From the NCBI GenBank assembly GCA_964357975.1, contig CAYHNG010000002.1:4560-68559 (forward strand): DNA of 64,000 nucleotides. The letters are read 5' to 3'. The stretch comes from an uncultured Pseudomonadales bacterium. Lineage in GTDB: Bacteria; Patescibacteriota; Microgenomatia; UBA1400; MFAQ01. The translations under genes were made by a program, and so were the position numbers. The notes below the pieces were generated by a model, which saw nothing but the letters and a program-made list of their open reading frames with translations, ran no database searches and was not told the DNA's origin. Below are positions 1 to 64,000 of the stretch, piece by piece. Within the stretch, counting starts at the first letter, position 1. Every line of letters starts with the position of its first letter.

Positions 1-1
1 T

Positions 2-250
2 GGCGGAAACATTACTTATAAATCGGCCGGAAATTTGCGTGAAATATTGAAGCAAGTACCTCTTGATCGACTACTTTTGGAGACGGATAGCCCATATTTA
101 CCACCGGAACCTCTCCGGGGAACGGTCAATACCCCCGCTAATGTTAAAATAGTAGCTGAATTCGTAGCCTCCGAACTAAACCTGAATCTCAAGGAGTTGG
201 CAGAAATAACGAGTCAAAACACAAAATGTTTGTATTCCTTAGAAAACTGA
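2..250 (+). CDS. TatD-family metal-dependent hydrolase, C-terminal fragment (5' end lies outside the window)
   Basis: Open frame from position 2 with no stop. C-terminal TatD signature LLLETDSPYL...NTPANV. The track start at 35 is TTG and is only an internal codon. Confidence 0.65.
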   Translation, partial: GGNITYKSAGNLREILKQVPLDRLLLETDSPYLPPEPLRGTVNTPANVKIVAEFVASELNLNLKELAEITSQNTKCLYSLEN

Positions 251-1776
251 TCACCAAATACCCACGTGCCAGCCAAAGAGCCCTGGAGATTCTTCCGGGT
301 TTTACCAGCTGGACCTTTATTCTGTTTCCGGTTTGGGGGTCGATCTTTTGGCCAATCGGAGTTGCCTATTTCATTATCGCTTTTAATGTCTACTGGCTCT
401 ACAGATCAACAACCCTAGCCTGGGCCGGAGTGATGTCGTATTACCGGATAAAAGCCTGGGAGAAGTATGACTGGATGGGTGATGTAACCGGTTTTGCAGA
501 TTGGAAAGAGGTGATCCATGTGATCGTTTTACCGACATACAAAGAACCGGGTGAGATATTGGTAAGAACTTTGGAGGCACTGGCAAAACAAACAATTGGC
601 CCAAAACAAATAATTCCCGTGATTGCAATGGAAGAAAGGGCCGGCGAAGAAATAAATGAAGAGAGAAGAACCTTGCTAACCAAAGAATTCGGAGATAAGT
701 TTGCCGGACTCTTTTTTACTTATCACCCGGCTAATCTGACCGGAGAGGTGGTGGGAAAATCCAGCAATGCGTCATGGGCCGGGAAAGAATTCAAAAAAGT
801 GTTGGCCAAGCGATCAGCTTGGAAGATAGATAAAATGACAATCTCGTCTGTGGACTGCGATGTGGCTCTCCATCCGAATCATTTGGCGGCGATAACATAT
901 ATGTTTCTGGACGACCCAAATAGATATCGGAAAATCTGGCAGGGGGCAATCGTTTTTTACAACAACATCGAAAGAATCCCGTGGCCAATGAGAGTATTTA
1001 ACAGGATGAGTAGTGTCATCAACATGGCTCAGCTTTCGCGCCCGGATAGATTAATTAACTTCTCGACTTACACCTTAAGCCTAAAGCTGATGGATGAAAT
1101 CAATTACTGGGATACCGACGTCATTCCGGAAGATTATCGAATATTTTTCAAAACTTATTTTGCTACCAAGGGAGAAGTAGAAGTTGAGCCGATATTCATT
1201 TCCGTCTCGGCCGATGCGGCAGAGGCTAACGGGTTTTGGAGTACTTATACAAATACCTACGAGCAAGTCAAGCGTTGGGCCTGGGGAGCTAGTGATGATG
1301 CCTACATTATCAAAGAATACATTTTGGACACCCAAGCACCTTTTTGGGATAAAACCATCCGTGTGTTCAAAGTAATGGAGGACCACTTTATGTGGCCGGT
1401 TAATTGGTTTATTATTACGGTCGGAGCAAATATGCCACCACTACTGAACACCACCTTTTCTCGAACCGTTATCGGGAGAACGTTGCCTCAAGTATCATCT
1501 GCCATACTAACCTTGTCTTTAATCAGTTTGGCGGCGATGGTATTGATAGACCTGAAGGCAAGACCAAAGGTGGCAGGTCTGTCTGCCTGGAGAAAATTTG
1601 TGGCGCCATTTGAGTTTATCCTTCTGCCGGTAGTAGGGTTCTTCTTTTCGGCTCTGCCCGGACTGGATGCTCACACAAGACTAATGATGGGAAGATACTT
1701 AGAGTACCGGGTAACCGAGAAATCCTTCGGCGGTGCTCAGGACAGGTCCTTCAAGGGGGCTCAGGATAAAAAATAA
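226..1776 (+). CDS. Family-2 glycosyltransferase-like integral membrane protein
   Basis: N-terminal TM helices, a VIVLPTYKEPGE motif (GT2 PTYNE-like) and a DCD (DxD) motif, with further TM helices at the C-terminus. Confidence 0.5.
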   Translation: MFVFLRKLITKYPRASQRALEILPGFTSWTFILFPVWGSIFWPIGVAYFIIAFNVYWLYRSTTLAWAGVMSYYRIKAWEKYDWMGDVTGFADWKEVIHVIVLPTYKEPGEILVRTLEALAKQTIGPKQIIPVIAMEERAGEEINEERRTLLTKEFGDKFAGLFFTYHPANLTGEVVGKSSNASWAGKEFKKVLAKRSAWKIDKMTISSVDCDVALHPNHLAAITYMFLDDPNRYRKIWQGAIVFYNNIERIPWPMRVFNRMSSVINMAQLSRPDRLINFSTYTLSLKLMDEINYWDTDVIPEDYRIFFKTYFATKGEVEVEPIFISVSADAAEANGFWSTYTNTYEQVKRWAWGASDDAYIIKEYILDTQAPFWDKTIRVFKVMEDHFMWPVNWFIITVGANMPPLLNTTFSRTVIGRTLPQVSSAILTLSLISLAAMVLIDLKARPKVAGLSAWRKFVAPFEFILLPVVGFFFSALPGLDAHTRLMMGRYLEYRVTEKSFGGAQDRSFKGAQDKK

Positions 1777-2112
1777 ATGACAAAAAACAAAACAGCGCAG
1801 CAACTACTACTGACCGGATGGGTAATGATTGTGTTTATGGGGATCGTGCTTGCCTGGTTCTGGAAAGTCCTGCCACCTCAACTGCCCTGGTTTTATTCTT
1901 TACCCGGTGGAGAACAACAGCTGATTGGAAAACCGGTTCTGGCGGCAATTTTACTCGGAATGGCAGCTGTGGTGGGAATAACGAGAGTCTTGGCTTCATG
2001 GGCAGGTAAAGGAGATGTTCCGGTGGAGACAACCATTATGGCTGGTTCACTTCTGGTGGTAAGTTTGGTAGCTGCCGGCTTTTTTAGAGTGATACAAATC
2101 TTTGCCTTATGA
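1777..2112 (+). CDS. Small polytopic membrane protein (hypothetical)
   Basis: 111-aa ORF with three hydrophobic helices, translationally coupled to the flanking glycosyltransferase genes. Confidence 0.4.
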   Translation: MTKNKTAQQLLLTGWVMIVFMGIVLAWFWKVLPPQLPWFYSLPGGEQQLIGKPVLAAILLGMAAVVGITRVLASWAGKGDVPVETTIMAGSLLVVSLVAAGFFRVIQIFAL

Positions 2113-3206
2113 TTAACCCGGTAATTACCGTCTTTCCCTTCATCATTTCTTTTTTAATTAGTTTGGTGATTACGCCTCTGACAGTAATCTGGTTTTCCAA
2201 AATGGGATGGGTGATAGACCCAAAAAAGACACCACACCCGGCACACATTCACAAAGAACCCGTTCCCAAAGGTGGTGGTTTACCGATTTTTGTGGCAGTT
2301 GTTTTGACTTTAGCGATTTTTCTAAAGTGGGACAAACATTTAATCGCCATTGGAATTGCATCGCTTCTGGTCTTGGTGACAGGATTGGTTGATGACATCA
2401 AAGGTCTAAACCCCTACTTAAGACTAACGATAAATTTTGTGGCAGTAGGGATAATAGTGGCCTCAGGTATTGGAATTGCCTATGTGTCCAATCCCTTTGG
2501 GGGAATAATTGACTTGTCTCAGCTACGCTGGGGGTTTGAATTATGGGGAAAACATCATGAGATTTGGGTGCTGGCCGATCTGTTCGCTCTCTTGTGGATT
2601 CCGGTGTTGATGAATGCCATCAACTGGTCTTCCGGGGTTGACGGTCAAATTACCGGGGTGGTCTCGATTGCCGCAATAGCCTTAGGAATGATCTCGCTTA
2701 GTTTCAGTTCCGATATTACCCAGTGGCCGGTAGCAACACTGGCCTTTGCACTTTCCGGCGCTTTTGCCGGTTTAACCATTTTTCATTTTTTCCCACAAAA
2801 AATAATGCCGGGTTATTCGGCCACCTCTCTGGCCGGACTACTTCTTGGAGTGATATCAATTCTGGCCACAGCCAAAGTAGGAACCGTGCTGGTGGTGCTA
2901 GGGGTGCCACTGGTAGATTTTATTTACCTGGTAACAAAAAGAATTCTTTCCGGAAAGTCTCCGGTCTGGGGTGATAAAAGCCACCTGCATCACAAGTTGC
3001 TGGAGATAGGCTGGGGGAAGAGGCGGATTGCCTTGTTCTACTGGCTAATTACGGCGATATTGGGAGTGGCGGCAGTGAGAGTTGAGGCTAGAAGTAAGCT
3101 GACGATCATGATAGGATTGGTAATATTAATGTTGGTTTTCGTACTATGGCAATATTCTTGGCATTTCTCAAAGAAATCAGGCCGCGACAGTGGGTCAAAA
3201 ATCTAA
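2109..3206 (+). CDS. GT4 polyprenyl-phosphate sugar-1-phosphate transferase (MraY/WecA family)
   Basis: About 10 TM helices with a VDDIKGLNPYLRL motif typical of MraY/WecA. Confidence 0.5.
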   Translation: MINPVITVFPFIISFLISLVITPLTVIWFSKMGWVIDPKKTPHPAHIHKEPVPKGGGLPIFVAVVLTLAIFLKWDKHLIAIGIASLLVLVTGLVDDIKGLNPYLRLTINFVAVGIIVASGIGIAYVSNPFGGIIDLSQLRWGFELWGKHHEIWVLADLFALLWIPVLMNAINWSSGVDGQITGVVSIAAIALGMISLSFSSDITQWPVATLAFALSGAFAGLTIFHFFPQKIMPGYSATSLAGLLLGVISILATAKVGTVLVVLGVPLVDFIYLVTKRILSGKSPVWGDKSHLHHKLLEIGWGKRRIALFYWLITAILGVAAVRVEARSKLTIMIGLVILMLVFVLWQYSWHFSKKSGRDSGSKI

Positions 3207-4075
3207 GCTTGTTTGCAGCACTGATATTTGCGGGGCTTCTTTTTCAAGAAGGGGCCTTTGGTAAAGTCTTGCAAGCGTTTTTCGTTTTCACTATTTTTAG
3301 TAGTGTCACCTATCTTTTTAACGACTTAGTGGACATCGAAGCAGATCGGAAACACCCTTACAAAAAATTTAGACCGATCGCCAGTGGAGAACTACCGGTA
3401 CCGATAGCGGTAACCGCACTGATAGTAGGGATAATTACCGGTTTGGCTTGGGCCTATGGACTGAACTATTATCTGTTTATCAGCGGGGTGACTTATTTGC
3501 TGATTCAGGTGGCTTATACCAAGTACCTCAAAAATATCCCCATCATAGACGTAATTGTGATTGCTTCCGGATATCTAATTCGAGTTTACGCGGGTGCCCT
3601 CACAATTTCGGCTCATATGGACGTTTGGTTCCTCATGACGGTGATAGCGGCATCCCTGTTCCTGGCTGTCGGTAAAAGAAGAGGAGAGATGACTCTATTG
3701 CTTCACTATAAAGAAACGGAGACCAGAGCGACTCTCAAAAGATACACCGAGCATTTACTGGATATATATACGGCAATGTTTGCTACCGGGACCTGGATCA
3801 CCTACGCCCTGTTTACCTTTAACCAACCCAAGATTGTACCGGACGGCAGAGCTTTACAACTGATTTCGATTTTGCCAAAAACTTTGATATCCGAAAAATG
3901 GATGATGATTACAATTCCGTTTGTGGTGTACGGCATCATGAGATACCTACAATTAATCTACGAAAGGAACGAAGGAGAGAGTCCGGAGAGAGTTCTTTTG
4001 TCCGATAAGCCACTGATGATTACCGGTGTAAGCTGGGCGGTGATGGTGATAGGGGTGCTTTATTACATCGGTTAA
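3146..4075 (+). CDS. UbiA-family prenyltransferase (decaprenyl-phosphate phosphoribosyltransferase-like)
   Basis: RPRQWVKN N-terminus and an NDLVDIEADRKHPYKKFRPIASGEL Asp-rich motif. It overlaps the preceding gene by 61 nt in another frame. Confidence 0.6.
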   Translation: MAIFLAFLKEIRPRQWVKNLSLFAALIFAGLLFQEGAFGKVLQAFFVFTIFSSVTYLFNDLVDIEADRKHPYKKFRPIASGELPVPIAVTALIVGIITGLAWAYGLNYYLFISGVTYLLIQVAYTKYLKNIPIIDVIVIASGYLIRVYAGALTISAHMDVWFLMTVIAASLFLAVGKRRGEMTLLLHYKETETRATLKRYTEHLLDIYTAMFATGTWITYALFTFNQPKIVPDGRALQLISILPKTLISEKWMMITIPFVVYGIMRYLQLIYERNEGESPERVLLSDKPLMITGVSWAVMVIGVLYYIG

Positions 4076-4171
4076 TCTAGCGGACCCAGTTCTTTAAGTT
4101 CTTTTGCGACAGAAACTTCTTCGTCACCGCCAATTTTACCCAAAGAAATGACGAGGGCGTGTCAAGATGAT

Positions 4172-5059
4172 CTATTTTACGATCTTGGCGTATTGAGATG
4201 AGACGAAGCCCCACGATCCCTTGAGATACTCGATACTGTACCAGCCTGCAGTGGATTCTGATTCCTTGTAGGCGAAGGTATCACCGGGATTAACCTTGGC
4301 CAATTCGGTACCGGCGGTTGAAGCGGTCTCGCGGACCTTGAGCCAACCGGTGGGGGTGTTAAGAATCTCGACATAGGGTTTGACAGTGGCGGAAGAAGTG
4401 GCCTGTTTGGGAAGTGGAGTAATGACGACAGTACCGGTAGGCTTGGGAGTAAGAGTGGCAGAGGGCGTCGCCAAAGGTGTGGGTGTGGGAGTTGGCACAA
4501 TTTCCATGGTCGCCATCGTTAGGTTAAGAACCAGTCGATAACCTGTCTGGACAGCGGCATTAACAATTTTGTCCTGAAAGCCAGGTGCCGCAAACGAGAA
4601 AACATGAGGGCCGGGAGCGATATCGGCTGTCACCGGAGTGAAGCCAGCGGGTTTACCATCGATGCTGACTGTCGCATTAGCGGGAAGGCTGATGACGTTT
4701 ACGGAGGAATCTTTGTTGTTGGCCAACTTTTCAAAGGAAAGCGTGTAGCTATGAGATCGGTCCGGAGTGGAACCAAATTCGCGGTGAACGGTGGTGAGAG
4801 TTCCGCTGACCAGGTTGACTTTGGCTTCCCATGATTGGCCGGAGTCGATGGCGGTCATCTGGATGGTAGTAAGGCCGGGCGAGAGGTTCTCGTCGTAAAA
4901 GGGAGTTTTGCTAACCGACTTTCCATTGATGACTATGTTGGCGTCTGGGTGAGAGGTAATTTGGATACCGGATTTCTTGGCAAATGGATTGAGCTGGCAC
5001 CCAGCAAGAAAAATAGAGAATAACAGGATGGGCAGTGTGCGTAAAAGACGTGACCTCAT
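4172..5059 (-). CDS. Secreted lipoprotein with SH3b-like C-terminus
   Basis: Signal peptide with LAGC lipobox, a Pro/Thr-rich linker and a C-terminal GWYSIEYLKGSWGFV segment. Confidence 0.45.
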   Translation of the reverse strand: MRSRLLRTLPILLFSIFLAGCQLNPFAKKSGIQITSHPDANIVINGKSVSKTPFYDENLSPGLTTIQMTAIDSGQSWEAKVNLVSGTLTTVHREFGSTPDRSHSYTLSFEKLANNKDSSVNVISLPANATVSIDGKPAGFTPVTADIAPGPHVFSFAAPGFQDKIVNAAVQTGYRLVLNLTMATMEIVPTPTPTPLATPSATLTPKPTGTVVITPLPKQATSSATVKPYVEILNTPTGWLKVRETASTAGTELAKVNPGDTFAYKESESTAGWYSIEYLKGSWGFVSSQYAKIVK

Positions 5060-5104
5060 ATTATCCTTAGTTTAGCAGAAAATGCTAGAATAGTGCGTGC
5101 AGTT

Positions 5105-5176
5105 GGCCGGATGGCGAAGTGGTAACGCTGAGGTCTGCAAAACCTCCATGCGAGGGTTCGATTCCCTCTCCGGCCT
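5105..5176 (+). tRNA. tRNA-Cys (GCA)
   Basis: Cloverleaf read by eye: acceptor GGCCGGA/TCCGGCC, anticodon stem GAGGT/ACCTC with loop CTGCAAA (GCA anticodon), TPsiC GGTTCGATTCC, U73 discriminator. No encoded CCA. Confidence 0.85.
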
Positions 5177-5721
5177 CAAAGTTTTTCGGTTATTAAATAT
5201 TCGCGCAACTTATTAAGAGCAAGTCTGCGGTGACTGATCCGGTTCTTTTCTTCGATGCTCATTTCGGCGAAGGTTTCAGTGTAACCATCCGGCTGAAAAA
5301 TAGTATCCCAACCGAAGCCGTTAGCCCCTCTTGGTTCGACAATTTGACCAGGAATTTCACCTTCAAAATACTGAATGTCTCTCGTACTATTTAGATATCC
5401 AACAATCACGACGGCTTTGGCGGAGAAGTTGCCAAACCTCTTGGCAATTTGAAAGAGACCATCGTTGCCAATGGTTTTCATAAACCATCTGATGAGAGGG
5501 CCAGGTAGACCGGGTATGGCATCTAGATAAAGAGAGGCGTCGTCGACAATAAAATTGCCGGATTGGTGTCTTTGGGCTTCCACCAACTTGGCTTCGATGA
5601 TTTTTTTGGGATCGACCTCTTGGATTTCAGGTAAATCTATATTTAACTGTTCTATCTCGGGAACAATGAGTTTGGTTTCTTTAAACTTCCCTTCGTTACC
5701 GGTGATATAAAACAGCTTCAT
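5176..5721 (-). CDS. rdgB: Non-canonical purine NTP pyrophosphatase (RdgB/HAM1)
   Basis: [16 protein letters not shown]-terminus and overall Ham1 pattern. Confidence 0.8.
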
Positions 5722-5723
5722 GA

Positions 5724-6812
5724 TTACTCCAACGCCTTACCCACTTTGATGGTCTCTTCCACCAGTCTATTGGCGTAGCCCCATTCGTTGTCGTACCAAG
5801 CTAAGACTTTGACCATAGTTCCGTCAACTACCCGAGTCATATCCAGATCAACGATGCTGTATTCTGACCGGCCAATAATATCGGAAGAGACAATGGGTTC
5901 GTCTGTCACCGCCAAGATGCCGCGATAGCGTGGTGTTCTGGCGGCGTCGATAAAAATTTGATTTACTTCCTCAACGCTAGTGGCGTGTTGAGTAATAAAA
6001 GTAAAATCGGTGATAGAGCCGGTAAGAACGGGAACACGAAGAGAAATACCGTCAAAAAGCCCCTTTAGCTCCGGAATGGCCTGAGTGGCGGCAATGGCGG
6101 CACCGGTACTGGTGGGAACAATGTTCATGGCCGCGGCGCGGGAGCGGCGAAGATCACGGTGAGAGTTGTCCTGAAGATTTTGATCGTCGGTGTAGCCATG
6201 TACTGTAGTCAACATGGCCTTGAGAATACCAAGTTTTTCGTGAAGAATGTCGGCTACCGGAGCAACACTATTGGTGGTACAAGAAGCATTACTGATAACG
6301 GAAATAACATTGACTCTATCTTTATGAAAGATTTCTTTTTCGTTGACTCCCAAAACAGCAGTCGGGACGCCGGCGCCTTTGGCAGGAGCAGAAAGTACGA
6401 CCATCTTCACGCCACCGCAAATATGAAGAATGGCTTTCTCCAGAGAAGTAAACGCTCCGGTAGACTCGATAACAATTTCGGTGCCATATTTGTCCCAGGG
6501 AATCCGTGAAGGATCTCTTTGGGCCAGAACCGGGATACGCAGTTCTTTCTTGGGATGTTTGATGTTTAGATACCCGAGAAGAGGATTTGCGTCCGAGACT
6601 GCATCCGGTTTCTGAACTTCCTCAGCGGAAATTTCATAGGGGAGTGGACCATAGGAGGTGTCGTATTTAAGGAGATAGGCCCAACCGTGAACTCCCTGTG
6701 ACCCGGAAGTATTGATGGCGACAAGATTGGATTCGTCGAGATGGCTGGCGAGCCAGACACGAGTAGCGGAGCGACCGATACGACCAAAACCGTTGATGGA
6801 AAAATTTATCAT
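5724..6812 (-). CDS. gap: Glyceraldehyde-3-phosphate dehydrogenase
   Basis: INGFGRIGR and SNASCTTN active-site motifs. Confidence 0.9.
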
Positions 6813-6856
6813 AGAGGGCAGTAATAGTAACTAATTAAACTGTAGCACAAGACAAC

Positions 6857-7819
6857 TTACTTGAGGATTTCGAGGAGGGGGTGGGTGCCGGTGGCCAGGA
6901 AGTCGAGCATGGCCCCTCCGCCGGTGCTGACAAAGCCAAAATCCGCGTAATCAAAGCCCAATTCGGAAATGGCCGAAAGAGTGTCACCCCCACCCAAAAT
7001 GGTAAAGGCGGGACTATCTTTGAGGGCCTGGAGTACCTCTTTAGTGGCTTTGGCATGGACTCCATCCTCATACAGCCCCAATGGGCCGTTCATAACGATT
7101 GTTTTAGCTTCAGAGATGGCCTGGAGAAAGAGAGCCGTAGTCTCGGCGTTGACATCGAAGCCATCCGGGGTAAGCTCCTGTGGCTGGGCAAATTTACCCC
7201 CAAGAATTACCTGGTCGAAAAGAGGGGAGATGGTGCGAATAATTTCAAGCTTGTCCTGCTTGGCACCCGAGGCCAAGAGGAGAGTGGGGTGGGCGGGAGC
7301 CTCAAGGAGATTCTTTAGGGTGGAAACTTCCCTATCAAACTGAAGGCCGGTGCGTGTAGGGAGAACTTCGGGTATTGTTTGGAGGCTGGTACAAGGGCGG
7401 TAGTTGGCAAAAGCGTCGTAGACATAAATATCGGCACCCTGGCTCAATTCCTCAGCAAATGCCCTATTGATAGATTCTTCTCGGGAATCAAATCTTAAGT
7501 TTTCCATTAAGGATAAGGGGGATTCCCCTGTCCAGCACTCCCCTGTAGAAAAACCCGAAACAATAAAATGAATATCTTGTTTTATCAATCTTTTTAGCTC
7601 CTCTTGAACCGGGAGGAGGCTAAAATGAGCATCTTTCGCTTCCGGACGGCCAAGATGCCCTATCAGACAGGTGCGATGAGCATTTTCCAAGCAAAATCGA
7701 AGAGTCGGTAAGAGAGCCTCCAGGCGATAGGTGTTTCCTACCCGACCTTCCGCCACAGGCACGTCCAGATCGGCTCTAAGCAAAATATTCTTACCTTTGA
7801 TTTCTTCGGCTGTAATCAT
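6857..7819 (-). CDS. pgk: Phosphoglycerate kinase (short form)
   Basis: N-terminal KGK..LLRADLDVP and C-terminal GGGDTL motifs. The ATG at 7819 (MITAEEIKGK) is preferred over the track start at 7855. Confidence 0.75.
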   Translation of the reverse strand: MITAEEIKGKNILLRADLDVPVAEGRVGNTYRLEALLPTLRFCLENAHRTCLIGHLGRPEAKDAHFSLLPVQEELKRLIKQDIHFIVSGFSTGECWTGESPLSLMENLRFDSREESINRAFAEELSQGADIYVYDAFANYRPCTSLQTIPEVLPTRTGLQFDREVSTLKNLLEAPAHPTLLLASGAKQDKLEIIRTISPLFDQVILGGKFAQPQELTPDGFDVNAETTALFLQAISEAKTIVMNGPLGLYEDGVHAKATKEVLQALKDSPAFTILGGGDTLSAISELGFDYADFGFVSTGGGAMLDFLATGTHPLLEILK

Positions 7820-7883
7820 ATAGATTGAGTTTACCACTGACAGATTTAGGCACAACTTAGGCTGATAAGCAAGGTGATAGACT

Positions 7884-7935
7884 TGACTTTAGAGGGTCTG
7901 ACATGGTATGATACCGTTCCGCTTGAGAAGTCAAG
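7884..7935. promoter_or_regulatory. Symmetric divergent promoter pair between pgk and the M23 peptidase gene
   Basis: Inverted repeat CTTGACTT...AAGTCAAG provides a TTGACT -35 on each strand. Plus strand: TTGACT-18-TATGAT. Minus strand: TTGACT-17-TATCAT. Both share the palindromic core GGTATGATACC. Confidence 0.4.
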
Positions 7936-8032
7936 CCTTTTTTGTGCCTTACGCGGGCTTTCGCCCGCATCTATGATACAAATCCTACCTCAAAAAAGAA
8001 CGTCGCACCCCCTCTCCAAACTCTTCAGGCCG

Positions 8033-8563
8033 ATGTTCGAAAAAAGAAATCTTAAAGCCGCCTTGGGCGGTATTATTTCCGTTACCTCTCTCGCCTCAGG
8101 TATGTTTTTTATGCCTGGTGATCAGTCAGTGAGAGCTTCGGCAAACATCCAGCCTTTTGATGAGAATATCGTGATTGAGACCAAAAGAAGCATGGTAACG
8201 GTGATCCCGGAAAACACGGGGGTATCTCAGGAATTTCATTATGGCCACGCCGGCTTAGATATTACTGCCCCACTAGGCTCAAAAATCCACCCATTAAAAG
8301 ATGGTGTAGTCGTTCTCATGAGTTTCACCAGATGGGACTATGGTCGCTCAGTGGTTATTGATCACGGAAACGGTATGCAAACCAGATATGCCCACATGGG
8401 AAAGATTTTTGTAGAAGAAGGCGAAAGGGTCACTACCGACATGGTCGTAGGCGAAGTAGGGCTGACAGGTAGAACAACCGGACCCCATCTGCATATCGAG
8501 GTGCTAAAAAATGGCCGAACAGTAAATCCAAGATCGTATTTGTCTCTAGCGAAGACTAACTAA
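8033..8563 (+). CDS. M23 (LytM) family peptidoglycan endopeptidase
   Basis: HAGLDI, DHGNGMQTRYAHM and TGPHLHIEV motifs. Start moved to 8033 (MFEKRNLKAALGG signal peptide) because the track start at 7874 lies inside the promoter. 7973 is an alternative start. Confidence 0.7.
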   Translation: MFEKRNLKAALGGIISVTSLASGMFFMPGDQSVRASANIQPFDENIVIETKRSMVTVIPENTGVSQEFHYGHAGLDITAPLGSKIHPLKDGVVVLMSFTRWDYGRSVVIDHGNGMQTRYAHMGKIFVEEGERVTTDMVVGEVGLTGRTTGPHLHIEVLKNGRTVNPRSYLSLAKTN

Positions 8564-8721
8564 AAATTTCAACAGTTTTATGTACTGTTTAGCCTGATTT
8601 ATCAATGGTTTTTGTTGTGTGAATAACTGATATATTTTGTGGATATGTTGACTGTGTTCGTCTGTGTGATAAACTATGGGGTTGGATAAAACTCGGAAGG
8701 ACTCTTACAAGGAGGCTTGGG

Positions 8722-8994
8722 ATGGTACTAATTGTTGTTGGTCGGAACGGTGAAGGACGGCAGAGCTTGATTTCACGAGCAATGAGACTGAATGCCGATT
8801 TAGCTCTTGCTCCGCGTGGTGACATGGCAACGATTGTCTATGGTATATCAAGCACTGCAATAAGGTCATTGGAAACCGAGAGTGCGTCAAAAATCGATTC
8901 AAAAGTCTGCGATCATGCATATCTCCGAACCGAAAATGTTCAGAGTATTTTGGATAGATTGAGGGAAGATGCAAATAACATAATAATTGATTAA
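8722..8994 (+). CDS. Small hypothetical protein (90 aa)
   Basis: Good SD (AGGAGG 6 nt upstream), upstream TTGACT-16-TAAACT promoter, and a strong intrinsic terminator immediately downstream. Confidence 0.45.
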   Translation: MVLIVVGRNGEGRQSLISRAMRLNADLALAPRGDMATIVYGISSTAIRSLETESASKIDSKVCDHAYLRTENVQSILDRLREDANNIIID

Positions 8995-8996
8995 CT

Positions 8997-9026
8997 AAAG
9001 TCCCGCCGAAAGGCGGGCTTTTTATT
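8997..9026 (+). terminator. Rho-independent terminator
   Basis: Hairpin CCCGCCGAAAGGCGGG followed by TTTTTATT. Confidence 0.6.
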
Positions 9027-9198
9027 GAGTTTTGGGTGTGAAACAAAGGGCTGATAATTCCCTGAACCCATATCAATTCTTTTGATAGCACTATCCACTT
9101 TAAGTTGATGTTCTAATTCGGCACCTATTTCTATTTGCGTATAGTAATTGTGCAACCAACCGAAGGTAAAGAACATCTTGTGTAGACGGATTATCACA

Positions 9199-9226
9199 AA
9201 AAAGACCCCATGCGGGGTCTTTTTTG
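9199..9226 (-). terminator. Rho-independent terminator downstream of groEL (bidirectional shape)
   Basis: AAAAAAGACCCCATGCGGGGTCTTTTTT. Confidence 0.6.
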
Positions 9227-9237
9227 TGGGTTTTGAT

Positions 9238-9276
9238 GGAGTGAGATTCCTCCACTACGGTCGGAATGACGAGTGG
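9238..9276. repeat. Family-A hairpin repeat, copy A1 (intergenic, 3' of groEL)
   Basis: GGAGTGAGATTCCTCCACTACGGTCGGAATGACGAGTGG, with internal GTGGAG/CTCCAC stem. Confidence 0.7.
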
Positions 9277-10926
<1,650 letters not shown>

Positions 10927-10933
10927 TTAATAG

Positions 10934-11242
10934 TTATTTGACTGTGGCGAGAATGTCATCGAATTTGAGAAATTGATATTCGGTATCACCGATCAGAACC
11001 TCGTTACCACCCCATTTTTTGTAGAGGACAGTGTCCCCTGCTTTGGCAGGAGAGCCTATTTCGACACCTCGATCGTTGATTAACTTACCACCGGCGGCGA
11101 GAACTGTGCCGTATTGAGGTTTCTCCTCGTGTGAGTCAGGAAGATAAAGTCCGGAGGCGGTTTTCTTCTCTTGCTTGGCGGGTTCGACCAAGAGAAAGCC
11201 TGGTGCTGGTTGTAATTTTTTGACGGTAAGGGTATTAACCAT
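10934..11242 (-). CDS. groS: Co-chaperonin GroES
   Basis: Typical 10 kDa chaperonin sequence immediately upstream of groEL. Confidence 0.9.
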   Translation of the reverse strand: MVNTLTVKKLQPAPGFLLVEPAKQEKKTASGLYLPDSHEEKPQYGTVLAAGGKLINDRGVEIGSPAKAGDTVLYKKWGGNEVLIGDTEYQFLKFDDILATVK

Positions 11243-11302
11243 ATTTTGTTAGAGTTAATTGATAAAGATTGATCAAGGAGACTGGTTGAGTATATCAGAA
11301 AA

Positions 11303-11360
11303 ATAGCAATCAACCACCTCGACTGCTATTTTAAAAACTAAATGATTTTTTTGTCAAGAC
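11303..11360 (-). promoter_or_regulatory. groES promoter with CIRCE-like HrcA operator
   Basis: On the minus strand: TTGACA-18-TAAAAT, immediately followed by inverted repeat TAGCAATC-N9-GACTGCTA (CIRCE geometry, 7/9 + 7/9 match to TTAGCACTC-N9-GAGTGCTAA). Confidence 0.45.
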
Positions 11361-11372
11361 CCTCGTCTCGGC

Positions 11373-12410
11373 TTATTTCAAGATGACTATCTTCTCAAGG
11401 ATGAAGTTTATTTCATCAAGAGTCTCAGCATCGACGGCTGTTGGGCTGATGACAGTTAAATAGCCGATCGAAGTCGGGGAAGTGTATTTACCCCCCGAAA
11501 TACTTTCGCAAACATCAAAGATTGAAGATGTATCGTCCGTGACTTTCTTGGCCCACCTCCAGGTGATAATATCTCGCTTAATCAAACTTCGAAAATCAGA
11601 GTAACGAACCGTCATCTCACCCCCGTCTGGGTCAGCCGGAAAAAGACACTCACTGACTTCTCCGGGAGCCTGACGGATGGTCAAAGTTGTGGTGCCTTTT
11701 ATTAGAGTAAGGGTGGAGTTTCCACCATCTTTAGAACTTGGAAAATTTCGATATTCCTTGATAGACCAAATCGTCGGATAATAAAATTGGTAAGAGGTAA
11801 ACAGAGGAAGCGGAGATCTAACCGTCATCATATTCCATCTAAGGTTCAGAAGTGAGGATGGTGTGGCTGTGGGAGCGGGAGGCAGAGTAATTTCGATGAC
11901 AGGTGAAGTCTCAAGTCCAGTTTCAGAAGGATTAACTTCCGGGTTGAGTCCGACATTTTCGGTAAACGGGGCAGAGGGAGACATGGGAAGGAAACGCGAC
12001 GCAAGAACACCAAGCAAGGTACCAAAAAGGATTAGGGCAACACCGGTCAACAAAGTTTTTGTTAGAGAAGGTGAGGATTTTTCAGTAGGTGGAAGGAGGG
12101 GTGGAGTTTCCTGATGACTTGTTTCCGGAGGCGTTATCCACAAGGATGTCGGGCTTGGCGGTGTTGTCGGAACCGAGAGTTGAGGATCCTGGAACGGAAT
12201 TTGAGGGGGTTCGACTCGAGGAGTGCCCACCGGCACTGCTGATTGGTCCCCTCCCCATGACTGAGGTGGAGTGTAACTGACTCCCAATCCGATTGACGGG
12301 TCCGGATCCGAAACTACCGTCCTGGAAGTTTCTGGACTCTCCATCAGGGAATCTTCCGGAGGGATCATTAGTTCTTGATCTTTCTGGTTTTGGTTCTGGT
12401 TCGGATCCAT
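11373..12410 (-). CDS. Pro-rich membrane-anchored hypothetical protein
   Basis: ORF with a central TM helix and Pro/Thr-rich N-terminal half. The 5' end overlaps the upstream gene by 329 nt, so the start is uncertain. Confidence 0.35.
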   Translation of the reverse strand: MDPNQNQNQKDQELMIPPEDSLMESPETSRTVVSDPDPSIGLGVSYTPPQSWGGDQSAVPVGTPRVEPPQIPFQDPQLSVPTTPPSPTSLWITPPETSHQETPPLLPPTEKSSPSLTKTLLTGVALILFGTLLGVLASRFLPMSPSAPFTENVGLNPEVNPSETGLETSPVIEITLPPAPTATPSSLLNLRWNMMTVRSPLPLFTSYQFYYPTIWSIKEYRNFPSSKDGGNSTLTLIKGTTTLTIRQAPGEVSECLFPADPDGGEMTVRYSDFRSLIKRDIITWRWAKKVTDDTSSIFDVCESISGGKYTSPTSIGYLTVISPTAVDAETLDEINFILEKIVILK

Positions 12411-15400
12411 GTTTGGTAGATTGATTGGTAGATAGAAGACCTTTTTCCATGAGCAATCGGAGGAGACTGGTGATCATTCTTAACCGGCCTCCGGAATTGG
12501 TCTCTTTTATTAGTTTATACGCTTCGTCGTAATTTAGCCATTTGACGTCGTCAAACTCTGTGGCGCCGATGGTGATATCGGTAGTGTTGGCTTCTGAAGT
12601 GTAAAAGTAATAATATTTTCCTTTCATCACTACCGGATCTCCCGAATCAGTCACCAAATCTCTTAGTCCTTGTTTTGAAGGAGGAAATTCTATTTTGTCG
12701 ACGGATATCAATTTAATATCCTGACTGCATTTTTTTACAAAATCCTCCGTAACCTCTTCTCCCATTTCCTGAAAGAAGGTTTCCTTGATTGTTTTTTTGT
12801 TGTCCACTCCTCCCTGAGGAAGAGTCCATTGATTAAACGATTTCTGATAAGTCAGAAGAATTTTTTTATCATGCAAGAAACAGCCAACAACACTTGGACG
12901 AAGTCCTTGATTCCTTAGGGCATCAAGATCCCCGAGAGTGGGTTCCTTGAGAGGGGTTGGTGAAACAACTGATGGAGGGAGATTTCTCGACTCCGCTCGA
13001 AATGACGAATCGGTCGGAGATTGCTTCGTTGTTTCACTTCTTCCGCCAGAGGCGGACTGATGCGCAATGACGGGTGTTGATTTTGTGGAAATAGTTTGTC
13101 CGGTGGTTTGAATGGCGGGTGTTGATGGCGGTTTGGAGATAGAGGGAATGACATCCGGAGTAGACACTGTCGATGACGATGGAGGGATTTTGAAAGGGTT
13201 GGGTTTGGATAAGGCCGGAGTGGGAGGAAGTTGGGGGGTGTATGGCGCCTTTGGTGGTGTGGGGGCTGTGGGAGCAGGTGAATTATCAGGGGTTCTAAGT
13301 GCCTTCGGAATATATGGGGGTTCGGTGTATCGTTTGGGAGCCGGGGTCATAATGGCGGTAACTTGAGACATATCCATGGGCTCGATTTTCCGATAGTACT
13401 TCTCATAAGTGGCTTCGAGAACTTTTTCTTTCTGATGAGTGCGAGTATCGGGTAAAGGTAAACCGTAGGATGAAAAAGGTTGTGTCATCTGAGAATCGAC
13501 AGACATTTTCATGGCCAATTGATATTTACCCAACCCAACGAGATCATCTGCGGTGTACAGATTGTTTAACTCTTTCATGATTCGGTCAGCATCTGAAGCT
13601 CCCACCACGTAGCTCATGACCGTACCAACGTTGCCAAAAATGGCGTTTTGAATCTCTTCAGGTAGTTGGGCGATATACTGGTTGGCAAGGACCAGGCCCA
13701 ATTTATATTTTCTGGCCTCAGAAAGTATTTTGACAAAAGAGGAGGTGGCGAAGTTTTGGAACTCATCGACATAGAGAAAAAATTCACGACGTTCCTCCTC
13801 CTTAATGTGGGCGCGATTCATGGCGGCAATTTGAATCTGAGAGATAAACATGGCGCCAAGTAAGGCCGCGTTGTCTTCTCCAATCTTACCTTGCGGAAGA
13901 TTGAGAATAATGATTTTGCCGGCATTCATCATATCCTCAAAATCGACAGTGCTTTTGGGATGGTTGATGATATCTCGGATGGTGGGTGAGGTGACGAATT
14001 GACCAACCTTGTTAAGAATTGGGGCAATTGCTTCCGTTTGGAATTTCTCCGAGTATTTGTCGTATTCATCACGCCAAAAGTTGACAAGTATAGGATCGGT
14101 AACATGAATAAGGCATTCTTTTTCTCGAAAATCTTTATTGGTTAGAATACGAGGGACATCGGCAAGGGTGGTTTCCGGTTTGTAGACTAACGTAAGTAAG
14201 GTGTTTCTGAGGATATACTCAAGACGAGGGCCCCAGGAATTGCCGTAGAGTTTACTAAAGATCGAGACAATACTGGAGGCGACCATTTCGCCTTGTGTCG
14301 GGTTTTTGACATACAGAGGGTTCATCCAAAATGATATCCCAGGTACTGAAGGATCCAGATAAGCAACGTCATTAATACGACTCTCCGGAATGTATTCAAG
14401 AAGAACTTCGGCCGCGTCACCGTGTGGATCAACAAAAGCAACCCCTTCCCCGTGTTGGATGTCATTAATGGCCATGCGACCAATAAGAGTTGACTTTCCT
14501 GTTCCTGACTTCCCCAAAATGTAGGTATGACGGAGGCGGTCGATCCCCTTCTTCATACCGAAGACGGCCAGATGGTTTTTATATTCCGTCTTGGCGAAGA
14601 AATTATAGAGATGCTTTTCACTATCAGGAATTCCCTCATCAACCGGTAAATTGGTGGGCGCTTCACCTTTGAGAGTTTTTCCCCAGGCAATCCCCTTGAT
14701 CGGAGCAAGTAAGACTCCCGGAAGGTGATACATGGCAGCGATCTCACCGTAATTAAGATATTGATACTGATTTGAATATTTCGCGGAGCGATCAAGCATC
14801 ATCTGACGGAGTTTCGTCAGAGAACCGGAGAATTTGTGTTTTTTTAAAGCTAAACTGTTTCCTTCAGACAAGGAATAAGTTCCAAAAGAAGCGGCCAATT
14901 GTGATAATAGCTGTTTTGAGGTGGCTTGATCGGGGGTAATTGCCGCAAGTCGAATATCACAACTAAAAGCTTGGAATAATAATTTTTTTTCGATAATGGA
15001 CTTGTAAGGACTTGGTTTACTTTTGGCCGGATCCGTAGCGGTTGCCGGAGTAACGGTCTCGAGAGAAGACCGAACTGATTTCTGCCAATTTTTGGGGGCA
15101 GCGAACAGACAAATTTGAATAATAGCGGCCTGGCCCGCCGGGACTCTTGCCAAACTGCCCAAGATGGAAGCCATCTGGTCCACCTTATCATCCAAAGTAC
15201 TATTCAGAGAAAGGTTGGATGGTCCGGTGAGAGCCAGCTGGCCAATAGCAGGTTGTCCATAATTCAACCAATCTGGAAGATAATCCTTCATGGGGGTGAT
15301 AAGGGCGGTGGGATACTGGGCGGCTATCTGGGCGCGAACAAGGTGTTCCAGTCGCTCGGGGCAGGCTATGATAAAGAACGTGGTTTGATTAAGGTTGACG

Positions 15401-15561
15401 ATCTCCAAACAAATAGTTTCATGGGTGCCCAACAGACGGTCCATAAAACCGGCCTTGAGTGAAGTTCTCAGAGAGGAAAGAAATTCGATGAAGGCTGCCT
15501 GCCCGGTAAGGGAGTCTTTCGCTGGACGAACCTGCAAAACAGAGTATTTGGGCAAGGCCAT
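12082..15561 (-). CDS. Soluble VirD4/TraD-family (T4CP-like, HerA/FtsK-related) P-loop ATPase with Pro-rich linker and C-terminal degenerate Nudix-like domain
   Basis: Walker A ILGKSGTGKSTLI, VDPHGD, Walker B YVDEFQNF, ARKYKLGLVLANQ C-terminal block. Long P/S/T linker, then WTLPQGGVDNKKTIKETFFQEMGEEV (Nudix-like box with R to Q). No N-terminal TM helices. Confidence 0.55.
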   Translation of the reverse strand: MALPKYSVLQVRPAKDSLTGQAAFIEFLSSLRTSLKAGFMDRLLGTHETICLEIVNLNQTTFFIIACPERLEHLVRAQIAAQYPTALITPMKDYLPDWLNYGQPAIGQLALTGPSNLSLNSTLDDKVDQMASILGSLARVPAGQAAIIQICLFAAPKNWQKSVRSSLETVTPATATDPAKSKPSPYKSIIEKKLLFQAFSCDIRLAAITPDQATSKQLLSQLAASFGTYSLSEGNSLALKKHKFSGSLTKLRQMMLDRSAKYSNQYQYLNYGEIAAMYHLPGVLLAPIKGIAWGKTLKGEAPTNLPVDEGIPDSEKHLYNFFAKTEYKNHLAVFGMKKGIDRLRHTYILGKSGTGKSTLIGRMAINDIQHGEGVAFVDPHGDAAEVLLEYIPESRINDVAYLDPSVPGISFWMNPLYVKNPTQGEMVASSIVSIFSKLYGNSWGPRLEYILRNTLLTLVYKPETTLADVPRILTNKDFREKECLIHVTDPILVNFWRDEYDKYSEKFQTEAIAPILNKVGQFVTSPTIRDIINHPKSTVDFEDMMNAGKIIILNLPQGKIGEDNAALLGAMFISQIQIAAMNRAHIKEEERREFFLYVDEFQNFATSSFVKILSEARKYKLGLVLANQYIAQLPEEIQNAIFGNVGTVMSYVVGASDADRIMKELNNLYTADDLVGLGKYQLAMKMSVDSQMTQPFSSYGLPLPDTRTHQKEKVLEATYEKYYRKIEPMDMSQVTAIMTPAPKRYTEPPYIPKALRTPDNSPAPTAPTPPKAPYTPQLPPTPALSKPNPFKIPPSSSTVSTPDVIPSISKPPSTPAIQTTGQTISTKSTPVIAHQSASGGRSETTKQSPTDSSFRAESRNLPPSVVSPTPLKEPTLGDLDALRNQGLRPSVVGCFLHDKKILLTYQKSFNQWTLPQGGVDNKKTIKETFFQEMGEEVTEDFVKKCSQDIKLISVDKIEFPPSKQGLRDLVTDSGDPVVMKGKYYYFYTSEANTTDITIGATEFDDVKWLNYDEAYKLIKETNSGGRLRMITSLLRLLMEKGLLSTNQSTKHGSEPEPKPERSRTNDPSGRFPDGESRNFQDGSFGSGPVNRIGSQLHSTSVMGRGPISSAGGHSSSRTPSNSVPGSSTLGSDNTAKPDILVDNASGNKSSGNSTPPSTY

Positions 15562-15582
15562 GAGTTAAGTATATAAAATAAA

Positions 15583-16194
15583 CTAGACAGTGGGAGTAGC
15601 AGAAAGAATACTCTGCCCGGAACGTCGAGCGTCAGACTCGATCACTTTGACTTCGGAAAACAGAACATTTTCGATAATCAAGGCACTAGTGTGAAAGAGA
15701 TCGTTTAATTCAGCTTTAAGCTGTGATTCGATTTTAGAGCGCTCGGCTCCGATTTCTTTAGAATCGTGCTTGCTAAAGGCTGAGGCGATCCGGCTCCGAG
15801 AGTATGGCCGGATGACTTTTGAGACAAAATTGTCACCAATATTTTCCCATAGAAGAGGAGCATTGGCTTTGTCCAAACGGAAAAGTATGGAGCCTTCGAT
15901 GGAGATGGTTTTGTTGTCTTTGGTGGTGGCAATGACCGGTTCGTCACCAAGAGCTTCCTTAATCGAAAGATCGAAGCCGTGCCTAATGGTATATTCCAGA
16001 ACCTGAGCGTTGAAGAGTTTAGCAATTTGCCAAAAGGGAATTTTGAGATGAAGACCAGGTCCCCAGACACGTTTAAGGACACCCGCTCCCCGATCGTAAA
16101 CACAAGCTACATGTCCGGGTGGAACGGAGATAAAGAAGCCACCAACGACTTCATCGACAAGAAAAGATACTACTAATTTATCAAAATCAGCCAT
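15583..16194 (-). CDS. SPFH/band-7 domain protein (stomatin/prohibitin-like)
   Basis: Domain-like pattern only; no catalytic motifs. Confidence 0.4.
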   Translation of the reverse strand: MADFDKLVVSFLVDEVVGGFFISVPPGHVACVYDRGAGVLKRVWGPGLHLKIPFWQIAKLFNAQVLEYTIRHGFDLSIKEALGDEPVIATTKDNKTISIEGSILFRLDKANAPLLWENIGDNFVSKVIRPYSRSRIASAFSKHDSKEIGAERSKIESQLKAELNDLFHTSALIIENVLFSEVKVIESDARRSGQSILSATPTV

Positions 16195-16217
16195 AACTTG
16201 GTCTATTATAACCTTTT

Positions 16218-17021
16218 TTACGCTGTCGGAGGAGTGCTTGTGGGGGGAGGAGTGCCCGGAGAGGTGGTGGTGGCTGCCGTTGAAGGCTGACTTGCGACGT
16301 CTTGGTGCCTGAAGGAGTAAGTAAGGTACAAAATCTGTCTGATGATTTTGAGGGCAATACCAAAGGCTAGAGAGGTGATAATAAAGACCTTTTTGCCGGC
16401 CGGAAGAAACATGAAAATCAGAAAGCTAACCACCGGAAGGATAATCACCAAAGAGATGAAATCCTTACGAGAAGGCTTGACAGGCTCAAAATAGAGGTGG
16501 ACTATTTCGCTTAGACAAATCATAAGAGACTGAAGCAGGTTTAGAGCGCTGTTGGTATGGGAAAGATCGTATTTCCCGAGAAACATTAAATTGATGGGTT
16601 GATGAACGGAAGGCATAAACTTATATAGCAAGTGCATGTCGGCTCCCTCGAGGCCGGTAGTAAAGATGCGATAAAGAATCAAAATGATTAACACCTGAAT
16701 GGTAATAGTAAAAATTTCAGAAAAAATAGCACCAGGACTTTGGCGCATTAGCTTCCTGATTTCTTCTTTCTGCTTGACAGGATCATAAGCCAGATCTTTT
16801 TTTACCTGCTTAACCATGAGCGAGATCTGAAGTTTTTCTTCGTCGGACTGTTCACCAACGAAATCGATGGGAAGAAGAATGAGGCGGACGGCTACCGCAA
16901 AAAGAATAACTGCAATGCCCATATCCGGGGCGGTAAAGACTTGCCCGACCAGCCAATAGAGGCCAACCAAAATATTGAAGAAAGGCTGATAAATGTAGAG
17001 AGTAAAGAAATCCATATTCAA
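16218..17021 (-). CDS. Polytopic membrane protein with Pro/Thr-rich tail (hypothetical)
   Basis: Multiple hydrophobic helices and a TPGTPPPTSTPP tail. Confidence 0.4.
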   Translation of the reverse strand: MNMDFFTLYIYQPFFNILVGLYWLVGQVFTAPDMGIAVILFAVAVRLILLPIDFVGEQSDEEKLQISLMVKQVKKDLAYDPVKQKEEIRKLMRQSPGAIFSEIFTITIQVLIILILYRIFTTGLEGADMHLLYKFMPSVHQPINLMFLGKYDLSHTNSALNLLQSLMICLSEIVHLYFEPVKPSRKDFISLVIILPVVSFLIFMFLPAGKKVFIITSLAFGIALKIIRQILYLTYSFRHQDVASQPSTAATTTSPGTPPPTSTPPTA

Positions 17022-17036
17022 AGGTAATTATATGTC

Positions 17037-17879
17037 CTAAGAAGTTTTTAGGTGGTGGCTGATTGCTCCGGCGAAGTCGGTGGTGTGCAGAAAAGCAGCG
17101 TGAAGATGAACAGTTTCACCGGTTTTTTTAGGAGACATATACAGGAGCTGTATGAGGTAAAAAAGATAATTTAGAGGGGCGAGGACATAAAATATGAGCA
17201 TGGAGTGAGATTTCTCCACTCGTTTCACTCGGTCGAAATGACGAGGACCTTTTTGTAATATCAGGGAAGTGTAGGCGTTGGCTAGATACTTTTTGGTCCA
17301 CCGATTTTCATAAAGAAAAGTCCGATAAGTGTCCCCCCTGTCCAAAAGAGGTACCACCTGGAGTACTTCGTGAGCCGTATATAAATTTCGTTTGTCTATG
17401 GGAACCGAAAGAGACAAGGAATCGAGCCAGAGATTGGGGCAGAAGGCATCAACCGCCGTCGAGTGGTCCTCCCCCGGATGACGCCGACGAAAAAATAGGG
17501 ACATGAGAATGATTACAACCGGGCGGACAAGCCAAAGACAATATGGAGAGGTCACAAAAAGGAGATCTATATCATCATGGGGGTGAGAGTTGCCGGCGGC
17601 CACCGATCCGGTAAGGGCAACCAGCCGAAGGCCGGGAAGAAATCTAAGAGTTTTGACCAGTTTCCGGGCATGTAAGGTTTTCAATTTTGAGGAGTGCGAA
17701 ACGGCCGAACGAAGCCTTTTCTGTGATGAAGTCATGGACGGAGGAAGTAGGCCTTTGATGGACCTAAATGGGACCGACATGGTGGTAACTAGCCAATAAT
17801 GAATCTCCTCAGGCGACAAGGGAAAATGAAAATAATCGGCGTATCTGATGGTTTTCGAAACGGCTCGACGAAGATCCAT
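17037..17879 (-). CDS. Nucleotidyltransferase-domain protein (pol-beta-like) carrying an in-frame family-A repeat
   Basis: LTGSVAAGNSHPHDDIDLLFV motif. The segment PRHFDRVKRVEKSHS is encoded by repeat copy A2. Confidence 0.4.
   Translation of the reverse strand: MDLRRAVSKTIRYADYFHFPLSPEEIHYWLVTTMSVPFRSIKGLLPPSMTSSQKRLRSAVSHSSKLKTLHARKLVKTLRFLPGLRLVALTGSVAAGNSHPHDDIDLLFVTSPYCLWLVRPVVIILMSLFFRRRHPGEDHSTAVDAFCPNLWLDSLSLSVPIDKRNLYTAHEVLQVVPLLDRGDTYRTFLYENRWTKKYLANAYTSLILQKGPRHFDRVKRVEKSHSMLIFYVLAPLNYLFYLIQLLYMSPKKTGETVHLHAAFLHTTDFAGAISHHLKTS
17201..17244. repeat. Family-A repeat, copy A2 (in frame inside the 17037-17879 CDS)
   Basis: GGAGTGAGATTTCTCCACTCGTTTCACTCGGTCGAAATGACGAG. Confidence 0.7.
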
Positions 17880-17881
17880 AA

Positions 17882-19390
17882 TTATGGCGTAGGCGTGAGA
17901 GTGGGGGCAGCAACCAAACCATACTGAGACAAAACCTGTGTGAAACCGTTATTTAAAGTCTCGATAATTTTGACATCTTCTTGATTGGTGGCAGTACTAT
18001 TGACTGCGTCCTCCAAATACTTTATGAGACGAGAATTGAGTGCCGTTTTGGAATCCTGAGTTTTGGAGGCCGTGTAAAAAGTCCGAGCGGTATTGAGACT
18101 GGAGATAAAGGGGGCGAGGATGGGATTTTTGGAAGCAATTTCGGCAACGGCCTTGTTTGCCGGAGGCTGAGGAAAACCCCGGTCTTGAGTGGCGGAATCA
18201 AAAAGTATTTGTTGGGCATTGGCTGAAGCCAAGAAACTAACAAATTTCCAGGCCTCTTGTGGGTGAAGACTATTCCTGGCAACACCTTCAAACCAAATGG
18301 AGGTCCAATTTATCGGATCGATATCCGGAAGTTGAGGAACAGGGACAACCTGCCAAGAGAGTGATGGGTTGATGGCTTTAATATCTTTGGCAACCCAACT
18401 GGGAGCAATAATCATGGCCACTTTCTCATTGGCGAAAGCTACCGTAGAAGGAGGCAAAGTATCATCCCAAACTTGATGTTTGGTGACAAAATCGGTGTAA
18501 TACTTAAGAGTAATTCCCACCTCGGATCCTTTGATGTCGGTGAGGGAAACTCCGGCTTGAAGAAGCATCATGGAAACAATGTCCGGCCAATATTCGACAT
18601 TGGTGGTGTTTCCGAGCGCTACTCCGGCTCGCCTAATTTTACCGGTAATGGGCTCCAGTTCTCTCACCGTTTTTGCTGCCGTGAGAAGATCTTCCCAAGT
18701 TTTAGGAGGTTGGAGTTGTTTTTGTTGAAGAATGGCAGTGTTGACAAATAGACCGAGTGTTTCAGCTGTCATGGGAGCACCGTAAACCTGATTACCGGAG
18801 ACGAGAAGCTTACTGATAATGGGATAAAAATTGGTTGATAGTTCGGTGGCAGAGAGAGTGTTAGGGGGAGCAGGAAGCAAATCGGCGGCAAAAAGAGGAA
18901 GCCAAGTTGTGTGCAAACGAACCACGTCCGGGGGTGTTTGAGCGGATAAGGCGGTCTTGACGCGATCTTGATAATCTTGTGGAGATTGCAACTGATAGTC
19001 AATTTTAATGTTGGGATTTTGTCTCTCGAAAGCGTCGATAACCGGTTTCATAACGGAGGATGGTTCCCATAAACCGAAATAGGTTAAGGTAACAGAATTG
19101 GTGGGAGACACGGATTGGGTTTTGCTGCCAACAGACTTCCCAAGAATCCGAAATAAGAGGAAGGCCACGAGGCCAATAACAAGAACACCGATAGCTATGG
19201 GGGCAATAACCTTTAGAGGCGAGGAATTACCCGAAGGAGGGTTGGCCGAAGCGGGAGGTTGGTAACCGGGTGGAGGAGGCGCCGCTTCTTCCGGACTAGG
19301 TAAAGGAGAGGCTTCCACCACCGGAGGAAGAAAATTCGAAGGTTCGGGAACGGTAGAAACGGGACCGGGTAGTGGAAATTGATTATCCAT
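17882..19390 (-). CDS. ABC transporter extracellular solute-binding protein (family 1, sugar-type), orphan
   Basis: N-terminal TM/signal anchor and SBP_bac_1-like pattern. No adjacent permease genes. Confidence 0.55.
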   Translation of the reverse strand: MDNQFPLPGPVSTVPEPSNFLPPVVEASPLPSPEEAAPPPPGYQPPASANPPSGNSSPLKVIAPIAIGVLVIGLVAFLLFRILGKSVGSKTQSVSPTNSVTLTYFGLWEPSSVMKPVIDAFERQNPNIKIDYQLQSPQDYQDRVKTALSAQTPPDVVRLHTTWLPLFAADLLPAPPNTLSATELSTNFYPIISKLLVSGNQVYGAPMTAETLGLFVNTAILQQKQLQPPKTWEDLLTAAKTVRELEPITGKIRRAGVALGNTTNVEYWPDIVSMMLLQAGVSLTDIKGSEVGITLKYYTDFVTKHQVWDDTLPPSTVAFANEKVAMIIAPSWVAKDIKAINPSLSWQVVPVPQLPDIDPINWTSIWFEGVARNSLHPQEAWKFVSFLASANAQQILFDSATQDRGFPQPPANKAVAEIASKNPILAPFISSLNTARTFYTASKTQDSKTALNSRLIKYLEDAVNSTATNQEDVKIIETLNNGFTQVLSQYGLVAAPTLTPTP

Positions 19391-19455
19391 AAATTAAATA
19401 GTCAAGTTAGAATATATAAACGGGGACTACCGATTACAGTTAAAGTATATCAAGA

Positions 19456-21183
19456 ATGGAAAAATTTAAATACCTCTTGGGTTCGTTGATGATGGTTATA
19501 TTGTTGACCATGACGATATATGTTGGCTTCAGGTTGGCCTTTAGAAAATTGATATTCCCCAAAGTAGATATCGCAGGAGTGGAAATGACTGGCTTAGATA
19601 AAGCTACCGCTTTAAAACTGATGACCTCCTATTTTGAAACAAATCCCAGTGAGGTATTGTTGGAAGCCGATGGAAAAGTTGTCTCAAAACTGACAGGGAT
19701 TAAAGTGGAGTACGATCTGGTGTGGGCGGTCGATCAAGCAATGGGGGTAGGCAGAAACGGAAATATTCTGACTCAAATTACCGAAACAGTAAAGGTGTTG
19801 CTTTATGGTAGAACTATTACCCTACCCGTCAGCTATAACAAGGATGATATCTTAGGCTTGGCAGATCAGATGTCGGAAAAGTTAAATCAGAAACCGGTAT
19901 GGCCAAAACTAGTGGGCGATAACAAAAAATTTAAGTTGGTACCCGGAAAAAATGGAGTGGAGGTAAAAACAAACGATCTGATCGGTGATATTATCAAACA
20001 GTTTGGTTTACCCGGTAGACACGTAATTCAGGTGCCCACCAATTTGGTTGAGACCAAAGAGAACAAGGAGTTAGTCCGACTGGCCACAGGAAGCTTAGAA
20101 AAGTGGGGTGACAGTATATTAACTCTTCGTTTTAGAGAGTTTGAAAAACAAGTGGGTAGTGAGGAGATGGCTGCCTTGTTTGGATTGATTAATGACCGGA
20201 TTGATGCCAATAGATTTGAATTACTGGTAAATGAAATCAAGCCTCTGGTTGAAACTGCGCCGAGAGATGCAATTTTTGTCTTTGAAAACAATAAGGTTAA
20301 TGAGTTCAAACCCGAAATTATCGGAGCCACGATCGATATTCCACAGTTCCAATCCAAACTGGCTGAAGCTCTTGTTTCCCCGGAAGAAAAAACCTTCGAA
20401 ATTCCGATGATTCTGACCTACCCAAAGGTAAAAACCGGTGATATCAACAACCTAGGAATCAAAGAACTGATCGGGTCAGGAAAATCTACCTTTTTTCATT
20501 CAATTCCCGGTAGAGTCTTTAATGTAAACTTGGCTGCTTCAAGGGTAAGTGGAACGTTGGTAGCACCCGGAGATGAGTTTTCCTTTGTAAATGCGGTAGG
20601 AGATATTTCCAAAGCCACCGGATATCAAACCGCTTATATAATAAGTGCAGGAAGAACTGTTTTGGGCGATGGTGGTGGTGTTTGCCAAGTATCAACAACC
20701 ACTTTTCGAGCCGCACTGGACGCAGGGTTGCCGATTACGGAAAGAAAAGCCCATGCTTATCGCGTCGGATATTACGAACAAGATAGCCCTCCCGGTATTG
20801 ATGCGACGGTCTATTATCCCACGGCCGATCTAAAGTTCTTAAACGATACAGGTAGCTATATTTTGATTCAAGAAACGGTAGACACCAAAAAATTATCCAT
20901 GCAGGTAGATATCTATGGCACGAGTGATGGGAGAAAATCAATCATTTCCAAACCGAGAATTTCAAACCAGACTCCTCCTCCACCCACAATGTATGTGGAT
21001 GACCCTACCCTACCTCTGGGAACCATGAAGCAGATTGACTGGTCGGCATGGGGGGCAAGGGTGGCTTTCGACTACAAGGTCGAACGAAACGGTGAAAGTA
21101 TTTATGAAAAAACCTTTGTAAGCAATTACCAACCTTGGCAGGCGATATATTTGAAGGGCACCGGAGATTTGGCAGTGAGGTAA
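19456..21183 (+). CDS. VanW-family protein
   Basis: N-terminal TM helix and the VanW core GDGGGVCQVSTTTFRAALDAGLPITERKAHAY. Confidence 0.7.
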   Translation: MEKFKYLLGSLMMVILLTMTIYVGFRLAFRKLIFPKVDIAGVEMTGLDKATALKLMTSYFETNPSEVLLEADGKVVSKLTGIKVEYDLVWAVDQAMGVGRNGNILTQITETVKVLLYGRTITLPVSYNKDDILGLADQMSEKLNQKPVWPKLVGDNKKFKLVPGKNGVEVKTNDLIGDIIKQFGLPGRHVIQVPTNLVETKENKELVRLATGSLEKWGDSILTLRFREFEKQVGSEEMAALFGLINDRIDANRFELLVNEIKPLVETAPRDAIFVFENNKVNEFKPEIIGATIDIPQFQSKLAEALVSPEEKTFEIPMILTYPKVKTGDINNLGIKELIGSGKSTFFHSIPGRVFNVNLAASRVSGTLVAPGDEFSFVNAVGDISKATGYQTAYIISAGRTVLGDGGGVCQVSTTTFRAALDAGLPITERKAHAYRVGYYEQDSPPGIDATVYYPTADLKFLNDTGSYILIQETVDTKKLSMQVDIYGTSDGRKSIISKPRISNQTPPPPTMYVDDPTLPLGTMKQIDWSAWGARVAFDYKVERNGESIYEKTFVSNYQPWQAIYLKGTGDLAVR

Positions 21184-21186
21184 CTA

Positions 21187-21220
21187 CAGATCTCGGATGT
21201 CAGATATCAGTTCTCAGATT
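21187..21220. repeat. Family-B CAGATNT heptamer tract, copy B1 (intergenic, upstream of tsaD)
   Basis: CAGATCTCGGATGTCAGATATCAGTTCTCAGATT. Confidence 0.6.
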
Positions 21221-21231
21221 AGAATATAAGG

Positions 21232-22296
21232 ATGAAGATATTAGCGATTGAGAGCACGTGTGATGAAACGGCGGCGGCTGTAGTGGAGAACTTTGGCGAG
21301 GGAGTCAAGGTGATAAAAAGTGTGGTGGCAAGCTCGGTGGAGATGCACGAAAAATATGGTGGAATTGTCCCTGAAGTAGCCGCAAGGGAACAAATTAAAA
21401 GTATGATTCCGGTAATTATGGAAGCAATCGGCGATGATAAGGTCGAGGCGGTAGCCGTAAGTTATGGACCGGGCCTAATGGGAAGTTTGCTCGTGGGAGT
21501 GGAAACCGCCAAGGTTCTGGCGTGGGCATGGAAAAAACCATTACTTAAAGTAAATCACATGGCGGCCCACGTGCTGGCAAATTGGATCACTAAGGAAGGA
21601 TCTCAGATGTCAGATGTCAGATCTCAGATTCCGGAGATGCCGGCCGTTGGTTTGGTAGTTAGTGGAGGGCACACTGATCTGATACTAATGGAGAGTTTGA
21701 GTAAGTGGACTTGGATTGGAGGGACACGTGACGATGCGGTAGGAGAGGCTTTTGATAAAGTAGCGAGAATCTTAGGACTTCCCTATCCCGGTGGACCGGA
21801 AGTGGACAAAGCGGCAAGTAAGGTAACAGAGAAAGAATGGGAAACAAACAAAAATGAATTTAAATTACCTAGACCCTTGATCCATGATCCTGGATTAGAA
21901 ATGAGTTTCTCGGGAATTAAAGCGGCAGTGGCGAGAGTGGTAGAAACAAGATCTCAGATGTCAGATCTCAGATTTCAGATGTCGGATGAGACTTTTAGGA
22001 ATCTGGTGGCGAGAGAATTTAGTGAAGCGGTAACAGAGGTTCTGGTGAAGAAAACCATGATGGCAGTTGAACAATTTTTACCAAGAAGTGTTGTTCTGGC
22101 TGGTGGAGTGGCGGCAAACAAAAAACTCAGAGAAAGGTTGAGAGCTGAAGTAGAGAAGACAGAAGAAACAAAGTTTTTTGTACCTGAACTTAAATATTGC
22201 GGAGACAACGCCGCAATGGTTGGTGCAGTAGCTATACTACGCCGTGAAGAAGCGGAGTTAGACCTAAAACCGGAGCCAAGTCTGGCGACGGTCTAA
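21232..22296 (+). CDS. tsaD: tRNA N6-adenosine threonylcarbamoyltransferase TsaD, with two in-frame heptamer-repeat insertions
   Basis: MKILAIESTCDETAAAVV N-terminus and VSGGHT. Inserted peptides SQMSDVRSQIPE and RSQMSDLRFQMSDE are encoded by copies B2 and B3. Confidence 0.85.
   Translation: MKILAIESTCDETAAAVVENFGEGVKVIKSVVASSVEMHEKYGGIVPEVAAREQIKSMIPVIMEAIGDDKVEAVAVSYGPGLMGSLLVGVETAKVLAWAWKKPLLKVNHMAAHVLANWITKEGSQMSDVRSQIPEMPAVGLVVSGGHTDLILMESLSKWTWIGGTRDDAVGEAFDKVARILGLPYPGGPEVDKAASKVTEKEWETNKNEFKLPRPLIHDPGLEMSFSGIKAAVARVVETRSQMSDLRFQMSDETFRNLVAREFSEAVTEVLVKKTMMAVEQFLPRSVVLAGGVAANKKLRERLRAEVEKTEETKFFVPELKYCGDNAAMVGAVAILRREEAELDLKPEPSLATV
21601..21634. repeat. Family-B heptamer tract, copy B2 (inside tsaD, in frame)
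   Basis: TCTCAGATGTCAGATGTCAGATCTCAGATTCCGG. Confidence 0.6.
21949..21988. repeat. Family-B heptamer tract, copy B3 (inside tsaD, in frame)
   Basis: AGATCTCAGATGTCAGATCTCAGATTTCAGATGTCGGATG. Confidence 0.6.
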
Positions 22297-22312
22297 TCGA
22301 AATAAATAAAAA

Positions 22313-22332
22313 AACCCGCCGGCAAAAGCGGG
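22313..22332 (-). terminator. Intrinsic terminator for the small minus-strand gene (weakly bidirectional for tsaD)
   Basis: ACCCGCCGGCAAAAGCGGGT, flanked by an A-run on the plus strand (a T-run on the minus strand). Confidence 0.5.
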
Positions 22333-22351
22333 TAATAAAGAGACAATTTTT

Positions 22352-22558
22352 CTATAGAGCAAGGAGCGCCAGACCTATGACAGCGAGTATGCCTGCTACG
22401 CCGTATGGCTTGTTCCCCTCGAAGAAGACTTCTTTCTCAGGTCCTCGATAAACACTCTCCCTGATCGAACTTCTTGGTCTCGGTCTGTAAAAAAGTTTCA
22501 CCAGAACAAGAAGTACAGCAAATACTATAAAAACGATCCCAAGAATATTTAGGAACAT
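22352..22558 (-). CDS. Small two-TM membrane protein (68 aa), paralog of 23333-23590
   Basis: Consensus promoter and GAGGAG SD upstream, terminator downstream. Confidence 0.5.
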   Translation of the reverse strand: MFLNILGIVFIVFAVLLVLVKLFYRPRPRSSIRESVYRGPEKEVFFEGNKPYGVAGILAVIGLALLAL

Positions 22559-22601
22559 CTCTCTCTCCTCTCGGTCTGTTAAAGAATGTTAGTTATGGGA
22601 T

Positions 22602-22630
22602 ATTATAGTATCCCTTAGGGTCCCCGTCAA
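22602..22630 (-). promoter_or_regulatory. Consensus sigma70-type promoter TTGACG-17-TATAAT
   Basis: Minus-strand sequence cTTGACGgggaccctaagggatacTATAATatccc. Duplicated at 23622-23650. Confidence 0.6.
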
Positions 22631-22668
22631 GGGATGAGTTTCAAGCCTGAGCCAAGTCTGGTGACAGT

Positions 22669-23283
22669 TTAGGGGTTTTTAATAAAGCAACAAATAAAGG
22701 GGTGGTCTTTTTCTTCATGTAGGGTAATATCCAACAAATTAAAACCTGCCTCGACCAGACATTTGGCCATTTCCTCAACCGAATAATATGAATAAAAACG
22801 ACCTTTATTGTCGACTTCAGTACCAACACCTTCTTTGAGGGTTATAAGACCGATGCCACCCTGACGAAGTTGATCTCTTAACACCGCGAGAGAAGAAACG
22901 ATTTCGGCCTTATCCAGATGAAGAAGCGAGGCAATGGCCAGAAGACCATCAAATTTTGGTGAAAGACCGGGAACTCGAAGATCCTGACAGGCAAAATTTC
23001 CCTCCGGATAGCGGGACTTGGCAATCGACAGCATCCCCAAAGAAATATCGGTCCCTACGTAGCCATAGCCCATTTCTCTCAAAAGTAAGGCCTCATTGCC
23101 GATACCACAACCAACTTCCAAAACAGTTCCATCGGGCAATAGTTTTTGAAAGAGGGCTAATTCCTTTGACCAGTAGTGACTGACCCCCTCTCCCCTAAAA
23201 GAATTAAACTCTCGAGCGTGGTGATCATAATATGCAAGGGTGTTCTTTTCATGTTCATTTTTGTCCATGTCGGAGCATACCAT
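22669..23283 (-). CDS. Class I SAM-dependent methyltransferase
   Basis: VLEVGCGIGNEALLL motif I and DGLLAIASLLH motif. Confidence 0.75.
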   Translation of the reverse strand: MVCSDMDKNEHEKNTLAYYDHHAREFNSFRGEGVSHYWSKELALFQKLLPDGTVLEVGCGIGNEALLLREMGYGYVGTDISLGMLSIAKSRYPEGNFACQDLRVPGLSPKFDGLLAIASLLHLDKAEIVSSLAVLRDQLRQGGIGLITLKEGVGTEVDNKGRFYSYYSVEEMAKCLVEAGFNLLDITLHEEKDHPFICCFIKNP

Positions 23284-23287
23284 GATC

Positions 23288-23322
23288 CAAAAAAAAAGAA
23301 AAACCCACCGGTAAGGGTGGGC
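23288..23322 (-). terminator. Intrinsic terminator or attenuator between the small membrane gene and the methyltransferase
   Basis: CCCACCCTTACCGGTGGG hairpin followed by T9 on the minus strand. Confidence 0.5.
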
Positions 23323-23332
23323 GGTGCAATGT

Positions 23333-23590
23333 CTATTTCTTCAGAGTGGTTGTTTCCGAGACCACCTTCCGACGAAAAAGATTGAGATAGTAGTAGTCCG
23401 AGAATGATTGTATTGAAAGAGCAAAAACAAGCAACCCGTCGGAGTAGATTGCGAAGATCACAATGAGCACGATGCTTGCAAAGAAAAAGAAGTAATCGAT
23501 CTTCTTGGGGACGTAGTTGGCCGGCTTGAGCATGTTGGCCACGATGATGAAGGCACTTAATAGCACCAAAATGAGTGTTGGTGTGGGCAT
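23333..23590 (-). CDS. Small two-TM membrane protein (85 aa), paralog of 22352-22558
   Basis: Shares a homologous promoter and 5'UTR (CTATAATAyCCCATAA...GGAG) with its paralog. Confidence 0.5.
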   Translation of the reverse strand: MPTPTLILVLLSAFIIVANMLKPANYVPKKIDYFFFFASIVLIVIFAIYSDGLLVFALSIQSFSDYYYLNLFRRKVVSETTTLKK

Positions 23591-23621
23591 GGGGGTTCTC
23601 CTCGTATGTCAGGGTATGTTT

Positions 23622-23650
23622 CTTATGGGGTATTATAGTGCCCCTTAAGG
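23622..23650 (-). promoter_or_regulatory. Consensus sigma70-type promoter TTGACG-17-TATAAT (second copy)
   Basis: Minus-strand sequence cacTTGACGaaagccttaaggggcacTATAATacccc. Confidence 0.6.
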
Positions 23651-23673
23651 CTTTCGTCAAGTGATGAGGTAAA

Positions 23674-25830
23674 ATGAGGGTGATGGAAAAGAATTACGAT
23701 CACAAAGAATACGAAGAGAAGATATATCGCGAGTGGGAGGCTAGTGGAGCCTTTACTCCCCCTACTGGAGCTGGGGTAGCAAAAACCGGACAGAAGACTT
23801 TAACGATCATTATGCCACCTCCAAACGCCAATGATCCGTTACATGTGGGACATGCGATGTTTGTGACGATCGAGGATATTCTGGTTAGATTCCACAGAAT
23901 GCGAGGTGAAGCGACTCTGTGGCTTCCGGGTACTGATCATGCCGGAATCGAAACGCAGTTTGTCTTTGAAAAGAAATTAGCTAAACAGAAAAAGAGTCGA
24001 TTTGATTTTGATAGGGACACTCTATATCAAATGATCTGGGATTATGTACAAGAAAACTCCGGAGTAGCGATCGAACAAATGAAAAAATTGGGAGCAAGTG
24101 CCGATTGGAGCAGATATAAGTTCACCCTCGACCAGGAGGTGGTCACAGAGGTTATCAAAACCTTTGTAAAGCTACACGAAGACGGATTGGTCTACAGAGG
24201 TGTCAAACTAGTCAATTACTGCACCCGATGTGGGACCGCCTATTCGGAACTGGAAGTGGATCATGAGGATCGAGAGGACAAGCTCTACAAAATAAATTAC
24301 GGAAAAATTATGGTGGCGACTACCAGACCGGAAACCATGCTCGGAGATGTGGCAGTGGCCGTTAATCCGGATGACCCCAGATACAAGAAGCTGATTGGCG
24401 AGAAGGTTGCCTTGCCACTCGTAGGGAGAGAAATACCCATTGTCGGGGACTCAATGGTGGACATGGAGTTTGGAACCGGTGCCGTAAAGATTACTCCGAC
24501 TCACGATCAAAATGATTGGGAGGTAGCGGTAAGGCAAGGGTGGAATATGGAAGAGATTGTCAGAGACTATCAGGTAATCGGAAATAACGGCAAGATGACC
24601 CAGAATGCCGGGAAATATGAGGGGTTGAACACAGTAGAGGCGAGAGAGAAGGTAGTGACTGATTTGGGAGAAGCTTTAATAGAAACGAAACCTTATCTTC
24701 ACAGCGTGGGTACTTGTTATCGATGCCATCGAATAATTGAGCCTTTGCCGATGAAACAATTCTTTATCAAGGTTAAAACTCTTGCAGATAAAGCTCTGAA
24801 AGCTCTCGATCAAGGAGAGACGGAGATTATGGGATCCGGTCATGACAAAATCTTACGTCACTGGCTAAGCAACTTACGAGATTGGAATATCAGCCGGCAG
24901 ATTGTTTGGGGAATAAGAATACCGGTGTGGTATCCACCAAAAGAACTCAAGGAATCAAGAACTCAAGGAATCAAGACAGAAAATGAGGAGTATGTGGTGA
25001 GTGAGAAGAGCCCGGGTGAAGGGTGGATTCAGGAAACAGATACGTTTGATACCTGGTTTTCTTCCGGCCAATGGCCAGTGGTGACACTAAAAACCGGTAA
25101 ACCGGGAGACTTTGAGGCATATTATCCAACGAGCGTAATGGAAACAGCCTATGACATTCTCCCCTTTTGGGTGATGAGGATGATGATGCTCGGCATATAT
25201 ATGACAGGAAAATCTCCCTTTAGAACGGTGTATTTACACGGATTGGTGCGAGATGAAAAGGGAGAAAAGATGAGCAAAAGTAAAGGCAACGTGATCAATC
25301 CTTTGGACTTGACCGAAAAATATGGAGCGGATTCTCTGAGGATGGCCCTGGTCATGAGCACGACGCCAGGACAAGATAGCAACACGGGAGAGAACAAAGT
25401 ACGGGGTATGAGAAATTTCGGGAATAAGATTTGGAATGCGGGAAGATATGTGTTGGAACTTGGATCAATAATGTCAGATGGAGTGAGATTGCCACGTCAC
25501 TCCGTTCCTCGCAATGACGGCGTTGGAGGAGAGAAAGATGATGACTTTGAAAAGAAGATGGAGGTAATAAAAAAGGAATTAACCAGATTGTTGGAGGATA
25601 ACCGTGTCGGACTGGCGGCGGAGTATATTTACAATGAATTTTGGCACTGGTTTTGTGATGAGCAGATTGAAGAAAATAAACAAGGAAGGATTAGTGACGA
25701 GGTCCTCAAAGCTGGATTTGAATCATTTTTGAAAATGCTTCACCCGTTCGTCCCCTTTGTGACGGAAGCGGTGTGGAAAGAGGCGTTTCCGGAGGAAGGA
25801 TTGATTATTAGTCAGAAGTGGCCGATTTAA
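23674..25830 (+). CDS. valS: Valine--tRNA ligase (short form lacking C-terminal coiled coil), with an in-frame family-A repeat
   Basis: PPPNANDPLHVGHA (HIGH) and KMSKSKGN. The peptide GVRLPRHSVPRNDG is encoded by repeat copy A3. Confidence 0.9.
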   Translation: MRVMEKNYDHKEYEEKIYREWEASGAFTPPTGAGVAKTGQKTLTIIMPPPNANDPLHVGHAMFVTIEDILVRFHRMRGEATLWLPGTDHAGIETQFVFEKKLAKQKKSRFDFDRDTLYQMIWDYVQENSGVAIEQMKKLGASADWSRYKFTLDQEVVTEVIKTFVKLHEDGLVYRGVKLVNYCTRCGTAYSELEVDHEDREDKLYKINYGKIMVATTRPETMLGDVAVAVNPDDPRYKKLIGEKVALPLVGREIPIVGDSMVDMEFGTGAVKITPTHDQNDWEVAVRQGWNMEEIVRDYQVIGNNGKMTQNAGKYEGLNTVEAREKVVTDLGEALIETKPYLHSVGTCYRCHRIIEPLPMKQFFIKVKTLADKALKALDQGETEIMGSGHDKILRHWLSNLRDWNISRQIVWGIRIPVWYPPKELKESRTQGIKTENEEYVVSEKSPGEGWIQETDTFDTWFSSGQWPVVTLKTGKPGDFEAYYPTSVMETAYDILPFWVMRMMMLGIYMTGKSPFRTVYLHGLVRDEKGEKMSKSKGNVINPLDLTEKYGADSLRMALVMSTTPGQDSNTGENKVRGMRNFGNKIWNAGRYVLELGSIMSDGVRLPRHSVPRNDGVGGEKDDDFEKKMEVIKKELTRLLEDNRVGLAAEYIYNEFWHWFCDEQIEENKQGRISDEVLKAGFESFLKMLHPFVPFVTEAVWKEAFPEEGLIISQKWPI
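25490..25520. repeat. Family-A repeat, copy A3 (in frame inside valS)
   Basis: GGAGTGAGATTGCCACGTCACTCCGTTCCTCGCAATGACGG, with a 7 bp GGAGTGA/TCACTCC stem. Confidence 0.7.
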
Positions 25831-25838
25831 ATAACAAT

Positions 25839-25862
25839 AGCCCGTCTCTTTAGAAACGGGCT
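25839..25862. terminator. Terminator-like hairpin between valS and the rplY region
   Basis: AGCCCGTCTCTTTAGAAACGGGCT. The U-tract is imperfect on both strands. Confidence 0.35.
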
Positions 25863-26038
25863 ATGCAAAAAAATAGTTAACCTTCGTCTTCTTCGAACCA
25901 TGTTCCTTTTGTCTCAAACCAGGGGTCGGTTCCTTTGTAAGCCATGAAGCCACAGATTGTGGCAATAATGAGCACACCGGCAGTACCAATCCATGCCGTA
26001 ACACCGGTGAAGGAAAGCCACAGCTAGTGTCAAGTGAG

Positions 26039-26716
26039 TTATTCGGCTTTTGGCACTTCTGCCGGCTTCTCGCCTTCTTTAGCCTCACCTTCAGCAGGAA
26101 CGGCACCGGTAACCTCAGCCTCTGCCGGAGCTTCTTCAACCAGAGGAGCTTCTTCCTTCTGTGGGGCGCCTAAGGCGACAATAATTGTCTCAAGATCGGT
26201 AAGAACGGTGACCTCGGAAGGAAGTTTGACATCGGAAAGCTTAAGACTGTCACCAATCTCCTTGAGGGCAGAGATATCGAAAATGACGCTTTCGGGAATA
26301 TCGGTAGGTAGAGCTTCGACTTCGATTTCGTGTAAATTGATATCAAGTACAGCCAAACCATCCTTAACCATCTGAGCCTCTCCGACAACTTCGACAGGCA
26401 CATTGGCGGTAACCTTTTCTTTAAGGTTCACTTGATGAAAATCGACGTGGTACTTCTTGCCGGTAGTGGGATTGTTGGTTAAACCCTTGATAAGAGTAGG
26501 TCTTTCTTTATCCTCGCCTTCGACTTTAAGCCAGATGAGACTGGTTTCTCCCGCATCTTTATAAATCCGATTGAATTCAACTTCCGAGACTTGGATGGCT
26601 TGACTTTTGATAGTGTGGCCAAAAACGTTGGCCGGGATAACGCCTTGTCGGCGTAATTTCTTAACCTTACTACCTGTAAGGAGGCGCTTATCTGCTTTTA
26701 AGATATATTTGTTCAT
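26039..26716 (-). CDS. rplY: 50S ribosomal protein bL25 (Ctc form) with acidic Ala/Glu-rich C-terminal tail
   Basis: MNKYILKADKRLLTGSKVKKLRRQGVIPANVFGH. Confidence 0.85.
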   Translation of the reverse strand: MNKYILKADKRLLTGSKVKKLRRQGVIPANVFGHTIKSQAIQVSEVEFNRIYKDAGETSLIWLKVEGEDKERPTLIKGLTNNPTTGKKYHVDFHQVNLKEKVTANVPVEVVGEAQMVKDGLAVLDINLHEIEVEALPTDIPESVIFDISALKEIGDSLKLSDVKLPSEVTVLTDLETIIVALGAPQKEEAPLVEEAPAEAEVTGAVPAEGEAKEGEKPAEVPKAE

Positions 26717-26755
26717 GATTGGTATTGTATCTTAGAAAGCCAGGCTTCTCAACTT

Positions 26756-29479
26756 TTATTGACTGCCCAAGACAAAACTAACGCCAAAGGTGGAAGTTCT
26801 GGGAGGTAAGACAATCCCCAGATTGTTCTGGCCGGAAGTGACCTGCTCGGTAATGACTGCAGGTCTGGCCTTGTCGGGTATTTTAATATTGAGTTCAGAA
26901 GACTGATTGAGAAGACCCGGTTGACGATATTCGGTAAGGGAATAGGCAAAGGGTACTAAGATAGGTTTGTCTAAGAAGGTAATGAATTTGATTACTAGGC
27001 TATGCGGTTGATTGGCGGTAAGGGAGATGGGGATCTGGAACCTTTCCAAATCATTATCCCTCTGTTGAGTGACCAACCTTATGGAAATACTTTTATCATC
27101 CAATAGAATTTGGTCCAAGACCGAGCCAGCCGGAGCGTAGAGCTGAATTATCTCGTTTAGAGTTCGGTTTACATCGGTAAGATTTTCCGTGAATTGATAC
27201 TGGACCAGATACTCGTGGAGAACACGATTTGGTTCCAGCCAAGCAGAATGAAGTATTTTTCGTTGGAGAATATTCGACAAGGGTAGAAAGGAAAAATTGG
27301 AGACATTTAAGTAGGTAGTCTGAGATAAACAGTTGGCGACACTTGATAACCCCCCGTGGCAGACATGAGGGTATACAGACCCGGCATAAGAACGACCAAT
27401 AAAGGATTTTTCGATATCGGAATCCGAAGTCCAGAAATACAATTGATCTTCTTCCGATTGTTTGGCAAGGACCCTCCCAAAGAAGACGAGAGACCTCTCG
27501 TGACCAAAGAAAGCGTCGAGATAGTAGTCGATAAGTTTTTGATAAATTGTGCTTGGAGAGTTCGTGGCTAGTTCCTTTTGAAACGATTCAGCGGTAATAT
27601 TTTGCCCATCGAGCAGAAGACCTTTGTCCTCCACGAGCAAACTCTCGATAAGCCGGTCGTTGACTGCGAGAATAATGTCCGGCTTGAATTTGAGTGTTTT
27701 TTCAATAAACCACGAGATATTAGTGGCTGTTTGGGGAAAATCAGGGTTGTAGTTTAGATCCCTGACTTTCCAATCAACCTGACCGGTGAAGCGACTAACA
27801 AACGGCGGAGCCGCAACCACGCCGGTAGCCAAAGAATCCAACTCGTCACTCCGATAGATATTTCTGGAGACAAGACGACCCTGCTCCAAAACTAACACCA
27901 GAACATAGTCGATGGCTCCTCCGGTACTTCTTATCTCTTGGCTGTTTTGGAAGAGAACGACAATATTTTTGGCCGAGTCCCCTGCCAAAAATACAGGTAT
28001 AAGTTCGGAGGTTTTTAGAAGGTCCGAAATTTGTAGCTCGACTAATTTTAAATTTTTGAATTCAGGGTTGGAATTGATTTTTTCCTGCAAAACTAAGGGC
28101 AACTTGTTCTGATTACTTAAAAGTTCAATTTGATTAAGATTTTCATAGACCTGACTAAGATTCGACCGGAGAGCGAGGATCGTGTCTCCATAGAACTGCC
28201 CGGTGGACGGGCCTCCAATGGTTTGATAAATTTTCTCGGCCAATTGGTAGGTTTGTTGGAGACTAGCCAGACTCTCTTGTGAGTATTTAAGAAATATGAA
28301 GAGATTGAAATTTTTTTCATGAATATCACTGGCCACTATCGAGACGACAGGCGAGACGACAGAGTAGGAGTATTCCCCTATCTGTGAGTAGAATTTCGAT
28401 CGGCCGAGATCTTTGACCGATAAGGCAATATTGCCTTTTCTCATGTCAAAAAGAGTGGTCTCCAGACTTTTTAAAGAAAGTGCCGTAAAGTAGATATAGC
28501 CGAGAGTTAAAATTAAATAAACAGCGGCAACCGAGACAATGATGTATTCGAGGGTTTTGGTGACTAATTGACGAGCGGTTTCAATATTTTTTACACTCCC
28601 CTTTTTTATTTTGAAGCTGACGATAATTCCGGAAAGTGATTGAAGCCAGGAGCTTAGCCTCTTCAGTTTCAGGTGCTGGTTTTGCTTGTGAGCATAATGA
28701 AGTTTTGTCAGTAGTAAGGTGCGATCTTCCGAAAGACGACGTACAGCGTCTTTCAGTTTGGAGGCGAAATCGTCTTGAGGCTCCCAATTTAGTAGAGCTC
28801 TGGTTTGATTGCCCAAGCTGCTTAGGTCCATGTCGAAACTTTGATCCACTCCCCCCGCATCGATTTCAAACTCAGGTCCCTCAGAATCTTCCAGATTTTT
28901 TTTGATCAAATAGGCAATCTCGAGATCGGTGATAGGATCTCCTACAACCCAAAAACTTTTTCCGGCAGTATTATGTAAAAAGAAGATTTTTTGGAGACAG
29001 CCGGTGAGATCGCCAAAGGAAACAGGATAAAAATTATTTTCACCTTTTTTGGATATTGAGATCTTTCTCTCCGCTATAGCCTCGAGAACATATTTTTCCA
29101 AATAGGTCTCAGAGTATAGAAGAGTGGATTGAAATAAATCTCTAAGGTACACCAAGCGATGTAGCGGACGGTCACCTCCAAGCTTGTTAAGTAGTTCTTG
29201 GAAATAGAGGTTTTTCTCGGAATCAATTTGTTCACCATGGAGAATCAAGACGGTTAATTTTTGGTTTCTTTTTTTGACTTGATCGTAGATTTCAATAATT
29301 TTTTGGCTGATGTGACTTAGGTCTTGCGAAAGGTCAATTAACGCCAAAACATAAGGAAGCTGGATGATGTCCTTGAGAGGCCGAAAGTTTATTTCCGGTG
29401 AGTCAATTTGACCAAGAAAACTTTCCTCAAGAAATGAGTTGTTGCTCCAGACAGCAATTTTGATAACACCTTCCGCCAT
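26756..29479 (-). CDS. Large membrane protein, DUF4012-like (N-terminal Rossmann-like domain, TM, C-terminal domain)
   Basis: 907 aa with a central TM helix and a C-terminal FLAGDSAKNIVVLFQNSQEIRSTGG block reminiscent of DUF4012. Tentative. Confidence 0.35.
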   Translation of the reverse strand: MAEGVIKIAVWSNNSFLEESFLGQIDSPEINFRPLKDIIQLPYVLALIDLSQDLSHISQKIIEIYDQVKKRNQKLTVLILHGEQIDSEKNLYFQELLNKLGGDRPLHRLVYLRDLFQSTLLYSETYLEKYVLEAIAERKISISKKGENNFYPVSFGDLTGCLQKIFFLHNTAGKSFWVVGDPITDLEIAYLIKKNLEDSEGPEFEIDAGGVDQSFDMDLSSLGNQTRALLNWEPQDDFASKLKDAVRRLSEDRTLLLTKLHYAHKQNQHLKLKRLSSWLQSLSGIIVSFKIKKGSVKNIETARQLVTKTLEYIIVSVAAVYLILTLGYIYFTALSLKSLETTLFDMRKGNIALSVKDLGRSKFYSQIGEYSYSVVSPVVSIVASDIHEKNFNLFIFLKYSQESLASLQQTYQLAEKIYQTIGGPSTGQFYGDTILALRSNLSQVYENLNQIELLSNQNKLPLVLQEKINSNPEFKNLKLVELQISDLLKTSELIPVFLAGDSAKNIVVLFQNSQEIRSTGGAIDYVLVLVLEQGRLVSRNIYRSDELDSLATGVVAAPPFVSRFTGQVDWKVRDLNYNPDFPQTATNISWFIEKTLKFKPDIILAVNDRLIESLLVEDKGLLLDGQNITAESFQKELATNSPSTIYQKLIDYYLDAFFGHERSLVFFGRVLAKQSEEDQLYFWTSDSDIEKSFIGRSYAGSVYPHVCHGGLSSVANCLSQTTYLNVSNFSFLPLSNILQRKILHSAWLEPNRVLHEYLVQYQFTENLTDVNRTLNEIIQLYAPAGSVLDQILLDDKSISIRLVTQQRDNDLERFQIPISLTANQPHSLVIKFITFLDKPILVPFAYSLTEYRQPGLLNQSSELNIKIPDKARPAVITEQVTSGQNNLGIVLPPRTSTFGVSFVLGSQ

Positions 29480-29718
29480 TAATTTAGTATAGATGATTTG
29501 TACTTTTACCTTTTTGTTTATTTCTGTATATACGTTTCTTTCTATTGTTTTCTGGCCTTGTTAACTTTTTTACTCTGTGCCTATTTTATCTACTATTCTG
29601 TTATTACTTTCTACATGTGAAAATTATTGGCTGCGATTGATTAGACTTATTCACATTCGTTTTTGACCACAAGATCATCAATAGTATTGCTTTGAAATCC
29701 GTGAAAATTTATGGAAAG

Positions 29719-30156
29719 TTATTTATTGAGAGCGTCGTTAACCAACTGGTCGGCTTCTTTGTTTTTGTCTCTAAGCACATTAACAAAGGACATTAGTTTT
29801 ATTTGATCATTGTCTCTGAGTTTTTTGATCAGACTAACAATGGACTTTCGTAACTCTTGGAGATGTAGTTGTTTAACTTTATAGAGACCGGTGATTTGTT
29901 TGACAATCAGTTCGGAGTCAAGAATAAAGCGAATTTTTTCGGTAGAGATGTCCCGGATTTCAATTTCTTCTAAAGCTCTGAGGACGGCGGTATATTCGGC
30001 CACGTTGTTGGTCGTCTCACCAATTTTTTCCGAGAGAGTAAAGACAACATGACCATCGGCTTTGGCGACGACACCAATGGCGGCCTGGCCCGGATTACCC
30101 CGGGAACCTCCATCGGTATTTATTTCCAGTAAATCTAGGGTTTTCGACATAGGCAT
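29719..30156 (-). CDS. RNase HI-like protein
   Basis: NTDGGSRGNPGQAA...NNVAEYTAVLRALE. Confidence 0.7.
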   Translation of the reverse strand: MPMSKTLDLLEINTDGGSRGNPGQAAIGVVAKADGHVVFTLSEKIGETTNNVAEYTAVLRALEEIEIRDISTEKIRFILDSELIVKQITGLYKVKQLHLQELRKSIVSLIKKLRDNDQIKLMSFVNVLRDKNKEADQLVNDALNK

Positions 30157-30159
30157 AGT

Positions 30160-31299
30160 CTACAGTAAAATCGCTCCGGCGAGAAGAAGAATGAGTTTGT
30201 TTTGAGGAAGTGTCCACCAGTAATGATCAAAAGAACCGGTAATGATGACGATGACTACAAGCGTGAGAAATTGGGGATTGAGAATTTTTCGGTAATTTTG
30301 GTGAAGAAGAAGAACGATAAGAGCTAACCCGACAAAGCCAATCTCTGACACAAGCAGAACCGGCAGGTTGTGAACCGGCTGTAATTTCTCCGAGAGCAAG
30401 AATGAGCCGGGAAGAAACCGGACAAGAGAGGGGATGAAGTTTCCAAGCCCAACACCCAAGAGCGGAGACTGGAAAATAATATACCGAGAAGGAACCAGAA
30501 GAAAAAAGCGGTCGGAAACGAATTGAAGACTAGGCAGAAGGTTAGGTAGTACCGGTTGAAGCAGAGAAAATGTAAGAAACGAAACAATAGGAAAGAAGGA
30601 ATTAAGTGGAAAAGTGAAGACCAGAAGAAAGGCGAGGAGAGCCCCTTTGGAGAAAGTAAGAAGTAGTCCGAGAAACACAAAAAGACGGTGCCAGAGTGCA
30701 CTTCGGTGAAGATGAAGAAGATAGTAAACAATAAGAAGATAGCCGGCAAGAGAGTTGGGGTGAGAAAAGAGGGAAGGAGGCCGAACAAAATCTAACCCTC
30801 CGAGAGAGAGTCTGGCGAGACCGGAGGTAGAGGAAGTAAAGGCCCTTTCCCCAAGCCAGTAGAGGAGACCGCCGAGGGAGGATTGGCGGAACAATTGAAA
30901 CATCTCCAATGAAACCACCAAAAGGGTGGAGATTATAAGAGGTTGTCTCACTTGAGACCAAGTGACTTTCCTAAGACGAAGGGTAAGAAAAAAGAGGAGA
31001 TAAAGTAAAACTCGCCCCCACCAAAAAACAGAGTTAGGAGGCGAGACCCCGTAAAAGGAGTTAAGGAAAACATATACCAAGAAGGAACCAACTTTAAACT
31101 TATGGTTTTTGAGCCAAGTGATAATAATCTTGAGATTTAGGGCAATGAAAGCGATGAGTGGGAGGTCGGTGAAGTAAAGAGTGGGGGAGAGATAGTCGAT
31201 TTTGATGCCGGCCGCACGAGAGAACTCGGGCCAAAAATGAAGTCCGAGTTGGGATGGAAGAAAGAAGACAATTAGTTGGAGAAGGATGATTGAAAACAC
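30160..31299 (-). CDS. O-antigen ligase/Wzy-like polytopic membrane protein
   Basis: About 10 TM helices with FSHPNSLAGYL and VHNLPVLLVSEIGFVGL (Wzy_C-like). Confidence 0.45.
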   Translation of the reverse strand: MFSIILLQLIVFFLPSQLGLHFWPEFSRAAGIKIDYLSPTLYFTDLPLIAFIALNLKIIITWLKNHKFKVGSFLVYVFLNSFYGVSPPNSVFWWGRVLLYLLFFLTLRLRKVTWSQVRQPLIISTLLVVSLEMFQLFRQSSLGGLLYWLGERAFTSSTSGLARLSLGGLDFVRPPSLFSHPNSLAGYLLIVYYLLHLHRSALWHRLFVFLGLLLTFSKGALLAFLLVFTFPLNSFFPIVSFLTFSLLQPVLPNLLPSLQFVSDRFFLLVPSRYIIFQSPLLGVGLGNFIPSLVRFLPGSFLLSEKLQPVHNLPVLLVSEIGFVGLALIVLLLHQNYRKILNPQFLTLVVIVIITGSFDHYWWTLPQNKLILLLAGAILL

Positions 31300-31317
31300 T
31301 AAGGAGATTGTACCCCC

Positions 31318-31779
31318 TTATTCTGCGGTGGGAATGATTACCATTTGACGATAGGGGGCTTCACCACGTGATTCGGTCCGGACGCCTTTGTATTCTTCCA
31401 AAAAGAGATGGATAATGCGGCGTTCGAAGGAACTGAGATTGGGGAGAATTATTTCCTTTTGGAGGGAGACGGCCCTGTCGGCGGCATTCTGAGCCAATTC
31501 TTTGAGGGAGTCCTCGCGTCGTTCCTGATAGTCATTTACATTAAGATGAAGTTTGGGCCAGACACCAAAGCGCTGATAGATCATGAGAGAGAAGATCATA
31601 CGGAGAGAAGCCAAACCTTCACCATGATGTCCCACAAAAATACCGGCGGCGTCTGTAGAGGGGGTCAGGAGAATATTGATATTGTCCTCGTCGGCAACCT
31701 CGATTTTGATTTGATCTTCGTTAAGCTCCAGTTGAGTCAAAACGTTGGAGAGTATTTCGGTAACCTTTGATTGGTCCAT
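31318..31779 (-). CDS. jag: Jag/KhpB-like RNA-binding protein (KH + R3H)
   Basis: R3H-like SFERRIIHLFLEEYKGVRTESRGEAPYRQMVI, located directly downstream of yidC. Confidence 0.6.
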   Translation of the reverse strand: MDQSKVTEILSNVLTQLELNEDQIKIEVADEDNINILLTPSTDAAGIFVGHHGEGLASLRMIFSLMIYQRFGVWPKLHLNVNDYQERREDSLKELAQNAADRAVSLQKEIILPNLSSFERRIIHLFLEEYKGVRTESRGEAPYRQMVIIPTAE

Positions 31780-31784
31780 GTTAA

Positions 31785-32522
31785 TTATTGTTTGATAACC
31801 CTTAGTTTAAGAAGGATGGGTTTTAAGCCACCCAGACCGGAGAAGTAGTATTGTTGAACAATAGAAAAGATGGTAGAAACTACCCAGTAAAGAATGAGAC
31901 CGGATTGAAAGTTAAGAGAGATCAAAACAGTCATAATCGGCATCATGTAGAGCATTTGCTGCTGCATGCTGGCGGCCATCTCCAGATTATCTTCTTCCTT
32001 TTTCTTTTCGTCTTTTTGTTTTGGATTCTGGACGTGAGATTCAACTCCGGACTGCATCATGAGGGAGAAAATTAGCTGAGAAACTCCGGCGAGAACCGGC
32101 ATGATATAGGTATGGTCGGGCTTGGTAAGGTCTAAGTAAAGAAAGTGGGGGTTGACGAGAAGCCCTCCAATGGAAGGTTGTTTGATAAATTCCATGAAGA
32201 CTTGATACAGAGAAATGAGAATAATGATTTGAACTATTTGGGGAAGACAGCCGGCGGCAGGGTTGATGCCTTGCTCTTTGTAGAGAGCCATTTGGGCCAC
32301 TTGAAGCTCTTTTTTGTCTTTGTGTTTTTCCTTGAGCCTGTCTAAAGCAGGTTTGAGTTCCTGCATTTTTTTGGCTGACTTCATGGAGGGAAGAACAAGA
32401 GGAATAAGGATAAATTTGGTGATAAGGGTGATAGCGATGATGGGTAAACCAAGATTGCCGCCAAAAAGACGATAGAAAAAGACAAGGACTTGATAGAGGA
32501 TGTAGTTGATTGGTGCGAGCAT
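31785..32522 (-). CDS. yidC: Membrane protein insertase YidC (short form)
   Basis: Five-TM core with QMALYKEQGINPAAGCLPQIVQ, in the conserved rpmH-rnpA-yidD-yidC-jag context. Confidence 0.7.
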   Translation of the reverse strand: MLAPINYILYQVLVFFYRLFGGNLGLPIIAITLITKFILIPLVLPSMKSAKKMQELKPALDRLKEKHKDKKELQVAQMALYKEQGINPAAGCLPQIVQIIILISLYQVFMEFIKQPSIGGLLVNPHFLYLDLTKPDHTYIMPVLAGVSQLIFSLMMQSGVESHVQNPKQKDEKKKEEDNLEMAASMQQQMLYMMPIMTVLISLNFQSGLILYWVVSTIFSIVQQYYFSGLGGLKPILLKLRVIKQ

Positions 32523-32545
32523 AGTTACTTCGGTATTACTCAGTA

Positions 32546-32800
32546 TTAATATTTGATTTTAGCAGGCCTCGCCGTTCGGCGGGGTGGTACCGGGTCTACC
32601 CCGCCTTTGGAGAAAGGTTGACAGCGGAGAAAGCGACCTATGGAGAGTTTTGTCCCGGTAATGATACCATGAAGGCGAAAGGATTCTTTGGCGTATTCCG
32701 AACAGGTAGGGGAGAAGCGGCAAGCAAAGGAAGAGCCAAACAGAGCGTGGCCGAGTGCGTGGTAGTAAGGTGAGATGTATTTTTGGTAAAAAGAAATCAT
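32546..32800 (-). CDS. yidD: Membrane protein insertion efficiency factor YidD
   Basis: CRFSPTCSEYA...RCQPFSKGGVDPVP. Confidence 0.8.
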   Translation of the reverse strand: MISFYQKYISPYYHALGHALFGSSFACRFSPTCSEYAKESFRLHGIITGTKLSIGRFLRCQPFSKGGVDPVPPRRTARPAKIKY

Positions 32801-32837
32801 ACAAGGGGATTATATCTTGTACTGATAAAATTGACCT

Positions 32838-33311
32838 ATGTATAACCATGCGCCGGAAAACTATGTTTGCCCGATCTGTTTGGCGGTAGAGGGAGTGGAA
32901 AATGAAAGTACGATGATTAAACAGCCGGATATCTTCTACAAAGATGAGGTTGTAATGGCCTTTATTAGTAGCAAGTTTGACAAGAATGGAGGACATCCAC
33001 TGATAGTACCCGTCAAGCACTATGAGAACTTGTATGACTTGCCGGAGGACATCGGCAGTCGTATTTTATCTCTCTCAAAGAAAGTGGCACGGGCGATGAA
33101 GGAAGCGACCAATTGTGATGGAGTTACCGTAATGCAAAATAACGAGCCGGCGGGAGATCAGCATGCCTTTCACTATCACCTCCATATATACCCTAGATAT
33201 CTCGGAGACGAGCTTCACAAGAGTATTTTGGACACCAGAGTTTCCTTGCCGGAAGAACGAGCTACTTTGGCAGACAGTTTGAGAAGTTGTTTAGAAACAG
33301 GGAACGATTAA
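32838..33311 (+). CDS. HIT-family hydrolase
   Basis: Histidine triad FHYHLHIYP. Confidence 0.8.
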   Translation: MYNHAPENYVCPICLAVEGVENESTMIKQPDIFYKDEVVMAFISSKFDKNGGHPLIVPVKHYENLYDLPEDIGSRILSLSKKVARAMKEATNCDGVTVMQNNEPAGDQHAFHYHLHIYPRYLGDELHKSILDTRVSLPEERATLADSLRSCLETGND

Positions 33312-33471
33312 GAAGAGAAACAAAGAATCTGACCGGATCTTTTATTTCAGGTTTTTGTTTGTGCTTGCTTTTGAAAGGAAGTTTTTGGGTGTGACAACAC
33401 TCTGGCCGATTTCTTTTTCCAGGTTTACCCGAGCATTTCCGGCGATCTTTCCACCTCGACGAGAGACCTTT

Positions 33472-34185
33472 TTATTTTCGGTGAAACCTTTGGGGGTGTT
33501 CGGTCTTGGTAATGGCGGTAGTGGAAGCTTCCCCTAGCATGGAGAAGAGTAGTTCCAGGTCGGACATGTGATCCCGGAGATTTTGTCTTTCCAATCCCTT
33601 TATCTGTTTGTGCTGTGAGGGAGTGACTCCAAAAGCGGCTTGGGAGATTTCGGCCGTAAGAATGGCATATTCCTTTTGGAGCTTGACTCCGTGAATTTCC
33701 CATTGTTCGGTGAGATCTTCACGAATAGCGATTGACCTTATGCGTTTTTCTATCCAACTATCGGGGTAGCCTTTGGCTTTGTAAATGGCTCTGGCTCTTT
33801 TTTGGGCGAGTTCCGGATCTTCTATTTCTTGAATTCTTTCGTAGCCGACTTTGGCCAGCCAACGCTTGAATGGTTCGGCTTTGGGAGAGGGGATCGATTG
33901 GATGATTCGGAAGATTGTTTCCGTGTTGGCACAATCTGTTTTGTACAGTTTTCCATCAGTGGAGGTTAGTTTCAGTTGTACGATTTTTTCGTACAACTCA
34001 GAATTACCTTCTTTGATAATTTTTATTTTTAAGTCACTCCAATATCTTCTCGGAATACTACTACCTGTAAGAGCGGTTATGACATCTGTGATGGAGAAGT
34101 ACCATTCATTTTTGTAAATGGTTTTGCGGATTTCTTTCTTCTGAAAAATAACGATCTTGGTAGGATCAATTACTTTTTTGGGCAT
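33472..34185 (-). CDS. DinD/Bro-N-like (phage antirepressor-type) protein
   Basis: EIRKTIYKNEWYFSITDVITALT...RYWSDLK pattern resembling Bro-N/DinD. Tentative. Confidence 0.45.
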   Translation of the reverse strand: MPKKVIDPTKIVIFQKKEIRKTIYKNEWYFSITDVITALTGSSIPRRYWSDLKIKIIKEGNSELYEKIVQLKLTSTDGKLYKTDCANTETIFRIIQSIPSPKAEPFKRWLAKVGYERIQEIEDPELAQKRARAIYKAKGYPDSWIEKRIRSIAIREDLTEQWEIHGVKLQKEYAILTAEISQAAFGVTPSQHKQIKGLERQNLRDHMSDLELLFSMLGEASTTAITKTEHPQRFHRK

Positions 34186-34255
34186 ATATTTAATTTATGC
34201 CATAAAATACCCGAAGTCAATAATTAGCATTATTGGAGTTAAGTATTATTTATTT

Positions 34256-34288
34256 GTCATCTCGAGCGTAGTCGAGAGATCTTACTCC
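34256..34288. repeat. Family-A repeat, copy A4a (inverted orientation)
   Basis: GTCATCTCGAGCGTAGTCGAGAGATCTTACTCC, the reverse complement of the family consensus. It forms a head-to-head pair with A4b. Confidence 0.6.
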
Positions 34289-34306
34289 ATTTTGATGCGA
34301 ATACTT

Positions 34307-34336
34307 TGAGATTTCTCCACTTCGGTCGAAATGACG
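34307..34336. repeat. Family-A repeat, copy A4b
   Basis: GAGATTTCTCCACTTCGGTCGAAATGACGGG. Confidence 0.6.
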
Positions 34337-34380
34337 GGTTCTTGACAATAAAAAACAGGGTGGTAAAACCCTGTTGGCAA

Positions 34381-34899
34381 TTACTTTTGTTCGGAAAAAA
34401 TTTGGACGAGCCAGGCTTTGATCTGGGCTTCGACTTCGGGGGCAGTGATGGTGGGCTTGTAAATAACAACTCCATTATTCCACCAGTTCTTACCTTTGCA
34501 GTGCCATAGCCCCATTGATATTCGAATTGATGCATTCTTACTTTGTTCTGTAATAGTCCAGGAAGCACCATAATGGGTATACACTGTTCCACCCGCCAAT
34601 GGGTTTGTGTCGTCTGATTCATAAGTGTAAGACACCCATAGATCCCCAGAGATTCCTCTTTCGGGACCTTCGAACATCTCAGATACCTGCAACCCTTGTC
34701 TTTTTGCTTTGTCAAGAACGATACAGATATCTCTAATTGCTTTCGCAGAATTCTGCCGAAAGACCTTTCTGACGTATGCCAACCGTTTTGGTCCTTCAGC
34801 CTCAATTTCTATTTTTTGCAATTCAAGCCTTGTTCTTTCTTCATCTTTTTTCTTAATCTCAAGGGCTCTTTGCCGGGCTTCGTTAATCCAATTTGACAT
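34381..34899 (-). CDS. Hypothetical protein (172 aa)
   Basis: Long ORF followed on the minus strand by a terminator (hairpin ACAGGGTTTTACCACCCTGT then T6). Preferred over the overlapping ORF at 34257-34805. Confidence 0.4.
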   Translation of the reverse strand: MSNWINEARQRALEIKKKDEERTRLELQKIEIEAEGPKRLAYVRKVFRQNSAKAIRDICIVLDKAKRQGLQVSEMFEGPERGISGDLWVSYTYESDDTNPLAGGTVYTHYGASWTITEQSKNASIRISMGLWHCKGKNWWNNGVVIYKPTITAPEVEAQIKAWLVQIFSEQK

Positions 34900-34995
34900 T
34901 GGTTGTTCTCCTTTTTAGGGTGCCGGTGTGTTCTAAGAGGGTATTGTACCTTCAAATCGGGCAAAATGATAGTTCTGGGAGAATCGGAGGAGAGA

Positions 34996-35448
34996 TTATT
35001 TGAGTTTGGGGAGGAGGGAGGAGAGATCGGCAAGAAGGTCGGGGTGAGGGGTGTCGAGGACGGAGCGCTTGGGGATGACCAGGTAATCGGCGGGGAGGAA
35101 TTGGGGGAGTAGTTCGGCTAAGAGGGCGGAGGTGACACGTTTGATGCGGTTGCGGTCGACGGCGAGACGGGCGGTTTTTTTGGACAATAGAATGGAAAAT
35201 CTAGGGACGAGGGGATTTGTCGTATGGAGACCTGCAAGGACTCTCCTTGCAGGAATGACGGAGGTTTGGGTGGAGTGAGATCTACCCCTTCGGGTACCAT
35301 CGGCCCCGACTGCGCTCGGGATGACAGAAGAGAGGGGGGTGGGGGCAGTGACGATGGTGAAGTGGCGGGTGTGGAAGGATCGGCCTTCACGGGTGAGACG
35401 ATCACGCTCTTTGCGTAGGGGAAGCCGGTTTGTGGCCGGAAGTGGCAT
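34996..35448 (-). CDS. rnpA: RNase P protein component, carrying about 33 aa of in-frame repeat-derived insertion
   Basis: LSKKTARLAVDRNRIKRV core. The extra segment SSVIPSAVGADGTRRGRSHSTQTSVIPARRVLAG is encoded by the composite family-A element A5. Confidence 0.75.
   Translation of the reverse strand: MPLPATNRLPLRKERDRLTREGRSFHTRHFTIVTAPTPLSSVIPSAVGADGTRRGRSHSTQTSVIPARRVLAGLHTTNPLVPRFSILLSKKTARLAVDRNRIKRVTSALLAELLPQFLPADYLVIPKRSVLDTPHPDLLADLSSLLPKLK
35231..35327. repeat. Family-A composite (long) element A5, inside rnpA
   Basis: CCTGCAAGGActcTCCTTGCAGG hairpin plus AATGACGG, then GGAGTGAGATCTACCCCTTCGGGTACCATCGGCCCCGACTGCGCTCGGGATGACAG. Confidence 0.65.
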
Positions 35449-35449
35449 T

Positions 35450-35587
35450 TTAGAGCGCTAACTTGGTTCGGCCCTTAGCTCGGCGACGTTTGATGACATT
35501 ACGACCGGAGGCACTGGCCATCTTAATACGGAAACCGTGTTTTCTGATACGTTTGACTTTTTTGGGTTGGTAGACTCTTTTGGGCAT
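35450..35587 (-). CDS. rpmH: 50S ribosomal protein bL34
   Basis: Translates to [45 protein letters not shown]. Absent from the ORF track because it is under 60 aa. Confidence 0.9.
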
Positions 35588-35610
35588 ATAGGGTGATTGT
35601 TGTTTAATTC

Positions 35611-35648
35611 GTGGAGTGAGATTCCTCGACTACGCTCGGAATGACATG
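35611..35648. repeat. Family-A repeat, copy A6 (intergenic between rpmH and dnaA)
   Basis: GTGGAGTGAGATTCCTCGACTACGCTCGGAATGACATG. Confidence 0.7.
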
Positions 35649-35852
35649 ACACGTGACTGGTGAGTATTATACCTGATAAATGTCCGGAGCGAATGGATGG
35701 TAATTTTGATGGAGACCAATAAGGAACCTCCTCGCAGGACTACCTACAAGGAAGATCCTTGTAGGGGAGCTGGATTTGTGATGTGGATAGTATTATTCTT
35801 TTTGGGTAATTTGGGGGTTGTAAAAATGTGGATAAGTAGTGAGAATGGGCGT

Positions 35853-37235
35853 ATGGACAGTGAGAAGTTATGGCATAGCATTTGCGGTGAGTTGGGCGTT
35901 TCGATGTCTCCCGCCAGTTTTGCAGGCTTTATCAAGCCTTGTTTCTTGCGATCGGTAACTCCGATTGATGATCAACGACTGCTTTTGGAGTTGGCGGCTT
36001 CATCTGTTTTTTTGAGTCACACCATCGAGACCAAGTATTACAGTCTCATCAAACAAGCCGCCGAAAAAATTTCCGAAAAGAAGTGTGATATCGCTTTGAT
36101 TGTGGTTGAAGCTACCAAAGAAGTTAAGTTGAGTAAAAAGGAAATCAATAAGATGGGGGAGGTAAATGAGACCAGCATTGGACTATTTACCCCACAGGAG
36201 GAGAATAAACAAACCGGAACCAATCTGAATCCCCGTTATGTTTTTGAGTCATACATGGTGGGAAGTTCGAATAGACTGGCTTTCGCCGCCGCCAAAGCAG
36301 TGGTCGACTATCCCGGCACCAGACACAACCCACTATTTATCTATGGGGGAGTCGGGGTTGGAAAGACTCATTTGATGCATGCGGTAGGACATGAACTGGT
36401 CAAAAAAGGAGTGGGTAAAGTAGTCTGTGTGACAAGTGAACAGTTTACGAACGATTTGGTCGGTTCGTTTAAATCCAAAATGACGGATGCTTTTAAGAAA
36501 AAATATCGACAGGTAGGAGCATTGCTGGTAGATGATGTGCAGTTTTTTGGGGGAAAAGATTCAACACAAGAAGAGTTCTTCCATACCTTTAACGAACTGA
36601 CAAATAAACAAGCGCAGATTATCATGACGAGTGACCGAAAACCACAAGAGATCGTCGGTTTGGAGGATAGACTACGAAGCCGCTTCTTGGGTGGCATGAT
36701 GGTGGATATTGGTTTACCGGACTACGAGATGAGACTGGCGATTTTGCGGCAGCGAGCACTAGATATTAAAGCAGAAGTAGAAGATAGTGCCTTTGAACTA
36801 ATTGCCAATAGCTATCCAACAAATGCCCGCGAGCTGGAAGGAACTTTCGTCAGGCTAGCCACAGGTGCCAGTATTGACGGGGGAGTCTTAACCAGAGAAA
36901 TGGTACAGCAAACAATGGGACTTCCGGCCAATACTGTGAAAGACATTAAAGTGCGACCGATCAAGGTGATCTCGACAGTCGCCAAGTATTTTGATTTCAG
37001 AAACAAAGATCTCTTGGGGGAGAGTAGGAAGGCCGACTTGGTAGTGGCGAGACACATTGCCATGTATATTCTGAGAGAAACACTAAAGCTTAATCTGACT
37101 GAAGTCGCGGAGTTGATGGGAGGCCGAGATCATACTACAGTGATGCATGCATGCGAGAAAATGGAGCTAGAAATTGAGAAAAATATGGATATCAGGCGTA
37201 AAGTAATGGCTCTGAAACAGGCGTTATACACCTAA
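35853..37235 (+). CDS. dnaA: Chromosomal replication initiator DnaA
   Basis: Walker A GGVGVGKTHLMHAVG and C-terminal DNA-binding domain. Start set at MDSEKLW (35853) because the longer track ORF from 35697 contains DnaA boxes TGTGGATAG and TGTGGATAA and odd hydrophobic sequence. Confidence 0.8.
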   Translation: MDSEKLWHSICGELGVSMSPASFAGFIKPCFLRSVTPIDDQRLLLELAASSVFLSHTIETKYYSLIKQAAEKISEKKCDIALIVVEATKEVKLSKKEINKMGEVNETSIGLFTPQEENKQTGTNLNPRYVFESYMVGSSNRLAFAAAKAVVDYPGTRHNPLFIYGGVGVGKTHLMHAVGHELVKKGVGKVVCVTSEQFTNDLVGSFKSKMTDAFKKKYRQVGALLVDDVQFFGGKDSTQEEFFHTFNELTNKQAQIIMTSDRKPQEIVGLEDRLRSRFLGGMMVDIGLPDYEMRLAILRQRALDIKAEVEDSAFELIANSYPTNARELEGTFVRLATGASIDGGVLTREMVQQTMGLPANTVKDIKVRPIKVISTVAKYFDFRNKDLLGESRKADLVVARHIAMYILRETLKLNLTEVAELMGGRDHTTVMHACEKMELEIEKNMDIRRKVMALKQALYT

Positions 37236-37550
37236 CTATCCACAACTTATCCACGCTCTGTGGATATCTTAAGAAACTGTGTAGAAGTTTTAAATTTTCA
37301 GGAAACGGGTGGATAAACGACCAAGTTATTCAGAAAAGAATCCACAGAAAACAAAGGTTGTTAGTGCAAGGTGCGAGGTGTGGGACAGTAATTTTGATAT
37401 TAAAAGGGTGGATGTAAGAGTCAAAAAAATATTAATAACAGAGAATGTAGGCAAGGGGCAAAGCTACTATCCACTTGTCCACCGCTTCTATTACTACTCA
37501 CTACTATTTTTATTTAAGATAAATATATTATTTATAACAAAGAGAGATGA
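37236..37550. promoter_or_regulatory. Putative oriC: DnaA-box cluster plus AT-rich unwinding element between dnaA and dnaN
   Basis: At least six 9-mers matching TTATCCACA in both orientations (CTATCCACA, TTATCCACG, TGTGGATAT, GGTGGATAA, AATCCACAG, CTATCCACT), then AT-rich CTATTTTTATTTAAGATAAATATATTATTTATAACAAAG. Confidence 0.55.
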
Positions 37551-37759
37551 TAATGGAGGCCGATAAGGATTCACCTCGCATGGTTACATACAAGGAGAAT
37601 CCTTTGGTAAGGGAATCGAGATGAATGAGGTTATAGAATAAAAATACATATACAATAGGGAACTGATAAGAGCTTGCTCGTCTTCTTTTCAATAACCTTG
37701 TTATTGAAATATCCAGACTGTGCTTCCTCTTATATTCGCTTACAACTTCGTTATAATGC

Positions 37760-38878
37760 TTGAATATGAAGATAACTGTATTGTCAACCGACTTAAAGAA
37801 ATATCTAGGAATTGTAAATCGAGGTATTGGGGTAAGACCTCAGCTGCCTATTTTGTCGGGTGTTCTTTTGAAAGTGACAAAGGAGGAAGTAAATTTGGTG
37901 TCGACTGACTTGGAAGTAAGTTTTTGGGTGAAACTACCGGCCAAGATAGATGAGGAAGGAGAGATGGTAGTACCGGCAAAGCTTTTTGGAGAATTGGTGG
38001 CCAGTTTGCCGGCTGGAAATGTAACTCTTTCGGCAGAAAAAAACACTTTAACAGTTTCCGCCAAAGGTATTAACGCAGAAGTTGTAGGACAAGGGGTGGA
38101 GGATTTTCCAAGTATTCCTAGAGCCAAAAAACCTCAAATTACCTTAAAGAGTGGAGATTTTAGACAAAAGATGGATCGGGTGTGTATTTCGGCGGCACGT
38201 GATGATACAAGACCGGTCTTGACCGGTGTCTTGTGGGAGTTGGAAGAGAATAAGACTATTTTGGCGGCGACAGATGGATACAGATTGGGAGTTGATAAAT
38301 TAAATGTTGGCAAAACAACTATTGAGAAGAACACCCGTTTTATTTTACCGGCACGATCTCTTCAGGAAATATCCAAAGTCCTGGCTGAGACAGGTGAGGA
38401 TAATTTTGGTATTGAATTTGACAAAGAAAATCAACAGGTGATCTTTACCATTGCCGATATGGAAGTCTCCTCCCGCCTGATTGCAGGCGAGTTTCCGCCC
38501 TATCAACAAATTATGCCGAATACTTACTCAACAAAGGCGGTATTTAACAGGGAAGAGCTACTAGAAGCGGTCAAGAGGGCCAATTTGTTTGCAAGGGACA
38601 ATGCCAATATTGTAAAAATGACCATCGAAGGTGAAAGACTAATTGTGAAAGCGGAAAGTAGTCAGCTTGGAAGCAATTCGACAGAGATCGAAACGGAAAT
38701 TGAAGGAGAAGGTTTGACCGTCGCTTTTAATGCCAGATATCTATTAGATTATCTGGGAGTGAACAATGCGGAGAGAGTGGTTTGGGAGACGGAAGGGGAA
38801 CTCAAACCAAGCGTCTTCAAGAGAGAGGATGATGACGGCTGGATTCAGGTAGTAATGCCGGTTAGGGTGCAGAATTAG
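37760..38878 (+). CDS. dnaN: DNA polymerase III beta sliding clamp
   Basis: MNMKITVLSTDLKKYLGIVNRGIGVRPQLPILSGVLLKV. Confidence 0.85.
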   Translation: MNMKITVLSTDLKKYLGIVNRGIGVRPQLPILSGVLLKVTKEEVNLVSTDLEVSFWVKLPAKIDEEGEMVVPAKLFGELVASLPAGNVTLSAEKNTLTVSAKGINAEVVGQGVEDFPSIPRAKKPQITLKSGDFRQKMDRVCISAARDDTRPVLTGVLWELEENKTILAATDGYRLGVDKLNVGKTTIEKNTRFILPARSLQEISKVLAETGEDNFGIEFDKENQQVIFTIADMEVSSRLIAGEFPPYQQIMPNTYSTKAVFNREELLEAVKRANLFARDNANIVKMTIEGERLIVKAESSQLGSNSTEIETEIEGEGLTVAFNARYLLDYLGVNNAERVVWETEGELKPSVFKREDDDGWIQVVMPVRVQN

Positions 38879-39875
38879 ACCAGGCTTCCGGTGGTAACTG
38901 TAACTGTGGGTAGATCCTGGTGATGGCCTGATCTTTTGAAAGTATCCAAACCAGACCTTTATTTTCCGAGAAAAGCACCATGTCGTTTTTTTGATTTACT
39001 GACGGTTTTATTTTCAGATTTAGTCTATTGATTTGTGAAGAGCTGGTGATAATTTGTTTGAATTGCTGTTTGCCGATATCGACCAACATGATGAAGTCGA
39101 GTAACCTTGGTTTGGTGACTTTTTCGACTAGATATAATTCGTCTTTTAGCCAAAAAGTGATAGATTCTTTGGTCGTATCGTCGAGCTTTATTTTGTTTAA
39201 TCCTTCGATATAAAGATACAAATACTCATTGTCTGTTGCGACGACGACCTTATTGTTTGAAGTGATTGAGATCGGATTGAACTGATTGGCTGTTTTAGCT
39301 ATCTCCGATTTTTGATTAGTGAGAAGGTTAACTACGTATAGTGATTTCTTGTCCTCAGACAAGGCGATAATCGAATTTGGTTTTTCGTACCAAATATAAC
39401 TAAAATACTCTCTTTCTTTTTGAGTGATGTCTTTTTCGACTAGAGTTTTCAAATTTAAAATTTTTTCTTTTTCAGGGGAGATTACCAAAGCCTCGCCATT
39501 GCTATTCAGGAGAGCAACTTCATTATTAGCAAGTTTTTTTATGGCTGTATTTGTGTAGGGGTTAAATATTTGTTGGTCCTTTATGACAATAGGAATATCA
39601 CCCATCCAACCTAATGATATGCTTTTATCTGAATTTGGAAGATGCCAAAACATAAACTGATACTGTTTCATGAACTTTTCAAACTCTGATTCGATTTGCA
39701 TAGTTGGTTGGACGGTAGGTTGCGTTTTTGTAGGTTCTAGAGGCTGGGGCGATGATGAAAATGGTTTGCGACTTTTGGTGAGGGTGTTTTGAGCGAATAG
39801 AATTAGTATGAGGAAGATAATTCCAATTACGATTATTAGCGTGGTTTTTTTGATTCGAGCTAGATTTAAGGACAT
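38862..39875 (-). CDS. Membrane-anchored extracytoplasmic protein; by position a PrgL/VirB8-like candidate
   Basis: N-terminal TM anchor, Pro-rich linker and beta-rich body. Translationally coupled (10-nt overlap) to the upstream hydrolase gene. No diagnostic motif. Confidence 0.35.
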   Translation of the reverse strand: MSLNLARIKKTTLIIVIGIIFLILILFAQNTLTKSRKPFSSSPQPLEPTKTQPTVQPTMQIESEFEKFMKQYQFMFWHLPNSDKSISLGWMGDIPIVIKDQQIFNPYTNTAIKKLANNEVALLNSNGEALVISPEKEKILNLKTLVEKDITQKEREYFSYIWYEKPNSIIALSEDKKSLYVVNLLTNQKSEIAKTANQFNPISITSNNKVVVATDNEYLYLYIEGLNKIKLDDTTKESITFWLKDELYLVEKVTKPRLLDFIMLVDIGKQQFKQIITSSSQINRLNLKIKPSVNQKNDMVLFSENKGLVWILSKDQAITRIYPQLQLPPEAWSNSAP

Positions 39876-42607
39876 TGTTGTTTGACTCGATTAATAAAAT
39901 AATCCAAAAATTCTACACCAGGATCATTCTTTCCCGGTCGTAATTCGTAATGCCCAAAGATCTGAGTGTAGGGAATATGGTACTGCTTCATCATAAAACA
40001 AGTAGAATTGACGGAAGACTGAATTTCTGCTTCACTGGGTGATTTTTCCTCCGGTTTGGTGGGAGATGTTCCGGGCGGAATAAACCAAGCTCCTACCATT
40101 TCATTGTTGAGACAGTAGTTATTTTCATTCCCCCCAACACAGTAGGCGAGCTCCGCCTTCTTTTCCCACATTTGTTGCCATTGCTGAACCGAGCCGTCTT
40201 GGTCGGTGCCAATTTGGCAAGAGAGACCCCTTTCTACAAGGGTATTGTAGGTGACATCATTGTTGGTCCAACCGCCACTCCAGTGGATGGTGATTTTGGT
40301 GGGGATGATACAGTAGCCGGATCTTCCTGGTCCAGTCAGAAGTTTTTTAACTACAGGGAATGATCCTGCCTGTACCATAATTTCGGCACCAGAGTCTTCT
40401 CCACAGTCCAGATTGTATACTCCACCACCAGGTTCTGTTCCTGGTCCCGGTCCACCACCCGGCCCTCCACCACCGCCATATTCTGCATAATCGACCTTAC
40501 TAAGACTATCGAATTGAACAATGGTGGAGAGGATGGGAGCAATTAAATAAGATATGGCAACATAAAGTCCTACGACAATGATAGCTCCGATAATGATACC
40601 TATGGCAGAAATCACGGCAATCTGGACAGATCTTCTGAGAATGATTAGTCCACGTATAAAAGTGGTCCCTGCGGTGACGGCGACCGCTCCTGCAGCAACG
40701 ACGGGAATAATCAAATCTCTAGATCTGAATTTGTCTCCCCAGCCCAGTTCTCTCCAAGTATTATCTAATCCTTTTTTGGCTAGACCGATGGTTTGTTCAG
40801 CAACAAAAATGATGGCTTGAATGGCAACATCAACGATGACTCCTAGTCCGGGAATAATGGCATTGAGAGACTCGGCCGTCACACTAATACCAAGCTTGAC
40901 AGCGGCCCAGGTAACGACTTTGACAGCCGCTTTGGAAAGAGCTTGAGAAGCTAGCTTTTTGACTCCATCTTTAAGACCCTCCCTCAACAACAGGTTAGGG
41001 GCATTTTTGAGAGCCTCACTCCCGAATCTTTCAACCAACCTCTTGGCTATTTGTTCGCCGGCTTTTTTACCGGCCCATTGTTTGAGAGATCCAACCGGGT
41101 TCGTAACTATACCGATGATTTGGTTGCCTTTACTTACAGCCTGAAGAACATCTTTGCCGAGTTTGGAGTTTTCTATCTCACGGATAGAGCGTCTGGCGGC
41201 TTGAAAAACTTTGGTATTGTTGGCGAGAAACTTAGCGGTAGCCGAATTGGGGTTGGTGGTGGCGTATTTTTCGGCTTGGCGAAGAACACTACCGGAAACT
41301 CCTTTGGAATAGGCCAGTATGGCCTGACCTTGACCTCCTCCAATGATGGCGGCGGCTTGGGCACCTTCATAACTGGCATACTGGTGAATTCCGGGAATGT
41401 CTTTTTGAATAACAGTGATCAGTCCGGCGATTTTGTCCAGATCCGAAAAACCTCTGGGTTCGATTCCTTTGCTCTTGAAGGCATTATCGTATAGATTCTC
41501 CTGGATCTTAAAAACTTTGTCGTTAGCAGCATTAGAGAATTCCAAGAGATCCTGGTCTTTTTTTTGATGATCGGCTATTGCCGAAGTGTGTTGTTTGTAT
41601 CTCTCTGATTGGGAGTCAACAAAATCAGTAAACCGGGTGGATGTTTTGTTGAGACTAGAGGTGAGACTAGAGTTGACTTTGAGCAATTCAGCAAGTTGTT
41701 TCTCTTCGGAAGCAGAAAGGGTGGCTTTTGAATGCAGAATATCGATGGCGGCTTCGTTTTGGGACAACTTATCTTCAATGTCTCTGATTTCCAGTTCGAT
41801 ATCATTAATTTCTTCAACTACTTCCGAGACAAAAGAAGTGGAAATATCTTTCACTCCTAGTTGAAGAGAAACTGTTTGAATAGCAACATCAAGATCGATG
41901 ATACCGATGGTGTTTAGTTCGACTGCCTGCGAAATTATTTGGTTTTGAAGATGTGGTGAGAGTTCTTCAAAACCTTCATAGGTAAAGGCTATACGCTGGA
42001 CAGCTTTGTAAGATGGTGCAAGTGTATTTTTTACTGAGCCATCTTTGGGTGAGCCGAGATCAACAATGGTTTTGTCGATATCACGAAATTTTTCTCCCGC
42101 CTCTTCGCGTTCACGGCGATTGGCCATGATTTGTTCGCGGATATTGGAATGAGCGAGAGCAATCTTGACTTGTTCGGCGACGGTGCGTTGACCACTGGAC
42201 TTAACCTCCTTTTCGTTTAACCGAGCTTGATTTTGACGATATTCTTCGACGAGACCTTCAATTTCCGGGGGAACAGAAGTCTCCTCCTTAACAGATTGTC
42301 TTCCTCCTTCTCCCTCGTCCTGATTTGAAAGCCAACTGTAGAAATTGATAATTTCTTGTATTTCAACAGCATCAGAAACAAACTTTTTAAAATTATTGGT
42401 GTTAACTAAATGATTTTCAACCAGAGAAGTGGGCCATAAAGTGATCTTTTTGTTGATCTTCTTAAGTTGTTTGAAATAGTTGTGGTAATAACCAGAGCCG
42501 ACACTAAACCATTGAAAGATATCATTCTGATTTTTTTCGGTTATTTCGCTTCGGAGTGCCTTTTGAACTTGTCCCAGCTCGTATATTTCTGTCTCGTAAT
42601 TGGCCAT
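39866..42607 (-). CDS. PrgK-like T4SS cell-wall hydrolase: long coiled coil, TM segments, Gly/Pro linker, C-terminal amidase_2/PGRP-like domain
   Basis: Central TM helices (VAAGAVAVTAG...IGIIIGAIIVVGLYVAI), a GGGGPGGGPGPG linker, and C-terminal ITIHWSGG...FGHYELRPGKNDPG (amidase_2-like). Sits immediately downstream of VirB4. Confidence 0.5.
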   Translation of the reverse strand: MANYETEIYELGQVQKALRSEITEKNQNDIFQWFSVGSGYYHNYFKQLKKINKKITLWPTSLVENHLVNTNNFKKFVSDAVEIQEIINFYSWLSNQDEGEGGRQSVKEETSVPPEIEGLVEEYRQNQARLNEKEVKSSGQRTVAEQVKIALAHSNIREQIMANRREREEAGEKFRDIDKTIVDLGSPKDGSVKNTLAPSYKAVQRIAFTYEGFEELSPHLQNQIISQAVELNTIGIIDLDVAIQTVSLQLGVKDISTSFVSEVVEEINDIELEIRDIEDKLSQNEAAIDILHSKATLSASEEKQLAELLKVNSSLTSSLNKTSTRFTDFVDSQSERYKQHTSAIADHQKKDQDLLEFSNAANDKVFKIQENLYDNAFKSKGIEPRGFSDLDKIAGLITVIQKDIPGIHQYASYEGAQAAAIIGGGQGQAILAYSKGVSGSVLRQAEKYATTNPNSATAKFLANNTKVFQAARRSIREIENSKLGKDVLQAVSKGNQIIGIVTNPVGSLKQWAGKKAGEQIAKRLVERFGSEALKNAPNLLLREGLKDGVKKLASQALSKAAVKVVTWAAVKLGISVTAESLNAIIPGLGVIVDVAIQAIIFVAEQTIGLAKKGLDNTWRELGWGDKFRSRDLIIPVVAAGAVAVTAGTTFIRGLIILRRSVQIAVISAIGIIIGAIIVVGLYVAISYLIAPILSTIVQFDSLSKVDYAEYGGGGGPGGGPGPGTEPGGGVYNLDCGEDSGAEIMVQAGSFPVVKKLLTGPGRSGYCIIPTKITIHWSGGWTNNDVTYNTLVERGLSCQIGTDQDGSVQQWQQMWEKKAELAYCVGGNENNYCLNNEMVGAWFIPPGTSPTKPEEKSPSEAEIQSSVNSTCFMMKQYHIPYTQIFGHYELRPGKNDPGVEFLDYFINRVKQQCP

Positions 42608-42609
42608 AG

Positions 42610-44514
42610 TTAGGGATTAGATGGCTCGGCGATTTCTTGGGGTTGGTCCTGAGAAGCGGCTTCGGCGGCGGCACGAAGTTTGTCTTGCTTTTGCCGTTCA
42701 AGAATCTCAGCCGGCTTACTGGTAGCCAGAGCGTGTTCATCAGCAGAGGAAATAATTTTGATGGCCACGTGATTCATGCCAGCAAAGAAGATACCTTCTC
42801 CAACGCCGGCCGAAAGAAGTAATTGTTTCTCCCCTTGAGAGAGATAGAAGACTTCGGAGATTTGATTGATAGCGGCGGATGACTGTTTGAGTAGTAATTT
42901 GAGAGCCGAGTTGGTGATGATGGCTTTGCCGTAGGCTGAACCCAGAAAGTCGTCAACGTTTTGTGAAATGATGGAAACACCGAAGTAATACTTACGTGCG
43001 CGTTTGACAAAGCCTTGAAGGATTTTGGCTGAATCTTCATAGCGCATCAAGTACCAAGCTTCATCAACGACGAGCATTCTTTTGCGAAGATTTTTGCGAA
43101 CTTCGTTCCAAACAAAGTCCAAAATCATAAACATAATGATGGGCCGAATCTCATCGGCGGTATCCCGGAGGGTAAAAACAGTAATGGGAGCATTGATATC
43201 AATATTGCTCTGCTGATCGAAGATACCTTTGACGGCACCCATGACGAAACGTTCAAGCCTGGCGGCTAGTGTTTTACTAACAGCTTCTTCCATACCGATC
43301 AGGGAACGATAAAGATCTTCCATGCGTGGTGGTTCGAGAGTGTGAGTGGATGGGTCTTCGGTAATGCCTTTTTGGCGATAAGTGAGAACAAGAGCGCGGT
43401 TCATGGTAGCTTCTTCAATGGGATCCATTTGACCAATCATGATTTTGAGAAGAGACATGAGGAAAAGGTATTTGTAGCCCATTTCGTCTTCGGTACTCTC
43501 TTTGGGTCGAGCAATTTGGAAGGGATTAATTTTGTGGGAGGCGCTGGCCGAAAAAGAGAGGTAGTTACCACCGACCGATTTGGTGACCATTTCGTACTCG
43601 TTTTCAGGGTCGAGAATAATTACCTGGCAATCGAACATAAGAGATCGAAGAATCTCGAGCTTAACAGCAAAAGATTTTCCGGCACCGGAAGTGGCTAAAA
43701 TGAGCATGTTAGCATTTTCGAGGGAGAAACGGTCGAAAATAACGAGAGAGTCGTTATGGGCGTTGATCCCGTAAAGAATTCCTTGATTATCGGAGAGTTC
43801 GGAGGAAGTAAAAGGGAAAGTCGTGGACAGAGCAGTGGTGTCCATATTTCTTGTGAGCATAAGTTTATCCTTGCAATAGGGAAGAGTGCTTTTGAATGCA
43901 TCTTCCATTGAGAGGGATGCAATCTTGCTGATGATTAAAAGTGACGCCAACATAGATTGAATTTGGGCGGTAGAGGTATCCAATTCTTTTTCGGATTCGG
44001 CGGAGATGCTGACATAGAGTGAGAATTGAAAAAACTTCTCGGCGCCTTTGACAAGCTGAGATTGGAGAACTTTGGCGTCTTCGAGACCGGCTTCGGTAGC
44101 GGCACGAGGAATGCGACCTCGTTCGATATCGGTGTTTATTTCAGCTTCCATCTCGGCAATACGGCGGCGTAAACTATCGAGAGTATCTTTGGAGTCTGAG
44201 GGGTAGATAAACATGGAAATGTCCAAAGAGTGGTTGAAGTTGATTAAAGGAGAGAGCCAGTTGGCGGAAACGTAGCGAGGATAACCGGTGACAAAAAGAG
44301 TACGGATATAAACATCGTCAATTTTGATGTGAGAAAAATCGACTTCAACGGCAGAAGGGGCGATAATATCTTGGATAGATTGACTAGAAGCGGCGGATTT
44401 TTGATCTACAGTTGAGGGAGTAGCTTGCGTGACATTAGAAACCGGCGGGGTGACGGGTGTAGAGGTAGCCGGTACGCTTTGTTTTTTGCCAAGAGAAAAA
44501 AGGTTCAAAGCCAT
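42610..44514 (-). CDS. VirB4/PrgJ/TrbE-family T4SS ATPase
   Basis: Walker A ILATSGAGKSFA, ILDPENEY and Walker B MLVVDEAWYLM (the DEAW hallmark), with a VirB4-like N-terminal domain. Confidence 0.75.
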   Translation of the reverse strand: MALNLFSLGKKQSVPATSTPVTPPVSNVTQATPSTVDQKSAASSQSIQDIIAPSAVEVDFSHIKIDDVYIRTLFVTGYPRYVSANWLSPLINFNHSLDISMFIYPSDSKDTLDSLRRRIAEMEAEINTDIERGRIPRAATEAGLEDAKVLQSQLVKGAEKFFQFSLYVSISAESEKELDTSTAQIQSMLASLLIISKIASLSMEDAFKSTLPYCKDKLMLTRNMDTTALSTTFPFTSSELSDNQGILYGINAHNDSLVIFDRFSLENANMLILATSGAGKSFAVKLEILRSLMFDCQVIILDPENEYEMVTKSVGGNYLSFSASASHKINPFQIARPKESTEDEMGYKYLFLMSLLKIMIGQMDPIEEATMNRALVLTYRQKGITEDPSTHTLEPPRMEDLYRSLIGMEEAVSKTLAARLERFVMGAVKGIFDQQSNIDINAPITVFTLRDTADEIRPIIMFMILDFVWNEVRKNLRKRMLVVDEAWYLMRYEDSAKILQGFVKRARKYYFGVSIISQNVDDFLGSAYGKAIITNSALKLLLKQSSAAINQISEVFYLSQGEKQLLLSAGVGEGIFFAGMNHVAIKIISSADEHALATSKPAEILERQKQDKLRAAAEAASQDQPQEIAEPSNP

Positions 44515-44543
44515 GATTTAAGTATAACTGAAGTTAGGAAGTT

Positions 44544-45194
44544 TTAGGAGGCGTTTGATCTTCCTGGAGTGATTGCCTGAGTAACACTGCCTTGATTGTA
44601 GATAGTATAAAAGAGAGTGACCAATTCACTGGTAGTTAGCTGGTTAGCCTTAAGACCGATCCTGGCGAACTGACGAATAATGTGATCGCGTCTGGGGTAG
44701 AGAGCCATAGAAGCTTTCTCTTCGATATACTGCAGATCGAAAGGAGGTTTTTGGGGTGATTTGGATAGAGGATTGAAGCTGGATTTGGTCAGACCCAGTT
44801 CGACCGCAGAGAAAGAGACGATAACGTAAAACTTTTTTTCGAGGACACGATTTTCTTTGACAAGAGACTTTACAAATTGCCGATAGGAAAGAAGCTGTTC
44901 TTTAACCTTCTGCGAAGGGGTAATCTGGATACGATTATCCAGAAGGTTAATGTAATCGGATATATTTTTGCGCTGTGATCTGATGAGAATTTGAATAGAG
45001 AAAGACAGCGAATTTAACAAACCGGCATAGCCGTAAATGGTAGCATCTTGCTCTTCTTCGGAAAGCAAATTGAAGTTGATGGCAGTGGTTTTGAGAACCA
45101 ATGAACAAGAACCATCTTTCAAAAAAATCAAATGGTTTTTGATGGTGTAGATGTCTAGGCTTTCCTGTGTTGAGGATTTGATGTTTTCGGACAT
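44544..45194 (-). CDS. T4SS-associated hypothetical protein (216 aa)
   Basis: Tightly packed between the PrgI-like gene and VirB4. No motif recognised. Confidence 0.4.
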   Translation of the reverse strand: MSENIKSSTQESLDIYTIKNHLIFLKDGSCSLVLKTTAINFNLLSEEEQDATIYGYAGLLNSLSFSIQILIRSQRKNISDYINLLDNRIQITPSQKVKEQLLSYRQFVKSLVKENRVLEKKFYVIVSFSAVELGLTKSSFNPLSKSPQKPPFDLQYIEEKASMALYPRRDHIIRQFARIGLKANQLTTSELVTLFYTIYNQGSVTQAITPGRSNAS

Positions 45195-45196
45195 GA

Positions 45197-46201
45197 TTAG
45201 ATGGCTTGAATTTTAAGAGGTCGAATAATGGCTCCGGAAAGGTCGAGAGAGTATGGGGAAAAAGTAAAATCTTCTTTTTCGGCCAGGATTTGATAAAGGC
45301 CATTTTCCAAAGGGCGGGCAAACATAAACTGGCCGAGTTTGTTACTTTTGGTAGCTCGGGAGGTGAGTCCGTTGTGTTGAATTTCCACCAGGACTCCGTC
45401 GAGAATTTTTCCTTCCGGGGTCAGAGTCAGGCCGACAAGAGTGTTGGGGGTCGTAGGGGTGAAAGGAATGGGGAGCTGGGCTACTTGGGAAGTTGTTGGT
45501 TCAGGGTTGCTGGTTATTTCAACCACAGGCTGATCTGCCTTTGGCTGAGGTGCGGGTGTGATGGAGGGGGATTTCTCCACTACGGTCGAAATGACGGGAG
45601 TGACTGACGCGGTGGGGGTGGGTGTAACGGATTCCGGTAGAGGAGCATTTGGGGTGATGATGACAGGAGTGATTTGGACAACGGGGGGTGACGTAATAGG
45701 GGTTGTGGAGTGAGATTCCTCCACTCGGGTACCAGCGGCCTCCGCTCCCGCCTGCAAAAGCTGTGCTTTAGTGTCTGCGGGCAAGTCGGTCGGAATGACA
45801 GATGGGGAAGTATCGGTGACACCAGTAGAGAGCTCGATACGAGCGTTAGAGACGGCTTGAGTACCAATATTGGGTCCGGTAGGTAAGGCCATATCCTCAT
45901 CTACTACTTTGGAATGTCTCCAAATATATTGAGTAGGTGAATAAATTGAGCGGATAAAAGCAAGAATCCAGACATCCAAAGAGCGTCCTTGAACCGGGAC
46001 AAAAGCCATACCTACTCCAAGAACAATAAAAAGAAAGGAGAGTGGATACTTAAAGAAGAAAGGCAATGGCAAACTGTAAATTACGATAGCCAGAACAATA
46101 GAGATGCCAAGTGAGGCGAACTGTTTGATGGTCATGTCACCGATCAGGCGGAAGCGGTAGGAACTGATGTCTTGTGGTAGTGGATGTTGTTGGATGGCCA
46201 T
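45197..46201 (-). CDS. PrgI/VirB3-like two-TM protein with long Pro/Thr-rich extracellular tail; contains two in-frame family-A repeats
   Basis: N-terminal FRLIGDMTIKQFASLGISIVLAIVIY...LSFLFIVLGVGMAF (PrgI-like two-TM module). The tail includes the repeat-encoded segments TPVISTVVEKS and SVIPTDLPADTKAQLLQAGAEAAGTRVEESHS. Confidence 0.45.
   Translation of the reverse strand: MAIQQHPLPQDISSYRFRLIGDMTIKQFASLGISIVLAIVIYSLPLPFFFKYPLSFLFIVLGVGMAFVPVQGRSLDVWILAFIRSIYSPTQYIWRHSKVVDEDMALPTGPNIGTQAVSNARIELSTGVTDTSPSVIPTDLPADTKAQLLQAGAEAAGTRVEESHSTTPITSPPVVQITPVIITPNAPLPESVTPTPTASVTPVISTVVEKSPSITPAPQPKADQPVVEITSNPEPTTSQVAQLPIPFTPTTPNTLVGLTLTPEGKILDGVLVEIQHNGLTSRATKSNKLGQFMFARPLENGLYQILAEKEDFTFSPYSLDLSGAIIRPLKIQAI
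45562..45600. repeat. Family-A repeat, copy A7 (in frame inside the PrgI-like gene)
   Basis: GGAGGGGGATTTCTCCACTACGGTCGAAATGACGGGAG. Confidence 0.65.
45705..45800. repeat. Family-A long variant, copy A8 (in frame inside the PrgI-like gene)
   Basis: GTGGAGTGAGATTCCTCCACTCGGGTACCAGCGGCCTCCGCTCCCGCCTGCAAAAGCTGTGCTTTAGTGTCTGCGGGCAAGTCGGTCGGAATGACAG. Confidence 0.7.
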
Positions 46202-46506
46202 GTCGTAGTGCGAAGTGCTTGGTTATTGGTTGCTGGTTCGATGAGTCTAGTTAAGTATATCTTGTCTGGTGGAATTTGGGAAAAATATTCTATATATCTG
46301 CTGAGTTAAAATGTTAAGATGAGAGTGAGATGCAATTTTTGTTGTGCAATTACAGATGGAAAGTTTGGAACAAGTTTTTTTATCGGGAGTTCGATGATGA
46401 TCTGGACTACGATGCATCAATTGATCCTCGCAAACTACATAATAAAAAAAGAACAAAGAAGAAATTTGAGGGGGGGAAAAAGGGAGGAGTTAAACGAGGA
46501 GAAGAG

Positions 46507-48579
46507 ATGCTGGTGATGGACAGTCAAGAACCTGCTGTGGAAGAAGTAAATAAACCTAAGACAAGAAGTGTTGTGCGGTTGGAACAAATGGGGTTTTCAA
46601 GTAGTGAGAGTGGAAGCAGCTTGGAGCGAGCGTTGGCGTTCGACGTTCTTGCTAGAGTATTGGCCTTACCCGAAGGAACAGTTTTGAAGCTGGAAATTCC
46701 AGTAATAAAAGAAGGGGAGAGAGTTGTTGAAACACAGGATATTGAATTGAATTTAGAAGCTTTTCGAGAGGATAAAGATGGTGAAATTTTTAAAGCTCTA
46801 GCGCGCCATTTTTGGCAAGATCTAGCCGCGCACGGGATCGAACAGGCTTCAAAGGAAGTGGGTCAACAACCAAAAATGTTACAGTATTCCGATGCGGACG
46901 GAGAACTTTGCTTGAGGTTTATGAGGGAAGCTGGGATAAAAAGTCCAGGTATCGAGTATGTAAAAAAAGGTGATCATGCCACTGGAAAAGTCACGGTGGA
47001 CAGTGGAGGTAAAAACGGTATCTTTGTCGAACTAAATTGGGTTGGAAATCCTGGAGAAGAAAGATGGGTGGTAACGACAAGGGTTGATCACCACGGTGAA
47101 GGTGACGACGCTAGTCCAAGCGCCGCGGAGATTATTTACAAGGCGCTAGTAGGTTTGGGTCTGTTGGAGAGTAAGGTCAGCTACGAAAAAGCGGTTGAAT
47201 TTTTGAACGCTACAGATAGTGGAAATATTCCTGGAGTTTTGAGTAAAGAAGAGATGCCAAATTATTTTAAGAATAAGTTTGCAAAATCTTTGTATGGCTT
47301 GCAAGAATTCTTAACAGGAGAAGACATAATAACAGTATTTAAAATGAACGGAAAGCCTCTTGAAGAGTTATCTCCAAAACAGAAGGAGGCTATTAAGACA
47401 AAAGGTTTTACCAAAGCAAAAGAAGGTGAAACAAAAATTGACAAAAGAATTGCGCAAGTCCAAGAGAAGGTTAATAAATCAATTACGGCAATAGAGAAGT
47501 TGATTGCAGAAGGTTGTGTGCTGGAGACGGAAAAGTACGGACGCATTCTAGTGGATATTGGAGGAACGGTTCCTTTGACAGCTAGAGCGGCGAGACTAAT
47601 GGGATTTGATGGATATATAAATTGGAAGCCGGAAGATAAGTTTTTTATGGTAGTGGCTGATAATAAAATTGATTTTGATTTAAAAGATGGTATTAAAGTC
47701 AGAAATATGTGGATCAAGAAAGATGGTGCCGGGTTGGAGATTGGCTTGGGAGATATTGTGAAGGAAATGAAAGGTGAAAAGGGAAGGCTTGGAAAAGGCT
47801 TGGAAACTTATTTGGGTGTGACTGCTGCGACAGAAGAGACTAAAGCTAAGGAAAGACTGGTTTGGTATGACGAGATTTTGGAGGATTTGGATAAGATTAC
47901 ACTGTTGGACGATGAAATGGTCGTTAATGGAGAAAGGCTACGAGAGGGTATGTATTCTGGTCAAGAGGATGCATTAATAATAAAAATGGATGAAGTCCGC
48001 CGTGATACAGCCGCGAAACTCAGAAAGAAGGGGATTAAACTGGAAACACTTTCGATAGATCCGAACAGAGTAAAAGAATACAAACTTCGAAGAGACTTAC
48101 GGGCGGCGGTGGAGTATTTGAGAGAGGAAAATGTTTCACAGGAGGCGAGGGAAGTTTGGAAGACTAGGGCAGAAGCTGTTGTGTTTTTGAATGGAATTGG
48201 CATAGGGGATCGTGTTGGAGTGGATTACTTGCCGGATTCTGAGGATGCGAAGGAGGTGAAAGAGGCAGTGTCCGTGCCTGTGACTGAAAATAAAGAGGAG
48301 AGAAAGGCTAGGATTGAAAATATGTTAATCCAACTATCCGAGCTGGGTGATGCAGGTGGGGAAAGGGAGGCTATTTTAGCCTCGTTGGAAGCTGAAGGGA
48401 TAAAGGTAAGGAAGTTCTTGGCGGATATGGAGAAAGCCGCACCTGGTAAATCTAAGGACTTGATGCTGCAACTTAGAGCCGTAGTAGAGGTTTGGAGGAT
48501 GAGTGAAGTAAAAAAAGCCGAGTTTCCCGCCATGACGAAGATTGCTGGTGCCTACGCACGCTTGTTGGGTCTTGGGTGA
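46507..48579 (+). CDS. Large charged hypothetical protein (about 690 aa from the preferred start), T4SS-linked orphan
   Basis: Long ORF with high coding quality. The ATG at 46507 is preceded by GGAGGAG...GAGGAG. The track start at 46330 gives a Lys-rich, unlikely N-terminus. Confidence 0.5.
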   Translation: MLVMDSQEPAVEEVNKPKTRSVVRLEQMGFSSSESGSSLERALAFDVLARVLALPEGTVLKLEIPVIKEGERVVETQDIELNLEAFREDKDGEIFKALARHFWQDLAAHGIEQASKEVGQQPKMLQYSDADGELCLRFMREAGIKSPGIEYVKKGDHATGKVTVDSGGKNGIFVELNWVGNPGEERWVVTTRVDHHGEGDDASPSAAEIIYKALVGLGLLESKVSYEKAVEFLNATDSGNIPGVLSKEEMPNYFKNKFAKSLYGLQEFLTGEDIITVFKMNGKPLEELSPKQKEAIKTKGFTKAKEGETKIDKRIAQVQEKVNKSITAIEKLIAEGCVLETEKYGRILVDIGGTVPLTARAARLMGFDGYINWKPEDKFFMVVADNKIDFDLKDGIKVRNMWIKKDGAGLEIGLGDIVKEMKGEKGRLGKGLETYLGVTAATEETKAKERLVWYDEILEDLDKITLLDDEMVVNGERLREGMYSGQEDALIIKMDEVRRDTAAKLRKKGIKLETLSIDPNRVKEYKLRRDLRAAVEYLREENVSQEAREVWKTRAEAVVFLNGIGIGDRVGVDYLPDSEDAKEVKEAVSVPVTENKEERKARIENMLIQLSELGDAGGEREAILASLEAEGIKVRKFLADMEKAAPGKSKDLMLQLRAVVEVWRMSEVKKAEFPAMTKIAGAYARLLGLG

Positions 48580-48615
48580 TATAATTGAGGCTGAGATTAG
48601 ATATATTTTTCAAAA

Positions 48616-50886
48616 ATGACTGAACACAATGAAGCCACGAACGAACATGAAGAGGAGAGAATTGCGGAGAGTTTGGCTGATCCGGCCGCACAGGCAGAGG
48701 CGACAAGGATAATAGGTCAGGTGAATGTGGTGCCGGAGGCTCGTAAGAAATCTTATATAGACAAAGTATTGGATATGCCAGCAGGTGAAAAGCGTGACGC
48801 GTTGTTGGCAGGATGGCTGGATAAACACGGGGAGGAGGCCGATGAAGGCCTGCAGGGGCGGGTGTTCGCGGCCATAGGGCAGAGAGAGGCGGCTCTTCCT
48901 CCAGTGATTGACTGGTCCAGAGCAGAAGAAAGTTTTGAAAAGTTAATAAGCCCCACTTCATACGGTGGTAACCCAGAACAAAAGAAAGCTGCGGCAGATA
49001 GATGGTTGGATTTATACGGTCGACATGAAAGTGTTACAGTTGAGATGCGCGAGCAGTTGGAGAAAATAATTAATCCAGAAACCGAATTTTCGGATGATCT
49101 AAAAGAATGGATTAGAAATTATTGTCTGGAAAGTGTTTTTGAAAGAGGTGAAAGAAACTATCGAACAATATTAGGTTCACTTGTAAATATGGGTGGCGCC
49201 CTTGATGCTGAACGTAATATTCCTTTAGATAAAATTAATCTTCTGAAACCGCAAATTCAAGAGCTAGTGGAAGCTTTGGGTTTGGATAATTTTATTAGTA
49301 TTCGAGGAGTTGTAAGTGAGTGGGACGGCCTGAAGAAACTGGAGGAAATTACCTCTTCAACATTGAAATCAGCTTTGTTTGTACCAGAATATACAGAACG
49401 TTGGGTTGAGGGTGACTATGATAAGGATGACAACCGAATCGGTGATCGGATGGTCACCTTGCCGGGTGAGAATGGAGTGGCAAAAAACATGCAAGAAGAG
49501 GTAAGTAAAGGTATCTTGGCCCTTAAAAACTTTTTTGACAACAATGAATATTGGGATTTTGTGGGTGTGTCAGCAGACAAAAGGACAAAACTCTATAAAC
49601 AATTAGGATTAAATAAATATGTCGGTGAGGTGGCGTTTGCAATGGGAATGTCAAATTTAATCTTTACCGAAACTAAAGGTACAAGTTTGGATCCGTTTTT
49701 GTTTATGGTTCACGGAGATACCAAAAGGAGAAAATCCAGAGAGGTTGCTGTGGACAGAGAGGTAACAGCAATGGCTTATGTGCAATTTCAAATGGCAAAC
49801 AAAGACAAAAGCCCTAGCCCGGATGAAATTGAGGTTTGGCTTTCCCAACACTTTCCTAGCCATCTGATTCCCACTGGACTCTCGGCGGGAGGAATGGCGG
49901 CATTGGAGAATGGAAACTGGTTGAAATGGAGGGTACAAGAGAACCTTTTTTCAGCATCTCAGAGAGCGATAGATATTACTTATGAAACAAATAAAGATTA
50001 TTGGATAGCCATTGCAAATGCAGGATTTGACGTTGGTGGGGTGATTGTAAAATGGACGGCGGATGAAGTTCAGTTAGAGTACGATAGAAAGAAAAGAAGA
50101 ACAGTAATTGGAGCCAAGGGGAGATTGACAGAGGATGAGGGAAAGATGAAGGGCCAAAAAGCGATTGAGAAACAAAAAGATAAGGAGTGGAAGGCATTAG
50201 TCAATGCTGTTTCCGAGTCGCCAGAAGTGCAGATAGCAACAGATACTGAATCAAGAATAGAAGAAATGAAAACGGCTTTGGATTTACTTGTAGCTTTGAA
50301 GGAGGCCTTAAGACCAGAATCGGATATAGATAAATTGGCCGCTCTAAAGTCCAAGAGTCTTATTCACTGGAAAACATCCATGAAAGCAGCTGGACGAGTC
50401 GATGTAAAAGATATGGTAAGCGAAGAATTTTCTTTTATTCCGGGACAAAAACAGAGTGTAGATGAATGGGTGTCAACAGCAATGTTAACTTCATGCCAAT
50501 CATGGTTGCATGCACATTCGATTGCAAACTTCAAGAACCCTAAGCCACTCGATATGAAGACACTGGCGGAGAAAATGGAACAAATATTAGCTACGGATGT
50601 ACAAACTCCAGACATACAGGCTTATATTTGGACCGGAAAAGATACTGAGAAAACAGAACCTCTGTTGGCAAACAAAAGAGCGTACATTGATTACGCTACA
50701 GATCTCTGGGAGGACTGTTTCGACGTGATCGATAAAATAACGAGGAATGTCACGCCAGATAAATATCCAAAATGGTGGCGTTCTGGTGTGAGTGCAGCAT
50801 CAGGGATAGCAGATCTGGCTGCTAAATCATCCCCATTCTATCCACTGTGGAATACTATAGCGAAAAGACTAAGAAACAGAGCATAG
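48616..50886 (+). CDS. Large acidic hypothetical protein (756 aa), T4SS-linked orphan
   Basis: Long ORF with no TM helices or recognisable motif. Co-directional with 46507-48579. Confidence 0.5.
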   Translation: MTEHNEATNEHEEERIAESLADPAAQAEATRIIGQVNVVPEARKKSYIDKVLDMPAGEKRDALLAGWLDKHGEEADEGLQGRVFAAIGQREAALPPVIDWSRAEESFEKLISPTSYGGNPEQKKAAADRWLDLYGRHESVTVEMREQLEKIINPETEFSDDLKEWIRNYCLESVFERGERNYRTILGSLVNMGGALDAERNIPLDKINLLKPQIQELVEALGLDNFISIRGVVSEWDGLKKLEEITSSTLKSALFVPEYTERWVEGDYDKDDNRIGDRMVTLPGENGVAKNMQEEVSKGILALKNFFDNNEYWDFVGVSADKRTKLYKQLGLNKYVGEVAFAMGMSNLIFTETKGTSLDPFLFMVHGDTKRRKSREVAVDREVTAMAYVQFQMANKDKSPSPDEIEVWLSQHFPSHLIPTGLSAGGMAALENGNWLKWRVQENLFSASQRAIDITYETNKDYWIAIANAGFDVGGVIVKWTADEVQLEYDRKKRRTVIGAKGRLTEDEGKMKGQKAIEKQKDKEWKALVNAVSESPEVQIATDTESRIEEMKTALDLLVALKEALRPESDIDKLAALKSKSLIHWKTSMKAAGRVDVKDMVSEEFSFIPGQKQSVDEWVSTAMLTSCQSWLHAHSIANFKNPKPLDMKTLAEKMEQILATDVQTPDIQAYIWTGKDTEKTEPLLANKRAYIDYATDLWEDCFDVIDKITRNVTPDKYPKWWRSGVSAASGIADLAAKSSPFYPLWNTIAKRLRNRA

Positions 50887-50892
50887 TTGTTT

Positions 50893-52731
50893 TTAGTTGC
50901 CGGAAACTGTCTTCTGGGCTTCTGGGATATTAATATTAGTTCCACCGATTACTGGTCTGGTTGAGGCGGAAGGTCCACCATATGCCCCACCAAGACTGTT
51001 TCTTAGACTACGAGGCAAGCCGGAGTATCCTGTTTTTGCCCATGATTCGTTAACATTAACTCCTGTTTTGAGGGCTTCGCCAATGGCGGCGCCGTAGGGG
51101 AATGGAGGTGTCTTGAGGGCTTTTTCGACCATTTCGCAGTACTTGCTGGACATCATTAGTAATCCAAAACCAATGGTAGCAAGCATAAGGCTACCAACTG
51201 AACCGGTCCACGTGCCGGTTGATACGTTTCCGGGAATGGTTAATGGAGGCGTCCAGATATTACTAAGGGTGGATAGCTGATTTACTCCAAGAAGATTTTC
51301 CAGCCCGGAGGTTATCCATCCAGTAAGTGGGCCTCCTGCGGCGGCTAAAGATAGTAGTGGCTGGCACATAAGTGCATATGAAAGAGTGAGAAAGAACATA
51401 GCCACCGGAAAGACGGCGAGGTTGCCGTAGATGCTTCGTAGCCAATCTCCAAAAGAAGTGGAGCCGGGAAACAAGTTACCAAGAAGTAGAATGGGGGCAA
51501 AAATAAGATTAATAATAACTCCAAAATAGGCCTGGAAAAGCTTCATGATTAGTTTGAAATAGGAAATGGCGACGGCAATCATAATAATTATCCCTATGAC
51601 GATCCCAAACCAATTAATCAAATAAACACCAACAAGGGCGGTGATTATTCCGAGAAAACCTCCGATGATTAAGTTGAATAAAACGAAAGGAGACACCATT
51701 ATAGCAACAAGCATGTTTACAAACCACGATCCAAAAGCTCCAAGCACGCCCTGACCACTGACCGTATTGATCATATCCTCTCCGACTCCTGATCCGAAAC
51801 CGCCCGAGTTGAGGATAGCTTCGTTACCTCCAATCCTCAGAATGTTGATGGCCATTGCGCCAGCGATTGTAGAGATATCTACCAAAAAGCCAACGATAGC
51901 ATAGGAGAAAGTAATCATGAGGAGGGTGGCGATGAGCTTGGGAATAGCGAGCTGAATGGTGGCGGCGGTTTTGGAGTCTATCTTGATTCGAAACATAATC
52001 ATTATCCCATAAAGAACGAAACCGATAGCAAAAAGCATGTAAGCAATGTTTCTAAAGGCACGCCAGAGAGGAAGAATCGGGGCGAGAGCGGAGAAACCAT
52101 AACCGGGTCCGGCCGCATAGGTATCGCTGATAATGTGGTGTTTTTGAAGATTAGAGGAAATATAAGTTAAGTAATCATATGTACCGGCAGGCCTAGAAGA
52201 TATAAGGCCGGTGGCGAATTTTCCCAACTTGCCGATTAGACCTCCCGGTGCTGTGGGGCTGTAAGCAAGGTCGCTGATTTTTGTATTAATGGTGACGGGT
52301 TTACTTTTTAGTTGCTCGAACATTTTTAATGAGTTCTTTATGGAATCTAGGAAATTATCATGTGGATTGGTAAACATCAAAGTACTCCACCATTCCATGC
52401 CTTGAAGGATGACAATATCAACAAAACCAACTCCATCACCACTCAGCGAATCGACACCGGGAGCACATTTGCCGGAGTACCAAGTTTCCAGATTCATAAG
52501 GTCTCCGGAACGTTTATCGCAGAATTCTTTGACGTAATCCTGTATGCCTTTTGATCCAGGTATACCAAAAAGATTCGGAGTCGCAGCCGCCGCGTTTGTG
52601 TAGGGAACTATGATAGCGGAAATAGTTATGAATACGGATAGAAATATGAGGCTGAGAGATTTTTGAAGAAGGGACATAGCTAGAAAAATTATACAGGAAA
52701 ATGACACACCTGGGTGGAGTGAGATTGCCAC
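50893..52731 (-). CDS. VirB6/TrbL-like polytopic membrane protein with N-terminal extracytoplasmic domain
   Basis: Signal peptide, roughly 200-aa soluble domain, then at least 7 TM helices rich in Gly/Ile. The location fits a T4SS channel subunit. Confidence 0.45.
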   Translation of the reverse strand: MAISLHPGVSFSCIIFLAMSLLQKSLSLIFLSVFITISAIIVPYTNAAAATPNLFGIPGSKGIQDYVKEFCDKRSGDLMNLETWYSGKCAPGVDSLSGDGVGFVDIVILQGMEWWSTLMFTNPHDNFLDSIKNSLKMFEQLKSKPVTINTKISDLAYSPTAPGGLIGKLGKFATGLISSRPAGTYDYLTYISSNLQKHHIISDTYAAGPGYGFSALAPILPLWRAFRNIAYMLFAIGFVLYGIMIMFRIKIDSKTAATIQLAIPKLIATLLMITFSYAIVGFLVDISTIAGAMAINILRIGGNEAILNSGGFGSGVGEDMINTVSGQGVLGAFGSWFVNMLVAIMVSPFVLFNLIIGGFLGIITALVGVYLINWFGIVIGIIIMIAVAISYFKLIMKLFQAYFGVIINLIFAPILLLGNLFPGSTSFGDWLRSIYGNLAVFPVAMFFLTLSYALMCQPLLSLAAAGGPLTGWITSGLENLLGVNQLSTLSNIWTPPLTIPGNVSTGTWTGSVGSLMLATIGFGLLMMSSKYCEMVEKALKTPPFPYGAAIGEALKTGVNVNESWAKTGYSGLPRSLRNSLGGAYGGPSASTRPVIGGTNINIPEAQKTVSGN

Positions 52732-52797
52732 GTCGACTTGCTCCCCCGCCTGCAGCGCTTGATGCGCAGCATCTGCGGGCAGGTCGCAATGACGAGG
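52724..52797. repeat. Family-A long variant, copy A9 (intergenic)
   Basis: GTGGAGTGAGATTGCCACGTCGACTTGCTCCCCCGCCTGCAGCGCTTGATGCGCAGCATCTGCGGGCAGGTCGCAATGACGAGG. Confidence 0.7.
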
Positions 52798-52799
52798 TG

Positions 52800-53072
52800 T
52801 TATTTGCGGTAGATTTCGTCGTGAGTGCCGATATCGAAGAAATATGCTGAACCGTCAGGAAGTATCTTGTATAACATTCTGATGCTTAAATTTGCCGAAA
52901 CACTGTGAGTGTTTGTTAAATGACCTGATAGTTTGTGACCCCGTAAGGACGGATGTTTAGGATTGACGCTGAATATTTGGAGTTGCTTGAGAACTTTATT
53001 GGATAATTTGGAATCATTTCTTTTGATCCTTTTTAACCCAGCTTTGAACTTGGGAGAGAAGGAAATTTCCAT
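52800..53072 (-). CDS. RelE/ParE-superfamily type II toxin
   Basis: 90 aa with a RelE-like ...RGHKLSG...YFFDIGTHDEIYRK C-terminus. Start overlaps the antitoxin stop (ATGA). Confidence 0.6.
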   Translation of the reverse strand: MEISFSPKFKAGLKRIKRNDSKLSNKVLKQLQIFSVNPKHPSLRGHKLSGHLTNTHSVSANLSIRMLYKILPDGSAYFFDIGTHDEIYRK

Positions 53073-53326
53073 TATAATTTTGCAAAATATTCCTCGAGAT
53101 TGTCGACCCTCTCTGCCTTGTCGATCTCTAACATGGCCTGTTTGTAAGATTCTTCGGTTCTCTCGGATGCCCTGAAGGTGGGGTAGGAATCCGCCTGAGC
53201 TTTCTCAATAATCATATGCTTAACTACTTGAGTGACAGGAATGCCCAATTGACTGGATTGACCCAAGAGAAACTCGTAAAGCTGGCTAGTAAGACTTATT
53301 TTGACCTGTATTTGACCTTTAATCAT
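53072..53326 (-). CDS. RelB/DinJ-like antitoxin
   Basis: 84 aa, resembling DinJ (IKGQIQVKISLTSQLYEF...), upstream of and overlapping the toxin gene. Confidence 0.5.
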   Translation of the reverse strand: MIKGQIQVKISLTSQLYEFLLGQSSQLGIPVTQVVKHMIIEKAQADSYPTFRASERTEESYKQAMLEIDKAERVDNLEEYFAKL

Positions 53327-53332
53327 ACCTGA

Positions 53333-53361
53333 ATGATACCATATCTGGCTTTATTTGTCAA
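53333..53361 (-). promoter_or_regulatory. Promoter of the toxin-antitoxin operon (TTGACA-17-TATCAT), probably leaderless, with direct-repeat operator GGTATCATT/GGTATGATT
   Basis: Minus-strand sequence caaTTGACAaataaagccagatatggTATCATtcaggt, followed by ATG at 53326. Confidence 0.4.
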
Positions 53362-53375
53362 TTGGAAAGAAAGGC

Positions 53376-56300
53376 TTACTGTCCGCAGGAAAAGGTGTGA
53401 TACGGGTCGAGGACGTCTTCTTTGTAAGTATCCAAGGGGGGATATATCCCATTTTTCCCTGTTTCCGGACAATAACCGGCGTAGCTAATGTGACTTTGAA
53501 GAACTGTAGCGTCGGTCCATGCGCTACAAGAACCGGGAATGGAAGTATTGGTCATAGGGAGTTCAAAACAAGTATCGCTGGTAACTGTGGGTGGTAAATA
53601 GGCAGCCCCTCGTGAAAGTGCTTTTGCCGTGGCAGCGGCGGCATCAAGTAAGTTGCATGGAGAGATATTTTCCTTTGTTCTGGTTGGATCGATTTTTTGA
53701 ACGGCGGTCCAATTTGCAATCTCACCTTCTCCTTCCCAAAAGTAATAAGGTCTCCAACCAAATCCGGCTATGGATATATTACATGATCCAGAACTACTGC
53801 AGGCTTCGGCACTATACATAGCCGGGTCACACATTTGTCCGTCTGCAATAGGCATGGCTCCACCGCAGATGGCCCACTCTTTTGCGTTGGCATCGGTCCA
53901 TGTAAGGAATGAACGATTAAAGGCCCCTTCGTGAAGCATGACTGCTAAAACACTAGATGGAGGAACGCTAAAGGTACTTCCTACAGTTTCCAAAATATCT
54001 TGTAAAGTCTTGGGAATTTTTTCAGGAACCTGGCTTTCGTGAACGTAACGAGTGAACTGGGTAATTTTGTCGGTATTACACAACTTGCAGGAACCTCCTT
54101 TGAGAAACGAAAGATCCGTACTACAGACCACTGGCGGAGTGGGAGTAGGGAGGAGGTAACAGCGGGGGGAGTTTTGGAGTTCTTTGGGGACGGTCCAACA
54201 ATTTTGCAGGAGATGCATAGAGTCTTGGGCGAGGTTATTTACTCGATTAATGGGTTCGGCTGGATTGAGGATGTCGGAGTTGCCATTGGGTCCGGTGGAG
54301 GTGGCACCTGCGTCGACACCATCCACACGGTAGGAGACGAAGTGTCTGGCGATGGGAGCGTCGATACTGGCATTGACGGTTTTGTCCACGCCATCCGGGA
54401 GGATCATCTTGTAAAAGGAGTATTGATCGTTGTTGGCAACTGTTTCCTTTATGTCGGTATGTTTGGGATTGTTAAGAACATTTAAGGTTTTACCGTGTGA
54501 AATTCCTTCTACAGTCCATCTCATCCGACAACACTGTCCTGATTTTTGATCTTTATATCTACCCTCCCACTCATTGATGGGACAGACGCCGTACTCGATC
54601 CAACAGTGACCATTATCGTCACATTTTTCTTTTTCGGTTGGTGGATGACATTGGGGGTCGTAGTTCCAGGAAAGTTTGTCGCCCCGAATTGAAAGCACTT
54701 GGTGATGGTCGTCGGCCGGCCTTTGATTTGGATCTCCGCGATCGCCAGCAGCGGTTTTTGGTGCAATTAGATGATAACTGACAGGGAGGGGACAGGTGAT
54801 ATTGGCATAGCCGTCTTTTACTTTTTCATTTAAGTTGTCGATTTCATTTTCGGTATAGCCAACCTTCTTCAATTCGTCGTTGGTAAAGAGATCGGTGACT
54901 TTGTTCCATAGCCAGCCAAAGGGGTTGGTGACGATGGCAATAGTCTCTTCTTTCACTCGTTCCAAAAAGCCTTTCTGGGCAAGTTTTACTTCAGGCAGAG
55001 ACAAAAGAGTGTTTCCGATTCTGTAGTCCGAGATACCACTTGGGCTAGCATATTTATCAACGATCCATTGTGGTTGAAGAGCGGGGAACATGCCAAACTT
55101 GGGTGAAAGTAGCCCTTGGTAGATAGCCCCAACGTAGGGAACACTTTCTCTGGAAACGTTGGTAAGACCAGGTTTATTTGTACCATAACGACCCGCATTG
55201 TCCTCGTCAACCAGATATGGTGCCCAAGGATAATCCCCGTAATACGACTCTTCTTTTTCGTCTTTCTTTTTGACGATGTAACTTCTAGTGCCGTTGAAGT
55301 CTAATGGTACGAAAGCGGCGTATGGACCGTCGAGATCATTGCCAAAGGCACTGATGGCGGCCTCGTAAGCCAAGATTGCAGTGTCGGCAAGAAACCCCAA
55401 GTCCAAATCAAGAGCCAGCTCTCGGAGTTCCTGAAACATGGGCTTCAGAGATTCGGTGGCCTGGGCGTATTCGGGACAGACGGGATAGTCGACAAGACAG
55501 CCAACACGGATAAATGGCCAATGCCAAAAGAGAATTACTTGTTTACTTAGGGCATTGTAGAGTTTTTTAAAGTCGGTTTTCTTCTTGAGACCATTTCGAT
55601 CGACAAAATCGAAGTTAATGTTGTCGATTTGATCTTTGTTGGCCATGTTTAGGACAAATGATCGAAGATTGGCTTGGTTGGAGGCCGGGAGTAGCCGCCA
55701 GTAGGTCCGATAGGCCTCGCGAGTAGGATGACCATCGTTACCGGCATTGTTTTGTGGATCGTAGCTGTCTGAAAGATCCATGGGGCGACCAAAAAGTGAA
55801 GTATAGAGATAATTTTGAGCAATAAAATCAGCTGAGTAACTAGCTTCGGTGTCTGGGCTGGGACCGTAACTGCCGGTTTCGGCTTCGCGGACGTCGGTGT
55901 AGACGAGCATGGCGATGAGACATTCAGGATCTGTTCCTCCTGGTGCAGGTGTTCCGTCCGGCGCTGCCCCACCAACACCGCATTTAGTAAATGGCTGGTC
56001 TATACTTGGAGATAAAGAGTTCTTATATCTCTTGGCAGTGTAATGGGCAATAGGTTCGTAAATACAAGTTCGCTCATACTGCATAATATCTACTTGAGTA
56101 TTTTGAAAGTGATTCCAACAGCTACTGTTTGGTGGAAAAATACCGTTTTGAGACCCCAACTGTTTCCAGCAGTCTTCTGGAACATCTGGGTTGTCTCCGA
56201 TAGGAGTAATGGGGTCGTCAATGATGGATTGAGGTACGCAGTGGAGATCGAGATCCATGGGATACTTGATGCAAACTTCTCCCGCAAGACACATGGTGTT

Positions 56301-56465
56301 GCCACAGGTGACACCAACCGGCGGGCCGGGATTTGGTTCCGATGGAGATGAGGATGGTGAGGGTGATGGTGTAGGTGGTGGTGGAGGGGGGGCGGCTAGA
56401 ATGACCTTATCCAGAAAGAAATATAGAAAAATAAATATTGAGACAATAAAAACAAATTTCTTCAC
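53376..56465 (-). CDS. Large secreted Cys-rich protein (about 1030 aa): poly-Pro linker, Cys-rich domains, C-terminal lysozyme/SLT-like segment (tentative)
   Basis: Start preferred at the GTG at 56465, giving MKKFVFIVSIFIFLYFFLDKVILAA signal peptide then PPPPPPTPSPSPSSSP. The track TTG start at 56561 would overlap pilin gene 1 by 64 nt. C-terminal VLAVMLHEGAFNRSF...GGAMPIADGQ has a weak SLT-like look. Confidence 0.45.
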   Translation of the reverse strand: MKKFVFIVSIFIFLYFFLDKVILAAPPPPPPTPSPSPSSSPSEPNPGPPVGVTCGNTMCLAGEVCIKYPMDLDLHCVPQSIIDDPITPIGDNPDVPEDCWKQLGSQNGIFPPNSSCWNHFQNTQVDIMQYERTCIYEPIAHYTAKRYKNSLSPSIDQPFTKCGVGGAAPDGTPAPGGTDPECLIAMLVYTDVREAETGSYGPSPDTEASYSADFIAQNYLYTSLFGRPMDLSDSYDPQNNAGNDGHPTREAYRTYWRLLPASNQANLRSFVLNMANKDQIDNINFDFVDRNGLKKKTDFKKLYNALSKQVILFWHWPFIRVGCLVDYPVCPEYAQATESLKPMFQELRELALDLDLGFLADTAILAYEAAISAFGNDLDGPYAAFVPLDFNGTRSYIVKKKDEKEESYYGDYPWAPYLVDEDNAGRYGTNKPGLTNVSRESVPYVGAIYQGLLSPKFGMFPALQPQWIVDKYASPSGISDYRIGNTLLSLPEVKLAQKGFLERVKEETIAIVTNPFGWLWNKVTDLFTNDELKKVGYTENEIDNLNEKVKDGYANITCPLPVSYHLIAPKTAAGDRGDPNQRPADDHHQVLSIRGDKLSWNYDPQCHPPTEKEKCDDNGHCWIEYGVCPINEWEGRYKDQKSGQCCRMRWTVEGISHGKTLNVLNNPKHTDIKETVANNDQYSFYKMILPDGVDKTVNASIDAPIARHFVSYRVDGVDAGATSTGPNGNSDILNPAEPINRVNNLAQDSMHLLQNCWTVPKELQNSPRCYLLPTPTPPVVCSTDLSFLKGGSCKLCNTDKITQFTRYVHESQVPEKIPKTLQDILETVGSTFSVPPSSVLAVMLHEGAFNRSFLTWTDANAKEWAICGGAMPIADGQMCDPAMYSAEACSSSGSCNISIAGFGWRPYYFWEGEGEIANWTAVQKIDPTRTKENISPCNLLDAAAATAKALSRGAAYLPPTVTSDTCFELPMTNTSIPGSCSAWTDATVLQSHISYAGYCPETGKNGIYPPLDTYKEDVLDPYHTFSCGQ

Positions 56466-56497
56466 TGAAACTATTATACTTTGTATCGGGTGAGAGT

Positions 56498-56854
56498 TTA
56501 GGTGCCAAATTGGGTAACCTTGGCACCGGTAAAGTTCTCGATGAGAACTAAGGCCAGCCAAACCACCGCGAGGAGAATCAAGCCAATAACGGCCCAGGTA
56601 AACATGGAATAGGCACTGGCGACTGCTTTGGGTTCGGCGCCGGCGGAGATCAAACGAATTCCGGCCATAATGATTATTCCGACAGCAACGAGAGCCAATA
56701 GGGCAGGGATGGGTTGAAGAATGTTTTTAAAGAGACAGGTGATACCTTGTATCGAAGCGACATCGGTAGCATCGACTCCAGCAACATTTTGACCAACACA
56801 TTCTCCAGTCCAATTACTGGCGGCATAGACTTGGGAGACGAGTTGGAAGGACAT
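56498..56854 (-). CDS. VirB2/TrbC-like pilin paralog 1 (divergent, 2 Cys)
   Basis: Leader MSFQLVSQVYAA|S, two hydrophobic helices, loop ISAGAEPKAV. Confidence 0.5.
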   Translation of the reverse strand: MSFQLVSQVYAASNWTGECVGQNVAGVDATDVASIQGITCLFKNILQPIPALLALVAVGIIIMAGIRLISAGAEPKAVASAYSMFTWAVIGLILLAVVWLALVLIENFTGAKVTQFGT

Positions 56855-56903
56855 AAATATATTTTACATTGAATATTTCGGATTGTATATTTTTTTCTTG
56901 GAT

Positions 56904-56997
56904 GGTTCGAAGTGCGCAAAATATCGTACTCGACCTCCGTCCCTCGAGTACGAGTGCGGATCCGCTCCGTGCGAAATTTTGCTTGCCCTTCTGCACC
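56904..56997. repeat. Family-C direct repeat, copy C1 (about 95 bp, nested palindromes)
   Basis: GGTTCGAAGTGCGCAAAATATCGTACTCGACCTCCGTCCCTCGAGTACGAGTGCGGATCCGCTCCGTGCGAAATTTTGCTTGCCCTTCTGCACC, about 93% identical to C2. Contains GTACTCGA...TCGAGTAC and GCAAAAT...ATTTTGC stems. Confidence 0.75.
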
Positions 56998-57027
56998 ATT
57001 TGGTAGTCATAACAAAAACCGCCTGAC

Positions 57028-57086
57028 GGTGGAGTTTTTGTATGAGATTGCTTCAGCTCGAATACGAGATTCGCAATGACGAAGTG
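57028..57086. repeat. Family-A-like repeat, copy A10, with adjacent weak terminator hairpin (3' of pilin gene 2)
   Basis: CCGCCTGACGGTGGAGTTTTTG then GAGATTGCTTCAGCTCGAATACGAGATTCGCAATGACGAAGTG. Confidence 0.5.
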
Positions 57087-57087
57087 C

Positions 57088-57429
57088 TTAGTAAGGTTTG
57101 GGGATGTTGATATTTCCCTCGAAGACGTCGACACCGAAGAAGTAGGCGATGAGTTTCATGAGAGCCCAAGAGGCAGCGACGATAGCGAGACCAACGACGG
57201 CGGCGGTGATACGATTTCTGGCTTGTTCTGTTTTACCTTTATCTCCACCGGAGGTAAGCCATTCAATACCTCCCATGACTAGAAAGGCAAAGGTAAGAAT
57301 ACCGGCTACGATGAAGGCGAGAGAAATGACTCTACTAATAAGAACACCAATGTCGGTGATCTTCATTCCGGTTGGTTGGGGAACTCCAATGGTTCCGGCG
57401 GCGGCATAAGCTTGAGAAATTAGGGACAT
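57088..57429 (-). CDS. VirB2/TrbC-like pilin paralog 2
   Basis: Leader MSLISQAYAAA|G, TM1, loop LTSGGDKGKTEQ, TM2. Confidence 0.55.
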   Translation of the reverse strand: MSLISQAYAAAGTIGVPQPTGMKITDIGVLISRVISLAFIVAGILTFAFLVMGGIEWLTSGGDKGKTEQARNRITAAVVGLAIVAASWALMKLIAYFFGVDVFEGNINIPKPY

Positions 57430-57496
57430 ATTTTTTGGTTTTTTAATAATTATTTATTCTATTACTAATTTAGTATTATACCCGTTATTGAGTTTG

Positions 57497-57856
57497 TCAA
57501 TTGCCGAGAGGATTTTCGGTACACAGAGCATCCAAATTAATTCCGAAAAACTCAAGCACAATCATATAGACCGCATAACTGGAGGCAACGATGGTGAGGC
57601 CAATAAGGGCGGCCGATATCATCTTTTGGGAGGATTCGATCTTACTTTTGTCTCCACCGGAAGTGAGCCACTGGACTCCACCCATGACGAGGTAGACGAA
57701 GAAGGCGACTCCAGAAATAATGAAGGCAGCACTGACTAGATTACTGACGAGATGGCCGATACAGGTATAACCAAAGAAATTATTTTTAGTGGCCATTTCT
57801 CCGATGGGAAGAGTAATATCAGCAGCCAATACCTTAGGAATTATTTTTGGGATCAT
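57497..57856 (-). CDS. VirB2/TrbC-like pilin paralog 3
   Basis: Leader MIPKIIPKVLAA|D, loop LTSGGDKSKIE, 2 Cys. Confidence 0.55.
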   Translation of the reverse strand: MIPKIIPKVLAADITLPIGEMATKNNFFGYTCIGHLVSNLVSAAFIISGVAFFVYLVMGGVQWLTSGGDKSKIESSQKMISAALIGLTIVASSYAVYMIVLEFFGINLDALCTENPLGN

Positions 57857-58203
57857 AAGGCGCTTGGAAATACCGGTTTAAGAATATTAATTTTGAAGAC
57901 TTGTTGGATAAAGTAGGTGACCGCATAAGAGCCGACCAGTATTCCAATGCCGATGACAGAGCTGGTGATTTTTTTTTGAGCATCATCAATTTTGGCCTTG
58001 TCACCTCCGGAGGTAAGATATTCTATACCTCCCCAGACAAGATAAATAATGAAGGCGACTCCTCCAACGGTGATGACTGTCTGCCAAAGAGTGGCAATAT
58101 AAAAGGCAAGACCGCCTCCTGGGTCCTGAGGTATTTTGGGCGACAGTGCCTTATTGACAATTTCGTTGGCGGCAAAAGCAGTAGGTATTATTTGAAAGGC
58201 CAT
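57853..58203 (-). CDS. VirB2/TrbC-like pilin paralog 4
   Basis: Leader MAFQIIPTAFAA|N, loop LTSGGDKAKID. ATGA overlap with paralog 3. Confidence 0.55.
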   Translation of the reverse strand: MAFQIIPTAFAANEIVNKALSPKIPQDPGGGLAFYIATLWQTVITVGGVAFIIYLVWGGIEYLTSGGDKAKIDDAQKKITSSVIGIGILVGSYAVTYFIQQVFKINILKPVFPSAL

Positions 58204-58208
58204 TTTGT

Positions 58209-58577
58209 TTAGAGTTTTAGTGCATCAAATGGATTAAGAATGTCGAGACCGAGAACGGCTCCGACGATGCCAATAATAAAGAAGGAGGCGACGATAGCGA
58301 TAAGGCCAATAGCCGCTTGGGTCATTGAGGTTTGAGCTTCCGAGACCTTTGCCTTGTCTCCACCAGCTGTAATCCATTTTAGACCACCCATGGTGAAATA
58401 GATGACAAAGGCCAAACTGCCGACAACGGTAATGGTGGTGATTAAATTAGAAAGAAATGTTCCCAAACCACTTTGGACACCTCCACTGATGCCTGTTTGA
58501 AAAGGGCCAATTCCTCCAACTTCACTGCCTAGTGGGATATCGGCGGCGGCAAGGGCTGAGGAAATAAATGTCATCAT
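58209..58577 (-). CDS. VirB2/TrbC-like pilin paralog 5
   Basis: Leader MMTFISSALAAA|D, loop ITAGGDKAKVSE. Confidence 0.55.
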   Translation of the reverse strand: MMTFISSALAAADIPLGSEVGGIGPFQTGISGGVQSGLGTFLSNLITTITVVGSLAFVIYFTMGGLKWITAGGDKAKVSEAQTSMTQAAIGLIAIVASFFIIGIVGAVLGLDILNPFDALKL

Positions 58578-58580
58578 AAT

Positions 58581-58946
58581 TTAGATAGATTTTAATTTAG
58601 GAGCCAAGATTGCTCCAAAGTCTCCAAAGAGGACCTTGCTGACGATGGCAATAATTAGGAAACTAGCGGCAATAATGACTAGCCCCACAAGACTCATGGT
58701 GATTTTATTTTGAGCTTCAGTTAGTTTACCTTTGTCTCCACCGGAGGCAATATAGGCAAGTCCACCAGTGAGGAGTTGCCAGAGAGCGAAGACTCCGGCA
58801 ATAACTACAATGAAGCGAACTAGGGCAGAGATGATATCTGTGGTCTGAGTGGTTTCCTTTGGGATGCCTGCGGGAAGGTCGATGGTACCTATTACATTCG
58901 CGGCTAGGGCTGACTTGGCGAATAATGTGTTTAGTATATTGATCAT
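58581..58946 (-). CDS. VirB2/TrbC-like pilin paralog 6
   Basis: Leader MINILNTLFAKSALAA|N, loop IASGGDKGKLTE. Confidence 0.55.
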   Translation of the reverse strand: MINILNTLFAKSALAANVIGTIDLPAGIPKETTQTTDIISALVRFIVVIAGVFALWQLLTGGLAYIASGGDKGKLTEAQNKITMSLVGLVIIAASFLIIAIVSKVLFGDFGAILAPKLKSI

Positions 58947-58949
58947 AAA

Positions 58950-59273
58950 TTAAAAGAATTTAAAGCCAATAATTGCCCCCATAACTCGGGTGATTAGGAA
59001 AGCGAGAACAATGAGGATCAGACCAAGTATTCCATAGTTTAGCATGTTCTGAGCTTGTTCGGTTTTGCCTTTGTCACCACTTGCAGTGATATAGTTGAAA
59101 CCAGCCAGGATAATGACGATAAAGGCCATGACGCCGGAAATTATTAGCACATTGGAGATTAGAGGGTTAATAAGGTTGGCCAATGTGGCCCCACTACCGC
59201 CGACATTCAAGGCTTTGCCTGGAGCATAGAGATTTTCCAACGATTCTGCCGCAAGGACAGTTTTGATAACCAT
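58950..59273 (-). CDS. VirB2/TrbC-like pilin paralog 7
   Basis: Leader MVIKTVLAA|E, loop ITASGDKGKTEQ. Confidence 0.55.
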   Translation of the reverse strand: MVIKTVLAAESLENLYAPGKALNVGGSGATLANLINPLISNVLIISGVMAFIVIILAGFNYITASGDKGKTEQAQNMLNYGILGLILIVLAFLITRVMGAIIGFKFF

Positions 59274-59302
59274 ACTGCCATTTTACAGTAAAATTAGACA
59301 CT

Positions 59303-60415
59303 ATGGAAACAAACAAGCTTGGGCGGTGGGCAAAAGAAAAATTAATCGAACTGGCATCCGAAACAGATGCGAGACTGGAAAAATATTGGGATAAGGAGAT
59401 AAAGAAGGACTTTGGTTTTAACAAAACGCAAAAAGAATTGGTGAGAAAAATGCTTTTGCATGCCAGAGAACACAACCTCAGATCGGCCAAAAGAGCAAGG
59501 GCGGGATTCGTAATTTATGGATATCAGCTGGGCAAAGAACCTGATCACTTAAGGAAGCAAGAACTCAAGACAGAAAAAGAAAAAGTGTGGAGGGCGGCGG
59601 AAGGGATAGAGTTGATTCACACGGCTCTTTTAATGCACGATGATTTTATGGATGGGGATAGGGTAAGGAGAGGAGGTCCGACGACTCAGGAATTTTTTGG
59701 TAAGGTAGACACACATTATGGAGATACGATGGCCATAAATGTCGGTGATGCAATTCTGTGTATGGGGTTTGACAGACTATTGGAGTGTAGCTCCGAGGGA
59801 GAAAAGACCAGACAGGTTATGAAACAGGTGTTCAACGGAATAACTCATACAGCCTTTGGGCAGGCGTATGATCTGAGTTTGCCAAAATTGGGAGAGATGA
59901 CGGAAGAAAAGGTGATGAGTTTGCACAGAGCAAAAACAGCTATTTATACTTACGAGAACCCATTATTGATTGGTGGAATTCTGGCTGGATTAACAAAAGA
60001 GGTTTTGGAAATCTTGCGAGATTATGCCACCGATGGAGGAATTGCGTTCCAGCTGCAAGACGACATTTTAGGTGTTTATGGGAACGAGGAAAAAACCGGA
60101 AAATCAATTAACTCGGATTTATTGCAGGGCAAGGTAACCCTTTTGGTAGTTAAAGTGATGGAAACGGGGACAAGGCAACAAAAAGAAAACTTGTTGAGAA
60201 TATGGGGAAAAAAGCAGGCGGAGACAAAAGATATCGATGCGGCGAAAGAAGCAATCAGAGATAGTGGGGCATATATGTATTCGGTAAAGGTGGCGAGAGA
60301 GTTGGCCGAGAAATCGGCTCGGACAACAAACAGATTGCGGGGGAAAGGATTAAACGATGAAGCAATTAACTATTTGGAAGGGATTGCGAGGTATATGGTG
60401 GAGAGAGAGGTTTAG
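59303..60415 (+). CDS. trans-Isoprenyl diphosphate synthase (polyprenyl synthetase family)
   Basis: FARM LMHDDFMDGDRVRRG and second Asp-rich region FQLQDDILGVYG. Confidence 0.8.
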   Translation: METNKLGRWAKEKLIELASETDARLEKYWDKEIKKDFGFNKTQKELVRKMLLHAREHNLRSAKRARAGFVIYGYQLGKEPDHLRKQELKTEKEKVWRAAEGIELIHTALLMHDDFMDGDRVRRGGPTTQEFFGKVDTHYGDTMAINVGDAILCMGFDRLLECSSEGEKTRQVMKQVFNGITHTAFGQAYDLSLPKLGEMTEEKVMSLHRAKTAIYTYENPLLIGGILAGLTKEVLEILRDYATDGGIAFQLQDDILGVYGNEEKTGKSINSDLLQGKVTLLVVKVMETGTRQQKENLLRIWGKKQAETKDIDAAKEAIRDSGAYMYSVKVARELAEKSARTTNRLRGKGLNDEAINYLEGIARYMVEREV

Positions 60416-60428
60416 AGTCTCACTTTTC

Positions 60429-60523
60429 GGTTCGAAGTGCGCAAAATGTTGTGCTCGACCTCCGTCCCTCGAGTACGAGTGCGGATCCGCTCCGCGCGAC
60501 ATTTTGCTTGCCCTTCTGTACCG
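60429..60523. repeat. Family-C direct repeat, copy C2
   Basis: GGTTCGAAGTGCGCAAAATGTTGTGCTCGACCTCCGTCCCTCGAGTACGAGTGCGGATCCGCTCCGCGCGACATTTTGCTTGCCCTTCTGTACC. Confidence 0.75.
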
Positions 60524-60784
60524 TCGTTCGACAATACCTAATGTGACAAAGGTGAGAGTGTTTGGGAGAAAGGGTGTCCTAAGATTTATTTTATGGAAAT
60601 ACCCAGACATTGGCGCGAACAGCCAACGAGGATGAGATTTGATGGATCAGAGAAAAACTTAAAAGATTCAGAAATGAGAGTGTTTAAGTATCCCGGGGGG
60701 TCTATCCCATTAGTAGGTGATTATCAGCAGATTCGACAGCGATTTGAGAAAAGAGGTTTTAGTGAAGAAGCAACAGAGGAAATT

Positions 60785-61495
60785 TTATTTCGACTTTGGG
60801 GTGGAATCCCCGCCGAAGCGGCGATCTCTTTGGGTGAAGTCGTCAATAGCTTTCATGAATTGGTCGGGAGTGAAATCGGGGAATAAGGTAGGAGTGAAGT
60901 AAAGTTCCGAGTAGACACTTTGCCAGGGTAGGTAACCCGAGGTACGGCGTTCTCCACCGGTACGGATAACTAGGTCGGGGTCGGGCATACCGGCGGTGTC
61001 CAGGTAAGATGAAAAAATTTCTTCATTTATATTGTTTGCGGGAATCTGGTCGTTGATGATTTTTTTGATTGCACGAATGATTTCGTCCCGACCACCATAA
61101 TTAAGAGCAAAGGAGACAGTAATTTTATTGTTTTTGGAGGACTTAGAGATCATTTCCATTGATTTTTTGGCAATATCTTCAGGGAAACGGCTCATGTCAC
61201 CTAATATTTGTAGCTTTGCTCCTCGCTTAATAAATCTGAGAGCAAGGGCTCCAAAGGCAATTCGAAATATATCTAAAATCCCCCTGACTTCTTTTTCGTC
61301 TCTTTTCCAATTTTCGGTAGAGAAGGCCCAAAAGGTCACATAGGGGATACCCAGATCGACACATTTTTCGATCAGAGGTTCAATGGTGTGGTTGGCGGCG
61401 TATTCGTGACCTTTGACAGGTTCCAAACCTTGTTTTTTTGCCCAACGACGGTTGCCATCCATCATGATCGCAATATGTTTTAGTGGAAGTTCCAT
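60785..61495 (-). CDS. uppS: Undecaprenyl diphosphate synthase (cis-prenyltransferase)
   Basis: MMDGNRRWA and YVTFWAFSTENWKR motifs. Confidence 0.85.
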   Translation of the reverse strand: MELPLKHIAIMMDGNRRWAKKQGLEPVKGHEYAANHTIEPLIEKCVDLGIPYVTFWAFSTENWKRDEKEVRGILDIFRIAFGALALRFIKRGAKLQILGDMSRFPEDIAKKSMEMISKSSKNNKITVSFALNYGGRDEIIRAIKKIINDQIPANNINEEIFSSYLDTAGMPDPDLVIRTGGERRTSGYLPWQSVYSELYFTPTLFPDFTPDQFMKAIDDFTQRDRRFGGDSTPKSK

Positions 61496-61521
61496 GCAGG
61501 TATAAATTATACCAAAAGAGG

Positions 61522-61860
61522 CTAAACAATATTGCCCAGTCCTAAAAAGTTGGTAATGACACGTACAACTAGATAAGCGGTAAATACCATAATGAGACCG
61601 ATAAAGCTGTTTAATAGTCTTGTTGTAGCACTAGCTACCCTTTTCGGGTCCCCTGAGCTCATCATGTATTCCCAGCCGGCCATGACGAGATTAGCAAAAA
61701 AGAGAAGACCAACAATGACGAAAACAAGGGTGAGAAGGTCTTTTGATAATACACTACCAAGATCGGTGAATTTGTTGATTCCAACGACCTGGTTGATACT
61801 GTTTTCTAACCCCGTAATGTCTACTTCGTCAGCTGCCAGAACCAGATTGATTAATGACAT
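61522..61860 (-). CDS. VirB2/TrbC-like pilin paralog 8
   Basis: Leader MSLINLVLAA|DE, loop MMSSGDPKRVAS. Confidence 0.5.
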   Translation of the reverse strand: MSLINLVLAADEVDITGLENSINQVVGINKFTDLGSVLSKDLLTLVFVIVGLLFFANLVMAGWEYMMSSGDPKRVASATTRLLNSFIGLIMVFTAYLVVRVITNFLGLGNIV

Positions 61861-61863
61861 AGT

Positions 61864-62280
61864 TTATTTTAGACCGGGAAGGCTAAGAATGTTAACTCCA
61901 ATAAGTCTTAATAAAAAGACGGAAAGGATAATAAAAATTAGACCGGAAATGGCGGAAGTGATAATCTCTTGACCCTCTTTCAGCTTATCGGGAATGCCGG
62001 CTGAGGTAGTGATGATAAAGACTCCAAAGAGCATGAGAATAAGAGCTAGTCCACCCCCAAGACCAACGGCGATCTTGAAGACTGAAGTAAAAAATGACGC
62101 CCCACCGGTTTCGACTGAAGTTGATATGCAACCAAGAGCAGTATTCACTTCGTCAGTACCACATCCTGTGCTTGGACCAACAAAAGCAGCGTGTGTGGAA
62201 TGTGGGGATAGAACAATCAGTGAAACAAGAAATATGAATATGAAGTATACGAGGCTTCTCATGTAGGGTAATTTTAACAT
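61864..62280 (-). CDS. VirB2/TrbC-like pilin paralog 9 (divergent: classical signal peptide, Cys pair)
   Basis: Signal peptide ...LSPHSTHA|AF, GCGTDEVNTALGC, two hydrophobic helices with loop TTSAGIPDKLKEGQE. Confidence 0.45.
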   Translation of the reverse strand: MLKLPYMRSLVYFIFIFLVSLIVLSPHSTHAAFVGPSTGCGTDEVNTALGCISTSVETGGASFFTSVFKIAVGLGGGLALILMLFGVFIITTSAGIPDKLKEGQEIITSAISGLIFIILSVFLLRLIGVNILSLPGLK

Positions 62281-62300
62281 GATAGGGTAAACTTAGAGAG

Positions 62301-64000
62301 ATGAAGTGGAGATATTTTTTATTGTTGGTGATAATGCTATCTTTGGGTGCCGGTATGCGGTCGGTGGCGGCGATCGATTGTTCTGATGGGAATATCAACA
62401 ATCTGGACATTGGTCAGCTCGAAATCTGTAAAAATGAGTCACAAAAAGAACTAGACATGTCACTGGCGGCGACGGCGCCTTTGGAAACTGAGGTCAAAAA
62501 ACTAGGAGCCAGGATAGCGACTCTACAAAAAGGGATCAATACGGCTTTGGCAAAACTAAAAACCACCGAAACTGGAATTAAAGAAAGAAGTGAAAAAGTG
62601 TCGACACAATACCTGGTATTGGCGGTGAAGATAAGAGGAATGTATATCCGACTCCGATCCGAACCGTTGTGGGTGAGTTTGCTTTCTAGCACGAGCATGG
62701 GACAAACCAGGAGGGAACTGGCTTATAGACAAGAGAGTAATGATAAAGATAAGCAGGTAATTGTGAGCTTGGTGCAAGAAATTGGCCAACTGGAAGAAGA
62801 TAAAAAAACTTTGGAAAAACAAAAAGAGCAACTTAGTAAATTGCAGGCGGAACTGGATAAACAAAACCTTTTTTTCCAGGCTGAGGTAAAAAAAGCAAAG
62901 GCCTTTCAGAGTGATTTGTCGGGAAAGATTGCGGCGCTATCGGCCAAGCAGGCGGCGATCTTGGCCGAGAAACAAGGAACATTTACGACAACAGTAGGCG
63001 ATGTACCTTTGGCTGATGACGTAAACGCCAGACCGGATTACAATCCCGGATTTTCACCGGCTTTCGCAGCCTTTTCATTTGGGGCTCCTCACTTCAAAGG
63101 TCTGAGCCAATATGGTGCTTTTGGCAGGGCAAAATCAGGACAAAATGCAGAAACTATTTTGCATGCATATTATGGAGGAATCGAAATTAAGAAAGATTAT
63201 CCAAGAGATAAAAAAATTAAAGTTCAGGGATATGGGGAAATGGAGATTGAAACTTATATGAAGCGGATTTATGAAGTTCCTAATACATGGGGGGACAATG
63301 GTGGCTTTGAGGCACTAAAAGCGCAAGCCGTCGCCGCCAGAAGTTACGCATTGGCTTGGACTGATGAAGGAAGAGGTGGTGCAATTTGTACAACACAGTC
63401 GTGCCAAGTGTTTAAGAATTCGGATAAAGGAGGTAACTGGGAGAGAGCGGTAAACGAAACAAAAGGATGGGTGTTGTGGAATAATGGAAAACCATTTAAG
63501 GCCTGGTACGCATCAACATCGGGGGGTTATCAGGAATCATATACAGATAGTTATAGTGGGTACACAACACCTTCCCTTTGGGACACATCGGATGGAAGAG
63601 GTGGTTGGACGTCTCTGGCATATGAAAAAAAGGGAGAAAGCCCTTGGTTTTATAAGGGTTGGTACAAAGGGACGTCAGGGGACACCTGCGGTCGATCACA
63701 CCCTTGGCTCAATAGTGAAGAGATGGCGGACATCTTGAATGCTTGGATAGTATTGAAAAATGGTTCAGATGATAGAGTTTCGCCAGTTGGAAGTTGCTGG
63801 GGAGGGAATCCATATTCATTATCTGAGTTGAGATCAAAAGCTGGAGGAAGCAGTTACTCAAGCGTGAGCGGAGTAACCGTGTCATATTCCGACGGAGGAT
63901 ATACCTCAAAAGTACATTTTGATACCGATCGAGGTGGAGTAGATATTAGTGGAGCAGATTTTAAGAAGATATTTAATTTGAGAGCACCGGGGAGAATTTC
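62301..64000 (+). CDS. SpoIID/LytB-domain protein with N-terminal signal peptide and coiled coil (3' end beyond the window)
   Basis: Uninterrupted frame from the ATG at 62301 to the window end. MKWRYFLLLVIMLSLGAG signal peptide, coiled coil, then YMKRIYEVPNTWGDNGGFEALKAQAVAARSYALAWT (SpoIID hallmark). Not in the ORF track because there is no stop within the window. Confidence 0.7.
   Translation, partial: MKWRYFLLLVIMLSLGAGMRSVAAIDCSDGNINNLDIGQLEICKNESQKELDMSLAATAPLETEVKKLGARIATLQKGINTALAKLKTTETGIKERSEKVSTQYLVLAVKIRGMYIRLRSEPLWVSLLSSTSMGQTRRELAYRQESNDKDKQVIVSLVQEIGQLEEDKKTLEKQKEQLSKLQAELDKQNLFFQAEVKKAKAFQSDLSGKIAALSAKQAAILAEKQGTFTTTVGDVPLADDVNARPDYNPGFSPAFAAFSFGAPHFKGLSQYGAFGRAKSGQNAETILHAYYGGIEIKKDYPRDKKIKVQGYGEMEIETYMKRIYEVPNTWGDNGGFEALKAQAVAARSYALAWTDEGRGGAICTTQSCQVFKNSDKGGNWERAVNETKGWVLWNNGKPFKAWYASTSGGYQESYTDSYSGYTTPSLWDTSDGRGGWTSLAYEKKGESPWFYKGWYKGTSGDTCGRSHPWLNSEEMADILNAWIVLKNGSDDRVSPVGSCWGGNPYSLSELRSKAGGSSYSSVSGVTVSYSDGGYTSKVHFDTDRGGVDISGADFKKIFNLRAPGRI

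Follow-up and report, generated by a model that had tools for sequence, protein, structure and literature searches.

What does a conjugation-type ATPase do when it has lost its membrane anchor, lies far from the T4SS genes, and carries a Nudix domain at its C-terminus? The question is raised by a 1159-aa open reading frame in the window (the whole stretch of 64,000 nucleotides analyzed here). We found that this gene, from the ultra-small bacteria of the CPR/Patescibacteria, encodes a conjugation-type coupling ATPase without the membrane anchor and with a tethered RppH-like Nudix pyrophosphatase. The fusion hints that the motor acts on RNA or on single-stranded nucleic-acid ends. An earlier note on this DNA was right about the ATPase class, the missing anchor, the linker, the Nudix fold, and the fusion being undescribed, and needs revision where it called the protein an orphan and soluble and its Nudix-like domain degenerate, and in its reading of the overlap and the tail.

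A conserved gene and its overlap with the next one

The open reading frame is a real, conserved gene under purifying selection. It lies exactly where the earlier note placed it (Table 1), and all of the motifs quoted there were located in the translation, including, besides Walker A, VDPHGD (residues 377-382), DEFQNF (599-604), ARKYKLGLVLANQ (616-628), and WTLPQGGVDNKKTIKETFFQEMGEEV (912-937). A chance origin was dismissed on the basis of more than 100 full-length homologues and the codon-position pattern of the Nudix region (0.18/0.08/0.51 substitutions per codon position in the K-Q-T clade).

Table 1. Positions of the features in the window.
Feature	Residues	Position	Strand	Remark
Whole ORF	1-1159	12082..15561	-	DUF8128 / T4CP-type ATPase / linker / Nudix / run-on tail
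DUF8128 (PF26449) N-terminal domain	1-288	14698..15561	-	predicted VirB4/TrwK N-domain-like fold; no TM helix
VirD4/TrwB-class RecA-like ATPase	300-738	13348..14664	-	Pfam, PDB sequence matches, Foldseek
Walker A, GKSGTGKST	350-358	14488..14514	-
All-alpha insertion	421-547	13921..14301	-	at position of T4CP all-alpha domain; DSSP on model
Walker B region, FFLYVDEFQNF	594-604	13750..13782	-
Disordered P/S/T-rich linker	739-868	12958..13347	-
RppH-type Nudix hydrolase domain	870-1045	12427..12954	-
Nudix box, G917-x5-K923-x7-Q931-E932-M-G-E935-E936-V-T938-E		12745..12813	-	three signature positions divergent
Run-on C-terminal tail, disordered	1046-1159 plus stop	12082..12426	-
Downstream gene, 345 aa		11373..12410	-	P-rich N-terminus, one TM helix, C-terminal domain
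SPFH/Band_7 gene		15583..16194	-	21 nt upstream of ATPase gene; conserved neighbor in clade
Chromosomal monoderm-type T4SS cluster		38862..46201	-	adjoins dnaA/dnaN; possible partner machinery
Amidase_2 protein of T4SS cluster, 913 aa		39866-42607	-
VirB4-type ATPase of T4SS cluster		42610-44514	-
PrgI/VirB3-like protein of T4SS cluster		45197-46201	-

The chance that the ORF is a product of frameshifted or chimeric assembly, joining separate ATPase and Nudix genes to the beginning of the downstream one, is, in our view, negligible. In a lone sequence, the low-complexity tail and the 329-nt overlap with the downstream ORF would be suspicious, and the earlier note took the overlap as a hint of a mis-called start or a frameshift. 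However, the identical architecture and the region in which both frames are open were found in six independent assemblies, the linker and Nudix domain were in frame throughout these assemblies and more than 100 proteins, and the codon-position statistics were those of true coding sequence. The overlap is genuine, with the first 329 nt of the downstream gene lying in the +1 frame relative to the ATPase ORF. Selection switched frames at about residues 1041-1050, substitutions in the overlap peaked at codon position 1 of the ATPase frame, and the 'MDPNQ' start of the downstream gene was conserved. Because selection acts on the frame of the downstream gene, the overlap is neither a frameshift nor a mis-called start. 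Residues 1046-1159 are non-selected read-on into the next gene: the tail is disordered (pLDDT about 30), and what the earlier note described as low-complexity sequence is run-on under no constraint and not a functional part of the protein.

A coupling ATPase with a DUF8128 domain

The ATPase belongs to the VirD4/TraD/TrwB class, as the earlier note had proposed. TrwB was the only ATPase matched in sequence searches of the PDB, the Pfam profile TrwB_AAD_bind matched residues 344-635 (23.1 bits; gathering score 20.5), and in Foldseek the model matched TrwB (TMt 0.62, rmsd 5.4 A), Cagbeta, and DotL. Among 38 distant members of the DUF8128 family, T4CP profiles were common: TraG-D_C in 33, TrwB_AAD_bind in 31, and T4SS-DNA_transf in 16 (best E 2.5e-13). 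Because the Walker A and B motifs are invariant (G350 to K356 and T358 in 58 relatives, and Y597 to A605, respectively), we infer that the protein is an active NTPase.

The ATPase, which shares the ASCE P-loop superfamily with HerA and FtsK/SpoIIIE, is of neither type. There was no FtsK_SpoIIIE match, and neither NurA nor chromosome-segregation partners were found among the neighbors in the window's clade. HerA was matched in Foldseek at 4e-11, and DUF87 came close to its gathering score (21.2 versus 23.2); the query differs from HerA and FtsK in these missing partners and in its N-domain, the model of which resembles that of VirB4 and not that of HerA.

A role in anti-phage defense, with a HerA-, mad8-, or DndH-type ATPase and the Nudix domain as its effector, is very unlikely. 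PADLOC gave a match to mad8 (2.3e-14) and weak ones to HerA and DndH, and Foldseek matched the DndH C-domain and a HerA-containing anti-phage defense complex, but all of these matches were limited to the generic P-loop core and the similarity is explained by the T4CP profiles and the homologue in a conjugative cluster. Furthermore, the gene is near-universal, vertically inherited, and located in a fixed housekeeping block instead of a variable island.

The first ~290 residues, overlooked in the earlier note, are a separate folded domain, DUF8128. When this domain was modeled alone (pLDDT 89.7), only TrwK/VirB4 chains matched with E <= 1e-3 and a probability of 1.00 (best E 1.5e-6, TMq 0.49-0.56). 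DUF8128 is thus predicted to fold like the N-terminal domain of VirB4, a likeness at the level of the fold only (TMq about 0.5); no sequence-profile support was found between the two.

The protein has no detectable TM segment, bearing out the absence of an N-terminal anchor. The most hydrophobic 19-aa stretch (Kyte-Doolittle mean 1.47) coincides with a beta-strand predicted inside a folded domain. A TM helix preceded DUF8128 in 20 of 36 distant family members and in 29 of 41 Saccharibacteria/Dojkabacteria-type loci, versus none of 30 Microgenomatia-type loci. The helix was therefore lost in the window's clade and kept by other DUF8128 members, so that 'soluble' describes a clade-level loss. 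It is well supported that the gene represents, in Microgenomatia, a distinct coupling-protein lineage in which an optional TM helix and DUF8128 precede a VirD4/TrwB-type ATPase. Equally well supported are the presence of this lineage in genuine conjugative clusters of monoderms and its inheritance across Patescibacteria.

The tethered Nudix domain

The C-terminus has accreted nucleic-acid modules: some sisters carry S1 and one carries S1 plus Nudix, and the protein studied here has a tether plus Nudix. The tether is the Pro-rich linker of the earlier note (130 aa, 52% P+S+T, pLDDT below 50). At its position (746-830), the sister proteins P0112, P0116, and P0119 have an S1 domain, which in P0116 is followed in tandem by NUDIX. 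The Nudix domain was found in 104 of the best 120 relatives (Collierbacteria, Woesebacteria, and other Microgenomates), and the fusion was retained from about 44% to 100% identity; some clade members had no Nudix domain, several of these being fragments. Among the best 80 GTDB loci, only four had the Nudix form, which is confined to a Microgenomatia subclade.

The Nudix fold proposed in the earlier note was confidently predicted (pLDDT about 94), and Pfam NUDIX scored 34.4 bits (gathering score 21.1). The family profile matched Ap4A hydrolase and RppH, and the best full-domain match was lupin Ap4A hydrolase (1f3y, 1.1e-6). The best score to the NCBIfam RppH equivalogs was 29.7 bits, with cut-offs of 116-259 bits. 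R888, Q916, and E1002, the equivalents of RppH-type residues, are kept, and the domain is under strong purifying selection.

The Nudix box has drifted at three positions. In addition to the R to Q change reported earlier (Q931), E is replaced by K (K923) and G by T (T938), both of which the earlier note had missed; the catalytic E932, E935, and E936 are kept. Glu and Arg are paired in canonical Nudix boxes, and among the relatives this structural pair drifted stepwise from E-R to E-K, Q-K, and K-Q. The box was canonical in 36 of the 104 Nudix-bearing relatives and had drifted in the window's tip clade; the E/E/E triad was present in 76, the R8-equivalent in 101, and the E120-equivalent in 100, with the middle Glu replaced in some (E-G-E, E-S-E). 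Because three signature positions are non-canonical, activity could be reduced or altered. Nonetheless, 'degenerate' overstates the case for a domain that is RppH-like throughout, retains its catalytic Glu triad, is strongly constrained by purifying selection, and in many relatives is canonical.

We favor, with about even confidence, the explanation that this Microgenomatia form of the coupling-protein lineage is a motor exapted from conjugation, bears a putative end-processing Nudix domain, and has probably ceased to be an obligate part of the T4SS. By analogy to its family, the motor would be hexameric and engage single-stranded nucleic acid. The Nudix domain, through its metal-binding Glu triad, would act on 5'-(poly)phosphorylated ends, probably those of RNA, and take off pyrophosphate or an NpnN-type cap. 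The substrate would thereby be readied for threading or for decay that depends on a 5'-monophosphate. The S1 domain at the equivalent position in sisters speaks for single-stranded RNA or DNA as the substrate. S1/OB folds can bind ssDNA too, and NudH-type enzymes also hydrolyze free dinucleoside polyphosphates; going by domain identity alone (S1, RppH-like), the substrate is probably RNA.

An unlikely alternative is that the fusion is mechanistically loose, with the Nudix domain serving nucleotide housekeeping or regulation and playing no part in end processing. Its substrates might be Ap4A-type alarmones or nucleotides that have been damaged, or it might, with weakened catalysis, act as a nucleotide sensor modulating the motor. 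This would fit with the plant Ap4A hydrolase ranking ahead of RppH, the drift of the box and of the middle Glu, the clade members without Nudix, and the long flexible tether, which in the model suggests that the geometry with the motor is not fixed. However, the S1 RNA-binding domain in sisters, the retention of the fusion over a wide range of identity, and the strong selection on the domain argue against it.

Relation to the T4SS and to known systems

The gene is 27.0 kb from the VirB4-type ATPase gene of the T4SS cluster, a distance that the earlier note gave correctly and took as a mark of an orphan. Such distances are the norm in Patescibacteria, in which 148 of 5,713 T4CP homologues are near virB4 (Quinonero-Coronel et al. 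2025, PMC12102498). The gene lies in a block of stable order (SBP, NTP-transferase-like, YidC, Band_7, ATPase gene, variable small ORFs, GroES, GroEL), maintained across Nudix, S1, and bare variants of the ATPase gene. No relaxase was detectable within the window, and no T4CP or relaxase was detectable in the T4SS cluster.

It is possible, although we consider it rather doubtful, that the protein still serves this T4SS as its dedicated coupling protein. Like the N-domain of VirB4, DUF8128 would dock on VirB3/PrgI, VirB8, or VirB4 and so replace the TM anchor; the S1/Nudix modules would take the relaxosome-binding role of TraD/VirD4 C-terminal tails, acting as receptor and processor in relaxase-independent export of nucleic acid to, or import from, a host bacterium. 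The T4CP class, the family member in a canonical conjugative cluster, the predicted VirB4-like fold of DUF8128, and a cluster in which neither a T4CP nor a relaxase was detectable are consistent with this, as are TM-less orthologues that have a VirB4 homologue within 4 kb (loci L015, L016, and L019) and the frequent separation of T4CP genes from virB4 (PMC12102498). On the other hand, the anchor is lost and the gene is in a clade-stable housekeeping block far from virB4. The neighbors conserved in Saccharibacteria do not belong to the T4SS; they comprise an HTH protein, topA, and division genes. T4CP homologues are in 2,918 of 3,035 genomes versus 2,417 for VirB4, and S. epibionticum can do without its t4cp homologue although its T4SS is essential; the authors state that exaptation 'cannot be ruled out' (PMC12102498). 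Under the exaptation that we favor, the motor may dock peripherally on the chromosomal T4SS via DUF8128, and is probably not an obligate component of it any more.

The location of patescibacterial T4CP homologues far from virB4 is already published; the searched literature contains neither the Nudix/S1 accretions nor an account of what DUF8128 is. We found there no coupling-protein/Nudix fusion, in agreement with the earlier note, and no occurrence of DUF8128. The text of PMC12102498 does not mention Nudix or DUF87 or describe domain architecture. The VirD4-like T4CPs described there are chromosomal, usually far from virB4, without relaxase, and possibly exapted in function; the window's protein is alike and, by T4CP profile matches and distribution, probably falls within that set.

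Compared with VirD4/TrwB/TraG/TraD T4CPs (TrwB of R388, 1e9r/1gki; Cagbeta, 8dol; DotL, 6sz9), the query shares the RecA-like domain, Walker A/B, and the all-alpha insertion. It differs in having the ~290-aa DUF8128 in place of the N-terminal TM domain, a Nudix enzyme in place of a short relaxosome-binding tail, and a gene outside of the T4SS cluster with no relaxase detectable in the window. The DUF8128-type T4CPs of actinobacterial conjugative clusters are represented by that of the Embleya sp. NBC_00896 plasmid (NZ_CP108778; WP_331738717.1, 812 aa), which has a DUF8128-like N-region (hhalign probability 97.6%, E 2.6e-12) and an ATPase core 31% identical to the query (E 1e-54). Unlike the query, it carries a TM-like helix at its N-terminus, with an Arg cluster after it, and has no Nudix or S1, and its gene is between those for a VirB4-like ATPase and a Replic_Relax relaxase, beside PrgI and NlpC/P60 genes.

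VirB4/TrwK (7o42, 7o43, 8rtd) was the best Foldseek match of the whole model (E 2.5e-14) and shares the layout of a soluble N-domain and a RecA-like C-domain; the TrwK N-domain was the sole fold matching DUF8128 alone at comparable confidence. However, sequence-profile similarity did not extend beyond Walker A (hhalign 7.8% and 0.1% to the genome's own VirB4), TIGR00929 scored 18.6 against a cut-off of 643, and CagE_TrbE_VirB gave no match. The Nudix domain aligned over its full length with E. coli RppH (4s2w/2kdv) and lupin Ap4A hydrolase, sharing G-[LY]-R-P-x-V-G, W-Q-x-P-Q-G-G, the E-x2-E-E helix, and E-F-D-x-W-[RK]-W. Its identity to these enzymes is at best about 20-25%, and it falls far below the NCBIfam equivalog cut-offs, has the box G-x5-K-x7-Q-E-x2-E-E-x-T, and is tethered to a motor ATPase, whereas they are free-standing.

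Domain organization and class of the ATPase

We found the open reading frame of 1159 amino acids described in the earlier note, and all of the motifs quoted there were located in its product (residues 350-358, 377-382, 599-604, 616-628, and 912-937). The precomputed Pfam architecture is PF26449 (DUF8128), PF10412/PF01935, and PF00293, and in the annotation of the identical protein P0001, DUF8128 is N-terminal and directly before the T4CP-type ATPase. A full-length AF2 model built with 58 homologues (mean pLDDT 75.9) has three confident modules: DUF8128 (residues 1-288), a RecA-like core (300-738) with an all-helical insertion (421-547), and a Nudix module (870-1045; pLDDT ~94) whose box helix spans residues 925-937. 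Residues 739-868 and 1048-1159 are disordered in the model. The first of these stretches is 52% P+S+T, in agreement with its description as a Pro-rich linker.

The ATPase core belongs with the VirD4/TraD-like proteins, as had been proposed. TrwB_AAD_bind matched residues 344-635 above its gathering score (23.1 versus 20.5 bits), TrwB and Nudix proteins were the only matches in PDB sequence searches, and the fold is TrwB-like by Foldseek. The scores for T4SS-DNA_transf (18.9 versus 20.1) and TraG-D_C (21 versus 22) were slightly under the cut-offs, which single relatives exceed (e.g., P0096, P0094, and an Embleya T4CP). In 58 relatives, neither Walker A (GKSGTGKST, 350-358) nor YVDEFQNF (597-604) varies. 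When the whole model was compared with the PDB, full-length VirB4/TrwK ranked first (E 2.5e-14, ~860 aligned columns), followed by the T4CPs Cagbeta (TMt 0.57), TrwB (TMt 0.62, rmsd 5.4 A), and DotL (TMt 0.54); HerA and the DndH C-domain were also among the matches.

Other assignments of the core were rejected. The earlier note had named an FtsK/SpoIIIE or HerA protein with chromosome-segregation neighbors as the alternative; there was no FtsK_SpoIIIE match, DUF87 scored 21.2 (cut-off 23.2) and the HerA NCBIfam model 10.1 versus 970, and the neighbors are YidC, Band_7, and GroESL. Membership in VirB4/CagE/TrbE by sequence was not supported (TIGR00929, 18.6 versus 643; no CagE_TrbE_VirB match). 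Matches to defense systems (PADLOC mad8, HerA, DndH) did not extend beyond the P-loop core, and vertical inheritance within a housekeeping block also speaks against that reading. The closest plasmid-borne relative of the core, on an alphaproteobacterial plasmid of Sulfitobacter mediterraneus (38% identity, E 1e-79), is a core-only frame without DUF8128, perhaps left over from a horizontal transfer. Its neighbors are transposase and recombinase genes, which made it uninformative as a guide to context.

Features of the window and of two related loci (coordinates refer to the window unless a locus is named)
Feature	Location	Strand	Remarks
Fusion gene	12082-15561	-	1159 aa
Downstream gene	11373-12410	-	345 aa
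dnaA	35697-37235
dnaN	37760-38878
T4SS cluster	38862-46201	-
VirB4-type ATPase gene	42610-44514
Large ORF flanking T4SS cluster	46330-48579	+	749 aa
Large ORF flanking T4SS cluster	48616-50886	+	756 aa
Large ORF flanking T4SS cluster	50893-52731	-	612 aa
Large ORF flanking T4SS cluster	53376-56561	-	1061 aa
Sigma70_r4 + HARE-HTH gene, example among L042-L089	L065:2598-3659	+
Sulfitobacter core-only ORF	NZ_CP081110:99994-101181 (L090)		395 aa

The DUF8128 coupling-protein lineage and its inheritance

DUF8128 and the VirD4-type ATPase together define a true lineage of coupling proteins from monoderm conjugation systems. We base this conclusion on a conjugative cluster and on the profile matches of distant family members. 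An Embleya plasmid encodes a homologue of the ATPase core (31% identity, E 1e-54, tblastn against plasmids) in the gene order PrgI, XF1762, VirB4-like ATPase, T4CP, Replic_Relax relaxase, and NlpC/P60, a textbook Gram-positive conjugative cluster, and the N-terminal 421 residues of that T4CP matched the DUF8128 profile with a probability of 97.6% (E 2.6e-12). The DUF8128 family has 391 representatives with E <= 1e-3 among 1.84 billion proteins; in the 150 best listed of these, the match is at or near the N terminus. Among 38 distant long members, 33 matched TraG-D_C and 16 T4SS-DNA_transf (best E 2.5e-13), each with E <= 1e-3, and 31 matched TrwB_AAD_bind.

The fold of DUF8128 may resemble the N-terminal domain of VirB4. 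In a search with a model of the domain alone (pLDDT 89.7, pTM 0.89), TrwK/VirB4 chains were the only matches with E <= 1e-3 and probability 1.00 (best E 1.5e-6, TMq 0.49-0.56), and the remaining matches had low probability or low TM-score. By hhalign, the window's own VirB4 aligned at Walker A only, and an HMM search of PDB sequences found no homology to the VirB4 N-terminal domain. Because sequence-level support is absent, we keep this likeness as a fold-level lead.

The lack of a membrane anchor is a derived state of one class-level clade. The highest 19-residue Kyte-Doolittle mean in the fusion protein is 1.47, so a TM helix is absent, and the AF2 model is folded and soluble from residue 5. 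The protein is predicted to be soluble, as had been claimed, but other DUF8128 members keep an anchor. In the Embleya protein, DUF8128 is preceded by a hydrophobic helix (about residues 34-56) and then RTRLRRRR; a strong N-terminal TM segment is present in 20 of 36 distant DUF8128 proteins; and, among the 80 best GTDB loci, an N-terminal helix is found in 29/41 Saccharibacteria/Dojkabacteria-type orthologues versus 0/30 of the Microgenomatia type.

The core family comprises at least 513 relatives that span essentially all Patescibacteria: Collier-, Shapiro-, Gottesman-, Roizman-, Levy-, and Amesbacteria; Dojka-, Nomura-, Kerfeld-, Buchanan-, and Peregrinibacteria; and Saccharibacteria, including Nanogingivalaceae. 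The Nudix-bearing proteins among the 120 best relatives are 44-100% identical and mostly ~900-1240 aa long, and an identical protein is also encoded on a public 110-kb contig. The gene order around the fusion is constant (solute-binding protein, NTP_transf_2-like, YidC, Band_7, fusion gene, 0-3 small variable ORFs, GroES, GroEL), whether the C terminus is a Nudix domain, an S1 domain, or nothing. The fixed neighborhood and the retention of the fusion in relatives indicate a vertically inherited chromosomal gene and not the cargo of a mobile element, and they rule out an assembly artefact as the origin of the fusion.

Many MAG records with clear Collierbacteria/Microgenomatia-type loci (L010, L012, L013, L015, L017, and others) are labelled 'uncultured Pseudomonadales' or 'Gammaproteobacteria bacterium', and one of them shows identical synteny at 75% identity. 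These taxonomic labels look wrong. Elsewhere in the family the surroundings are unlike those in the window. A protein of ~353 aa with Sigma70_r4 and HARE-HTH domains is encoded directly before the orthologue, on the same strand (median gap 45 nt), at 31 of the 80 GTDB loci, most of them from Saccharibacteria and the others from Nomura-, Kerfeld-, and Buchananbacteria. Topoisomerase I is upstream in 21 loci, and ftsQ-like, murG, and ftsW genes are downstream, giving the neighborhood a DNA-handling and cell-division flavor. The Saccharibacteria-type orthologues (L042-L089) also have a longer C-terminal extension, with a median of 496 aa from Walker A to the C terminus versus 378 aa in bare Microgenomatia forms.

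The C-terminal modules and the overlap with the downstream gene

The C-terminal domain has the Nudix fold that had been suggested. The structure prediction is confident, Pfam NUDIX matched residues 889-1019 above its gathering score (34.4 versus 21.1 bits), and Nudix proteins were matched in the PDB; a family profile over the full domain found the Ap4A hydrolase 1f3y (1.1e-6) and RppH entries (~1e-5). The alignment to E. coli RppH covers the entire domain. G-L-R-P-S-V-V-G, W-T-L-P-Q-G-G, and E-F-D-D-V-K-W correspond to G-Y-R-P-N-V-G, W-Q-F-P-Q-G-G, and E-F-D-G-W-R-W of RppH, and the E-x2-E-E helix is common to both. R888, Q916, E932, E935, E936, and E1002 align with R8, Q37, E53, E56, E57, and E120, catalytic residues of E. 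coli RppH. These positions are kept in 76-103 of the 104 relatives (among the 120 best) that have the Nudix region. With the NCBIfam RppH equivalog models the best score was 29.7 bits versus cut-offs of 116-259, and, judged from sequence, the domain is RppH-like but is not an RppH equivalog.

The earlier note had called this domain degenerate. The box is indeed divergent: in G917-x5-K-x7-Q-E-M-G-E-E-V-T-E, three signature positions of the canonical GX5EX7REUXEEXGU are altered (the reported R to Q and two more) and the ExxEE glutamates are retained. The domain has not decayed, however. The E/E/E triad is complete in 76 of the 104 relatives, including the window, and the equivalents of RppH R8 and E120 are present in 101 and 100. 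Thirty-six relatives have the canonical box (E, R, G), and stepwise drift has led to E-R-T in 13, E-K-T in 11, Q-K-T in 14, and K-Q-T, the state in the window, in 14. In an NJ tree of the core, K-Q-T lies at the tip of the Collierbacteria branch, and in this lineage the substitution fractions over the Nudix region at codon positions 1/2/3 of the ATPase frame were 0.18/0.08/0.51, indicating strong purifying selection.

Nudix-bearing relatives belong to Collierbacteria, Woesebacteria, and the Microgenomates group. Some sisters have a strong RNA-binding S1 domain directly after the ATPase (e.g., P0112, 746-814; P0119, 751-823; P0121, 782-850), and P0116 has S1 (760-830) and then NUDIX (893-1020). 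The S1 position is occupied by the disordered linker in the window's protein. No second Nudix domain was found in the window by a Nudix-box pattern over the six-frame translation or by Pfam scans of 20 of its larger ORFs. When the Nudix domain alone was the query of a word-indexed search, the only matches were three fragments, uninformative on stand-alone relatives.

The 329-nt overlap with the downstream gene, which encodes a protein with a P-rich N terminus and one TM helix, had been taken as a hint of a frameshift or a mis-called start, and neither accounts for it. In the window and in five relatives from Collierbacteria (L005-L009), an open +1 frame runs through the 295-430 nt that precede the stop codon of the ATPase gene, and the 345-aa protein aligns from residue 1 in L005, L006, and L007. 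The 'MDPNQ...' start is kept in 6/6 genomes and lies 233-362 nt inside the ATPase ORF in 5/6; in L009 it follows by 15 codons an earlier in-frame ATG that is 419 nt inside. In the overlap, the substitution fractions changed to 0.48/0.31/0.30 (chi-square p = 3e-9), and in the downstream-only region they were 0.52-0.61/0.37-0.39/0.23-0.36. The switch occurs at about residue 1041-1050, directly after the last Nudix helix. Based on this switch, we conclude that selection in the overlap acts on the frame of the downstream gene and that the last ~110 residues of the ATPase protein are an unconstrained, disordered read-on. What had been described as a low-complexity tail is disordered, but by its codon-position pattern it is a read-on. 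The same-strand overlap of 233-419 nt is conserved, and the automatic gene calls of three relatives (L005, L008, and L009), in which a later start removes it, are probably wrong.

Proposed function and relation to the T4SS

The gene lies 27 kb from a VirB4-type ATPase gene, as the earlier note had stated. That gene is in a monoderm-type T4SS cluster with a PrgI/VirB3-like gene and a gene for an Amidase_2-bearing 913-aa protein. Pfam scans of 20 of the larger ORFs found no relaxase and no second T4CP in the window. The cluster is adjoined by dnaA and dnaN, in agreement with the published observation that Patescibacterial T4SS genes are often near dnaA. Every 2-kb bin of the window (1-64000) has a positive GC skew, with a strong local maximum of 0.29-0.40 at 44-50 kb, and cumulative skew climbs monotonically without an inflection at dnaA; GC content is locally low at 28-30 kb (0.386) and at 36-40 kb (0.395-0.415). 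The four large ORFs flanking the cluster had no Pfam match above the curated cut-off (E <= 1e-3) and may be lineage-specific T4SS or surface components.

Patescibacterial T4SSs are nearly universal and lack relaxases, and exaptation of T4CPs has been suggested (PMC12102498; Wang et al. 2023). With moderate confidence, we favor a motor exapted from conjugation that may still dock peripherally on the T4SS, because of the housekeeping location, the anchor loss, the neighbors in Saccharibacteria, and the published numbers of T4CP and VirB4 genes. Its main rival, a classical coupling-protein role for the chromosomal T4SS, would fit the origin of the family in conjugative systems, the N-domain predicted to be VirB4-NTD-like, and the presence of a VirB4 homologue no more than 4 kb from the TM-less orthologues of L015, L016 (Gottesmanbacteria), and L019. 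We consider that role rather unlikely, as an obligate link to the T4SS is at odds with the stable housekeeping location in the clade, the lost anchor, and the Saccharibacteria neighbors (the Sigma70_r4/HARE-HTH protein, topA, and ftsQ/murG/ftsW, not T4SS genes). T4CP homologues were counted in 2,918 of 3,035 genomes, against 2,417 for VirB4, only 148 of 5,713 T4CP genes are near virB4, and the homologue in S. epibionticum is non-essential and the T4SS essential (PMC12102498). Wang et al. 2023 found no recognisable coupling protein in the S. epibionticum T4SS cluster.

The motor would act on single-stranded nucleic-acid 5' ends, probably of RNA, mainly because two different nucleic-acid modules, S1 and Nudix, were added at one position of an ATPase related to ssDNA translocases. 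At its most far-reaching, which we think improbable, the Patescibacterial DUF8128-T4CP would be a relaxase-independent motor for RNA or single-stranded nucleic acid, with S1 and RppH-type modules capturing and de-pyrophosphorylating 5' ends and feeding, or receiving via, the essential chromosomal T4SS. If so, nucleic acids or nucleotides could pass by this route between the host and an epibiont reportedly unable to make nucleotides, and the domain accretions would be the first sequence-level clue to the cargo of the Patescibacterial T4SS. If the modules are mere housekeeping fusions, the protein would be an ordinary domain-accretion variant.

It is already known that Patescibacteria carry scattered VirD4-like T4CP homologues, Pfam already holds a DUF8128 entry, and database pipelines name these fusions 'NUDIX domain-containing protein'. 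We found no paper on PF26449 or DUF8128 in the searched literature and, consistent with the earlier note, no described fusion of a coupling protein to a Nudix domain, only irrelevant papers. Three points are absent from that literature: what DUF8128 is and how it connects to the T4CP of a conjugative cluster, the loss of the anchor at the level of a clade, and the S1 and RppH-type Nudix accretions. DUF8128, predicted to be VirB4-NTD-like and common to this lineage and an actinobacterial conjugative-cluster T4CP, is the basis for the docking hypothesis, and the tethering of S1 and/or an RppH-type Nudix domain in a subclade of the anchor-less clade points to RNA or single-stranded 5' ends as the substrate. 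Compared with known coupling proteins, the fusion protein lacks the N-terminal TM anchor and the linkage to T4SS and relaxase genes, but it has the RecA-like nucleotide-binding domain with intact Walker A and B motifs, the T4CP profile, and the all-alpha insertion within a TrwB-like fold.

Follow-up and report, generated by a model that had tools for sequence, protein, structure and literature searches.

The tsaD gene of this Collierbacteria-like, reduced-genome CPR bacterium carries three short arrays of the heptanucleotide TCAGATN, two of them translated in frame within loops of the TsaD protein and the third located in the spacer just before the start codon. We propose, with moderate confidence, that the arrays belong to a dispersed class of hepta-/octanucleotide repeats that permissive loops can accommodate and that frame-preserving slippage or gene conversion renews, and that they do not act as a switch.

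Results

Direct reading of the sequence gave three (TCAGATN)4-6 arrays at tsaD (Table 1), and a pattern search found no array of this type elsewhere in the window, the 64-kb stretch of DNA that was analysed. The pattern CAGATNTCAGATNT, with at most one mismatch, has 10 matches in the window, every one in the three tsaD tracts and on the + strand, while shuffled sequences gave 0.37 ± 0.61 matches and 0 of 100 shuffles reached 10. The tracts thus consist of head-to-tail 7-nt units in at least three copies, well above chance, as in a heptanucleotide SSR. Tandem Repeats Finder reported a period of 7 for both S1 (4.4 copies, 91% matches) and S2 (5.7 copies, 84% matches). The UP array is more degenerate (CAGATCT, CGGATGT, CAGATAT, CAGTTCT, CAGATTA), fell below the threshold of the program and was undetected. 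It lies in a spacer of 48 nt between the stop codon of the VanW-like ORF (TAA, 21181-21183) and the tsaD ATG.

Table 1. Features at and near tsaD, in window coordinates.
Feature	Position	Strand	Description
UP array	21187..21220	+	five degenerate TCAGATN units, VanW-like ORF/tsaD intergenic spacer
sigma-70-like promoter match, weak	21197..21225	+	ATGTCA, 17 nt, TAGAAT; 9/12 matches
tsaD, tRNA t6A37 threonylcarbamoyltransferase subunit, 354 aa	21232..22296	+	TIGR03723, T. maritima TsaD similarity
S1 array	21599..21634	+	about five TCAGATN units, in frame, GATCTCAGATGTCAGATGTCAGATCTCAGATTCC, encodes G123-E135 (GSQMSDVRSQIPE)
S2 array	21949..21988	+	about 5.7 TCAGATN units, in frame, AGATCTCAGATGTCAGATCTCAGATTTCAGATGTCGGATG, encodes R240-D252 (RSQMSDLRFQMSD)
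Octamer/16-mer array	24941..24976	+	AAGAACTCAAGGAATC x2.2, in frame in ValRS (...PPKELKESRTQGIKTE...)

Each of the three heptamer arrays spans 34-40 nt and comprises 4-6 imperfect direct-repeat units. The bases at the N position vary among units (C,G,G,C,T and C,G,C,T,G,G), which is not expected from very recent unit-by-unit homogenisation. The UP and S1 arrays have the N-variant order C,G,A/G,C,T in common, and S1 and S2 open with the same 17-nt stretch, GATCTCAGATGTCAGAT. The unit variants TCAGTTC and TCAGTTA occur in the arrays studied. An Rfam scan of 20500-23000 at E ≤ 1 gave no match. The three tracts do not fold as RNA better than shuffles (z = +1.95, 0.0 and +0.9), and the fold of the UP array is less stable than that of 198 of 200 shuffles. 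An assembly artefact is ruled out, since S1 and S2 match base for base in L127, an independent assembly from ENA, and many further assemblies contain orthologous arrays.

The tsaD ORF scored 351.7 bits against the TIGR03723 equivalog model (cut-off 296.1) and matched T. maritima TsaD at 8e-63. Its AF2 model has a pLDDT of 84 and a Foldseek TM of 0.82-0.88 to E. coli YgjD, and the catalytic, metal-binding HxxxH motif (H109, H113) and the SGGHT motif (S144-T148) are unchanged across 40 orthologs. With a score above the curated cut-off, the ASKHA fold and both motifs, the protein belongs to the TsaD/Kae1/Qri7 family; the gene is single copy within the window. Relative to T. maritima TsaD, there are 10 additional residues at S1 and 11 at S2; relative to insert-free Collierbacteria-like orthologs, the excess is 6-10 and 8, respectively. 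The S1 insert is located in the loop joining helix 109-118 to strand 138-144, where block 121-130 has a pLDDT of 60 compared with 88-91 in the flanks. The S2 insert is in the loop joining helices 227-238 and 252-282, with a pLDDT of 63 for block 241-250 and 90-92 for the flanks. Both are thus in-frame insertions at structurally permissive sites of a conserved protein. The initial annotation of this DNA had described heptamer tandem repeats, two of them inserted in frame in an otherwise conserved TsaD and a third just upstream, and these results bear it out, the third tract ending 11 nt before the ATG.

How can such arrays persist within a gene? Enumeration of six-unit TCAGATN arrays showed that all 4096 of the 4096 N-combinations are free of stop codons in every forward frame, and that the same arrays have stops in all three reverse frames. 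An octamer array (TCAAGRAM) is likewise stop-free forward, with stops in all three reverse frames. Coding potential therefore depends on orientation, being open one way and stopped the other. Furthermore, whichever of the three frames is read, the TCAGATN array yields the 7-residue period S-D-x-R-x-Q-x. A gene can thus retain an array of suitable length wherever extra residues are tolerated. Of 116 arrays found in other phyla, the TCAGAT orientation accounts for all 33 that are within long open frames, and the reverse orientation for 0. A start-proximal bias does appear among these arrays: 36 of the 116, in the ATCTGA orientation, precede a start codon by at most 25 nt.

In relatives, the UP spacer, loop 1 and loop 2 are either empty or filled by heptamer arrays, octamer arrays (TCAAGRAM) or hairpin-type repeat elements. 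These fillings are patchily distributed across the TsaD tree, one large clade being free of inserts, and many close relatives have no array at one, two or all three slots, or an unrelated repeat there. The hairpin-type fillings WIPDQVGND and FPIRSGMTS are a single DNA element read in two frames; RLPRFARNDE is another. The hairpin element CCGATCARGTCGGGAATGAC, a filler of TsaD slots in relatives, has no copy in the window at ≤3 mismatches. Related elements of the GCAATGAC/GTCATT type are present elsewhere in the window. The sequence RSQIPEL (P0112) was considered as a contracted heptamer allele and set aside, its DNA (TCTCAAATACCA) being too decayed to decide.

Orthologous S1 arrays are in the same register in L154 and L155, and a shifted one is found in L156. 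At S2, orthologous arrays of the same length and register occur in L005, L147, L154, L001, L003 and L201. The initial annotation had named homologous segments without the heptamer periodicity in close relatives as evidence against its reading, and the relatives are divided on this point: the S2 periodicity is decayed in L001 and L003 and kept in L005, L154 and L201. The full UP/S1/S2 set of three arrays is found again in L154 and L156, at TsaD identities as low as 61%. Nearly all arrays in relatives start with [AG]GATCTCAGA. Private unit variants are shared between slots of one genome: L156 has GTAGATC at UP and S2, and also at position 20417, and L003 has GTTATTAG in both UP and S2.

The lengths at S1 and S2 are constant in about 25 distinct full-length sequences, from six 90% clusters. 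The few length differences in those clusters arise from alternative start codons and one unrelated 1-aa indel, and the sole polymorphism seen within a tract is a synonymous C/A change at an N position. In the relative with the most perfect S2 array, 10 of 10 full-length alleles are 368 aa long, and the insert is invariant. Thus, neither L127 nor the six clusters show the tract-length polymorphism of a contingency locus, and tracts of 4.4 and 5.7 units are not the long perfect tracts of such a locus. The slip-strand phase variation or modulation suggested in the initial annotation is not supported by these short imperfect arrays, whose DNA is identical in L127 and whose length does not change among the alleles.

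Comparison of orthologs showed that core sites are conserved alike at all codon positions. At positions 1/2/3, the identity is 0.77/0.76/0.69 for S2 and 0.88/0.93/0.93 for S1, a range of 69-93%. The N sites are 0.34-0.60 identical, and in the rest of tsaD the identity is 0.38-0.57 at third positions and 0.28-0.47 at four-fold sites. Thus, with N and four-fold sites saturated, the arrays behave as DNA-level elements. Purifying selection on a DNA or RNA function would explain this pattern just as well. Homogenisation at the level of units is seen in the comparison of (AACTCAAG)4 in L140/L147 with (AACTCAAA)4 in L141. L199 and L201 differ by exactly 24 nt, or three octamer units, with identical flanks, so that the reading frame is kept; this is the one DNA-verified case that supports three-unit slippage. 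In a k-mer permutation test, the excess similarity of arrays within a genome over that of orthologous arrays was marginal (p = 0.05-0.14), so the resemblance within one genome is suggestive only.

The UP arrays of L201 and L154 are orthologous to that of the window and in register with it, at 77-86% identity, compared with 35-40% at four-fold sites, and L001 keeps three units. A sigma-70 scan gave one weak match over the UP array, in a region where the number of matches is not above that of shuffles, and we used this match only jointly with the positional -10 pattern, TAnAAT before starts. The -10-like hexamer (21220-21225) ends 6 nt 5' of the tsaD ATG; about a dozen further start codons of the window have TAnAAT 8-17 nt to their 5' side, and GTAAAAT occurs at the equivalent place upstream of tsaD in relatives. 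The tsaD transcript would be leaderless or have a short leader, from a probable promoter overlapped by the UP array, which would fill the spacer and -35 region.

Arrays of these families are found in other genes. The octamer/16-mer family of the ValRS array also fills the S1 or UP slot of tsaD in relatives, and the L001 ValRS ortholog lacks the array, leaving a 13-aa gap. Relatives have arrays of the hepta- and octamer families in ValRS, FolD, RpsB, a DUF8128-NUDIX protein and a hypothetical ORF, as well as inside or beside rnpA; those of FolD, ValRS, the hypothetical ORF and the rnpA region are in 20-kb loci. LeuRS carries three arrays in other Patescibacteria, where a MiaB-like ORF and a DusB-like ORF also contain them. 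A genome scan found TCAGATN arrays in at least 120 contigs from many phyla. We set this cross-phylum occurrence aside as a sign of a special element, since viral contigs contain 23 such arrays compared with 12 and 10 for two composition-matched control heptamers, only about twice as many; 3 of the 12 TGACATN control matches are the same arrays on the other strand.

Discussion

In the mechanism that we favour, the tsaD arrays would be members of a family of short hepta-/octanucleotide repeats dispersed in Collierbacteria-like and other Patescibacteria genomes. The two flexible TsaD loops, with the short spacer before the gene as a third site, would be permissive slots. An established array may be renewed at the DNA level by slippage in three-unit, frame-preserving blocks (21 or 24 nt), and gene conversion between arrays is a possible second route. 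Such renewal would keep the TCAGAT core recognisable as the N positions and synonymous sites drift to saturation, and the content of a slot could be replaced by another repeat family. The arrays would be translated as loop extensions without a specific role and be stable on population time scales, and the upstream array would occupy the -35/spacer region of the probable leaderless or short-leader promoter. However, all three arrays of the window are at one gene, in an architecture that recurs, which looks more specific than random colonisation.

Could the arrays instead be functional cis-elements, repeated DNA or RNA binding sites that control tsaD and other housekeeping genes, with the in-frame copies tolerated because they are cheap? 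We consider this unlikely. The factor would be a regulator, a nucleoid protein or an RNA binder of the S1/Csp/CsrA type, as proposed for the TAACTGA repeats (PMC4679880), but no candidate was identified. The equal conservation of the core at all codon positions beside saturated N positions agrees with binding sites, as does the recurrence of the UP/S1/S2 architecture in L154 and L156; however, many close relatives lack the array at one to three slots or have an unrelated repeat. The non-coding UP array is much better conserved between genomes than four-fold sites, is unusually unstructured as RNA, and adjoins the start codon or promoter, but promoter function alone can account for its conservation. 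The start-proximal arrays of other phyla resemble the TAACTGA repeats in their placement (PMC4679880), but the UP array has the opposite orientation to them, and the modest excess over control heptamers in viral contigs is a further argument against dedicated sites.

A broader proposal, which we think quite unlikely, is that an active sequence-specific process or a selected regulatory code in Patescibacteria seeds and maintains stop-free arrays at fixed slots in essential housekeeping genes and promoters. The notable targets may be the tRNA-handling enzymes TsaD, ValRS, LeuRS, and the MiaB-like and DusB-like proteins. If so, the conservation of the TCAGAT core would reflect a DNA- or RNA-level function, such as embedded binding sites that co-regulate the translation apparatus.

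An origin of the arrays from a small mobile unit, as its footprints or its copies, is improbable. This unit would be either a transposon that repeatedly inserts and excises, duplicates 7 bp (or 8 bp) of target and prefers its own target as an insertion site, or an element of roughly 35 nt that is copied and pasted with a defined 5' end (A|GATCTCAGAT). The N-variant order shared by UP and S1, the identical 17-nt start of S1 and S2, the start in common to almost all arrays of relatives, the private variants found across slots in L156 and L003, and the same families at many unrelated loci are what such a unit might leave behind. However, we saw neither target-site duplications nor terminal inverted repeats nor an associated transposase, the within-genome similarity test is marginal, and the common 5' ends may just reflect the orthology of the slots.

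It is very improbable that the inserts are adaptive loop extensions, in which S-Q-M-S-D-V/L-R heptads give a lineage-specific interaction with, for example, TsaB, TsaE or tRNA. Their maintenance in frame and at constant length in several species is consistent with this idea, as are the translated arrays in other tRNA-handling enzymes of Patescibacteria (ValRS, LeuRS, MiaB-like, DusB-like), but there is no coding signature, the third codon positions of the core being as conserved as the first and second; the peptides at the same loop are wholly different or absent among close relatives, and the pLDDT is low.

Contingency loci are typically surface or restriction-modification genes whose tracts are long, perfect and polymorphic in length. 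A phase-variable locus at tsaD, in which 7-nt slippage switches the gene off and on or tunes it through the upstream tract, is hardly credible: a unit length not divisible by 3, the clustering of three arrays at a single gene, and the heptanucleotide promoter repeats that modulate Haemophilus hmw expression (PMC8262952) would favour it, but the S1/S2 lengths are constant across independent assemblies and the arrays have few, imperfect units in a single-copy housekeeping enzyme gene, and, if the -35-like element is inside the periodic array, gain or loss of a unit would leave the -35/-10 spacing as it is.

An essential, universally conserved enzyme here contains two translated microsatellites, with a third in the probable promoter region, and several unrelated repeat families converge on the same three hot spots throughout the lineage. 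The finding is relevant to the influence of repeats on proteins in streamlined genomes, and it cautions annotators and users of structure predictors against taking such inserts of repeat DNA in loops for lineage-specific domains. The arrays also provide a clean test case for the long-standing question of whether the over-represented heptameric repeats of bacteria are neutral slippage products or DNA/RNA-level signals, the contrast between a core conserved irrespective of codon position and saturated N positions being useful for that question.

The closest known cases are the TAACTGA and STRR heptamer repeats and the in-frame Rickettsia palindromic elements (RPEs). TAACTGA (reverse complement TCAGTTA) direct repeats are found in Beggiatoaceae, Cyanobacteria and Bacteroidetes (MacGregor 2015, PMC4679880), and their unit differs from TCAGATN at one position. 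Like the tsaD arrays, they are tandem 7-nt units, usually in 2-6 copies, with stops in all frames one way and a translatable sequence the other (LSVISYQ, compared with SDxRxQx here); they are dispersed at many loci, as the family of the tsaD arrays may also be. Some copies are in ORFs in the translatable orientation, many adjoin start codons, and RNA structure is not predicted. However, they are mostly intergenic and in the stop-containing orientation, with ORF copies at protein termini (PMC4679880). By contrast, the tsaD arrays come from a CPR bacterium; two of the three extend internal loops of an essential enzyme, the one upstream has the translatable orientation, and octamer and hairpin-type repeats occupy the slots as well.

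Heptameric SSRs are over-represented in prokaryotes, including the cyanobacterial STRRs and the GGGAATC/GGGGAYT repeats of Xanthomonas and Nostoc, for which an origin by polymerase slippage was proposed and no function assigned (Rehm 2015, PMC4692102). These are also heptanucleotide arrays that vary in length and sequence between related species at conserved positions, but they are G-rich, quadruplex-capable and intergenic, whereas the tsaD arrays are not G-rich and are partly coding. The phase-variable SSR loci of H. influenzae, tetranucleotide and hmw heptanucleotide (PMC2651432 and PMC8262952), similarly have units that are not multiples of 3 in ORFs and near promoters, but the tsaD tracts are short, imperfect and length-invariant, in an essential enzyme. 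Finally, RPEs and other MITEs inserted in frame (reviewed in PMC10969869; Coxiella MITEs, PMC5896051) are selfish repeats in unrelated housekeeping genes, at sites compatible with fold and function, and are translated as an extra peptide. RPEs are palindromic and about 100-150 bp long, whereas the tsaD arrays are short direct repeats of tandem 7-/8-mers, with neither a palindromic nor a terminal-inverted-repeat architecture.

Results

A 7-nt unit, TCAGATN, is repeated in three tracts that can be read directly in the window, all on the + strand, one upstream of tsaD (UP) and two within it (S1 and S2). The initial annotation had written this unit as CAGATNT and placed tandem copies inside tsaD, with a third tract just upstream of its start. 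Both statements hold: Tandem Repeats Finder returns S1 and S2, UP precedes the ATG, and a two-unit pattern with one mismatch has 10 matches in the window, all within the three arrays, while shuffles predict 0.37. The positions are collected in the table.

Repeat arrays, host genes and promoter-like elements in the window
Feature	Position	Strand	Remarks
VanW-like ORF, stop	21181-21183		borders UP spacer on 5' side
UP array	21187-21220	+	five degenerate units, inside 48-nt spacer between VanW-like ORF and tsaD
-10-like hexamer TAGAAT	21220-21225		ends 6 nt 5' of tsaD ATG
tsaD	21232-22296		ATG at 21232; TIGR03723 equivalog, 351.7 bits (cut-off 296.1)
S1 array	21599-21634	+	4.4 copies, 91% matches (Tandem Repeats Finder)
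S2 array	21949-21988	+	5.7 copies, 84% matches (Tandem Repeats Finder)
ValRS	23674-25830	+	820 bits
(AAGAACTCAAGGAATC)x2.2 array in ValRS	24941-24976	+	perfect octamer/16-mer, in frame, encodes PPKELKESRTQGIKTE
Hairpin-type insert in ValRS	25483-25530	+	30 nt, in frame
Hairpin-type inserts in DUF8128-NUDIX ORF	12978-13071	-	in frame
Hairpin-type insert in ORF 17037-17879	17205-17240	-	in frame
Further GCAATGAC/GTCATT motifs	about 52785, 57044-57072, 9262, 35637, 45791, 34326, 45586
Weaker two-unit octamer-family match TTAAGGAAGCAAGAACTCAAGACA	59549-59572	+	inside ORF 59303-60415
Weaker two-unit octamer-family match CTAAGGAATCAAGGAC	12903-12918	-	inside ORF 12082-15561
(GTTATTA)x3.9 array	10912-10938		(TAATAAC)n on gene strand; spacer of 102-aa ORF 10934-11242 and 541-aa ORF 9277-10902
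Start codons with nearby TAnAAT (examples)	15583-16194, 16218-17021, 32838, 37760, 58950-59273, 59303, 60785-61495, 61522-61860

The gene that contains S1 and S2 is tsaD. Its product aligns over the full length with solved TsaD proteins, and E. coli YgjD can be superposed on its AlphaFold model (pLDDT 84) at a TM of 0.82–0.88. Translated, S1 is G123–E135 and S2 is R240–D252. The tracts had been regarded as insertions, correctly. There are 10 additional residues at the S1 site and 11 at the S2 site relative to T. maritima TsaD, and the two inserts are the sole internal low-confidence segments of the model (block 121–130, pLDDT 60; block 241–250, pLDDT 63), flanked by blocks of pLDDT 88–92. The first lies between helix 109–118 and strand 138–144, and the second between helices 227–238 and 252–282.

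The closest TsaD homologues (77–80% identity) carry the source name Candidatus Collierbacteria (Microgenomates, CPR), and gene order around tsaD is kept in the fetched loci of relatives (L-numbers below). Orthologs were compared in an alignment of 40 sequences, a comparison proposed in the initial annotation, and in an NJ tree of 120 from which the insert columns had been masked out. Hypervariability in the protein is confined to the two insert positions. A large clade (about 64–67% identity) has short baseline loops of about 7–11 and about 15 residues, and in the window's clade and one more distant clade precisely these two loops are filled in a patchy, mosaic fashion. Four kinds of filling are seen in the locus DNA: arrays of the TCAGATN heptamer; arrays of octamers (TCAAGRAM, AACTCAAG, AACTCAAA); a GTTATTAG repeat; and hairpin-type elements. 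Among the last, the peptides WIPDQVGND and FPIRSGMTS are one DNA, TTCCCGATCARGTCGGGAATGACA, in two reading frames, and RLPRFARNDE is of a related type. The spacer 5' of tsaD shows the same mosaic behavior, with a heptamer array in the window and in L154, L156, L201, and, with three units, L001, an octamer array in L005, GTTATTAG in L003, and no repeats in several other relatives. TsaD has three recurrent repeat slots, yet it is not unique as a repeat carrier.

Within 90% clusters of TsaD proteins (the P0005 cluster; P0008 vs P0146; P0017 and P0020 vs P0015), the alleles are mosaic: linked substitutions occur in blocks within the C-terminal third, and S2 fillings are swapped between otherwise near-identical sequences, which suggests recombination between Collierbacteria lineages. 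Several contigs with the most perfect heptamer-array allele (L005/L006, L133) stop within about 100 nt 3' of tsaD, and these ends may be assembly breaks at the repeat.

The octamer array in the window's ValRS is missing from the L001 ortholog, and its family occupies the S1 or UP slot in relatives. The hairpin-type small repeats of the window (GATTGCCACG...CGCAATGAC, GTCATTTCGAGCGGAGTCGAGAAATCTC, GAAGCAATCTC) are inserts missing from the orthologs in L001, L003, and L005. The GTTATTA array lies between the 541-aa ORF, presumably groEL, and an ORF whose homologue in relatives is the Cpn10 gene, and it ends about 9 nt 5' of the ATG of the 541-aa ORF; in L003, the UP and S2 slots are filled by the same GTTATTA/TAATAAC unit. 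In relatives, heptamer or octamer arrays are found in FolD, ribosomal protein S2, ValRS, and a hypothetical ORF, there in reverse orientation with TGG in place of the expected TGA, and within or adjoining rnpA.

When one genome per species was scanned for the pattern, (TCAGATN) arrays with at least four units turned up in at least 120 contigs from many phyla. Since, in viral contigs, arrays of TCAGATN (23) outnumber those of two composition-matched control heptamers (12 and 10) only about twofold, we do not count this cross-phylum occurrence as evidence of a special element. Among the matches listed, three from Patescibacteria are in frame, in what we take from the translated sequences to be a Shapirobacteria LeuRS (L009, three arrays), a MiaB-like ORF (L018), and a DusB-like ORF (L025). 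All three are tRNA-handling enzymes, as are TsaD and ValRS in the window; with three cases, and given the ascertainment bias, the pattern may be accidental. Arrays of (TCAGATG)n in other phyla also form higher-order repeats (L008, Pyrinomonadaceae, 5580–5881; L010, L057, L080, L105, L106), in which three arrays are set at a period of about 62–69 nt with a conserved spacer, GTGAGTTTCGGGCG; downstream of some arrays lies the array's own reverse complement, so that long hairpins result.

Discussion

How can such arrays sit inside genes? Enumeration of six-unit TCAGATN arrays, with any N, gives zero stops in all forward frames and stops in all three reverse frames, and the octamer arrays are likewise stop-free forward and stop-containing in reverse. 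Because 7 and 3 are coprime, every frame of TCAGATN encodes one period, S-D-x-R-x-Q-x. Among the matches listed, 116 arrays are from other phyla; 33 of these lie in TCAGAT orientation inside long open frames, against 0 in reverse, and 36 in the ATCTGA orientation have, no more than 25 nt downstream, a start codon that opens an ORF of 80 aa or more. This start-proximal and ORF-internal pattern resembles that of TAACTGA repeats (PMC4679880).

Between the compared genomes, tsaD is saturated at its four-fold degenerate sites (identity 0.28–0.47), and third codon positions overall are 0.38–0.57 identical. In orthologous arrays aligned in register, the core TCAGAT sites have identities of 0.74 (S2) and 0.91 (S1), and the N sites 0.34 and 0.60. 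By codon position 1/2/3, core identity is 0.77/0.76/0.69 for S2 and 0.88/0.93/0.93 for S1, so the coding signature of a third position far less conserved than the first and second is absent from these core sites. The non-coding UP array with the adjoining GAATATA is 77–86% identical among the window, L201, and L154. On these comparisons, the arrays evolve as DNA elements and not as peptides.

Conservation of the core independently of codon position fits two readings, recurrent homogenization (concerted evolution) or selection on a DNA or RNA function. The octamers provide direct evidence for homogenization and for frame-preserving steps. The same site holds a perfect (AACTCAAG)4 in L140 and L147 and a perfect (AACTCAAA)4 in L141, and in slot S1, where their flanks are identical, L199 and L201 differ by a block of 24 nt (GAATCAAGGAACCAAGAACTCAAG), exactly three octamer units and hence a frame-preserving indel. 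Furthermore, L156 has a private variant, GTAGATC, at UP, S2, and a third locus; L003 has GTTATTAG at both UP and S2; and in the window, UP and S1 have a common N order, and the first 17 nt of S1 and S2 are identical. Such sharing hints at exchange between arrays within a genome, for which a k-mer permutation test was only marginal (p = 0.05–0.14). We suggest, with somewhat better than even confidence, that the tsaD arrays are stop-free simple sequence repeats that would be tolerated in permissive TsaD loops and the promoter spacer and renewed by frame-preserving slippage or conversion, probably without a switching role. The main rival, a cis-function of the arrays at the DNA or RNA level, draws on the same codon-position-independent core conservation, and we consider it unlikely.

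The slip-strand phase variation that the initial annotation had raised as a potential consequence is not supported by the sequences compared. The heptamer arrays are short (4–6 imperfect units), and S1 and S2 are base-identical to the window in L127, an independent ENA assembly with a 100% identical protein. Ten distinct full-length alleles, from many samples, represent the relative whose S2 array is the most perfect (L005/P0005); all are 368 aa with NRYQISDVRSQISDN invariant, despite differences at up to 18 other positions. The sole polymorphism seen within a tract is a synonymous C/A at an N position (L134/L136 vs L005). In about 25 full-length sequences from six 90% clusters, neither insertion site shows a length change; the length differences seen come from alternative start codons and, once, from a 1-aa indel unrelated to the arrays.

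What might UP do? Folded as RNA, it has less structure than 198 of 200 shuffled sequences, and no Rfam family matched in the tsaD region. There is a weak promoter match (ATGTCA, 17 nt, TAGAAT), and relatives have GTAAAAT where the window has TAGAAT. About a dozen other window genes have TAnAAT 8–17 nt 5' of the start codon, leaving no room for Shine–Dalgarno spacing, which suggests that leaderless or very short-leader mRNAs may be common in this organism. Because of the -10-like hexamers at the tsaD ATG and at these other starts, the tsaD mRNA is probably also leaderless or very short-leader, and UP would fill the spacer and -35 region of its predicted promoter. If the periodic array supplies the -35-like hexamer, a change in unit number would leave the -35/-10 spacing unaltered.

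Heptameric simple sequence repeats are over-represented in bacteria and poorly understood (PMC4692102). Among described families, the nearest is the TAACTGA repeat, known from Beggiatoaceae, Cyanobacteria, and Bacteroidetes, for which a post-transcriptional regulatory role has been proposed; its reverse complement, TCAGTTA, is one base off TCAGATN, and it too has an orientation-dependent coding property and occasional ORF-internal copies, although most copies are intergenic or at protein termini (PMC4679880). Rickettsia palindromic elements are selfish repeats that colonize housekeeping genes in frame (PMC10969869), but they are palindromic and about 150 bp long, whereas the tsaD arrays are tandem hepta- or octamers. 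The tsaD case joins TAACTGA-type arrays with Rickettsia-type in-frame colonization: in a CPR lineage, an essential enzyme carries tandem hepta- and octamer arrays in its internal loops, and several repeat families use the same slots.

Follow-up and report, generated by a model that had tools for sequence, protein, structure and literature searches.

The RNase P protein component (RnpA) encoded in the 64-kb stretch of DNA analyzed here (hereafter the window), from an uncultured Collierbacteria bacterium of the Candidate Phyla Radiation (CPR), is 150 aa long, and very probably CGTC-type REP elements, of the class of RPE-4 and RPE-6, were incorporated in its gene and are read through at a permissive beta2-beta3 loop, the resulting peptide being a tolerated by-product of selfish or neutral DNA. 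The units lie in the beta2-beta3 connection and ribosomes would read straight through them, giving a normal, selected RnpA core and, on a single loop, some 40 added residues that are probably disordered. This peptide would then be a by-product and no designed domain, presumably neutral and tolerated by selection at a permissive site. The loop itself would be a long-lived landing pad, in which the unit adjoining beta3 (module 1) may stem from an old insertion that other clade members also carry, and later units such as module 2 would have been added, exchanged and deleted, leaving zero to five units in close relatives. Rickettsia is the best-known source of palindromic repeats that lie in frame; they are now found in a CPR bacterium, in a protein that ranks among the smallest essential ones of RNA processing. 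New are the CPR host, the rnpA hot-spot with arrays of up to five units, the distinctive tail, and the co-orientation with GC skew.

The rnpA gene and its two modules

The rnpA gene (34996..35448, minus strand) was identified as an ORF matching PF00825 (59.6 bits against a cut-off of 22.3, E = 3.6e-16), with residues 3-149 aligned in one stretch to profile positions 1-108 of 109. Because the Pfam Ribonuclease_P profile aligned end to end as a single stretch, the extra length of RnpA is internal. Directly upstream in the same operon lies rpmH, encoding ribosomal protein L34 (35450..35587, minus strand; PF00468, E = 1.4e-19), and dnaA occupies 35697-37235 on the plus strand, which is the usual dnaA / rpmH-rnpA arrangement. 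The protein has its fold, its conserved basic helix and the position of its gene after rpmH in common with canonical RnpA (B. subtilis 1A6F and T. maritima 3Q1Q, chain A), but canonical proteins have about 110-120 aa, and the 150 aa found here are due to the repeat-encoded beta2-beta3 connection. The R-N-R residues of the VDRNRIKRV segment in the basic helix are invariant, and so are ILLSKK, A96, R99, N100, I102 and R104 of the C-terminal core in 28 homologs.

We made an AlphaFold2 model of RnpA with the homolog alignment, and it separated the protein into three parts, all encoded on the minus strand: an N-terminal core of aa 1-35 (35344..35448; helix alpha1, strands beta1 and beta2; pLDDT 86-95), the expanded beta2-beta3 connection of aa 36-81 (35206..35343; mean pLDDT 43-54), and a C-terminal core of aa 82-150 (34996..35205; beta3, RNR-motif helix, beta4 and alpha3; pLDDT 83-95). 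The confident elements of the core (pLDDT 83-95 overall) were H11-21, E23-26, E30-35, E83-86, H96-116, E121-126 and the C-terminal helices, and residues from about 36 to 82 (pLDDT 43-54) were without secondary structure. A Foldseek search with the model returned 1a6f (TM = 0.83) and 3q1q_A (TM = 0.80), both normalized to target length. About 40 extra residues are located between strands beta2 and beta3, where the window protein has 48 aa between the conserved flanks of the loop, against 8 aa in the related locus L007.

Two repeat modules lie within this connection. Module 2 (35272..35327, plus strand, antisense to rnpA; 56 nt) was placed in a GGAGTGAGAT-hairpin-ATGAC family by a covariance model of the family (R1, described below) and by exact motifs. 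It begins with GGAGTGAGAT (35272-35281), ends with GGGATGACAG (35318-35327), contains exact matches to GGAGTGAGAT and CGCTCGGGATGACA, and encodes SVIPSAVGADGTRRGRSHS (aa 41-59). By its appearance it is a 34-nt basic unit in which a small hairpin, TACCC-CTTC-GGGTA, is nested. R1 matched it at 35271-35325 (21 bits, E = 0.0012), the rnpA copies being absent from the training set. A 10-nt spacer, AGGTTTGGGT (35262..35271, plus strand), encodes TQT together with parts of the adjoining codons and separates module 2 from module 1 (35226..35261, plus strand), which we read from the sequence as GGAGA, a perfect palindrome and AATGACGG (35254-35261) and which encodes SVIPARRVLAGLH (aa 63-75). The palindrome (35231..35253, no strand) is a 10-bp inverted repeat with arms CCTGCAAGGA (35231-35240) and TCCTTGCAGG (35244-35253) around a 3-nt CTC loop (35241-35243); as RNA it forms a 10-bp stem of -16.5 kcal/mol (z = -4.9), and 0 of 200 shuffled sequences were as stable.

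The preliminary description of this DNA had reported the inverted repeat, AATGACGG and the GGAGTGAGAT...GGGATGACAG element, all of which proved correct, and its interrupting peptide SSVIPSAVGADGTRRGRSHSTQTSVIPARRVLAG corresponds to aa 40-73 of the 150-aa ORF. It had also read a duplicated SVIP as the mark of both element ends. The tetrapeptide is encoded by TCT GTC ATC CCG at aa 41-44 and by TCC GTC ATT CCT at aa 63-66, and the two coding stretches are indeed the reverse complements of GGGATGACAGA and GGAATGACGGA; they mark, however, a single end of each module, that with the CGTC tag, and not both. It had put the two modules at about 97 nt; compared with L007, whose protein of 110 aa is the shortest among the relatives, RnpA is longer by 40 aa in total.

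Module 1 was not matched by R1 in the search of the window at E <= 0.01. The 5' AT of its stem is lost, GGAGA being followed directly by CCTGC, and its GGAG tail remnant is eroded; at the same position, L004 and L140 read GGAGTGAGA-CCTGCC..., and L002 has GGAGACCGGCAAGGACTCTCCTCGCAGG, with two mismatches in the arms. We assigned module 1 to the family because of its AATGACGG end, the GGAG remnant and the comparison with L004 and L140. It is, as judged from sequence, an eroded or variant family unit orthologous to the L002 unit. Module 1 is also present in the sister genome L002, and its tail junction is found in more distant relatives as well, which argues that module 1 is older than module 2. 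A second palindrome of the module 1 type, CCTACAAGGA AGA TCCTTGTAGG (35743..35765, no strand), lies either ahead of the longest dnaA ORF or at its very 5' end, and the segment that holds it is absent from L001, L003 and L008.

A dispersed family of CGTC-type units

Family units have the consensus RTGGAGTGAG-AT-[stem/loop, 14 to ~75 nt]-AT-GAC(R). With at most one mismatch, GGAGTGAGAT occurred 13 times in the window against 5.5 expected, a number that 0 of 100 shuffles reached, and its exact matches (n = 7) were all on the plus strand. The 3' motif CGCTCGGRATGACA, with at most two mismatches, was enriched about tenfold (6 matches against 0.56 expected). A permissive scan for a hairpin plus ATGAC was dropped (50+14 matches against a shuffled mean of 55) and replaced by a tail-anchored regular expression, which returned 38 matches in the window and 16 loci against 11 in shuffles, and then by the covariance model R1, built from 28 aligned copies, none of them from the window rnpA. 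At E <= 0.01, R1 found 12 sites in the window, module 2 among them, and 24 matches in 306 kb of related loci, so that the family is dispersed and multi-copy; at least about 45 stem-complementary copies were present among the 120 metagenome stretches listed. Rfam returned no match across the window at gathering thresholds, nor on 34900-35900 at E <= 1, and the units are therefore not a described RNA family.

The outer stem has five pairs. Across the 28 aligned copies A11, T12, A31, T32 and the ATGAC end are invariant, and stem positions 3-5 are paired with covariation, position 4 being G-C in 47, T-A in 26 and C-G in 21. A basic 34-nt unit consists of the five outer pairs, an internal loop, about two inner pairs and a loop of 4-5 nt. 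Hairpins of such basic units have little thermodynamic stability (z about 0 to +1), and longer copies hold inner hairpins with arms that are unrelated but complementary. In some copies the tail could pair with the interior (GGAGTG/CACTCC, perhaps as a pseudoknot), with support that is inconsistent across copies.

A canonical 34-nt copy, GGAGTGAGATTCCTCGACTACGCTCGGAATGACA (35613..35646, plus strand; R1, 49.8 bits), lies in the rpmH-dnaA spacer; an identical copy is present at the orthologous place in L002, and the rnpA of L018 carries a unit whose core is identical to this intergenic copy. Nine of the 14 family copies in the window are located inside ORFs. One continues the reading frame of a gene for a class I aminoacyl-tRNA synthetase (aaRS; 25480..25519, plus strand; R1, 52.4 bits), where it encodes GVRLPRHSVPRNDG between the catalytic and anticodon-binding domains; the window and L006 have this copy, and L003, L007 and the sister clade lack it. 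R1 also found two tandem copies (12974..13072, plus strand) in an interdomain linker of a 1159-aa ORF with coupling-protein-like and NUDIX domains, and two copies (45563-45596 and 45707-45800; 45563..45800, plus strand) in the C-terminal extension of a PrgI-like ORF. Read-through of repeats is thus general in this genome. An inverted pair of R1 copies (34255-34288 on the minus strand and 34303-34336 on the plus strand; 34255..34336) lies downstream of the gene adjoining rnpA and holds the sole minus-strand copy of the window.

Among known systems, the closest parallel is the superfamily of CGTC-tagged REPs (Di Nocera, De Gregorio, Rocco 2013, BMC Genomics 14:522; PMC3733652). The elements described there have a CGTC tag (variants TGTC and CCTC), a stem of 8-9 bp opening with A-T and T-A, a loop of 4-5 nt and a short unpaired tail, mostly CCA; they include Rickettsia RPE-4 and RPE-6 and Neisseria dRS3, occur inside genes and in frame, are mostly head-to-head dimers, and have no known transposase. 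Read on the rnpA-sense strand, our units follow (C/T)GTC-AT-stem-loop-AT-tail, which matches the architecture published there; this strand is as a rule open in two or three frames. The tag is CCGTC-AT in module 1 and CTGTC-AT in module 2. The family keeps the A-T/T-A stem opening; module 2 has AT...AT with about 3 of the 5 outer pairs, and module 1 is without the 5' AT. A canonical unit of 8 bp and 4 nt is present in L017 (ATTCCTGC-CTTC-GCAGGAAT), module 1 has 10 bp and 3 nt, and module 2 is composite. Heterogeneous stems, dispersed copies and the lack of a dedicated transposase nearby are likewise found in both groups.

There are also differences. Some units have an AT-CCA tail (L017 and L008), but most have the longer AT-CTCACTCCA, the usual tail here being CTCACTCCA(Y), or GGAGTGAG on the other strand, and not CCA. 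Many copies contain nested extra hairpins of up to about 95 nt. In contrast to head-to-head dimers, the copies stand singly or in head-to-tail arrays and share one orientation, which tracks the GC skew; the pair at 34255-34336 is the sole inverted one in the window. The abstract and the sections of PMC3733652 considered mention neither CPR nor Patescibacteria, and rnpA is absent from the genes listed in its supplements. Our literature search found no report linking REPs with Patescibacteria/CPR, or such elements with rnpA.

Like the Rickettsia RPEs, which are in-frame palindromic insertions in unrelated and often essential genes of a reduced genome, the units lie in frame in ORFs that continue beyond them, in both rnpA and the class I aaRS gene, and both genes have insert-free relatives. 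RPE-1, however, is about 150 bp long and has a conserved peptide, whereas the units here are 34-95 nt long and their peptide differs by frame; here, moreover, arrays of up to five units occupy one loop. The link to the RPEs is through the published placing of RPE-4 and RPE-6 in the CGTC families (PMC3733652). The GTAG REPs (REPIN-RAYT, with IS200/IS605-like Y1) are alike in having a short hairpin with a conserved unpaired tetranucleotide, and the strand behavior reported below is compatible with single-strand DNA processing, but the tag here is CGTC or TGTC and not GTAG, and the copies are not arranged as inverted doublets. MITEs are defined by terminal inverted repeats and a target-site duplication; the unit here is one hairpin with differing unpaired ends.

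GC skew is positive throughout the window, and 11 of the 12 R1 matches lie on the plus strand, irrespective of the direction of the host gene. The same relative orientation is seen in 23 of 24 R1 matches from 19 related loci. Among the matches listed for unrelated metagenome contigs, stem-complementary copies were on the G-rich strand in 27 of 29 cases, and chance matches that the pattern also gave were on it in 33 of 54; the mean flank skew with elements masked was +0.124 and +0.024, respectively, and the direction of the copies relative to the host ORF was mixed (11 to 7). Since the copies are aligned with skew but mixed with respect to ORFs, their orientation follows replication-associated strand asymmetry and not transcription. 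This suggests that the units may move by a strand-specific process coupled to replication, as IS200/IS605 and RAYT elements do, a mode of movement that we infer from orientation. A Pfam scan of 38 window ORFs revealed no transposase (no Y1_Tnp or RAYT). The co-orientation with GC skew is a testable clue to the movement of CGTC REPs. A bolder proposal, which we consider possible but rather doubtful, is that Collierbacteria harbor active CGTC-type elements that enter only the G-rich strand (the presumed lagging-strand template) and, time and again, accumulate as head-to-tail arrays within the same permissive loops of essential proteins (the RnpA beta2-beta3 loop, the aaRS linker and others). If so, repeat accretion would be a main source of the differences in protein length in these minimal genomes, and this would be the first CGTC REP family with a strand behavior indicative of a single-strand mechanism coupled to replication; that could help to find the long-missing mobilizing enzyme of CGTC REPs.

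The same orientation data would also fit a role for the hairpins at the RNA or DNA level, in translation or stability of the rpmH-rnpA mRNA or as strand-specific chromosome signals, the coding effect being incidental. Module 1 is a strong hairpin, stem covariation implies that pairing is maintained, orientation tracks the replication-related strand, and REPs elsewhere have been proposed as RNA elements (PMC3733652). Such a role would, however, sit poorly with the number and type of units at the rnpA site, which are not conserved, with the two arm mismatches in the L002 copy of module 1, and with basic units that fold weakly and belong to no Rfam family. We therefore consider it an unlikely, though the strongest, competitor to read-through of tolerated repeat DNA.

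Read-through and variation of the loop in relatives

The rnpA protein homologs that we aligned (n = 28) carry the names Collierbacteria or Microgenomates. Their core is kept, and the segment from FTLVTAP (beta2) to PRFSILLSKK (beta3) varies, with 0 to about 70 extra residues in which the read-through peptides SVIP, VIPAKAGIH, SSLRGG..DVAIS, GQALKGT and PARRVLAG recur. Loop content changes among close relatives of the window. L002 (DnaA 95.7% identical) has module 1 in common with the window and another second hairpin; L003 and L008 (94-95%) have other family units; L001 and L005 (92.9% and 81.5%) have a different palindrome pair; and L018 (80.9%) has two units. L017 (89.8%) carries five head-to-tail units in a protein of 179 aa, and L007 (89.6%), which is nested among the above in the DnaA tree, has a loop of 8 aa in its 110-aa protein. 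The loop of L006 has 13 aa and no family unit. Loop length therefore ranges from 8 aa (L007) to 77 aa (L017), with zero to five units, always in frame. In the sister clade (L009-L016) RnpA has 108-116 aa and no inserts, and only 1 of the 24 R1 matches falls there.

The tail junction at beta3, GGTCTC(AC)TCCAyC..., is common to the window, L002, L003, L004, L018 and L140. This makes it probable that the beta3-proximal unit is old and that, besides new insertions, accretion, exchange and deletion at a site of long standing gave rise to the diversity. Part of the diversity could accordingly come from one old insertion and recombination, and not from many independent insertions. When the window was aligned with L001, L002, L003 and L008, many unit-sized indels were observed, and no clean empty/filled pair or target-site duplication was found. 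In L004 and L140, a further insertion derived from repeats lies between alpha2 and beta4.

All rnpA alleles are single ORFs and in frame, L140 merely having been given a later start by the gene caller. Two candidates for a frameshifted rnpA were rejected: P0022 stops at a contig edge inside a repeat, and P0024 is intact with a GTG start. The dN/dS ratio was 0.13 over the 34 codons upstream of the insert (N-terminal core) and 0.17 over the 68 codons downstream. Because purifying selection acts on the two halves alike, a single reading frame must run across the insert, which must be read through; the insert is thus very probably translated and would remain in the mature RnpA. With the CGTC strand as sense, a mean of 2.19 of 3 frames were open, against 1.41 for the other strand, and these open frames help to explain the survival of units inside genes. 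The family match of module 2 and the selection on both sides bear out the earlier proposal of two adjacent in-frame repeat modules that enlarge RnpA to 150 aa. That proposal would have been undermined by relatives carrying a diverged version of the same segment; they have instead different units, or none, at this place.

In the structural model, a check that the preliminary description had proposed, the insert is a low-confidence, unstructured beta2-beta3 connection in an otherwise confident RnpA fold. It seems to be tolerated and not structured, and the peptides that it encodes in different alleles have no common character. The loop would be a natural permissive site in RnpA. We take the beta2-beta3 loop to be the "metal-binding loop" (Stams et al. 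1998). The metal-binding loop of RnpA has been reported near P3 of RNase P RNA (PMC2858038), and the central cleft and the RNR helix bind substrate and RNA (PMC4919922). The model would thus place the insert near P3, away from the central cleft and the RNR helix.

This position invites an adaptive reading, in which a partly basic peptide from the repeats (GTRRGRSHS, PARRVLAG) was kept because, in a lineage whose RNAs are reduced, it gives RnpA additional contacts with substrates or with RNase P RNA. It would agree with the proximity of the loop to P3, with a loop that is occupied in most members of the clade, and with the apparent age of the beta3-adjoining unit. However, the sequence, length (8-77 aa) and charge of the insert are wholly different where DnaA is 90-96% identical, the conserved core is kept both in L007 without an insert and in L006 with its 13-aa loop, the segment is predicted to be disordered, and identical unit types occur in unrelated proteins and in intergenic DNA. 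We regard an adaptive extension as improbable, slightly more so than a role at the RNA or DNA level, and prefer read-through of repeat units at a permissive loop. It is very hard to credit that the segment is an ancestral, fast-evolving, low-complexity loop that resembles the repeats by coincidence: it is variable in all relatives, as such a loop would be, but its units are near-identical to intergenic copies and were found by a model trained elsewhere, and the loop is short in the outgroup clade. Equally implausible is a pseudogene or an artefact of assembly, for although repeats can break assemblies, as at the contig edge of P0022, the region recurs with 100% identity over 18,040 bp on an independent ENA contig, from a Hainich groundwater assembly, and is no one-off assembly error, at least 11 independent MAGs have in-frame inserts at the rnpA site, and purifying selection on both halves of rnpA speaks against a pseudogene.

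For annotators, odd peptides in CPR proteins (SVIP, VIPAKAGIH, SLRGG..DVAIS and PRNDG) can be read as repeat read-through. The predicted tryptic peptides across the insert junctions of RnpA are VLAGLHTTNPLVPR and HFTIVTAPTPLSSVIPSAVGADGTR.

Strand preference of family copies and GC skew

In the window (1-64000), 11 of the 12 family copies (dispersed palindromic units of the CGTC-tagged REP type) lie on the G-rich strand. Among the matches listed, the same preference is visible on unrelated metagenome contigs (27/29 copies), compared with only 33/54 for chance matches there. Orientation relative to the host gene is mixed (11 to 7, among the matches listed), so the strand preference is independent of host-gene direction. 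This G-rich-strand bias suggests strand-specific insertion or retention linked to replication. Cumulative GC skew climbs across the entire window, including dnaA-dnaN and rpmH-rnpA, and no skew-defined origin adjoining dnaA was found in it (cumulative GC skew, 1-64000).

Family copies within rnpA of relatives and within other ORFs

The rnpA genes of two relatives, L004 and L140 (1352-1806 in the latter), carry a second in-frame repeat-derived insertion in the interval between helix alpha2 and strand beta4. The inserted peptide is SPARQTA[K/T]LSAG, and its unit is identical in kind to that in their beta2-beta3 loop; two RnpA protein homologs, P0011 and P0012, have QPASPKAGFP at the alpha2-beta4 site. 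Immediately 3' of the rnpA stop codon, two repeat units are present in the related locus L002 (10393-10500), whereas their counterpart in the window (34970-35000) is only a tail-like remnant, AATCTC-TCCTCC, which illustrates how a unit can decay through deletion.

Other ORFs in the window also contain family copies. In a class I aminoacyl-tRNA synthetase (23674-25830, + strand), an in-frame copy at 25480-25519 contributes the peptide GVRLPRHSVPRNDG to the region that separates the catalytic domain from the anticodon-binding domain; the copy is shared with the related locus L006, and is missing from L003, L007, and the REP-poor sister clade (L009-L016). Two tandem copies (12974-13072) occupy the interdomain linker of a 1159-aa ORF (12082-15561, - strand), in which TraG/VirD4-like coupling-protein domains and a NUDIX domain are fused (aa 344-662 and aa 889-1019, respectively); read-through of repeats that once lay between two genes might have produced this fusion. 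Further copies are found in the long C-terminal extension of a PrgI-like ORF (45197-46201, - strand; copies at 45563-45596 and 45707-45800), and in a nucleotidyltransferase-domain ORF (17037-17879, - strand; copy at 17202-17243).

The rpmH-dnaA spacer and the dnaA start

Repeat units crowd the rpmH-dnaA spacer (35588-35830), at 35613-35646 and 35743-35765. Relative to the related loci L001, L003, and L008, this spacer differs by indels of 70-113 nt. In the longest dnaA ORF (35697-37235, + strand), the initial ~27 codons are covered by these indels and have no equivalent in any of the three loci, and the DnaA_N domain match starts only at residue 57 of that ORF; judged from these sequence comparisons, the real dnaA start is therefore probably further downstream.

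A separate 95-nt repeat and neighboring clusters

A 95-nt repeat with no Rfam match, not found in any of the 141 loci compared, is present in two sharply bounded, 94% identical copies (56904-56997 and 60429-60522, + strand). Folding gives a closed structure with multiple hairpins (-38.5 kcal/mol, z = -4.1), and the repeat may be either a small RNA or a mobile element of another kind.

The dnaN-dnaA region is flanked by a type IV secretion-like cluster (39866-46201: PrgI-like, TraC-like, VirB4-like, and M23/amidase), which also adjoins an array of small ORFs, six in number and paralogous to one another (57088-59273, - strand; 107-122 aa). The single ORF of this array that was scanned matched the Pfam family T4SS_pilin.
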